A stretch of 64,000 nt of DNA, taken from positions 1,488,001 to 1,552,000 of the forward strand of contig JAPDFW010000070.1 in assembly GCA_028826165.1 (NCBI GenBank), in the 5' to 3' direction. The DNA is from Anaeramoeba ignava BMAN (taxonomy: Eukaryota > Protista > Anaeramoebae). Made by a program: the position numbers and the translations under genes. Within the stretch, counting starts at the first letter, position 1. Each line of letters starts with the position of its first letter. The notes beneath the pieces were generated by a model. That model was not told where the DNA came from and did not search any database. It worked only from the letters and a program-made list of their open reading frames with translations. This document shows positions 1 through 64,000 of the stretch, one piece after another.

Positions 1-881
1 TTGATTTTTAATTTGAATTTGATTTTGAATTTGATTTTGATTTTCATTTTCATTTTCAATTTGAATTTGATTTTTAATTTGATTTTTATTTTTATTTTGA
101 TTTTCAATTTGATTTGAATTTTCATTTTCATTTGAATTTGATTTTGAAAAATGTTCAAAATGTTCCATTGAATTGATTCGATAAGAAAGTAAATCTTGAT
201 CATTTGTAATTGATCTTGAATTTCTTTTAATGAAAACTTTTTGATTTTTATTTTTATTTTTATTTTTATTTTCATTTTCATTTTTATTTTTATTTTGATT
301 TTGATTTTGATTTTGATTTTGATTTTGATTTTGATTTTTATTTTGATTTTTATTTTGATTTTGATTTTTATTTTGATTTTTGATTTTCATTTTGATTTTT
401 ATTTTCATTTTGATTTTCATTTTGATTTTGATTTTGTTTTTCATTTTGATTTTGTTTTGGTTTTTTTAAAGAATGTTGATTTGCAATTTTTTTTTTTGTT
501 AAATTATTATTAAAATCAAGAATAAAAGAATAAACATGATCACTGTAAATTGCTGAAAAAGAATCAGGAAGAGATAAAAAGCGTCTTAAAGTTAAAAAAA
601 AAATAAATAAGAAAAAGAAATTTAATTCAATAATTTTTTAATTCAAATAATTTTATTTTGAATACAAATCATCAAATTCAGTTTTAGAAAGTTTAAAATC
701 TTCTGGTAAAAATGTTTCTATTGCTATTTTTTAAAAAAAAATTTTTTTATTGAATTAAATTTTTTTATTAAAAAGAAAAAAAAATTTTTTTAGTTATTTT
801 TTATTTTAAATTACTTTGTCCAACATTTGTATCAAATTTAATTACAAAAATAGAATGAATCCATTTATTAATTAAAAGCAT
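1..881 (-). CDS. DENND6: DENND6/FAM116-like DENN-domain Rab GEF, 5' part (runs off the window start)
   Basis: Not in the ORF track; assembled by hand. Exons 881-815, 723-666 and 584 onward, with GT-AG introns 814-724 and 665-585. Spliced product MLLINKWIHSIFVIKFDTNVGQTIETFLPEDFKLSKTEFDDLRFLSLPDSFSAIYSDHVYSFILDF matches the uDENN start of DENND6 (W..C.V.FD...GQ......LSFPDS). A QN/EN low-complexity tract with a probable frameshift follows. Confidence 0.75.
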
Positions 882-1075
882 TTCATTAGAAAAAAAAAAT
901 GAAAAAATGAAAAAAGAAAAAAATCATTTTTTTTTAACTTTTTTTAACTTTTTTTAACTTTTTTTTTTAACGAAAAAAACACAAAAACACAAAAACACAT
1001 AAAAACACATAAAAATACAAAAAAACACATAAAAACACATAAAAACACAAAAAAACACTAAAAAAAACAAAACTA

Positions 1076-15607
<14,532 letters not shown>

Positions 15608-15644
15608 ATTTTATTATTTTAAAATTTCATTTTAATTTAATTAA

Positions 15645-17311
15645 TTAAAAAATCAAACATTTTCCATTTTCATTTTCATTTTCAAAATCAATATTAGCTA
15701 AATATTGTAAATTAGGAACATCATAAAAACTTAAAATAAGTTCTTTTTTCTTATATTTTTTTAAAAGAATTTTTGGAATTGATTTTAATTTTTTGTTTCC
15801 TTCAATTAAAAATTTATTTAAATTTGTTAATTTTATAAAAATTTTGTTTTCTAATTTAGAAATTTGATTATAAGCTAAATCAAAAATAGATAAAGAAGTA
15901 ATATCTCCTAAAGAAATGGGAATAGTTTTGATTGAATTTGCTCTTAAATTTAACTATTAAATTAAGAAAAATTATTTAAATTGAATAATTTTAGAAAAAA
16001 GTGGAATAAAAATTTACTTCAATTAAAGAACAACAATTTCCAATAGAATTTGTAATTTCAGAAATTGAACATTGTTGAAGAGATAATTTTCTTAATCTTT
16101 TCATGTTTCCAATTGAATCAGGAATTACTGATATTTTATTTTTATTGCATTCTAATTCTAACAAATTAGGACATTTTTCACCCAAATCAAGAGGAAGTTG
16201 AGTCAAATTATTGTTTGAAATGTATAAGTAAGAAAGAAAAGGGCAAATGTTATCAATATTGAATTGATTCATTTCACAATTAATAAGAGAAATTGATTGG
16301 ATTGAATTTGATAAAGTTGGATTAAATTTGAAAAATTTTTGAGAATGAGAAAAATCAACACGAGAAATATGAGGAGGAAAAACAAGAGAAGAATTGCTAT
16401 TGTTTTGATTATGAAGATTCCATGATTGATTCCCAATAGCTAATAAAGTTCTGAGTTGATTCATATAGTGAATTGAAAATAAATCCAATCGAAGATTTGA
16501 AAGTGAAATATCTAAATGAACAAGATTTTTCAATTTCTTAATAGATTCAATATCTAATTTTTGACCAGTTCCTGTTGAAAAATTAGATAAATTTAAATAA
16601 GTTAAATTACTAAATAATCCAAAATCAATATTTGAATTTGATCTGCAATTTGATAAATTAAGACTCAATAAATTTGGAATATTAAGAAATATTGGATTAA
16701 TATCAACATTAATAAGACTTGATAAAAATGAGATTGATCTTAAATTCCTTAAATTATCTTTTTGACAGAATTGATCAATTTCTTGATTATTAAGTTCTAT
16801 TCTTTCTATTGTTATATTTCTTATTTTTGAAAGAAGATCAAATCTATAAAGTTGATTTACACGATGTATTTTTGATGTTTGTTGGATTTTTAAGTTTTTC
16901 AAATGAGAACAACTTATCCAAAAATTATCATTTGTTAATCCATTTAATTCACAATCAAAAAGAGTAAGATTTCTAATTTTTGAATTTGATAATAATTCTT
17001 GAAGAGATTGAATCCATTTATTTTCAGCTTTTTCCAATCTAATATTTCTTAAATTATTACATTTTGATAATAATAATAAAGATTTTGAATTTTCTTTATC
17101 TAAACAATTCGATAAATAAATTGAATTTAAATAATTTGAATTGAATTTTGAAATTTTTTTTTCATTTGGAAAAGAAATGTAAATATTTTTCCATAAAAAT
17201 GGATCAAGAGCTAATTGACTCCATTTTTGACAAACAAAAGCAATTTGTTTTAATTGTGTATTTGATAAAAAAGTGAAAAAATATTTTTTTTTATGATTTT
17301 TCAAAAATCAT
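15645..17311 (-). CDS. F-box + leucine-rich-repeat protein (SCF substrate-receptor-like); 2 exons, start uncertain
   Basis: Partial F-box FFTFLSNTQLKQIAFVCQKWSQLALDPFLWKNI, then LRRs (LLSLNLSNC, LTYLNLSN, LSYLYISNNNLTQLP, LRKLSLQQCSISEI). A phase-0 intron at 16017-15954 joins a final exon LNLRANSIKTIPISLGDITSL... ending in TAA at 15647-15645. The ATG at 17311 is out of frame, probably through an A-run indel. Confidence 0.8.
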
Positions 17312-17414
17312 TTTTTTCCTTTTTTCTCTTTTCTTTGTTCTTTTATATTAAAAATAATAAATAAATAATAAATAATAAATAAATAATAAATTCTTTTTGT
17401 GTTTTATTCATTTA

Positions 17415-18823
17415 ATGAATCCAATTGATTCAACTCAAATAAAATTGATAAAAGAATTAAAACAACTTTTAACACAAGAAAAAATCACATTAGAACAAAT
17501 TAAAGAAATTGCAACAAATGGATTACCAAATAATTCATACAGAAAAATTTTATGGCCAATTCTTTTAGGAATTGAAAATATCAAGTAAAAAATTTTTCAA
17601 AAAAAAAAAAATACAAAAAAAATGGATTCTTCTTTATCCAATTGGATCTTTATCCACAACAAGAAGATTCCAAAAACAACACATAAAACTCATGTTGACA
17701 TCTTTGCAAAAAAAGCGAAAAAAACGATTCCACTGAAATCCGTTACCATCGCGACACGAACCAAGTCAAACAAGATGTGGATCGGTGTTTGTGGAAAGAT
17801 TCACTTGGATGGAGCGAGATTAAGAAGACACGGAAGCGTGAGAAGCTGCAGAGAATCATTGACAAGATCATGTGCAAGTACGAAAGCAGTCTTTATTATT
17901 ACCAGGGCTTCCACGAAGTGTGCAGTGTGTTTCTTACAATTTTTGGTGAAAAAAAATCTTTTTTCCTGTCAGAAAATGTTGCATTGTATTTCATGCACGA
18001 CAACATGAATAAGAACTTCAACGTTGTGCTCAAATATCTGGACATCATATACGCGCTTATTTTGCACATCGACCCGAATCTCCACAAGTTCCTTCAGGAT
18101 GCTTCCATGAACACTTTCTTTGCGACGAGTTGGGTGCTCACTTGGTTTTCTCATGTTGTTTCCGAAATGAAGTCTATTTTTCGCTTGTTCGACTTTTTCT
18201 TGTCAGAGCACCCCTTGATGCCGTACTACTATTCTGCGGCTTTGATACTCTATAATAATAATTTAATCCAGAAATGCGAGTGCTCGATGTCTGACGTTTT
18301 TAACTGTCTTCAATCATTAGTAACGGAAATGAATGTTGAAGACGTTATTTTAATAGCTAGAAAATTGATGCAATTATATCCCCCTAAGGTTATATTAGAA
18401 GAGATGAAAGTCCAAATTACTCAAGAGTTCCATTCAGTCCACTTCCCAATTTTGAAGGGTTTTGATAAGATCCAAAATGACATGATCTCTTTTGAGATCA
18501 CCGTTGATGCAAAAAATTTCCTTCTCCAGTTTCTTGACAACCAAGACTCAGACAACCCCATTCTTCAAAAGAAACCGCCGCAAAATACAAAGTCAAAATT
18601 GATTGCTTTTGTGAATAGAAGGAAAAAGAAAAAACCCATTTCTAAAGAGCTTCAAATTAACAAGCAACTCCAAAAGGTTTTTTCTTCAAAATTTGAGAAA
18701 AATCATCCTCTTTTTGTTTTAGTAAAACCAAGTCAATCTTGGGTTTATTTGATACTTCAACGATTCAAGATTATAATTTTGATTTTCATTATTATTCTTT
18801 TCGTATTTTTCTTTTTGTATTAA
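17415..18823 (+). CDS. TBC1D20: TBC-domain Rab GTPase-activating protein with C-terminal transmembrane anchor (TBC1D20/Gyp8-like)
   Basis: GLPNNSYRKILWPILLG; QVKQDVDRCL (R-finger); LYYYQGFHEV (Q-finger); FFATSWVLTWFSH; RLFDFFLSEHPLMPYYYSAA; hydrophobic tail IIILIFIIILFVFFFLY. The junction at 17585-17720 is frameshifted or contains an unresolved intron. Confidence 0.85.
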
Positions 18824-18914
18824 TCAAAAAAAAAGAAAAGAAAAATAGTAAATAATATTAATTATTTTTGTGAATAAAAATCCCAATAAACTTTGTTTTA
18901 CTTTTTGTTTTTTT

Positions 18915-21068
18915 TTAAAAGAAAAAATTAATGAAAAAAAGAATCAAAATTATTCCAATAGAAAATCCAATTTCCTTTCCTTTTGAAACAGAATTTTCTG
19001 TGTGAATTTCAAGACTTGAAACTGTTCCACAAACCGATTCTGAATCACAACAAGAAACTTGCACTGAATAATTGAGATTTTCGAATTTGGTTTTAAAAAT
19101 TTGAGAAGTTGAATTGAGACTAAATTGATTTGAATCATCTTGAGAAATGCATTGATAAGAGAAGTTATAGTAACTTGGAGAAATAGGAGATAATTGAGGA
19201 GGTTGCCAAGAGCACGAGACAAAAACTCCATGATAAACAGAGCAAGAAAAATTTTCAACGGAAGCAAATAAAGTTTCGATCCAAATTGTATTCATTTCTC
19301 CTTGAACATTTTCTCCGCATTCCGTTGTTGGACAGGCAAATATAGAAATTGAGAAATTTGTGGAAGAATTCAATCCAGATAACTCGTCCGTTTTGTTCAC
19401 GTTTGGGATTGATTTGTTTGTGAGAATTCCTGAGCCGTTATGATAAGAGATTTGATAGTGATCCAAATTCGGAATTTCGCCGTTAAAAGCGACATTGGGA
19501 TAATCCCAACTCAAAGCTATTGTTTGGCTTGTTGGTTCACCCGAGAAGTTCTTCACTGAATCGATCCTTGTTGTTAAATTGATCTGGTTAGTAGATCCTC
19601 CGCAAAATCCGCTTGTTGTGTTGCATGCACGAATCTCGATCGAGTAGTTATCGTTCCCCGTAATATTCGAATACACAGACGAATTGAACTCCTGATAGTA
19701 GACATTCTCGCCAGAGTCGAAGATTGGAGAAAGAATATCCGTCCAGTTCTCGAGATATTTGATTTCGTACTTGATATCTCCTGATGAACTAACTTGGTCC
19801 CAAAAGCACTGAAAAGATGAAAATAGAGAAGTGCAATTTTGGATCGTAACCGAAGATGGGAAAATAAGCATTTCATAAACATATGCTGAGCCTTCGTTCT
19901 GTATTCCCGAAGGATCAGCGCACGGAGCTCCTACAGCAACTGTATCTTGTGCTATCGCAACGCTATACCCAAAAAGATCATCGTTTGTTCCATCACTTGC
20001 ATTTAAAATTTTGATTTCTTCCCATTCCGTTGAGTTCAATTCAAACACATAAGACTTTCCAGGAACATGTTTTCCGTTTTGTGTTGGATTGTTCCCAATT
20101 ACCGTTAAATTTCCCGAAATTGAAACACTAAATCCAAAATTATCCAACGCTTCGCCATCAGAACTTGTCAAATTTGCAACTTGGTTCCAAGTTGTTTCAT
20201 TTCTCTCAAAAACATAAAATTTTCCCTGCGAAGCATTTGCTCCAACTACCGATCCTGGTGCTCCAACAACAAGAAGATGCTCTGCTGAAATTGCAAGACT
20301 TGATCCAAAAGAATTTGAACTCACATCTGGCTCAAGAATTTGCTCTTCAATCCAACTTGTGTCGTTTTTGAAAACATATACTTTTTGAGCACTTGGAACA
20401 CCAGCAAAAAAATAAGAGTCCGTTATTGCCACACTTGATCCAAAAAATTCCGGATTTGCCGAGCCAGAAACATTTGTGACAAAATTCCAAGCGGTTTCAT
20501 TTTTATCAAAAACATAAACTTTTCCTCGACTTGAATTGGCAAATGGTGATCCAACTACAATTGTTTGTCCATCTTTTGAAATGGCAACGCTTTTGCCAAA
20601 TCTGTCGCCTGATTCTCCATCACTTGCATTTAATTGGCCAACTTGATCCCAAACTGCTCCATTTTTCTCAAATACATAAACATTTCCTGTCATTTCACTT
20701 GAATTATATGCTCCAATAACAATAATTGTCCCGTTTGATCCTATTCCAATACTTGATCCAAATTGATCCAATTCTGCTCCATCGCTCGCAATTAATTCTC
20801 CCACTTGGTTCCAACTTGATTCCGTTTTTTCGAAAATATATGCTTTTCCCTTTTGGTTTTCATTTGGTGATCCAATTACAAGAATTTCTCCATTTTCTGA
20901 AATTGCTATACTTGATCCAAAAGTATCGTTCGCTTCTCCGTCGTTTGCGTTCAGAATTGTATTGTTCCATTGAATTACTCCTTCTTTTTCCTTTTCTTTC
21001 AAATTTATTGTGCAAAAAATAAAGTTTAAAAAATAAAGAAATGCAAACAATAAAAATAAAATTTTCAT
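18915..21068 (-). CDS. Surface protein: signal peptide, 7 FG-GAP repeats (beta-propeller), ~3 FN3-like domains, C-terminal hydrophobic (TM/GPI-type) tail
   Basis: Intronless 717 aa ORF starting MKILFLLFAFLYFLNFIFC. Seven LxASDG...D.FG.S.AIS....VVGAP units, FN3-like segments (IALSWDYP, YQISY, YSIEIRAC), many N-x-S/T sequons, and a C-terminus IGFSIGIILILFFINFFF with no cytoplasmic tail. Confidence 0.9.
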   Translation of the reverse strand: MKILFLLFAFLYFLNFIFCTINLKEKEKEGVIQWNNTILNANDGEANDTFGSSIAISENGEILVIGSPNENQKGKAYIFEKTESSWNQVGELIASDGAELDQFGSSIGIGSNGTIIVIGAYNSSEMTGNVYVFEKNGAVWDQVGQLNASDGESGDRFGKSVAISKDGQTIVVGSPFANSSRGKVYVFDKNETAWNFVTNVSGSANPEFFGSSVAITDSYFFAGVPSAQKVYVFKNDTSWIEEQILEPDVSSNSFGSSLAISAEHLLVVGAPGSVVGANASQGKFYVFERNETTWNQVANLTSSDGEALDNFGFSVSISGNLTVIGNNPTQNGKHVPGKSYVFELNSTEWEEIKILNASDGTNDDLFGYSVAIAQDTVAVGAPCADPSGIQNEGSAYVYEMLIFPSSVTIQNCTSLFSSFQCFWDQVSSSGDIKYEIKYLENWTDILSPIFDSGENVYYQEFNSSVYSNITGNDNYSIEIRACNTTSGFCGGSTNQINLTTRIDSVKNFSGEPTSQTIALSWDYPNVAFNGEIPNLDHYQISYHNGSGILTNKSIPNVNKTDELSGLNSSTNFSISIFACPTTECGENVQGEMNTIWIETLFASVENFSCSVYHGVFVSCSWQPPQLSPISPSYYNFSYQCISQDDSNQFSLNSTSQIFKTKFENLNYSVQVSCCDSESVCGTVSSLEIHTENSVSKGKEIGFSIGIILILFFINFFF

Positions 21069-21099
21069 AATTTTTTGAAAAGAAGAAAAATGAAAAATG

Positions 21100-21690
21100 A
21101 AAAAATGAAAATTATTTTAATTTAATATTTAATTTATAAATTAATTTTAATTTTAATTTTAATTTTAATTTCATTATTAAAATAATAATTTATTGTTTTA
21201 GAATTAAATATTTTCTTATTTAAATATTTAACATATAAATATAAAAAATGAAAATTATTTTAATTTAATATTTAATTTATAAATTAATTTTAATTTTAAT
21301 TTTAATTTTAATTTCATTATTAAAATAATAATTTATTGTTTTAGAATTAAATATTTTATTATTTAAATATTTAACATATAAATATAAAAAATAAGAATAG
21401 ATTTAATTTAATATTTAATTTATAAATTAATTTAAAAATATAATTTATTATTTAATTTTATTATTAAAATAATAATTTAATGTTTTAGATTTAAATATTT
21501 TATTATTTAAATATTTAACATATAAATATAAAAATGAAAATAAGTTTAATTTAATATTTAATTTATAAATTAATTTAAAAATATAATTTAATATTTAATT
21601 TTATTATTAAAATAATAATTTATTGTTTTAGATTTAAATATTTTATTATTTAAATATTTAACATATAAATATAAAAATGAAAATAAGTTT
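21100..21690. repeat. ~143-bp AT-rich tandem repeat, 4 units, upstream of BTB-ARM copy A
   Basis: Marker GTTTTAG recurs at 21195, 21338, 21482 and 21625. Confidence 0.9.
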
Positions 21691-22214
21691 ATATTATTTT
21701 AAATAAAGAAAAGTTGATAAAATATATAAAATGGAATTGATTCTTAATTTAATTATTAATTATTCTTTATTTCATTTTTTATTTTTTTTCATTTTTTCTT
21801 TTCAAAAAAAAAGCAAAAATTTAAGTAAAAATTATTTTTAATTATAAAATAAAAAATCAAAATAAAATTTAATAATAAATAATAATAAAAATATAAAATA
21901 AAAATTAAATTGAAACGAAATAATTGTTAATTACTTATTAATTTATTATTATTTCAATAAATAAATAAAAAAAGGAAAAATAAATTTCAAATTTTATTTA
22001 AAAGAAATTATCAATAAAAAAATTAGAATTTAAATTTAATTCAAAATAAAAATGAAAAATAAAATAATTTATTATTAATTTATTATTATTTTATAAATAT
22101 TTATTTAATTTATTCAAATAAAAAAACTAATTTTCCTTTTTTTTAATTAAAAATAAAAATAAAAATAAAAATAAAAATAAAAATAAAAATAAAAATAAAA
22201 ATAAAATTAAGAAA
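21690..22214 (+). promoter_or_regulatory. Upstream/promoter region shared with copy B (34770-35298)
   Basis: Near-identical to the sequence upstream of copy B (ATGGAATTGATTCTTAA, TTGAAACGAAATAATTGTTAATTACTT) and ends in (TAAAAA)n before the ATG. Regulatory function is inferred from position only. Confidence 0.45.
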
Positions 22215-25200
22215 ATGAGTGATTCTTCAAAAGAAATTGATTCAAAAAAGAAATCAAAACAAAAAAAGAAGAAAGATCAAAATCAAAATCAAAATCAAAT
22301 GGATCTTCAAGAACAATTTATCCAAATGCAAAATCAAATCCAACTTTTAATGCAAAATCAAAAATCAAAATCAAAAAAAAAATCAAAAAAAAAAATCAAA
22401 CAAAAAAATCAAAATCAAAATCAAAATCAAAATCAAAATCAAAATCAAAATCAAAATCAAAATCAAAATCAAAATCAAAATCAAAATCAAAATCAAAATC
22501 AAAATCAAATCCAAAAAATTACATTTAAAGAAATTTATTCAAAAGAAAAATCTGAAAAAATCCAAATATCAAAATTATATCAACTTCCTCCTCAAGAAAT
22601 TAATAAATTTTTAATTTGTGAACTTCTTTCAAATTACAAAGCAATGTTTCAAAATGAAGAAAATTGTGATTTTATAATTTATGTTGGAAAAAATAATCAA
22701 AAAATTCCTTGCCATAAATCAATTCTTAATTCAAGATCAATATTTTTTTTTGAAAATCATCATGAAAAATCAGAAACTGAAGAATTATATCTTCCACAAT
22801 TTGAATATGAAATTGTTAAACCAATCATTTCATTTCTTTATGATTCAGAATTTAAATTTGATTTAAACAAATTTGAAAAATATTTTCAATTTGCAAAAGA
22901 TTTTAAATTAATAAGTTTAATAATTAAAATTGAAAAAGAAGTTTCAGAACAAATTAATGAAACTAATGTTATTCCAATTTATTTCAAAAGTATTTTCATT
23001 GAATCGAATTATATTTCCAATATTTGTGAAAAGTTTATTAAAGAAAATATGAAGAAGATTATTGAAGAAAATCAAACTGGAAAAATTAATAATAAAGAAT
23101 TAAAAGAAATTATTCAAATTATTCAATCAACACCAAAAGAAAGTAAAATTGATTTAATTTGGAAATTATCTCAAGATTGGAAAAAGAAATTTGAAAAAAG
23201 CAATAAAAATTTAATTGATAAAGAACAATACATTGATCAAATTCAAATTAAAGAACTCAATAATGAAATTCAAGATTTTTATATTATTATTGATAATATT
23301 AAAAATAATGGATTTATTTACTTGAATTCAAGAACTCAAAACAACCAAATTTTACCTCCAACTCAACAATTCCAATTAATAAATGAAAAAAATAAAGAAT
23401 TAAATCAAGAAAATCAACAACTTAAACAAAAACTCAAAAACCAAGACAAAATAATTCAACAAAAAGATAACAAAATTCAAAAACAAAAGAATAAGATCAC
23501 AAAAATGAAAAAAGAATTAGAAATTTTTCAAACAGAAAGAAAAGTACATCAAGATTTAGAAAATTATAAAAATCAAATTTCAAATTTAAATGAAAGTAAA
23601 TTATTTTAAATTTTAAATTTTAAATTTATTAATTAATTATTTTCAAATCAAATTTAAAATTAAAACAAAAACAAAAAAGAAACAATTGAAGAAACAATAA
23701 AATATATGAAACAATATCAAAACAATGAAATTATTCAACAAAAAGGATGTTTTATTTTACAAAAATTTGGAAAAGAAAATGAAAGTAAATATTTATTTTA
23801 AAACTTAATTTACTTTTTGAAACAATTTTTGGATAATAATAATATTAAAAATAATAAAAATAAAAATATTTGGAAATTCAAAGATAATCAAATAGAAATC
23901 AAAAAATTTAATGGAATTGAATCTCTTATTAATGCAATGAATAATTTCCCAAATAATGAAGAAATTCAAATTAAATCAAGTGAAACTTTACAAATATTTT
24001 CAGGAGGATTAAAAAGTAAATTAAATTTATTTTTTTAAATAAATCAAAAATTAAAAGAAAGAAAGAAAGAATTATTGAGAAATTTAAATCTTTTTCCTTT
24101 TATTTATTTTTCTTCTTTCCCAAAACAAAACAAAACAAAAAGAAGAAGAAAAAGAAAATCGAAAATTACAAGCAATAAAAATTTCTAAATTAAATGGAAT
24201 TAAAACAATTATTAACACAATTAATAATTATCCAAATAATCAAATTATTCAAGAAAAATCTATTTCAATTTTAATTAATATTGCACTTAATTCAGGTAAA
24301 AGAAATTATAAGAAAAAACATTTATTCTCATAATATTTACATTTCAATTTCAATTTCAAAAATAAAAATATTAAAATAGAAAACAAAATTGAAATAAGAA
24401 ATTTAAAAGGAATTAAACCTATTATTAAATCAATGAATAATTTCCCAAATAATCAAGATATTCAATATAAAGGATGTTGGGCTTTATTGAATATTGCTGT
24501 TGATGATGGTAAATATAAATATAAATATAAATATAAATATAAATATAAATATAAATATAAATATAAATATAAATATTTTAATCAATTATTTATTAATAAT
24601 TATTAATCAAAAATATTTAATCAATTTATTTCCAAAAAATTAATTTCAATTTATTTTCCAAAATAAAAATATAAAAATAGAAAACAAAATTGAAATTAGA
24701 AATTTAAAAGGAATTGAAACTATTATTAATGCAATGAATAATTTCCCAAATAATCAAAATATTCAATATAAAGGATGTAGGGCTTTAACGAGTATTGCTT
24801 TTGATAATAAAGGTAAATAAAAATAAAAATATAAATATAAATATAAATATAAATATTTTAATCAATTATTTATTATTAATTATTAATCAAAAATATTTAA
24901 TCAATTTATTTCCAAATAATTAATTTCAATTTCAATTTATTTTCCTAAATAAAAAATATTAAAATAGAAAACCGAATTGAAATTAGAAATTTAAATGGAA
25001 TTGAACCTATTATTAAATCAATGAATAATTTCCCAAATAATCAAAATATTCAAGAAAATGGATGTTGGGCTTTATTGAATATTGCTGTTGATGATGGTAA
25101 ATATATATAAAAATATAAATATAAATATAAATATAAATATTTTAATCAATTATTTATTATTAATTATTAATCAAAAATATTTAATCAATTTATTTCCAAA

Positions 25201-25915
25201 AATTAATTAATTTCAATTTCAAAAAAATATAAAAATAGAAAACAAAATTGAAATTAGAAATTTAAAAGGAATTGAACCTATTATTAATGCAATGAATAAT
25301 TTCCCAAATAATCAAGATATTCAATATTATGGATGTAGGGCTTTATTGGTTATTTCTGGTGATAAAGGTAAATAAAAATATAAATATAAATATAAATATT
25401 TTAATCAATTATTAATTATTAATTATTAATCAAAAATATTTAATTAATTTATTTCCAAAAAATAATTAATTTCAATTTCAATTTATTTTCCAAAATAAAA
25501 ATATAAAAATAGAAAACAAAATTGAAATTAGAAATTTAAAAGGAATTAAACCTATTATTAATGCAATGAATAATTTCCCAAATAATCAAAATATTCAATA
25601 TAAAGGATGTAGAGCTTTAGAGAATATTGCTGCTGATAAAGGTAAATATAAATAAAAATATAAATATAAATATAAATATAAATATTTTAATCAATTATTA
25701 ATTATTAATCAAAAATATTTAATCAATTTATTTCCAAAAAATTAATTTCAATTTCAATTTATTTTTCCAAAATAAATATCAAAATAGAAAACAAAATTGA
25801 AATTAGAAATTTAAAAGGAATTGAAACTATTATTAATGCAATGAATAATTTCCCAAATAATCAAAATATTCAAAAATATGGAAAAATAGCTTTAGAACAA
25901 TTACAAAAAAACTGA
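22215..25915 (+). CDS. BTB/BACK - coiled coil - armadillo repeat protein, copy A (10 exons; one ARM repeat per exon)
   Basis: Exons 22215-23595, 23680-23784, 23884-24015, 24143-24295, 24380-24508, 24681-24812, 24968-25096, 25239-25367, 25513-25641, 25788-25915 (TGA). All introns are GT-AG, phase 1. BTB: CDFIIYVG...[15 protein letters not shown]...IISFLY. ARM unit: [40 protein letters not shown]. Confidence 0.9.
24380..25915 (+). repeat. Tandem array of ARM exon+intron units (~270-300 bp period): 5 variable cassettes plus a terminal capping exon
   Basis: Exons of 129/132/129/129/129 nt share ATGAATAATTTCCCAAATAAT. Introns share GTAAAT(ATAAAT)n...TTTTAATCAATT...ATTAATCAAAAATATTTAAT...AAAATAG. 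Confidence 0.95.
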
Positions 25916-26029
25916 ATTATCTTTTCATCTTTTTTCTTTGATTTCTTTTCTTTTTCCAAACAAATTCAATAAAAAAACAAATTCAAATTCAAATTATTTT
26001 CCTTTTAATTTTATATTTAATTTCTTAAA

Positions 26030-26571
26030 ATAAATCAATAAATAAATCAATTAATAAATCAATTAATTAATCAATCAATAAATCAATAAATCAATAAATC
26101 AATTAATTAATAAATCAATTAATCAATTAATTAATAAATCAATTAATCAATTAATTAATTAATAAATCAATAAATCAATAAATCAATTAATTAATAAATC
26201 AATTAATCAATCAATCAATCATTTAATCAATCAATCAATCATTTAACCATTTAATCAATCAATAAATCAATCAATCAATCAATTAATTAATAAATCAATA
26301 AATCAATAAATAAATCAATCAATCAATCATTTAACCATTTAATCAATCAATAAATCAATCAATCAATCAATCAATCAATTAATTAATTAATTAATCAATA
26401 AATTAATAAAAAATAAATAATTCAATAATTCAAATAAACCAAATAAATAAATCAATAAATCACAAATAAATTAATAAATTACTAATAAAATAATAAATTA
26501 ATCAATCAATAAATCAATAAATTAATAAATCAATAATCAATTGTCAATCATTTCATTTGTCAATCAATCAC

Positions 26572-26609
<38 letters not shown>

Positions 26610-28299
26610 TACTAATAATCAATCAATAAATAAATAAATAAACCAAAAAATCAATAAAATCACCAATAAATCAAAATCAATCAATTAAAATCAATCAATC
26701 AATTAATTAATCATTGTTAATAATCAATAATAATCAATAAAATAATCAATAACAAATCAATCAATAATAATTAATCGATAATAAATAAATAAAAAATTCA
26801 CCAAATCAATCAAATTGTCAGTCAATTTCAATCATTTCAATCAATCAATCAAACAAATCATCAGCCAAATCAATAAAATAAATCACTAAAAATAAAATAA
26901 ATTAATAAAAATAAATCAATCACCAAACAAATCACCAATAACAAATCAATCAAATCAACCAAAAAATTTTCAAATCAATCAATCAATCAATCAATCAATT
27001 AATAATAATTAATAACTAATAAATAATAAATCAATAAATTAATCAACAACAAAATAATAAATTATTAATCAATCACAAATTGTAATAAATTAATTAATTA
27101 ATAAAATAAATCAATTAATAAATTACTAATAAATAACAAATCAATAATAAATAATAAATTTGTGCAAATTAATCACAATAATAAATCAATTAATTAATAA
27201 ATAATAAATAATTAATCAATTTCAAATAATAAAATCAAAATCACCAAATAAATCAATCAATAAATAAAATAAAATAAAAACAAATGTAATTAATCACCAC
27301 AAAATAAATAAATAAATAAATCAAAAATCAATCAATACCAAAATAAACAATAAATAAATCAATCAATCAATAAATTACCAATTCAACCAATAAATAACAA
27401 CCACCACCAATTACAAATAATCATTAATCACCACCAATTACCAATAATCAATCAACCACCAATCAATTGGTACCATCAATTCAATAAACCAATTAATTGG
27501 GTAAATCAACTAATAATTAATCAATATGGTAATTATCAATCAATACAATAATTACAATCCAAATTACCAATTAACAAATTAATAAATTGTCAGCCAAATC
27601 AATCAATCACCACAAAAATAAACCAACACCACCAAATTGGCCAACCATCAATAAATCAATAAATTAATAAATTAATAAATAATAAATTAAGCCAAATTAA
27701 TAAATAATAATAAATCAATCAATAATACTCAAAATAAATTCAACCAATAAATGAATAAATAAATCACCACCAATCCACCACCAATAATCAATCTAATAAA
27801 TAATTAATAAATAAATGCAAAACAATACTAATCAATCAATCAATCAATCACCAACCAACCATCAAAAATCAACCAAATACCAATCAATTACAAATTAATA
27901 ATAAATCAATCACTACTATTGGTAATTAACCAATTAATAATAAGCCAAATTGTCAATTGTCACCAACCAACAAATAAATCAAATCACCATTTCAATCATT
28001 CAAACCAATAAATAATAAAAAATAAATAAATAAATACAAATTAATTGGTAATAAAATCAATCAACAACTATTAATAAATTAATCAATCAATAAATGAATA
28101 AATAAATCAATCAATCACCAATCAATCAATCAATCAATAATTTAATAAATTAATAATAAATAAATCACCAATTAATAATCAATCAATCAATCAATCAATA
28201 ATCAATCAATCAATCAATCAATAATCAACCAATAATAATAAACTCAATCAATCACTATTACTATTAATTGGCCAATAATAAATAAATCAATCAATAAAT

Positions 28300-28330
<31 letters not shown>

Positions 28331-28505
28331 TAATCAATTAATCAATTAATCAATTAATTAATCAATTAATTAATCAATAAATTAATAAATCAATTAATCA
28401 ATCAATTAATAAATTAATTAATCAATTAATCAATCAATCAATTAATAAATTAATTAATCAATCAATTAATAAATAAATTAATAAATCAATAAATAAATCA
28501 ATTAA
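26030..28505. repeat. ~2.5 kb degenerate (AATC/AATA/AATT)n microsatellite tract
   Basis: Seen directly; almost no G on the + strand. Clean at the edges and scrambled in the middle. Confidence 0.85.
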
Positions 28506-28565
28506 AAAATAAAAATAATTTTTTCATTTTTCATTTTTTCATTTTTTCATTTTTTATTGAAATAA

Positions 28566-31500
28566 ATGGAACCATTTCAACTTAAAGGATATGATATTGA
28601 ATTTCCTTATCCAAAGCCTTATTCTTGTCAAGTTTTAATGATGGAAAATGTTCTAACTTGTTTAGAAAATCAAGAAAATGCACTTTTAGATTTTCCAACA
28701 GGAACAGGAAAATCGATAGCATTATTAGCAAGTAGTTTAACTTGGCAAAAAGAATTTAAAAAGAAAAGTTTCAGTTTAAATCAATCTGATTACAAAAATG
28801 TGAGTTTTGTTTAATTATTTAATTATTTATTTTTTTTAATTTTTTTTAACGTATTTTTTTAGACACAAGAAAAATCAAAAAATCGATTTAAGAATAAAAT
28901 TCCTAAAATTTATCTTTCAAGTCATACTCACACACAAATTGCTCAATTATGTCAAGAATTAAAAAGAACTAATTATAAACCTAAAATGGTTGTTTTAGGT
29001 TCTAGAGAGCAATATTGTATCAATGCAAAGTAGATATTATTTTAATTTTAATTTTAAATTTTAATTTCAATTTTATAAATGAATTTTAATATTAATTTTA
29101 ATTTTAATTTTAATTTTAATTTTAATTTCAATATTAATTCTAATATTAATTTTAATTTTATAAATGAATTTTGATATTAATTTTAATTTTAATTTTAATT
29201 TAAATTTTAATTTTTAATTTTAATTTTAATTTTAATTTTAATAATTTTAATTTTAATTTTAATTTTAATTTTAATTAAATTTTAATTTTAATTTAATTTT
29301 AAATGAATTTTGATTTTAATTTTAATTTTAATTTTAATTTTAAATTTAATTTTAATTTTATAAATGAATTTTGATATTAATTTTAATTTTAATTTCAATA
29401 TTAATTTTAATTTTAATTTTATAAATGAATTTTAAATTTAATTTTATAAATGAATTTTGATATTAATTTTAATTTTAATTTTAATTTTATAAATGAATTT
29501 TTTAATAATTAATTTTAATTTTAATTTTAATTTTAATTTTAATTTTAATTATAATTTTAATTCTAATATTAATTTTAATTTTATAAATGAATTTTAATTT
29601 CAATTTTAATTTTAATTTTAATTTTAATTTTAATTTTGATTCTAATTTCAATTTTAATTTTAATTTTAATTTTAATTTTAATTTTAATTTTAATTTTAAT
29701 TTTAATTTTAATTTTAATTTTAATTTTAATTTTAATTATAATTTTAATTTTAATTTTATAAATGAATTTTAGTGTGATGAAATCTGAAGGAAATAAAAAT
29801 GAAGAATGTGAAAAACTTATTAAATCAAAAAAATCAAGATGTCCTTATTACAGAGAAATGAACAAACGTTTTTCTAAAAATCAATATGATAGATATAATA
29901 TTAATAATGAAGTTTGTAACTCAAAAAATTAAAATTAAAAATTGAAATAAAAATTGAATTAAAAAAAAATCAAAAAGATAATTGATATTGAAGATTTAAA
30001 ACTTATTGGATCCAAAAATATGACTTGTCCATATTATCTTAGTCGAGATCTTGCAAAAGAAGCAGATTTAGTTTTAGCTCCTTATAATTATTTTGTTGAT
30101 CCAAGTAAAACAAATATAAAAGAAAAAAAATCAATTTTTTAATAATTATAATGATTTTCTTTTAAAAATAGAAATTCGGAATCAAATTTCACTTGATTTA
30201 ACAGATCAAATTGTTCTTATTGATGAAGGACAGTAAATTTATTTTTTATCCGATTTTTTTATTTAAAAGATTTTTTTTAATTTAAAATATTTTTTTAATT
30301 TAAAAATTTTAATTTAAAAATTCTAATTTAAAAAATTTTTTTAATTATTTAAGTAATATCGAAAATGCTTGCAGAGAAGCTCTTAGTCTTGATATAGAAT
30401 TAGAAGATATAGAAGAATTGACAAATTTTCTATTTGGAACAATGACAAAATTTCAACACGATTTTGTTCAAGAACTTTTTAAGCCAATTGCAGATTTTGT
30501 AATGTCTATTAATGAGCTCATTACACAACATAAAGATAAACTACAAACATCAAATGATTCCGGTAAATACACATACTGGACAGGGCAGTCACTCATTTCC
30601 CTTCTGAAAAATCACGGAATAACACAATTTGAATGCGATCATTTAGCTGAAGATTTTGAAAAGCTTCTTCAAAAAGAAAACACAAAATTTCTTTCCAACT
30701 CAAAAAACGGAGGACTTCCAGGAGAAACTGATGTTATTGACTTTGGAGACGAATTAGAAATGCCGAAAATGAAGACTTCTCACGCTGTTTTTATTGAAAC
30801 GCTGTTGATCATCTTGGATAAGGTTTTTGAATCTCCTGGAGATTTTTATTTGGTTCTTTCTTATCATAAAAAAGAAAATCCACTTTTTGATCGGAATCAA
30901 CATCGCAATTTCAATCAAAATCAATATCAACATCAACATCAAAATCAAAATCAAAACCAAAATCAATTTTCTGGATTTCGTAACCATTTTTCTGGTTTTA
31001 AACAATCTAACATAAATCATACTTACAAACAAAACCAAAAAAAAATTTTTTTTTCAATAATTTTAACGGAAATTCGGGACACCACGTGTCACATTTAAAA
31101 GAATCAGCAAAAAATCAACTTAATCAGCAAAACGCAAATAATCCGGTAATGGTATATGAGCTTTCGTTTTGGTGCATGCGACCTTCTGTGGCTTTCCGTA
31201 TGGCGTTTGAAAATACATGGAGCGTGGTGCTTACATCAGGAACACTTGCGCCGCTTGATCCATTTGAATCTGAGCTTGGATGCAAGTTCCCAATTCGGGT
31301 TGAGTCTGATCATGTGATTGACATTTCGGCGCAAGCGTGCATCGGCACAATAGCAAGGGGAATGGAAGGGAACATATTGAATACAACATTCAAACAGATT
31401 GGATCGACTGAGATCCAAGACTCAATTGGAGGAGTTATTTTGGAGATTTGCAAAATTGTGCCTGATGGAGTGCTAGTTTTTTTCTCATCTTATTCAATGG

Positions 31501-33278
31501 CGAAAAATCTCAAAAGAAGATGGGAAGCAACAAAGCTTCTTGACAAAATCCAAATGCACAAACAAGTTTTCATTGAATCTCAAGGAAGAAAAATTTTTAC
31601 GAAATCAATGAAAGATTATTATAAAGCAATCGAAAGGGGAAAAAATAACGGTCGACAAAATAGACCCCCAAAAAAAACAGGAGCGCTTTTTCTTGCGGTT
31701 GTAAGAGGAAAAGTGTCTGAAGGTCTTGATTTCAGCGACAGATATGCACGCGCTGTTATTGTTGTTGGAATTCCATTTCCAAGCACAAATTCTTTGAATA
31801 TCAAGCTGAAAAGACAGTTTAACAGCGATTTTGGACCGCCTCTTCTTCCTGGATCGCGATGGTACGAATTGCAGGCGTATCGCGCGCTCAATCAGGCTAT
31901 CGGAAGATGTCTTCGACACAGATACGACTATGGATCCGTGATTTTAATTGACGAGCGTTTTGAGCAAGATTATGTTAGATCAAATCTTCCCAAATGGGTT
32001 CGTGATCATGTCAAATCTTGGAGTGCAACTCGCAATTGTCTTTCTGATCTCTCCTCTTTTTTTGCAAGAATGAAAATATCTCCTCCTGTCAAACCTTCTG
32101 AATATAATTCATTTAAATCCATCGATTCCCAAAATTCCCAAAATTCTCAAAATTCTCAAAATTCTCGAAACAGAAAAAAAAGAAATTCTCCAAATCCTTT
32201 TTCAAATTCTTCCAATTCTTCCATTCAAACAAGTCTTAATGATTTTTTAATTTGGCGAGATCAAGAAATTAAAAAAACCAAAACAACAACCAGATCTAAT
32301 CAAAAATCACAAGAAATTGAAGAAAAAAGCGATTCCAATTTTGGACTTAAAAACATATATTTTTCTGAACAAAAAGGAGATTTTCAAAATGGGAAAGTTT
32401 TATATGATAATCTTACAAAATCCATGACAAAAACTTTAAAAACTGATTCAAAAACTTTAAAAACTGATTCAAAAACTTTAAAAACTGATACAAAAACTTT
32501 AAAAACTGATTCTAAAACTTTAAAAACTGATTCTAAAACTTTAAAAACTGATACAAAAAATGATTCAAAAAGTGGAATGAATTTACTCAATTCAAGTCCT
32601 TATTTTAATCAAGCACAACAACCAAAATCACAATCTTTTACAGGATTTTCTTTAGAAAATAAATTACCTGAATCTGTATTTCCAAACAATAAGGTTGTTT
32701 ATTCACAAATGGGAAAAGGAATAGATGAAAGGAATAGTCAAGATTATGGAAATGAAAATGAATTTTTTCAAAATCAATTTATTCAAAATCAAAATCAAAA
32801 TCAAAATCAAAATCAATTTATTCAAAATGAAAATATTCAAAATCAAAATCAAAATCAAAATCAAAATCAAAATCAAAATGAAAATATTCAAAATCAAAAT
32901 ATTCAAAATCAAAATGAAAATATCCAAAATCAAAATATTCAAAATATTCCAAATAATTTACAATTTCGAATTTCTTGTTCTTGTCAAGCTCTTTTTTATG
33001 TATATTCTGAAACTCTAAATTCACTTCCAAAAATTCCTAAATTTGCTTCAGTTTCTCTTGATGGGAAAGTTTATCGTGTTGCTTGTTTAGATTCTGAACA
33101 ACAATCTTATGTTGAAAATATTAAAATTACAAATGCAAATTTACAAATTGAAAATTGGAAAAATTCATGTTCACATGCTGTTTGTACAAAATGCAATGCT
33201 ATTGTAGGATTTCGAACTATGTTATTAAAAAAAGATACATTTTTAACACCAATTTTATGTCTTTTTGTTTCAGGATAG
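28566..33278 (+). CDS. BRIP1: FANCJ/BRIP1-like (Rad3/XPD family) Fe-S DNA helicase
   Basis: Exons 28566-28799, 28863-29029, 29773-29911, 29978-30104, 30172-30232 and 30354-33278 (one frameshift near 31040-31090). Q motif [10 protein letters not shown], Walker A PTGTGKS, four Fe-S cysteines (YCIN, EECEK, RCPYY, TCPYY) and DEGH box across an intron. Later motifs [28 protein letters not shown] and [25 protein letters not shown] are FANCJ-type. Confidence 0.9.
29030..29772 (+). repeat. Intron expanded by (AATTTT)n repeats
   Basis: GT...AG boundaries restore INAN|VMKSEG; the interior is hexamer repeat. Confidence 0.85.
32429..32560 (+). repeat. Coding 21-bp tandem repeat (KTLKTD[S/T]) x6 in the helicase C-terminal tail
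   Basis: AAAACTTTAAAAACTGAT(T/A)C(A/T) repeated six times. Confidence 0.9.
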
Positions 33279-33364
33279 AATTTATATTTTAGAATACATT
33301 TCCGAAGATTTTGAATTTATATTTTTATTATTAAATAATTTTAATTTTAATTTTAATTTTAATT

Positions 33365-34770
33365 TTAATTTTAATTTATAATTTAATATTTAATTTATAA
33401 ATTAATTTAAAAATATAATTTAATATTTAATTTTATTATTAAAATAATAATTTATTGTTTTAGATTTAAATATTTTCTTATTTAAATATTTAACATAAAA
33501 ATATAAAAAATGAAAATAAATTTAATTTAATATTTAATTTATAAATTAATTTAAAAATATAATTTAATATTTAATTCCATTATTAACTTAATAATTTATT
33601 GTTTTAGATTTAAATATTTTATTAATTAAATATTTAACATAAAAATATAAAAATAAGAATAGATTTAATTTAATATTTAATTTATAAATTAATTTAAAAA
33701 TATAATTTAATATTTAATTCTATTATTAACTTAATAATTTATTGTTTTAGATTTAAATATTTTATTATTTTAAATATTTAACATATAAATATAAAAATGA
33801 AAATAGATTTAATTTAATATTTAATTTATAAATTAATTTAAAAATATAATTTAATATTTAATTTTATTATTAAAATAATAATTTATTGTTTTAGATTTAA
33901 ATATTTTATTATTTAAATATTTAACATATAAATATAAAAATGGAATAGATTTAATTTAATATTTAATTTATAAATTAATTTAAAAATATAATTTAATATT
34001 TAATTTTATTATTAAAATAATAATTTAATGTTTTAGATTTAAATATTTTATTATTTAAATATTTAACATAAATATAAAAATGGAATAGATTTAATTTAAT
34101 ATTTAATTTAAATTAATTTAAAAATATAATTTAATATTTAATTTTATTATGATTTAAATATTTTATTATTTAAATATTTAATATAAATATAAAAATAAGA
34201 ATAGATTTAATTTTATATTTAATTTATAAATTAATTTAAAAATATAATTTAATATTTAATTTTATTATTAAAATAATAATTTATTGTTTTAGATTTAAGT
34301 ATTTTATTATTTAAATATTTAACATATAAATATAAAAATGAAAATAGATTTAATTTAATATTTAATTTATAAATTAATTTAAAAATATAATTTAATATTT
34401 AATTTTATTATTAAAATATTAATTTATTGTTTTAGATTTAAATATTTTATTATTTAAATATTTAACATAAAAATATAAAAATGGGAATAGATTTAATTTA
34501 ATATTTAATTTATAAATTAATTTTAAATTTAATTTTAATTTTATGTTTAAAATAATAATTTAATGTTTTAGATTTAAATATTTTATTATTTAAATATTTA
34601 ACATAAAAATATAAAAATGGAATAGATTTAATTTAATATTTAATTTATAAATTAATTTAAAAATATAATTTAATATTTAATTTTATTATTAAAATATAAT
34701 TTATTGTTTTAGATTTAAATATTTTATTATTTAAATATTTAACATAAAAATATAAAAATGAGAATAAGTT
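33365..34770. repeat. ~143-bp AT-rich tandem repeat, ~10 units, upstream of BTB-ARM copy B
   Basis: GTTTTAG at 33457, 33601, 33744, 33888, 34030, (truncated unit ~34150), 34286, 34429, 34565 and 34706. Same unit as 21100-21690. Confidence 0.9.
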
Positions 34771-35298
34771 TATATTATTTTAAATAAAGAAAAATTGATA
34801 AAATATATAAAATGGAATTGATTCTTAAATTTAATTATTTAATATTCTTTATTTCATTTTTATTTTTTTTCATTTTTTTCTTTTCAAAAAAAGCAAAATT
34901 TAAGTAAAATTATTTTTAATTATAAAATAAAAATCAAAATAAAATTTAATAATAAATAATAATAAAAATATAAAATAAAAATTAAATTGAAACGAAATAA
35001 TTGTTAATTACTTATTAATTTATTATTATTTCAAATAAATAAACAAAAAGGAAAAATAAATTCTAAATTTTATTTAAACAAAAATTATCAATAAAAATTA
35101 GAATTTAAATTTAATTCAAAATAAAAATGAAAAATAAAATAATTTATTATTAATTTATTATTATTTTATAAATATTTATTTAATTTATTCAAATAAAAAA
35201 CTAATTTTCCTTTTTAATTAAAAATAAAATAAAAAATAAAAATAAAAATAAAAATAAAAATAAAAATAAAAATAAAAATAAAAATAAAAATAAAGAAA

Positions 35299-38200
35299 AT
35301 GAGTGATTCTTCAAAAGAAATTGATTCAAAAAAGAAATCAAAACAAAAAAAGAAGAAAGATCAAAATCAAAATCAAAATCAAATGGATCTTCAAGAACAA
35401 TTTATCCAAATGCAAAATCAAATCCAACTTTTAATGCAAAATCAAAAATCAAAATCAAAAATCAAAAATCAAACAAAAAAATCAAAATCAAATTCAAAAT
35501 CAAAATCAAAATCAAAATCAAAATCAAAATCAAAATCAAAATCAAAATCAAAATCAAATCCAAAATCAAAATCAAAATCAAAATCAAAACCAAAAAATTA
35601 CATTTAAAGAAATTTATTCAAAAGAAAAATCTGAAAAAATCCAAATATCAAAATTATATCAATTTCCTCCTCAAGAAATTAATAAATTTTTAATTTGTGA
35701 ACTTCTTTCAAATTACAAAAGCAATGTTTCAAAAATGAAGAAAATTGTGATTTTATAATTTATGTTGGAAAAATAATCAAAAATTCCTTGTCATAAATCA
35801 ATTCTTAATTCAAGATCAATATTTTTTTGAAAATCATCATGAAAAATCAGAAACTGAAGAATTATATCTTCCACAATTTGAATATGAAATTGTTAAACCA
35901 ATCATTTCATTTCTTTTATGATTCAGAATTTAAATTTGATTTAAACAAATTTGAAAAATATTTTCAACTTGCAAAAGATTTTAAATTAACAAGTTTAATA
36001 ATTAAAATTGAAAAAGAAGTTTCAGAACAAATTAATGAAACTAATGTTATTCCAATTTATTTCAAAAGTATTTCCATTGAATCGAATTATCTTTCCAATA
36101 TTTGTGAAAAGTTTATTAAAGAAAATATGAAGAAGATTATTGAAGAAATCAAACTGGAAAAATTAATAATAAAGAATTAAAAGAAATTATTCAAATTATT
36201 CAATCAACACCAAAAGAAAGTAAAATTGATTTAATTTGGAAATTATCTCAAGATTGGAAAAAGAAATTTGAAAAAAGCAATAAAAATTTAATTGATAAAG
36301 AACAATACATTGATCAAATTCAAATTAAAGAAATCAATAATGAAATTCAAGATTTTTATATTATTTTTGATAATATTAAAAATGATGGATTTATTTACTT
36401 GAATTCAAGAACTCAAAATAACCAAATTTTACCTCCAACTCAACAATTCCAATTAATAAATGAAAAAAATAAAGAATTAAATCAAGAAAATCAACAACTT
36501 AAACAAAAACTCAAAAACCAAGACAAAATAATTCAACAAAAAGATAACAAAATTCAAAAACAAAAGAATAAGATCACAAAAATGAAAAAAGAATTAGAAA
36601 TTTTTCAAACAGAAAGAAAAGCACATCAAGATTTAGAAAATTATAAAAATCAAATTTCAAATTTAAATGAAAGTAAATTATTTTAAATTTTAAATTTATT
36701 AATTAATTATTTTCAAATCAAATTTAAAATTTAAAAACAAAAAAGAAACAATTGAAGAAACAATAAAATATATGAAACAATATCAAAACAATGAAATTAT
36801 TCAACAAAAAGGATGTTTTATTTTACAAAAATTTGGAAAAGAAAATGAAAGTAAAATATTTATTTTAAAACTTAATTTACTTTTTGAAACAATTTTTGGA
36901 TAATAATAATATTAAAAATAATAAAAATAAAAATATTTGGAAATTCAAAGATAATCAAATAGAAATCAAAAAATTTAATGGAATTGAATCTCTTATTAAT
37001 GCAATGAATAATTTCCCAAATAATGAAGAAATTCAAATTAAATCAAGTGAAACTTTACAAATATTTTCAGGAGGATTAAAAAGTAAATTAAATTTCTTTT
37101 TTTAAATAAATCAAAAATTAAAAGAAAGAAAGAAAGAAAGAATTATTGAGAAATTTAAATCTTTTTCCTTTTATTTTCCTTTTATTTATTTTTCTTCTTT
37201 CCCAAAACAAAACAAAAAGGTGAAGAAAAAGAAAATCGAGAATTACAAGCAATTAAAATTTCTAAATTAAATGGAATTAAAACAATTATTAACACAATTA
37301 ATAATTATCCAAATAATCAAATTATTCAAGAAAAATCTATTTCAATTTTAATTAATATTGCACTTAATTCAGGTAAAAGAAATTATAAGAGAAAATATTT
37401 ATTCCTATAATATTTACATTTCTAATTTATTTTCCAAAATAAAAATATTAAAATAGAAAACAAAATTGAAATAAGAAATTTAAAAGGAATTGAACCTATT
37501 ATTAATGCAATGAATAATTTCCCAAATAATCAAGATATTCAATATAAAGGATGTTGGGCTTTATGGAATATTGCTGGTAATAATGATGGTAAATATAAAT
37601 ATAAATATAAATATAAATATTTTAATCAATTATTAATTATTTATTATTAATCAAAAATATTTAATCAATTTATTTTCAAAAAATTAATTAATTAATTAAT
37701 TTAAATTTTAATTTATTTTCCAAAATAAAAAATATCAAAATAGAAAACAAAATTGAAATTAAAAATTTAAAAGGAATCGAATCTATTATCAAATCAATGA
37801 ATAATTTCCCAAATAATCAAAATATTCAATATAAAGGAACAAAATTGAATATTTTGAAAATAAAAATAAAAATAAAAAATATAAAATATAAATATAAATA
37901 TAAATATAAATATAAATATAAATCAAAATAAATATAAATATAAATATAAATATAAATATAAATATAAATATAAATATAAATATAAATATAAATATAAATA
38001 TAAATATAAATATAAATATAAATATAAATATAAATATTTTAAACAATTATCTATTATTAATTATTAATCAAAAAATATTTAATCAATTTATTTCCAAAAA
38101 ATTAATTAATTTCAATTTCAATTTATTTTCCAAAATAAAAAAAATATCAAAATAGAAAACAGAATTGAAATTAGAAATTTAAAAGGAATTGAACCTATTA

Positions 38201-40644
38201 TTAAAGCAATGAATAATTTCCCAAATAATCAAGATATTCAATATAATGGATGTTGGGCTTTAGGGAGTATTGCTGCTGATAATGGTAAATATAAATATAA
38301 ATATAAATATAATTATAAATATAAATATTAAATAAAAATATAAATAATAAATAATCAAAAATATAAATCAAAATATAAATAAAAATAATAAATATAAATA
38401 TAAAAAAAAATAAAAATAAAAAATAAATTGAAATAGAAATATAAAGGAATAAATTATTATAAATGAATAAATATAAATAATCAAAATATAAATATTATAA
38501 ATATGGGGCTTTATTAAATAAAAATGATAAAAATATAAATATAAATATAAATATAAATATAAATATTTTAATCAATTATTTATTAATAATTATTAATCAA
38601 AAATATTTAATCAATTTATTTCCAAAAAATTAATTTCAATTTCAATTTCAATTTCAAAAAAATATTAAAATAGAAAACAAAATTGAAATTAGAAATTTAA
38701 AAGGAATTGAACCTATTATTAATGCAATGAATAATTTCCCAAATAATCAAAATATTCAAAAATATGGATGTGGAGCTTTAGGGAATATTTCTGGTAATGA
38801 TGGTAAATAAAAATAAATATAAATATAGATATTAAATGAAATAAATATAAATATAAATATAAATATAAATATAAATATAAATATAAATATAAATATAAAT
38901 ATAAATATAAATATAAATATAAATATAAATATCAATATAAATATAAATATAAATATAAATATAAATATAAATATAAATATAAATATAAATATTTTAATCA
39001 ATTATTTATTAATAATCAAAAATATTTAATCAATTTATTTCCAAAAAATTAATTTCAATTTCAATTTATTTTCCTAAATAAAAAATATTAAAATAGAAAA
39101 CAGAATTGAAATTAGAAATTTAAAAGGAATTGAACCTATTATTAAATCAATGAATAATTTCCCAAATAATCAAGATATTCAAGAATATGGATGTGGAGCT
39201 TTAAGGAATATTGCTGCTGGTAATAAATAAAAATTAAAAATAAAAATAAAAATATAAATATAAATATAAATATAAATATAAATATAAATATAAATATAAA
39301 TATAAATATAAATATAAATAAAAATATTTTAATCAATTATTTATTAATAATCAAAAATATTTAATCAATTTATTTCCAAAAAATTAATTTCAATTTCAAT
39401 TTCAATTTCAAAAAAATATCAAAATAGAAAACCAAATTGAAATTAGAAATTTAAAAGGAATTGAACCTATTATTAATGCAATGAATAATTTCCCAAATAA
39501 TCAAAATATTCAATATGTTGGATGTGGAGCTTTAATAAATATTGCTGCTGATAAAGGTAAATAAAAATATAAATATAAATATAAATATTTTAATCAATTA
39601 ATTATTATTAATTATTAATCAAAAATATTTAATCAATTTACTTCCAAAAAATTAATTTCAATTTCAATTTATTTTCCAAAATAAAAAATATTAAAATAGA
39701 AAACCAAATTGAAATAAGAAATTTAAAAGGAATTGAACCTATTATTAAAGCAATGAATAATTTCCCAAATAATCAAAATATTCAATATAAAGGATGTGGA
39801 GCTTTATTGAATATTTCTGCTGATAAAGGTAAATATAAATATAAATATAAATATAAATATTTTAAACAATTATCTATTATTAATTATTAATAAAAAATAT
39901 TTAATCAAATTTATTTCAAAAAAATTAATTTCAATTTCAATTTATTTTCCAAAATAAAAATATAAAAATAGAAAACGAAATTGAAATTAGAAATTTAAAA
40001 GGAATTGAACCTATTATTAAATCAATGAATAATTTCCCAAATAATCAAGATATTCAAAAATATGGATGTTGGGCTTTATTGGTTATTGCTTTTGATAATG
40101 ATGGTAAATAAAATATAAATATAAATATAAAAATAAATATTTTAATCAATTATTTATTATTAATTATTAATCAAAAATATTTAATCAATTTATTTCCAAA
40201 AAATTAATTTCAATTTCAATTCATTTTTCCAAAATAAAAAATATCAAAATAGAAAACCAAATTGAAATAAGAAATTTAAAAGGAATTGAACCTATTATTA
40301 ATGCAATGAATAATTTCCCAAATAATAAAGATATTCAATATAAAGGATGTAGAGCTTTAAGGAATATTGCTGCTGATAAAGGTAAATATAAATAAAAATA
40401 TAAATATAAATATTTTAATCAATTATTAATTATTAATCAAAAATATTTAATCAATTTATTTCCAAAAAATTAATTTCAATTTCAATTTATTTTCCAAAAT
40501 AAAAAATATAAAAATAGAAAACAAAATTGAAATAAGAAATTTAAAAGGAATTGAATCTATTATTAATGCAATGAATAATTTCCCAAATAATCAAAATATT
40601 CAGAAAATGGAAAAATAGCTTTAGAAAAATTACAAAACAACTGA
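35299..40644 (+). CDS. BTB/BACK - coiled coil - armadillo repeat protein, copy B (frameshifted as assembled: sequencing errors or pseudogene)
   Basis: Constant exons 35299-36672 (several A/T-run indels), 36746-36850, 36951-37082 and 37220-37372. ARM cassettes 37457-37588, 37744-~37870 (3' end garbled), 38156-38284, ~38415-38530 (ghost), 38674-38802, 39097-39219, 39428-39556, 39700-39828, 39972-40103 and 40253-40381. Terminal exon 40518-40644 carries a 1-nt deletion. Confidence 0.8.
37457..40644 (+). repeat. Tandem array of ARM exon+intron units: 8 intact + 2 corrupted variable cassettes plus a terminal exon
   Basis: Same exon and intron unit as 24380-25915, with variable (ATAAAT)n length after each donor. 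Confidence 0.93.
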
Positions 40645-40791
40645 ATTCTCTTCAGTTCATCTTTTTTCTTTGATTTCTTTTCTTTTTCCAAAACAAATTC
40701 AATAAAAAAACAAGAAAATCAAATTTAAATTTTTTTTCATTTTTTTCATTTGTTTTAATAAATTAAAACATTAATAAATTTTTTTCCACGA

Positions 40792-42003
40792 ATGCACAAA
40801 ATTCTCTTTTTAATAATTTTACTAGTTGAAGAAATCTTAACAACAACAAAAAGAATGGAAGTTTTTTCAGAAAATAAAGAAATTCACAACAACTTTGGAG
40901 TTGGAGTTTCTATCTCAGGAAATTTTGCAGTAATTGGGTCACCATGGGAGGAAGATGAGACAGAGAACGAAGCAGGAGAAAAAGGGGTTGGGGGACGAGC
41001 TTATGTATTTCTGCGACAGGACTCACACTGGAAGCAAATTGGAACACTTTTCAGTAATTCAACCGAGAAAGGTGACGACTTCGGCGCAAGTGTATCAGTC
41101 TCTGGAAACCGCACAGTGGTTGGTGCGCCCATACATAACCTCACAGGAGCTGTGTTTGTGTTCTGCTTTGGCGCGGATGATCAGAGCCCAGTGCCTTGGA
41201 TCAAGCAAACATACAAACTAGTTCCCGAAGACGCTGAAGCAGGTGATCAATTTGGCATTGACGTATCTCTATCAGGAAATACTCTCCTTGTTGGCTCGCT
41301 CTTTTCCGCATCTACAGAATCTCAAATGCAGGTTGGTTCGGCATACGTTTTTTCTTTTGATGGATCAACTTGGACTCAGTCGGCAAAATTGCTGCCTTCT
41401 TATTCAACCCTCTTTGACGGATTCGGCACCGCGGTTTCAATATCAAACTCGGTCGCGATTGTCGGTGCGCCCCAGTGTGATGAGAACGGGGTTGATAGCG
41501 GAGCCGCGTTTATCTTCGAGTTGACAGATTCCGTTTGGACTCAATCCGCTATGCTTCTCCCTAATGATAGCGAATCTGGAGACCACTTCGGAAACAGTGT
41601 TTCTGTCTCAGGCAATTTGGCACTCGTCGGTGCACCATGGAATGACGAGGTTGGCGCTGTTTATGTCTTCTCTAGAGTTGGTTCTTCTTGGGTTCAAACT
41701 CATAAAATTTTGCCGGGAGATTCCGTTGATTTTTTTGGAGTTACTGTTTCTATTAATGGTCGTTATGCTGTCATCGGTGCTTATGAAATTCGTCCTGATT
41801 CTTCCCTTTCTGGTTGCGCTTTTATTTTCCATTTCGTAAATGATAATTGGATTCTTGTTTCTAGAATGCCAAAAATTACTGATGATGATGATGATGATTT
41901 TTCTTATTCTCATTTACATGATATTTCTCTTTATGAAGGTGTTGATTTGGTTGATGGTCCTTTTGAATTTAAAAGATTGGATCAAAAGCTTGAAGATGAT
42001 TAA
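40792..42003 (+). CDS. FG-GAP repeat beta-propeller protein, probably secreted (6 clear repeats + degenerate 7th, acidic tail)
   Basis: Intronless 403 aa ORF with hydrophobic N-terminus MHKILFLIILLV. Repeats include GDDFGASVSVSGNRTVVGAP and GDHFGNSVSVSGNLALVGAPW. No membrane anchor. Confidence 0.88.
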   Translation: MHKILFLIILLVEEILTTTKRMEVFSENKEIHNNFGVGVSISGNFAVIGSPWEEDETENEAGEKGVGGRAYVFLRQDSHWKQIGTLFSNSTEKGDDFGASVSVSGNRTVVGAPIHNLTGAVFVFCFGADDQSPVPWIKQTYKLVPEDAEAGDQFGIDVSLSGNTLLVGSLFSASTESQMQVGSAYVFSFDGSTWTQSAKLLPSYSTLFDGFGTAVSISNSVAIVGAPQCDENGVDSGAAFIFELTDSVWTQSAMLLPNDSESGDHFGNSVSVSGNLALVGAPWNDEVGAVYVFSRVGSSWVQTHKILPGDSVDFFGVTVSINGRYAVIGAYEIRPDSSLSGCAFIFHFVNDNWILVSRMPKITDDDDDDFSYSHLHDISLYEGVDLVDGPFEFKRLDQKLEDD

Positions 42004-43165
42004 AATTTATATCAAAATTTATATTAAATTCAAATCAAATTCAAATCAAATTCAAATCAAATTCAAATCAAATTCAAATCAAATTCAAATCAAATTCAAA
42101 TCAAATTTATATCAAAATTTATATTAAAATTTATATTAAAATTTATATCAAAATTTATATTAAAATTTATATCAAAATTTATATTAAAATTTATATCAAA
42201 ATTTATATTAAATTTATATCAAAATTTATATTAAATTTACAAACAAATTCCAATCAAAATTCATATCAAATTCCAAACAAATTCAAATCAAAATTCAAAT
42301 CAAAATTCAAATCAAATTTATATTAAAATTCAAATCAAAATTCAAATCAAAATTTATATTAAAATTTATATTAAAATTTATATTATATTTATATTAATAT
42401 TTATATTAATATTTATATTAATATTTATATTAAAATTTATATCAAAATTTATATCAAAATTTATATTAAATTCAAATCAAATTCAAATCAAATTTATATC
42501 AAAATTTATATTAATATTTATCAAGAAATTTATATTAAAATTTATATTAAATTCAAATCAAATTTATATTAAAATTTATATTAATATTTATATTAAAATT
42601 CAAATCAAATTTATATCAAAATTCAAATCAAATTTATATTAAAATTTATATTAAAATTTATATTAAAATTTATATTAAAATTTATATTAATATTTATATC
42701 AAAATTTATATTAAATTCAAATCAAATTTATATTAAAATTTATATCAAAATTTATATTAAATTCAAATCAAATTCAAATCAAATTCAAATCAAATTCAAA
42801 TCAAATTCAAATCAAATTCAAATCAAATTCAAATCAAATTCAAATCAAATTCAAATCAAATTCAAATCAAATTCAAATCAAATTCAAATCAAATTCAAAT
42901 CAAATTCAAATCAAATTCAAATCAAATTTATATCAAAATTTATATCAAGAAATTTATATTAAAATTTATATCAAAATTTATATTAAAATTCAAATCAAAA
43001 TTCATATCAAATTTACAAACAAATTCCAATCAAAATTCATATCAAATTTATATCAATATTTATATTAATATTTATATTAAATTTATATTAAAATTTATAT
43101 TAAATTCAAATCAAAATTCATATCAAATTTACAAACAAATTCCAATCAAAATTCATATCAAATTC
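42003..43165. repeat. Mixed 11-12-mer satellite (AAATTCAAATC / AAAATTTATAT[C/T])
   Basis: Seen directly. Confidence 0.85.
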
Positions 43166-43469
43166 CAAGCAAATTTTAGTTTAGTTTCTTTTTTTTCTTT
43201 TTCAAAATTCTTTCAAAATCCACTTTTTTTTTACCTAATTTTCTATTCCAAATTTTTTTTGGTTTTTTGTTTTTTTGTTTTTTAGATTTAATTAAAAAAA
43301 AAGAAAGAAGAAAAGAAAATAAAAAAGAAAAAAATTTTAATTAATTTTTTTTTCTCCTTTTTTTTGTTTTTAATTTTCTCCTTTTTTTAATTAAAAAAAA
43401 AATTTTTTTATTTCTTTTTTTTTTTCATTTTTTTCAAATTTTTTCAATTTTAAAATTTCTTTTTTTTTA

Positions 43470-46400
43470 ATGGGTATTTATTAAAAATAAAAAATAAAAA
43501 ACAACTACAAATAAAAAACAAAACCAATTTTTTAAACACTTCAATTCAAAATTAATTCAAAATAAAATTCAAAATAAAATTCAAAATAAAATAAAAATAA
43601 AAATTAAATTCAAATTCAAATTAAATTCAAATTAAATTAAAAATAAATTCAAATAAAATTAAATTCAAAATTAAAATTCAAAATTAAAATTTAAATTAAA
43701 ATTCAAAATAAAATTCAAAATAAAAAAGGGAAATTTTTGGATATAATAACGCCATTATTAGTAATTGTACCTGAAGTACAAAAACCAATTAAAAAAATTC
43801 AATTCACAGAAAAATTATGGTGGTCATTTGGGGCTTTAGTTGCATATTTAATTGCAAGTCAAGTTCCACTTTTTGGAATTATTATAAGCAATTCATCAGA
43901 TCCTTTTTATCATATGAGAGTTATTATGGCAAGTAATAAATTCACTCTTATGGAACTTGGTATCTCTCCTATTGTTACTTCTTCTCTTGTTATGCAGCTT
44001 CTTGCTGGAACTGGCCTAATTTCAGTTGACCAATCAATTAAATCAGAAAAGGCTAAATTCGAAGCTGCTCAAAAATGTTTGTTTTTTTTCTTTAAATTTA
44101 TTAATTTTAATTATATTTATATTTATATTTATATTTATATTTTTATTTTTATTTATATTTATATTTATATTTATATTTATATTTATTTTAAATATTTATA
44201 TTTATATTTATATTTATATTTATATTTATATTTATATTTATATTTATATTTATATTTATATTTATATTTATATTTATATTTATATTTATATTTATATTTA
44301 TATTTATATTTATATTTATATTTATATTTATATTTATATTTTTATTTATATTTTTATTTATATTTATATTTATATTATTTTAGTGTTTGGTTTAATTATT
44401 ACTCTATTTCAAGCTATTGCTTATGTTTCTAGTGGTATGTATGGAAGTTATTCTGAACTTGGATTCTTCATTTCTGCTTTCATTGTTATTCAATTATCAT
44501 TTTCTGGATTACTTGTTCTTTTGGTTGTAAATTTTGATTTTTATTTTGATTTATTTTTTGATTTTGATTTTGATTTTTATTATTTATTTTGTAGGATGAA
44601 TTACTTCAAAAAGAATATGGACTTGGATCTGGAACTTCACTTTTTATCACAACAAATATTTGCGAAACAATCATTTGGAAATCATTAAGTCCTTCAACAT
44701 TTAATAGTGGAAGAGGTATTTTAAAATCAAAATTAAAATTAAAATTTAAATCAAAATTAATATTATAATTAAAATTAAAATTAAAATTAAAATTAAAATT
44801 AAAATTAAAATTAAAATTAAAAATCAAAATTAAAATCAAAATTAAAATTAAAATTAAAATTAAAATTAAAATTAAAATTAAAATTTAAAATTAAAATTAA
44901 AATTAAAATTAAAATTATAGGAACTGAATTTGAAGGTGCTTTAATTGCTTTATTTCATCTCTTAATTACTAGAGATAATAAAACAAGAGCATTAAAAGAA
45001 GCATTCTATCGAAAAAATCTTCCAAATATTACTAATCTTCTTGCAACTGTTATTATTTTCTTAGTTGTGATTTACTTCCAAAGTTTCAGAGTTGAACTTC
45101 CTTTAAGGTTTGAATTAATTTAATCTTTTCATGTTTTGGTTTTATTTTTACTTAACAAATTTTTTCTCTTTTTTTTTTTGAATTGATTCTTTATTATTTA
45201 ATTTAGTTCTCCTCAAACAAGAGGTTCATATGGAACTTATCCAATCAAATTGTTTTACACTTCTAATATGCCAATCATTTTACAATCTGCATTAGTCACA
45301 AATTTATTTTTTGTTTCACAATTATTTTATAAGAAATTTCCAGGAAATGTTTTCTTCCAACTTTTAGGAAAATGGCAGGTTAGTATTTCATAATTTAATT
45401 TAAATATTTATTTTCAATTTAAATATTTATTTATAATTTAAATATTTATTTTCAATTTAAATATTTATTTTCAATTTAAATATTTATTTCAATTTAAATA
45501 TTTATTTTCAATTTAAATATTTATTTCTAATTTAAATATTTATTTTCAATTAAAATATTTATTTTCAATTTAAATATTTATTTTAATTTTAAATATTTAT
45601 TTACAATTTAAAATATTTATTTTCAATTTAAATATTTATTTTAATTTTAAATATTTATTTACAATTTAAAATATTTATTTTCAATTTAAATATTTATTTT
45701 CAATTTAAATATTTATTTTTAATTTAAATATTTATTTTAATTTTAAATATTTATTTACAATTTAAAATATTTATTTTCAATTTAAATATTTATTTTCAAT
45801 TTAAATATTTATTTTTAATTTAAATATTTATTTCCAATTTAAATATTTATTTTTAATTTAAATATTTTTTGAATTAAATATTTATTTTTAATTTAAATAT
45901 TTTTTGAATTAAATATTTATTTTCAATTTAAATATTTATTTCAATTAAAAATAGGAAATGCCAAATTCAGGTCAAAGTGTTGCTGTTGGTGGACTTTCTT
46001 ATTATCTTTCTCCTCCTCGTACTCTTTGGGAATTTATTACAGATCCTCTTCACATTATTATTTACATTGCTTTTGTTCTTGGATCTTCTGCAATTTTCTC
46101 CAAATTTTGGATTGTTATTTCTAATACAACTGCAAATGATGTTATGAAACAATTAAAAGATGAAAATGTATTTAAAAAAAAAATAATTTTATTAAAACTA
46201 AAATTTATATTGAAAAAATAAATTAAATTAAATTAAATTAAATTAAATTAATATATTTAAGCTCACAATTAAAGATTATCGAGATCGAACTGCAAAAAGT
46301 GTTTTGAATAGATACATTCCAATTGCAGCATCATTTGGTGGATTAGCAATTGGTCTTTTAACTCTTTTAGCTGATTTTCTTGGTAAATAATATTTAATTC

Positions 46401-46783
46401 AAAAATATTTAATTTAATTCAATAAATATTTAATTCAAAAAATATTTAATTTAATTCAATAAATATTTAATTCAAAAAATATTTAATTTAATTCAAAAAT
46501 AAATATTTTAATTGGAAATAAATATTTAATTTAATTTAATAAATAATTTAATTTAATTCAATTCAAAAATAATTAATTTAATTCAATAAATAATTTAATT
46601 TAATTTAATAAATAATTTAATTTAATTCAATTCAAAAAATATTTATTTCAATTCAATAATTAATTCAAAAATATTTTAGGTGCTATTGGTTCTGGAACAG
46701 GTATTTTACTTGCTGTTACAATGATTTATCAATACTTTGAAACATTTGTTAAAGAACAAGGAGACTTTTCTGCTCTATTTTAA
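43470..46783 (+). CDS. SEC61A: Protein translocon subunit Sec61 alpha (9 exons)
   Basis: Exons 43470-43473, 43729-44076, 44384-44526, 44595-44715, 44921-45107, 45207-45378, 45955-46167, 46262-46382 and 46680-46783. Motifs [75 protein letters not shown] and [14 protein letters not shown]. Confidence 0.97.
45400..45950 (+). repeat. ~19-bp minisatellite (TTTAAATATTTATTTTCAA) filling Sec61 alpha intron 6
   Basis: Seen directly inside intron 45379-45954. Confidence 0.85.
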
Positions 46784-47100
46784 TTAATTTTTCCAATTAA
46801 ATTTAATACGAAATTTTGAAATTTAAACAAAAATAGAAAAAAGAAATTCTCAAAAAAAAAAACAAATCAAGTTTTATTTTTTCCACTTTTCATTTTCTTC
46901 TTTTTCATTTTTCTTTTTTTTTTTCTTTTTCTTTTTGATTTTTTTTGAAGAACTCATTTGATGATTTAGATAAAAAAAATCGTTTTTTTTTTTTAATTTT
47001 TTTTTTAATTTTTAAATTTTTTTTTTCATTTTTTTTTTCTTCTTTTTCAAATAAAATCAAATAAAATTTAACTACAATTAATTTAAATTAATATTTAAAA

Positions 47101-50100
47101 ATGAGTCGTGCTCAATTTTCTAATAATTTACAACGAGGAAGAAGAATTGGAGAAAGAAATATCTCAAACGACAAACAAACAAATTCACAAAATAGAACAA
47201 ATGCAAGAGTTGGAAGAGCAACTGGAAGAATTGGAAGAACTCTCAAAATCAAAATCAAAATCAAAATCAAAATCAAAATCAAAGTCAAAGTCAAAGTCAA
47301 AATACAACGAATGGAAGAATAGGAAGAATGGCAGGAAGATTTGGAGGAAGAGCATCACCAAATAAAACCCAAAATACAAATCAAAGTCAAAATACAAATA
47401 TATCACCAACAAGAACAAATGGAAGATTTGGAAGAAGATCCCCAAGTCAAAGCCAAAATCAAAATCAAAATCAAAATCAAAATCAAAATCAAAATCAAAA
47501 TCAAAGTCAAAATCAAAGTCAAAATACAAATATATCACCAACAAGAACAAATGGAATATTTGGAAGAAGATCCCCAAGTCAAAGCCAAAATCAAAATCAA
47601 AGTCAAAATACAAATATATCACCAACAAGAACAAATGGAAGATTTGGAAGAGAATCACCAAATAAAAGCCAAAATCAAAATACAAATACATTACAAAATA
47701 GAACAACTGGAAGAATTGGAAGAAGATCACCATTAAAACAAGATGAAAATCAAAATACATCACCAACAGGAAGAGTTGGAAGAGTTGGAAGAACAACTGG
47801 AAGAATTGGAAGAAGATCACCATTAAAACAAGATGAAAATCAAAATACAACAGTAGGAAGAGTTGGAAGAGCAGGAAGAACAACAGGAAGAATTGGAAGA
47901 AGATCACCATTAAAACAAGATGAAAATAAAAATCAAAATCAAAATACATTACAAAATAGAACAACTGGAAGAATTGGAAGAAGATCACCATTAAAACAAG
48001 AAGAAAATAAAACAATATCACCAAAAGAAACAAATAAACCAACAATAACAATATCACCAAAAGAAATAACATCACCAAAAGAAACAAATAAGCTAAAACA
48101 ATATCACCAAAAGAAACAATATCACCAAAAGAAACAATATCACCTAAAGAAACAAATAAACCAACAATAACAAATGGAAGAATTGGAAGAAATTTACCAT
48201 TAAAACAAGAAACCCAAAATACAAATCCATTACAAAATAGAACAACTGGAAGAATTGGAAGAAGATCACCATTAAAACAAGATGAAAATCAAAATACATC
48301 ACCAACTGGAAGAGTAGGAAGAATTGGAAGAACAACAGGAAGAATTGGAAGAAGATCACCATTAAAACAAGAAGAAAATAAAAATACATCACCAACAGGA
48401 AGAGTAGGAAGAATTGGAAGAAGATCACCATTAAAACAAGAAGAAAATCAAATAATATCACCAAAAGAAACAAATAAGCCAACAATAACAATATCACCAA
48501 AAGAAACAATATCACCAAAAGAAACAAATAAGCCAACAATAACAATATCACCAAAAGAAACAATATCACCTAAAGAAACAATATCACCCTAAAAGAAACA
48601 ATATCACCAAAAGAAACAAATAAACCAACAATAACAAATGGAAGAATTGGAAGAAATTTACCATTAAAACAAGAAACCCAAAATACAAATCCATTACAAA
48701 ATAGAATAAATGGAAGAATTGGAAGAAGATCACCATTAAAACAAGATGAAAATCAAAATACATCACCAACAGGAAGAGTAGGAAGAATTGGAAGAACAAC
48801 AGGAAGAATTGGAAGAAGATCACCATTAAAACAAGATGAAAATAAAACAATATCACCTAAAGAAACAATATCACCGAAAGAAACAACAGGAAGAAAAAGA
48901 AAGAAGATTACCAAAAAAAACAAGAAGAAAAAAAAACAAAATCCATCACCAATAACAATATCAAGAATTGGAAGAATCACCAAAAAGAAACAAATAAACC
49001 AACAATGAAAATCAAAACAACATCACCAAAGGAACAAATTGGCCAAGAACAATATCACCTAAAGAAATAACATCACCAAAACAATATCACCAAAAGAAAC
49101 AAATAAACCAACAATAACAATATCACCTAAAGAAACAATATCACCTAAAGAAACAATATCACCTAAAGAAACAATATCACCAAAAGAAACAAATAAACCA
49201 ACAATAACAAATGGAAGAATGGGAAGAAATTTACCATTAAAACAAGAAACCCAAAATACAAATCCATTACAAAATAGAACAACTGGAAGAATTGGAAGAA
49301 GATCACCATTAAAACAAGATGAAAATCAAAATACATCACCAACAGGAAGAGTAGGAAGAATTGGAAGAACAACAGGAAGAATTGGAAGAAGATCACCATT
49401 AAAACAAGAAGAAAATAAAAATCAAAATCCATCACCAACAGGAAGAGTTGGAAGAATTGGAAGAAGATCACCATTAAAACAAGATGAAAATCAAAATACA
49501 TCACCAACAGGAAGAGTTGGAAGAGTTGGAAGAACAACAGGAAGAATTGGAAGAAGATCACCATTAAAACAAGAAGAAAATAAAGCAATATCACCAAAAG
49601 AAACAATATAAGCAAACAATAACAATATCACCAAAAGAAAATCAAAAATATCACAAAAGAAGGAAATATCACCAAAAAGAAACAATATCACCAAAAGAAA
49701 CAATATCACCTAAAGAAACAATATCACCAAAAGAAACAAATAAACCAAAAGAAACAAATAAGCCAACAATAACAATATCACCAAAAGAAACAATATCACC
49801 TAAAGAAACAATATCACCTAAAGAAACAATATCACCAAAAGAAACAAATAAACCAACAATAACAAATGGAAGAATGGGAAGAAATTTACCATTAAAACAA
49901 GAAACCCAAAATACAAATCCATTACAAAATAGAATGAATGGAAGAATTGGAAGAAGATCACCATTAAAACAAGAAGAAAATCAAAATACATCACCAACAG
50001 GAAGAGTAGGAAGAACAACAGGAAGAATTGGAAGAAGATCACCATTAAAACAAGATGAAAATCAAAATCAAAATAGAATAGGAAGAAGATCACCACCCAA

Positions 50101-51214
50101 AAAAGAATCACCACAAGAAGAAAAAAAAGAAAGCGATTCAACAACCTCACCAACAAAAAGTATCATGAGAAGGAGATTACCACGAGGATTAATGGGAGGA
50201 GGAAAAACAGAAGATAAACAACTAAGTTTCAACGAACCCAAAGAAACAAGCGAGCAAGAACCACGCTCAATCATGCGAAATCGGCGAAGAACAATGGTTC
50301 CGCGAGCAGGAGGGGTTAAATTCGCAAATATTGAAGAGCCAGTGGAAACACGACCAAGAACAAAAACAGTAACAAAAAGACCGCAATCAGTCAAAATGCA
50401 AAATTTGGGAGCACTTCTTCAAGGAATTAACTTCGGCGGGCCTCCTCCTCCAAGACAGAGACAAGCGCAAGCTAAAATCAAAGATGTTCACCAAACTGAC
50501 ATGAATCAAGCAGCAAAACAAAAGGCAAAAATCCAACGGCCTAAAATTCGAAAATCCCAAAAAAGAAGCACTTTGGCTTTGGGTTCTTCAGAAGTCGATT
50601 CTGTTTTGCAATCTAATGAATTCGAAGATATTAATTTGGAAACTAATATGTCTTTTGATGACTTCAAAAAACAAGTTCCAAAAAAAATCACTCAAAGATT
50701 CACTTTTGCTGGTGAACAACTTTCTCAATTAGCTCAAAATGATGATAAAAAATTTGCTTTTAAAGAAGATGAAGAAAAACAATTCGAAGCTTTTAAGGAT
50801 ATTTTTTCTTCTCAAACTAACAGTCGATCAAATTTAGGAAGAAATGATAGTAAATCAAATTTATTAGGAAGAAATAACAGTCGATCAAATTTAGGAAGAA
50901 ATGATAGTAAATCAAATTTTGGAAGAAATGATAGTAAATCAAATTTATTTGGAGAAAATGATAATACTAAAGATTTATTTGGAAGAAATGATAGTAAATC
51001 AGATTTATTTGGGAAAAATGATAATACTAAAGATTTATTTGGAAGAAATGATAGTAAATCAAATTTATTTGGAGAAAATGATAATACTAAAGATTTATTT
51101 GGAAGAAATGAGAATACTTCAGATTTATTTGGGAAAAATGATAATACTAAAGATTTATTTGGGAAAAATGATAGTAAATCAAAATTATTTGATGATGACA
51201 GTGATTCAGATTAA
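47101..51214 (+). CDS. Large disordered repeat protein (GRIGRRSPLKQ and ISPKET repeats, C-terminal DLFG.ND repeats); frameshifted as assembled
   Basis: One protein-like reading passes through ORFs 47101, 47328, 49219 and 49874. It has a unique segment at 50100-50820, then 30-nt repeats NDSKSNLFGE/NDNTKDLFGR, and ends LFDDDSDSD*. Confidence 0.7.
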
Positions 51215-52082
51215 TTTCAATTTAATTTTAATTTCAATTTCATTTCAATTTAATTTTAATTTAATTTAAATTTTAATTTAATTTTAAAATTTCAAAGCAT
51301 TTTTTTAATTTTAATTTTTCTTTTTAATTTAATTTTTCTTTCTTTTTTTTTTCAATTTAATTTTTAATTTTTATTTTTAATTTCTTTTTCTTTCTTTTTT
51401 CATTTAATTTTTTTTCCTTTTCAATTCAAATTCAAAGTGTTTTTCATTTTTTATTTTGATTTTTTTTTTATTTCAAAAATTTAAAAATTTCAAAACAAAA
51501 TAAATCAATTTAAAAACTTTTTTAAATTTAATTTAATTTTCATTTTTTAATTTTTTTCATTTAATTTTCCATTTTTTTCATTTTTAATTTTCATTTTTCA
51601 TTTTTTTCATTTTTAATTATTTTTCTTTTAAACAATATAAAAACAAACAATTTATTTATACAAAAATTTTAATTTTAAAATTTCAATTTTAAAAAATTTC
51701 AATTATAATGGATTCAATTTAATTTAATTTTTTCAATTTAATCTAATTCAAAAATTCAAGAAAACAATCGTTTTTCTTTTTTTTTCTTTCTCTTTCTCTT
51801 TTTCTTTTATTTCTTTTTTTTCTTTCTCTCATTTCCATCAAAGAAATTATTTTTTTTATTTTGATTTTTTTTTCAAAAATAAAAAAACAAAAATAAAATA
51901 AAAAACTCTTTCTTGTTATTTTCTTTTCTTTCATTTTTCCATTTTTTCATTTTTCATTTTTCATTTTTCATTTTTTCATTTTTTTTAATTATTTTTTTTT
52001 CTTGTAAACAATATAAAAAAACAAACAATTTATATACAAAAAAAAATCATAAATAAAAGCAAATCAAAAACTTTCAATTATA

Positions 52083-55000
52083 ATGGATTCATTTTATGAG
52101 ATCCAAATTCAACAAACAATCGATCTTTTTGATCAAATACGATTCCATCAAGAAGTTTGTGCTTTTATTTAATCTAAAAAAACAAATTAATTCTGACAAA
52201 TTTCATTTTTTTTTTCCAAACAAAAAAAAACACAAAAAATACAAAAAAAAAATTTTTTTCAAAAATGATTTTCTTATTAATTTTCTTAAATCTATTTTAA
52301 ATCAAATTTATATCAATTTTAAATCAATTTTTAAATCAAATTTTATATTAATTTTATATCAATTTTATATCAATTTTATATCAATTTTAAATCAATTTTA
52401 TATCAATTTTAAATCAATTTTAAATCAATTTTAAATCAATTTTAAATCAATTTTATATCAATTTTATATCAATTTTATATCAATTTTATATCAATTTTAT
52501 ATTAATTTTTATTAATTCAATTTTATATCAATTTTATATCAATTTTTATCAATTTTATATCAATTTTTATATCAATTTTAAAAATTTAAAATTTTAAATC
52601 AATTTTAAATCAATTTTAAATCAATTTTAAATCAATTTTATATCAATTTTAAATCAATTTTAAATCAATTTTAAATCAATTTTAAATCAATTTTAAATCA
52701 ATTTCAAATCAATTTTTAAATCAATTTTTATCAATTTTATATCAATTTTATATCAATTTTTATATCAATCAATATTAATTTATATCAATTTTTAAATTTT
52801 ATATCAATTTTATATCAATTTTAATCAAATCAATTTTAAATCAATTTTTATCAATTTTATATCAAATTTTAAATCAATTTTAATTTTATATTTTTTATAT
52901 CAATTTTATATCAATTTTATATCAATTTTAATCAATTTTATATCAATTTTAAATATTTAAATCAATTTTAAATCAATTTTAAATCAATTTTAAATCAATT
53001 TTAAATCAATTTTAAATCAATTTTAAATCAATTTTTAAATCAATTTTATTAAAATCAATTTTAAATCAATTTTAAATCAATTTTATATCAATTTTATATC
53101 AATTTTAAATCAATTTTATATCAATTTTAAATCAATTTTATATCAATTTTATATCAATTTTAAATCAATTTAAATCAATAATCAATTTTAAATCAATTTT
53201 AAATCAATTTTTAAATCAATTTTAAATCAATTTAAATCAATTTTATATTTTTTAAATCAATTTTTATATCAATTTTAAATCAATTTTATATCAATTTTAA
53301 ATCAATTTTTAAATCAATTTTATATCAATTTTAAATCAAATTTAAATCAATTTTAAATCAATTTTATATCAATCAATTTAATTTTATATCAAAATCAATT
53401 TTAAATCAATTTTATATCAATTTTATTAAATCAAATTTAAATCAATTTTAAATCAATTTTATATCAATTTTAAATCAATTTTATATCAATTTTAAATCAA
53501 TTTTAAATCAATTTTATATCAATTTTAAATCAATTTTAAATCAATTTTAAATCAATTTTAAATCAATTTTATATCAATTTTATATCAATTTTAAATCAAT
53601 TTTAAATTAATTCAATCTTTAAAATCTTAAAAAGAAACCCGAAAATCCAGAATTGTTAATCGATAACATCTTAGATAACATTTCTTACTCTTCAACAACA
53701 AATAACAATTACACAAAAAAAATGATCGAAGCAATTGAATACCTTGTAAAAAATCACATTGTTTCATGTGAACAAATTATCGAGCAAATTTTAACCAAAA
53801 TTGAAACAACAAAAACAACTTGTTGCCATCATAAAAAGAAAGATATCACAAATTTTTGCAAAATTATCAGCAAATTTGCTGCCCAAAGCTCAAAAAAAAG
53901 ACTTCTCGAATCACTGCAACGAGTCACAGTTCTTCTTCAACAGAAAAACACTTGCATTAACACAATTCGAGACTACTACAAACTCTTCAAAAGAATTATA
54001 AAGTTGCTCCCTCATTTTATTGTTATGAACCACTTGGAATCAATCGGAAATCAATTGCATCATATTGCAACACCAATAATCAAAAAATACTCAATCGCTC
54101 GCATACGATTTCTTGATATTATTGTGTCTAATAATCTCTGTTGTGAGTTTAAATTTCCGGGTAATCTAAACATCAACTTTTCTCACCAAGACGAACCGCA
54201 GTTTTATTCCCAAAAAAGAGTGAAAAAAAAACAGAAAATTTTCGAAGACTCTTCAAAATATTTTAACAGAATCAAAATATACCAAAAAGATTACCTGCGA
54301 AACTCAGAAGATAGTTTTTCACGAATTAACGCGCATTTGCTTCAAGACTCCACTTCTTTCTTGATTCGTCAACGGTTCAATAATTTCCACGAATCCTTTT
54401 TCCCTTACGCAAAAACCGAAAGGGCAAAAGCTTCAACAAAAACACTTTTCAGAATGATCAAGAATAAAGATGCGCCCAATGTTATTGTGCAGTTGATGGC
54501 GCTCAAATCTCATCTGCACAAACCTAAATCATTGAAAAATACGATACATAGTTACATTCCTGAAATACTTGCGCGGATATATTTTGATGCCGAGTCTCCT
54601 CATGTGGGAGGAGAACGCAGGGAAATTCCGCAAGAGCAGATAAAGCCAAAAGACCCAATGCCGCTAAAAGACAAGAACCAAATGCAGACGCACATGCAAA
54701 CAGATCCTCGCTCTCATACAAAGCTTATTGCTCAAGGTAGTTCAATCGCCAAACTAAAATCACATTTTTACCAAATTCGCGATTTGCTTTATTACTCGAT
54801 TGAAAGAGATGTAATTAATTTCCGAAAGTTTTTCCAAGATTTGGAAAGAATTAATTTACGCAGCAATTTCATCATCTGGTTGATTTCCCAATGCATAAAA
54901 ATCGTTTCTGTGAACCGAATTCTCCAGAAAGACTACCACAAAAATCACTCTTTAATGAACACTTGCATTAACTTTTACAATCCAGACAAATACCATGAAG

Positions 55001-58000
55001 ACAAACCATATGATATCTATATTTACCCCATTTTTTATGCTTTTAGCGCAAACCAGAAAATCATTTTCACAAAAAATCCAAATTCGACAGAAGTAAATAT
55101 CACAAGCAAGATTTTTCTCGCAAAAATTGGCATGAAACTTAAGAACATCAAAACAGAACTTACTCAAATCATCCATGAAATAAATACTGAAAAAATTCCC
55201 GATAATTCAACTCCTTCAATGATTGACGTCAGGTCTCCCGAAGAAATTGCAATTCTTCCATTGGTTCTCGATAAGTTTGTTGGAATTCCCAAAATATTTG
55301 AAAGATATGATATGTCGCCAATGACAAAAGATCCCAAAGTTAAAAAATGGTTCTCCCAACTATACAAAGAACTCCCCATTAACTGGAAGGCTTCTTATTT
55401 GAAGGAACTTGAAAAGCAAATTCAATCTCATATGGATCTTAACACCACAAAGAAGATTCATACACTGCTTAAATACTTATTGCCTTGTATTGATGAATCT
55501 GCAACTCTTCATCAATTTAAAGAGTCTCATCATATTTTTGAGCTTCCAAATTCAATTTTACTTTCCAAATATAACCATAATTTGCAAAAATATTTTTTGT
55601 TACATCAAAAACAAGTTGATAAACAGTTTTTAGATACTACAAAATTATGGATAAGAAATTCTCAAGCAAATCAAAATCAAAATCAAAACCAAAACCAAAA
55701 TCAAAATCAAAATCAAAATCAAAATCAAAATCAAAATCAAAATCAAAATCAAAATCAAAACCAAAATCAAAATCAAAATCAAAATCAAAATCAAATCCAA
55801 AATCAAAATCAAGTCCAAAACCAAAACCAAAATCAAAATTCAAATCCAAATCAAAATCAAAATCAAAATCAAAACCAAAATCAAAATCAAAATCAAAATC
55901 AAAACCAAAATCAAAATCAAAATCAAAATCAAAACCAAAATCAAAATCAAAATCAAAATCCAAATCAAAATCAAAATCAAAATCAATCAAGATCTCATAT
56001 TTATGCAAATACATATCAGAATCCTCATTCAAATCCTCATTCACATTCATATTCACATTCACATTCAAATTCACATTCGCATTCACATTCAAATATCTAT
56101 TCATATATATATCCTCATTCCTTCTCATTATCTCACCCATTTTCATATTCAAATTCACATTTAAACACACATTTGCATCCTTATTCAACTTTTTCTACTC
56201 AGATAAATATTCTTACTCCATTAATCAACAAAATTATCCACACAACTCTCAAGTTCATTTTGTTATCTCTCTATAAAACACGTTTTTATGATCCAGTATT
56301 CAATTTTTTGAGGATGAACACAATTGAGCTCGCAATAATTGACAGATTTTTGCATTGGGAATTTCTTTCTCAAAAATTAAAGAAGCAAGAGCCCATTTCT
56401 GAAGAAACAACAAGAAATCAACATCGTGCTTTTTCTGGAATAAACTTTTCACAAAATACCCAATCTAAATATTCTAACAATGAAAAAATGGATCAAACTC
56501 AAAACGTGCAAGAAAACCCAATGATTGCACAAAATCAGCCACAGAAGCAAATAAACACAATGAAACAGCACAACAAAGCACAAGATCAAGCACATAAATA
56601 CATAGCATCTCACGTAATGAAGAAGGCACATGATTTGGGAAGAATTCAACCTGAACGGCATCACCACAATTTTTTGACAAATAATTCAAGTCGCGCAATC
56701 CAATCTAAAAAAATGGCATATTATATGAATAAGAAAAACCAAGAATTGAAGATCAAAAATTTCATGATTCCACGGCTTCCCTCTCAGTTGTTAACATTCT
56801 CAATTTCCAAGCTTATCAAGAACAATTTTTTCGACAATTACATGCATTACTACGAAATTCTTGAAATTGTGGAAAGATTCGATTCAATCAAATTTAGCAT
56901 GCAAACATCAGGGCAACTTCCCATTGAAATTTTGGAAATTTTAAACAAAAAGAGCCGCAAATCAATTGAATTCAAAATTGAAGAAATTGATCAACTAAAT
57001 CGAGAACATGTTGTTTTTTCGACTCAAAAGGAAGTTATTAAATTCCAGAAATACATCGAAAATTCCAACAACAACGAAGATTATTCGCCCGATAATCCTG
57101 ATCTTGTTCTGTGCTGTTGCTGGCAAATTTTCCAAAGCACAGATGCAAAAAGCGATCAAGGCAGGATTCTTTACACAAAATTAAACCATGTTTTCAATTC
57201 ACTTGATTCTTCCCAACAGGTCGAGAATATATACAAGCTGATCAAATTTTTCTTCGAGAAGGACAACTGGACAAGTGATTTTGCCAATCTCTCGCATTTC
57301 ATTTGGAATTTCTCGTCCGGATTATTTCAGAGATATACGATTAGCCTTCTTGATTATATGGACACACCACATGTGGATGAATTTTTTGAGTTTTTATTCA
57401 CAAAAGACAAAACAACAAGCGAAAAAATAACGGATAAAAACTCTGTTCGCGGATATGGAATTCCGTCGCTTTTTGACCTCATGATCTACAGACTCATCGA
57501 ACACGGCAAAAATGAGCTTCTGTTTAAAATACTCGAGAACTACATCTTCATTTATAAATATCATCGCTTCCCCATTCATTTCCTTTACCAACTTCTGCTT
57601 TATTTCTACAACACAACTTTACTTCCAACTCAAGATAAAAGAAAACTTGTTGAACTGATTGTTCAAAATGTCCAAATCGTAAAGGGAAATAATAAAAAAT
57701 TGTCCGACTTTTTTGGCACTGAAAACGACGCCTTTGACTTGAAAAAGCACACAGACAATCTTCGTTTTTTGCACTCGCTCATCGACCAACAACCCATTGT
57801 GTCTCCCAATGCATTTGTCAAGCCTGAAGATCTTTCTGTTATGACCAAGAAGAGGAAAATGACCGGCAATTTCGATCTTGATTTGGGAGATTTTTTGGAG
57901 TTCAATTGTCTTCTTGAAGAGCGACTCTATGTGACCATAATTTATTTGCTTTTGGATGCACGACTTGAAAAACAGCTTTATTTCAAAAAGAGAAATGAAT

Positions 58001-59277
58001 TGATGAAGAATGAGCATATGAAAAGCGATTATATGAAAAATGATTATATGCAAAACGATTATATACAAAACGATTATATGCAAAATGATTATATGCAAAA
58101 TCAGGCTTTTATCAAGAATCCAAATGGAATTAACGAAAATTCGCAAAGAATGGGATTTAATAACCCTCTCGAAACAACACAATCAAACAATCCACCCAGT
58201 AAGGATCCAAAACAAGCAAATAACATTGCAACGGATCTTCTTCAGATCTTGATTGCGGATAAGGATCACATTCTTGCTCACATAATCGGGATTATTTTCG
58301 CAAAACTCCCGCAATCATTACAAATATATCTTGTTGATTTTGCAATTGATTTTGTCCAACAGCTCACGTCGAAATTCCCGCAGACATTAAAGAACACAGA
58401 AAACAGTCTTAACACACAAGAAAAGATACAAAACACACAAGGAATGAAGATGGACGATGAAGACGACGATGAGTTTTTCTTAATTGCTCCACCAGAGCCA
58501 ACATTCAAAGAGAATCGGGAGTCTCAAAGTTACAAAAACAACTCAATGTACTGGAATTTCGACCCGAAAATCACACCAAATTCAATTCTTGTTCATCAGG
58601 ACTCAATTCTCGAAATGCTGCAAATGTTCTTCTATTTGGCTGGCGCACAAACAATGCAATTTGCTCCGTATATCATCTCACAGAGCCGCAAGTTCATCAA
58701 TAATATTTCCCAGCTTCTTTTTCTCTGCAAAATTCTCGGGCCTTCTACTCACAAACTCTTTGCAAATGAACAACTTGCAACTTGGGTTGTTACTGAACTT
58801 CTTTTTGCAATCAATAATGTGATCGAAAAACAAAAACTCAATTCCAATTCAAAAAATAAGCCCGAAAATCAAAAACCCAAAATCAATATTGATATTTTAT
58901 TCAACTTTAATAAATCAAATCCAAAATCAAAAGAGCATTCCAAAAAAATCAATAAGAAAAAACGCAATATCGATCAAATTTCAAACAAAAATAATTATTT
59001 TAACCAAAGAAATTTTCACAAATCTAAGTTTTCTCAACAAAAAAATTTAGATAATTCTCTTTTGGAATCTTTTGATGAAAATTTTGATTGTTGTCCCTTT
59101 AAAATTGATTATTCTTTGATAGCCATATTGGATTTTGTTTATTGGATTGTGATTATGTCTCGTTTGTCAAATCGTTCAATTCAAACTATTCGCAAAGTTG
59201 TAGTTCAACTTCCAAAAGAAATACGTGATATTATTTGGGATTTTGATCTTTTAGCTGAAGATCGAGATCAATTTTAA
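52083..59277 (+). CDS. MED23: Mediator subunit 23-like protein with QN and HS low-complexity insert (2 exons)
   Basis: Exon 1 52083-52154 (MDSFYEIQIQQTIDLFDQIRFHQE), phase-0 intron 52155-53634, exon 2 53635-59277. LFDLMIYRLIE...IYKYHRFPIHFLYQLLLYFY resembles the Med23 motif FDIVIHRFLE...LYKFHDRPVTYLYNTLHYY. NFIIWLISQCI and FLEFNCLLEERLYVTIIYLL also fit. Confidence 0.72.
52290..53610 (+). repeat. 11-mer satellite (ATCAATTTTA[A/T])n filling MED23-like intron 1
   Basis: Seen directly. Confidence 0.9.
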
Positions 59278-59454
59278 TTAAAAATTCAAATCTAATTTAA
59301 TTCAATTAAAAATGAAATTAAAATTTAATTAAAATAAAAATGAAATTAAAATTCAAATTCAATTCAAATTAAAATTCAATTCAAATTCAAATCAAATTCA
59401 AATTCAAATTGAAATTCAAATTAAAATTGAAATTCAAATTGAAATTTAATCAAA

Positions 59455-59720
59455 TCTTTTAAATTCCTTTTAAATTTAAATTCTTTTAAATTCATTTTAA
59501 ATTCCCTTTTAAATTCCTTTTAAATTCCCTTTTAAATTCCCTTTTAAATTCCCTTTTAAATTCCTTTTTAAATTTTTTAAATTCCTTTTAAATTCCCTTT
59601 TAAATTCCTTTTTAAATTCTTTTTAAATTCTTTTTAAATTCCTTTTAAATTCCTTTTTAAATTTCTTTTAAATTCTTTTTAAATTCCTTTTTAAATTCCT
59701 TTTTAAAATTCTTTTTAAAT
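59455..59720. repeat. (AAATTCCTTTT[T])n tract between convergent genes
   Basis: Seen directly. Confidence 0.8.
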
Positions 59721-59902
59721 TCTTAAATCTTTTTAAAATGTTTTTTTTCTTTAATTATTATTAAAAAAAATAAAATTTTAAATAAATTAAAAATTAAATT
59801 TAAATTTTTGGATCTTTTATTTTCTTTCTTTTTTTTTAAAATGAATTAAAATGGAATTAAAAATTGAAATTAAAAATTGAAGAGAATTAAAAAGGAAAAG
59901 AT

Positions 59903-60941
59903 CTAAACTTTGCAATTTTCTTTAAAAAGAGTAGCCAATTCTTTTCCACAATTTGCAAAATATTCTTCACCAATTTCTGACTTAACAAAAGACCAACCAT
60001 TTATATCAATAACAAAAGACTTTCCATTAGCATCGCGGAGGACATCAAAGCCACAAACATTCTGGTGAAGATGTTCCACAATCTTAGAGGCAAACATTCG
60101 TTCTTCTTCAGTGAGTTCGAACTTATCTCGGATTTCACGGCCATATTCATCAAGTTCAATCTTCTGAGCTCTAAATGGCGAATTTCGCACTTCGGAATAT
60201 GCATAGTTTTTTCCCACCGCATAAATCTTTATATCACATCCCGTTTTTGAGTCGATAAATTCCTCATAAACAAAGACTCCAGTTCGTCTGATTTTTGAAT
60301 CTGTCGAAGTTTCACTCACTCGATCCTTAGAAACCTCCCGTTTGCGGAACAATTTAATAGACCCGCCGCCTTGCGATGTTGGTAGATAAATGTGGACATG
60401 ATGATCCTCTGCGTCAAGGGGTTTCTCAACAAATGGTTTTTCGAATTTAGTTCCTTCGAATTCAAAATAATCTTCGGTTTCAATTATTTTATCCGAATTT
60501 TTTTTTGTATCCAAAACTAAATGTTTGGGTGTCCTAACTCCGATCGGTTTCAAGATATCGTATATCTGATCTCTGCTCATGATGGTACGTTGGAAGGACA
60601 TATCATTCGGAGACCAAGCTCCAGTTTTTTTGATGTAATCATTAACTTTGCATTGAGGAATAAATGGAAAAATTTTTTGCTTTTTTTGTTAATTTTTAAT
60701 CAGTTAAAAAAAGCAAAAAAAATTTAAAATAAAAACCTTTTTCAATTGGAAATCCTTCTGAAAAAAAAGCAATAATTCCATGACAAACAGGCCATTCTTC
60801 AATTGGTTTATTTTTAATTAAATCTTCTTCAAATTCAATAAATTTAAAATTCCCATTTTTTTTGATTTCGGTTAAAATTTTTTGCATTGGTTTAGACCTA
60901 ATTTTTCTTTGCATTGCACAAAGTCCTATTAAAATCTCCAT
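59903..60941 (-). CDS. VIP1: Vip1/PPIP5K-type inositol pyrophosphate kinase, ATP-grasp kinase domain only (315 aa, 2 exons)
   Basis: Exons 60941-60737 and 60645-59903, intron 60736-60646. Motifs IGLCAMQRKIRSKPMQKIL, IEEWPVCHGIIAFFSEGFPIEK, KPFVEKPLDAEDHHVHIY...GGGSIKLFRK, YEEFI...DIKIYAVG..YAYSEVRNSP and QNVCGFDVLR...VIDINGWSFVK. Confidence 0.9.
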
Positions 60942-61188
60942 TTTGTTTATTTTTTTTTTTAAATAAGAATTGAGAAAAAAAATGAAAAACAAAAAACAAT
61001 TTAAATTTTTTTATTTTATTTTTATATTTTTATATTTTTTTATATATATAATAATTATTATTATTTATTATTTTAATTTTTTTTTTTTTAATTTTTTTTT
61101 TTCATTTTTTTCCTTTTTATTTTTTACCATTTTTTATTTTTAAAACAAAAAAATTATTATAAATAAAATAAATTAAATTAAATTTTAA

Positions 61189-64000
<2,812 letters not shown>

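Follow-up and report, generated by a model that had tools for sequence, protein, structure and literature searches.

We consider it probable that the BTB-armadillo (BTB-ARM) locus described here consists of an intact gene (copy A) and its decaying tandem duplicate (copy B), both belonging to a large, Anaeramoeba ignava-specific germline family that evolves by birth and death under diversifying selection and encodes probable CRL3-type adaptors. The locus lies in a 64,000-nt stretch of contig JAPDFW010000070.1, which is referred to below as the window. Copy A (22215-25915) has 10 intact exons, in which exon 1 is followed by 3 ARM-like exons, 5 cassettes and a cap (Table 1). Exon 1 encodes, in order, a K/N/Q low-complexity N-terminal tract, a BTB domain (aa 142-245), BACK-like helices and a coiled coil, and an (AAATCA)n repeat is present within its span (22405-22509). 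Copy B (35299-40650), duplicated in tandem, exceeds A in the length of its array but is broken.

The two copies sit in duplicated segments (21095-26047 and 34185-40779) that a BLAST comparison within the window found to be 93.7% identical across the first 3.8 kb, which agrees with the shared upstream DNA that the first-pass annotation had reported for two paralogues. Exons 2 and 3, which had looked identical by eye, are the same in A and B, exon 4 differs at 2 bases, and the earlier estimate of about 11 substitutions in ~1.1 kb of the BTB exon matches the 11 isolated substitutions that we counted in its non-repetitive 1.1 kb. At the codon level the exon 1 differences are 2 synonymous and 15 nonsynonymous. 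Copy B had been taken for an intact second paralogue, but its exon 1, one cassette and the cap are broken, which the first-pass annotation missed; six of the eight indels in exon 1 shift the frame in the BTB part, and the remaining ORF pieces cover 35299-35607, 35827-36180 and 36399-36686. Since copy B is a pseudogene, the locus is an example of birth and death rather than of two working variants, and a clear one, in which the duplicate that is decaying next to the intact gene has kept the larger array. The BTB-BACK region of copy A itself carries several residues that are derived relative to the family consensus, and judging from these residues copy A might also be under relaxed constraint.

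The two arrays are built from cassettes of 129 or 132 nt (one of 123 nt), each an exon of its own with AG before and GTA after it and equal flanking phase, as expected from the initial description of one-repeat cassettes flanked by near-identical phase-1 introns. The 13 intact cassettes of the window and 24 cassettes at other loci all have AG/GTA borders, a length that is a multiple of 3 and phase 1/1, and in the ARM model of the paralogue P0013 the exon borders fall in the loop leading from helix 3 to helix 1. Within the arrays the introns are near-identical and the exon-plus-intron units measure ~272 nt; with such uniform phase 1/1 exons, unequal crossing-over would add or remove repeats and keep the frame. 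The array sizes had been given as 5 and about 10. The first figure stands (5 internal cassettes plus the cap in A), and the second breaks down into 8 intact cassettes, 1 truncated cassette and 1 decayed remnant, again followed by a cap; the distinct capping exon said to end both arrays is indeed present in both, but frameshifted in B. No intact cassette is identical between A and B, as had been noted, and the smallest difference is 5/120 nt. In the cassette tree the array ends are orthologous between the copies (A1 with B1, and the caps, at 100/100) and the internal cassettes form a star without resolution. The proposed gain and loss of cassettes is borne out by the unequal cassette numbers, the dead cassette in an intron, the orthologous ends and the star-like middle. 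Under our reading, the first and last units would remain orthologous and the middle of the array would turn over.

Table 1. Positions of the features of copies A and B, counted from the first letter of the window
Feature	Position	Strand	Evidence or remark
143-nt satellite, 4.1 copies	21100..21691	.	Tandem Repeats Finder; upstream of copy A, within duplicated segment
Same 143-nt satellite as at copy A, 10 copies	33379..34766	.	Tandem Repeats Finder and BLAST; upstream of copy B
Copy A exon 1	22215..23595	+	464-aa open ORF; phase 1 end at GTAAA donor
Copy A exon 2, N-cap-like ARM exon, 105 nt, phase 1/1	23680..23784	+	Weak ARM_LRRK2 match; B identical
Copy A exon 3, diverged ARM repeat	23884..24015	+	B identical; alternative in-frame acceptor 12 nt downstream
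Copy A exon 4, diverged ARM repeat	24155..24295	+	Acceptor ambiguous (AAG/AAAAG run), at most 12 nt upstream, in frame
Cassette A1, 129 nt, phase 1/1	24380..24508	+	Orthologue of B1, tree support 100/100
Cassette A2, 132 nt	24681..24812	+	Exact match of variable part to 54-nt contig of run X5
Cassette A3, 129 nt	24968..25096	+	PF00514 at 23.5 bits vs cut-off 20.6, on its own
Cassette A4, 129 nt	25239..25367	+	B8 nearest, tree support 81/84
Cassette A5, 129 nt	25513..25641	+	B9 most similar, 7/120 nt differ
Copy A C-cap exon, TGA stop	25788..25915	+	Distinct hydrophilic helix 3; pairs with B cap at 100/100
Copy B exon 1, broken	35299..36672	+	8 indels vs A; in-frame stops; three ORF pieces
Copy B exons 2 (36746-36850), 3 (36951-37082) and 4 (37232-37372), with introns	36746..37372	+	Comparison with A
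Cassette B1, 132 nt, intact	37457..37588	+	Anatomy and tree
Cassette B2x, truncated past helix 3 start	37744..37838	+	3' half and donor gone; expanded (AAATAT)n tract follows
Cassette B3, intact	38156..38284	+	Exon anatomy
Cassette remnant decayed towards A+T	38430..38520 (approximate)	+	Within long B3-B4 intron; read from sequence
Cassette B4, intact	38674..38802	+	Exon anatomy
Cassette B5, 123 nt if upstream GGTAAT donor used	39097..39219	+	Exon anatomy
Cassettes B6 (39428-39556), B7 (39700-39828), B8 (39972-40103) and B9 (40253-40381)	39428..40381	+	272-nt periodicity
Copy B cap exon	40518..40650	+	Net 1-nt deletion, premature stops

The family extends well beyond this locus. A search of the A. 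ignava genome with the cassette core (up to 2 mismatches) returned 826 matches, against 0 for the reversed control, and the genome holds at least 95 BTB matches, with ~18 close paralogues, several of which have stops, and about 50-74 N-cap-like exons. Cassettes in the hundreds and genes in the dozens agree with the repertoire suggested at first. The annotated paralogues P0001 and P0002 combine BTB with Arm, and their NCBI models share the exon borders given here; P0043 is a transcriptome-derived BTB-ARM ORF of the family. A kinase-SH3 protein of the same genome, P0007, carries the same cassette type, and ARM-RCC1-BTB proteins occur in this genome as well.

Residues 142-245 of copy A exon 1 match the Pfam BTB profile (PF00651) with E=7.9e-14 (52.2 bits vs a cut-off of 20.5), and the predicted model of the exon (pLDDT 81.6) contains the BTB core with further helices after it, so that profile and fold both place it among BTB domains. 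With Foldseek, the model matches the SPOP BTB with a probability of 1.00, and its best matches are SPOP BTB plus 3-box, KBTBD2-CUL3, vaccinia A55 BTB-BACK with CUL3, and KLHL11 BTB-BACK. The BTB/BACK module originally claimed is thus predicted to share its fold with the BTB-BACK or 3-box part of Cullin-3 adaptors, and the layout of those adaptors, a BTB followed by 3-box or BACK helices, is present in the model. By eye, acidic residues follow a conserved F-F-x-E stretch, and no phi-x-E cullin-contact motif of BTB alpha3-beta4 could be aligned without ambiguity at an identity to solved adaptors of only 12-20%. The genome has 18 Pfam Cullin matches, corresponding to roughly 8 genes. We infer that the product of exon 1, with its BTB, BACK/3-box-like helices and variable-length coiled coil, would dimerise and dock onto a cullin, most likely Cullin-3.

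Exons were searched one by one, with the annotated paralogues P0001, P0002 and P0013 standing in for the full-length protein. Taken singly, cassette A3 alone passes the Arm cut-off and the others weakly match the ARM-clan models Arm, ARM_LRRK2 and ARM_ARMC5. The ARM model of P0013 (pLDDT 97) has a three-helix periodicity in which helix 3 corresponds to cassette positions 25-38, and structurally it comes closest to designed ARM proteins, some of them in complex with peptides (TM 0.81-0.86). The tandem three-helix repeats of ~42 residues and the PF00514 annotation of paralogues identify the repeats as armadillo, and the C-terminal part is predicted to form a regular armadillo solenoid with one repeat per exon.

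It is conceivable, but in our judgement rather unlikely, that these proteins are real and diversifying without being Cullin-3 adaptors, with the BTB and coiled coil serving oligomerisation and the ARM part acting as a scaffold or as a membrane or cytoskeleton tether, compare Vac8 and catenins. Vac8, together with LRRK2 and ODAD2/ARMC4, is among the closest solved ARM sequences, and the closest solved BTB by sequence, CP190 (E=2e-6), is not a ligase adaptor, although all solved BTBs are distant from that of exon 1; by fold, however, every one of the best matches of the BTB region is a Cul3 adaptor carrying a 3-box or BACK extension, and several were solved with CUL3. The cassettes of P0007 indicate that use of the ARM module is not confined to ligases, but the presence of ARM-RCC1-BTB proteins in the genome speaks against a non-adaptor role, as does ARMC5, which has been shown to act as a CUL3 substrate adaptor and to hold its substrates through the ARM domain (PMC9462479, PMC11758996), so that a combination of ARM and BTB is workable in this function. 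We retain the adaptor reading, in which the family would ubiquitinate substrates; this activity and what the ARM groove recognises are both putative.

The variation among cassettes is concentrated on the predicted binding face. Simple counting over non-independent pairs from one strain gives pN/pS = 2.2 for the 13 intact cassettes of the window, with a pN of 0.39 for the binding face vs an intron divergence of 0.07 and an overall pS of 0.046, and a star-like count of minimum changes per site gives 1.22 for the face, 0.12 for the rest of the exon and 0.24 for the intron (Fisher p=3.6e-5). Between the cassette arrays of A and B, exons are 9.0% different and introns 3.3%. The changes within the window cluster at helix-3 positions 29, 30, 33, 36, 37 and 40. 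These same positions were set a priori as the face for the comparison across loci, where they hold five of the six highest entropies (37 cassettes, 14 loci; Mann-Whitney p=1.8e-4). We take positions 36, 37 and 40 of helix 3 to be peptide-pocket positions of ARM repeats too; pocket residues 29, 30 and 33 are those of designed ARM proteins (PMC11228518). The array that had been called hypervariable thus varies on its predicted binding face above both intron and synonymous divergence, and by these counting methods contact residues change nonsynonymously faster than expected under neutrality.

Neutral concerted evolution, in which conversion and unequal crossing-over homogenise the units and the variable sites are merely unconstrained surface, not adaptive and with no receptor role, would account for the unresolved star of internal cassettes and for introns kept alike both within each copy and between the two, and the pseudogene state of B and the mostly nonsynonymous A-B differences in exon 1 do imply relaxed constraint somewhere in the pair. 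Yet unconstrained sites should not outpace introns, and the face codons have ~5x the changes per site of the adjacent introns; the overall pN/pS and the recurrence of the same most variable positions across the 14 loci also argue against neutrality, which we regard as improbable. Face codons are moreover richer in G+C than introns (31% vs 10%) and, instead of drifting towards A+T, alternate between codons for W, R, G, L, E and T. A G+C-biased mutational hot spot was rejected, since sites that hold G/C are invariant at 18/26 positions in the scaffold vs 1/12 on the face. Functional conservation of the introns was likewise rejected: intron sequences are gene-specific across loci, and since they differ among older paralogues, no function of the introns themselves keeps them alike. 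Under diversifying selection, scaffold residues and introns would stay homogeneous while helix-3 face residues are pushed apart, and each gene would equip the ligase with its own groove for extended peptides.

The expansion of positively selected Cul3 adaptors is a concept already known from MATH-BTB families. Thomas, in Genome Research in 2006, reportedly described expanded, fast-evolving adaptor families. MATH-BTB (BPM/BATH) and F-box adaptors of grasses and nematodes form large families that are lineage-specific, evolve fast and include many pseudogenes (PMC4091423, PMC8120010). They resemble the family described here in joining a constant cullin-docking module (docking being predicted in our case) to a multiplied substrate-binding domain, but theirs is a fixed MATH or FBA domain, whereas here it is an ARM solenoid of changeable length whose symmetric one-repeat exons are gained and lost. 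ARMC5 of animals and ARIA/ABAP1 of plants also combine ARM repeats with BTB, and single cassettes weakly match ARM_ARMC5, with Pfam scores far under the cut-off; however, their domain order is reversed relative to the BTB, coiled coil and C-terminal ARM seen here, and they are single or low-copy genes without exon-per-repeat cassettes or a hypervariable face. The exon 1 model is structurally closest to the BTB-BACK (3-box) proteins of the KLHL, KBTBD and SPOP groups, several solved CUL3-bound, but at 12-20% identity; these proteins have a Kelch or MATH substrate domain instead of ARM and lack the long coiled coil inserted here. For the ARM model the best structural matches (TM 0.81-0.86) are dArmRP and importin-alpha, in the same repeat register; the engineered pocket positions 29, 30 and 33 of dArmRP are natural hypervariable positions here, but dArmRP is engineered and importin-alphas are single conserved transport receptors, whereas the variation described here arose naturally and is distributed across germline cassettes numbering in the hundreds. 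LRR/TPR families of Ectocarpus with one repeat per exon and symmetric phases are said to have led Zambounis et al. in 2012 to propose exon shuffling of candidate receptors; these belong to a brown alga, whereas the genes studied here are from Metamonada, carry ARM repeats and have a BTB-BACK effector module.

We found no description of a BTB-ARM cassette family in the literature searched, in agreement with the first-pass annotation, which knew of none for ARM repeats; the main text of the A. ignava genome paper contains no BTB or armadillo, and the supplements searched hold only one unrelated BTB adapter family. The adaptor expansions of plants and nematodes are suspected innate defence or conflict systems with fixed folds as their variable domains, whereas the variable part here is predicted to be a modular peptide-binding solenoid, its length changeable one exon at a time. 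The hypervariable residues that arose naturally coincide with those that protein engineers randomise for peptide binders, and if confirmed, the family would amount to a naturally evolved collection of modular peptide binders and to a new genetic mechanism for diversifying receptors, which may bear on the policing of foreign or self proteins in a symbiont-bearing anaerobic protist.

Cassette phase symmetry would also allow exon skipping, and the cassettes might be used combinatorially, by regulated skipping or by frequent ectopic or somatic recombination among the ~800, in an intracellular, ubiquitin-coupled recognition of symbiont, prey-bacterial or viral proteins. Under this scheme a single locus would give rise to many different ARM grooves, and the family would be the protist counterpart of a variable repertoire of immune receptors, with proteins of the sulfate-reducing symbionts among its targets. 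We hold this to be very improbable. The reads were Logan contigs of 40-440 nt, compared with the part beside the (AAATCA)n repeat in a repeat-rich region; among these short contigs we saw no reliable cassette-skipping joint and found no A-specific splice joints, and the long-range joints they contain were taken for repeat noise, having sides of only 20-23 nt. In run X5 (kind not on record) there is almost no depth over the introns here, and its short contigs, in which a cassette 3' end is joined directly to the predicted acceptor 24379/24380, only suggest that copy A is transcribed and spliced.

Finally, it is scarcely credible that the pair is artefactual, with A and B a single locus assembled twice or the defects of B unpolished long-read errors: although 6 of the indels in exon 1 of B alter the length of A or T runs by 1-2 nt, as is typical of long-read error, and read contigs combine 23256 A with 23307 G, which is neither copy as assembled, mis-assembly was rejected in view of the ~8 kb between the duplicated segments (26047 to 34185, including a Rad3-type helicase gene), of satellite copy numbers, cassette numbers and cassettes that all differ between A and B, and of lesions of B other than in homopolymers (the truncated cassette, the decayed cassette and the cap exon change), while the adjoining ORFs of 717 and 730 aa are intact, exon 1 of copy A is intact despite the same homopolymers, and contig C80 has a second tandem pair, likewise with a broken partner.

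Copy A, the intact member of the pair, carries downstream of exon 1 nine exons that are all in phase 1 on both sides, and a cassette in the array is a single such exon coding for one ARM repeat of 43-44 residues with an invariant NNFPNN loop, bordered by ATAG immediately before and GTAAA immediately after. The BTB domain occupies residues 142-245 of copy A exon 1 (Pfam, E=7.9e-14). Lone cassettes match the Pfam models Arm, ARM_LRRK2 and ARM_ARMC5, and one passes the Arm cut-off by itself. When the two halves of the finding were compared by BLAST, 21095-26047 and 34185-40779 proved to be a segmental duplication, with 93.7% identity in the initial 3.8 kb and roughly 87% in the arrays.

Features of the BTB-armadillo pair and its surroundings
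Feature	Position	Strand	Remarks
Copy A exon 1	22215-23595		open 464-aa frame; phase-1 exit at GTAAA donor
Copy A, three diverged ARM-like exons	23680-23784, 23884-24015, 24155-24295
Copy A, five cassettes	24380-24508, 24681-24812, 24968-25096, 25239-25367, 25513-25641		129 or 132 nt
Copy A cap (terminal) exon	ends 25915		TGA stop
Copy B truncated cassette	37744-37838		reads into expanded (AAATAT)n tract; lacks donor site
Copy B decayed cassette	about 38430-38520		inside 389-nt intron; almost wholly turned to A+T
Rad3/XPD-type helicase gene	28566-33278		multi-exon, between the copies; ResIII-like start, Helicase_C_2 E=2.9e-50
FG-GAP_2 repeat protein	18915-21068	-	flanks pair; E about 1e-70
FG-GAP_2 repeat protein	40792-42003	+	flanks pair; E about 1e-70
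Open frame	53653-59277	+	1874 aa
143-nt A+T-rich satellite	21100-21691		4 copies, upstream of A
143-nt A+T-rich satellite	33379-34766		10 copies, upstream of B
AATC/AAATAAATC-type microsatellite	26028-28518		2.5 kb, directly downstream of A

To compare the constant parts of the two copies we used global alignment. Exons 2 and 3 show no differences, as the first-pass annotation had judged by eye, and its estimate of about 11 substitutions in exon 1 agrees exactly with the 11 isolated substitutions that we count in the non-repetitive part. Exon 4 differs at two sites, introns 1-3 by 4 substitutions in 322 nt, and intron 4 at 9 of 84 positions. Exon 1 of copy B also carries eight indels, of which six are frameshifts within the BTB part (near copy A positions 22637, 22650, 22694, 22744, 22836 and 23068), and is therefore split by stops into three ORF pieces. 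In the array of copy B one cassette is truncated, another is decayed, and that at 39097 is usable only as a shorter exon of 123 nt; the cap exon has lost a net 1 nt and contains premature stops. Homopolymer errors do not account for several of these lesions, and copy A exon 1 and the neighbouring long ORFs are intact; copy B is therefore very probably a real pseudogene. The earlier description of a BTB-ARM cassette pair holds as an observation, but in calling copy B a paralogue it overlooked the frameshifts in exon 1, the broken cassettes and the stops in the cap. The codon changes between the two exons 1 (15 nonsynonymous or stop, 2 synonymous) are in a ratio close to neutral. At several of the differing exon 1 sites it is copy B, and not copy A, that keeps the family-consensus residue.

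To follow the history of the arrays, we built a tree from the intron-plus-exon units of both copies. The first cassettes, A1 and B1, pair with support of 100/100, as do the two cap exons, and the array ends are therefore orthologous. Cassettes A4 and B8 also pair (81/84), and the remaining units form a star-like polytomy in which A and B are intermixed, indicating that the middle of the array has been turned over or homogenised. Unequal crossing-over between 272-nt units would be expected to produce such a pattern.

Between A and B, the cassette exons show 9.0% divergence (433 differences in 40 pairs of 120 nt), against 3.3% for the 100 nt of upstream intron (86/2597, substitutions only), which is the opposite of the usual pattern. 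Functional conservation of the introns does not explain this, because intron sequences are gene-specific among older paralogues; the uniformity that they show within A and B thus stems from recent duplication or conversion rather than function. For the exons, we chose the face positions, six predicted peptide-pocket residues of helix 3, before testing, by the register common to designed ARM proteins. Positions 36, 37 and 40 follow importin-alpha and dArmRP structures. Positions 29, 30 and 33 are named as pocket residues of designed ARM proteins in PMC11228518. The selection statistics, which are simple counts based on non-independent pairs and a small sample, give pN/pS = 2.2 over 13 intact cassettes, a pN at face codons of 0.39 against an intron divergence of 0.07, and minimum changes per site of 1.22 at the face, 0.12 elsewhere in the exon and 0.24 in the intron (Fisher p=3.6e-5). 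Among 37 cassettes from 14 loci, with the detection motif excluded, the six face positions include five of the six highest entropies (p=1.8e-4). Across the window the A+T bias is extreme, with 10-35% G+C in each 2 kb. We rejected G+C content as the cause of the face variability since it does not account for the pattern.

The location of the variable residues was examined on a model of the annotated A. ignava paralogue P0013, which has cassettes similar to those in the window (24-sequence alignment, pLDDT 97.2). Helix 1 of the cassette ends at position 7, helix 2 runs from 10 to 20, the FPNN loop from 21 to 24 and helix 3 from 25 to 38, so that the exon borders lie in the loop between repeats. 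Along helix 3, the variable positions 29/30, 33, 36/37 and 40 line up in a single stripe. Engineered consensus ARM proteins, some in complex with (KR)4 peptides, are the top structural matches (TM 0.81-0.86), followed by beta-catenin, APC and LRRK2; in sequence, Vac8 and LRRK2 have the closest ARM domains among solved structures. A model of exon 1 residues 105-370 (25 family sequences, pLDDT 81.6) best matches SPOP, KBTBD2-CUL3-Rbx1, vaccinia A55 with CUL3, gigaxonin and KLHL11, all of them Cullin-3 adaptors bearing a 3-box or BACK extension. In sequence, the BTB is distant from every solved BTB. The genome encodes roughly eight cullins. Docking of the BTB-BACK part to a cullin is plausible on the modelled fold.

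Family counts were taken in the 42.8-Mb assembly to which the window belongs. Among the proteins matched by exon 1 are A. ignava proteins annotated as 'BTB domain-containing' or 'protein aardvark', which bear BTB and Arm domains; genome-wide, at least 95 BTB regions match exon 1, with about 18 close paralogues (53-77% identity), several of which contain stops. The genome search with the cassette core that the first-pass annotation had proposed returned 826 occurrences with up to two mismatches against none for a reversed control, and arrays on contigs C17, C22, C24, C35 and C46 hold 15-40 cores each. For the N-cap exon, the first ARM-like exon, the search gives 74 matches, of which about 50 reach E<1e-3, and kinase-SH3-ARM and ARM-RCC1-BTB proteins also carry the same cassette type. 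The long open frames of some paralogues are not intronless arrays; they arise by expansion of the N/Q tract and of a 14-residue coiled-coil unit. In paralogue exons 1 (L006, L018, L002, L005) such 14-residue units, in tandem, make up the coiled-coil linker that separates BTB-BACK from the ARM array; their number ranges from zero to over 30, so the spacing between adaptor and binding domain varies too. A second tandem pair lies at G000 C80:109364-116765; stops and frameshifts interrupt exon 1 of its downstream copy, and the two partners share one identical cassette.

The best-supported reading is that the BTB-BACK-coiled-coil-ARM proteins are a germline birth-and-death family, in which gain and loss of units alter repeat number and diversifying selection acts on the helix-3 groove. 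In concept, expanded MATH-BTB and F-box adaptors come closest; the present family differs from them in its ARM exon-cassette form. BTB and armadillo are absent from the main text of the genome paper (PMC11550330), the BTB entries in its supplements concern only one, unrelated adapter family, and the top-ranked papers on armadillo, BTB or aardvark do not mention Anaeramoeba; as far as we searched, the ARM exon-cassette implementation appears undescribed. A defence or symbiont-related role is speculation.

Direct evidence for expression of copy A is weak and comes from Logan contigs of four DNA runs of one sample and of X5, a 2022 run from another study whose kind is unrecorded. X5 depth is near zero in intron bins where the DNA runs show depth, a 54-nt X5 contig matches the variable portion of cassette A2 perfectly, and in two X5 contigs the 3' end of a paralogue cassette abuts the predicted acceptor at 24379/24380. 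These features suggest an RNA origin for X5 and splicing of cassettes where predicted. Independently of X5, the transcriptome-derived EukProt ORF P0043 contains a BTB domain and spliced ARM repeats. P0043 equals P0153, genome-annotated at another A. ignava locus, through the BTB, coiled coil and first ARM repeats, and the two part within the conserved helix-2 motif and continue into different arrays; this could reflect a chimeric transcript assembly or a paralogue with a common constant region. Read contigs of several runs carry the B-type bases 23256 A and 23307 G with B's other nearby variants absent, which may represent an allele, a third copy or an assembly consensus error.

Around the pair, the 143-nt satellite has weaker reverse-strand matches too, and the microsatellite tract has a strong C-over-G skew and lies outside the duplication. 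The helicase gene contains internal TLKTDSK and N/Q repeats. The minus-strand FG-GAP_2 protein begins with a signal-peptide-like segment, contains Cys-rich repeats and ends in a hydrophobic C-terminal tail.
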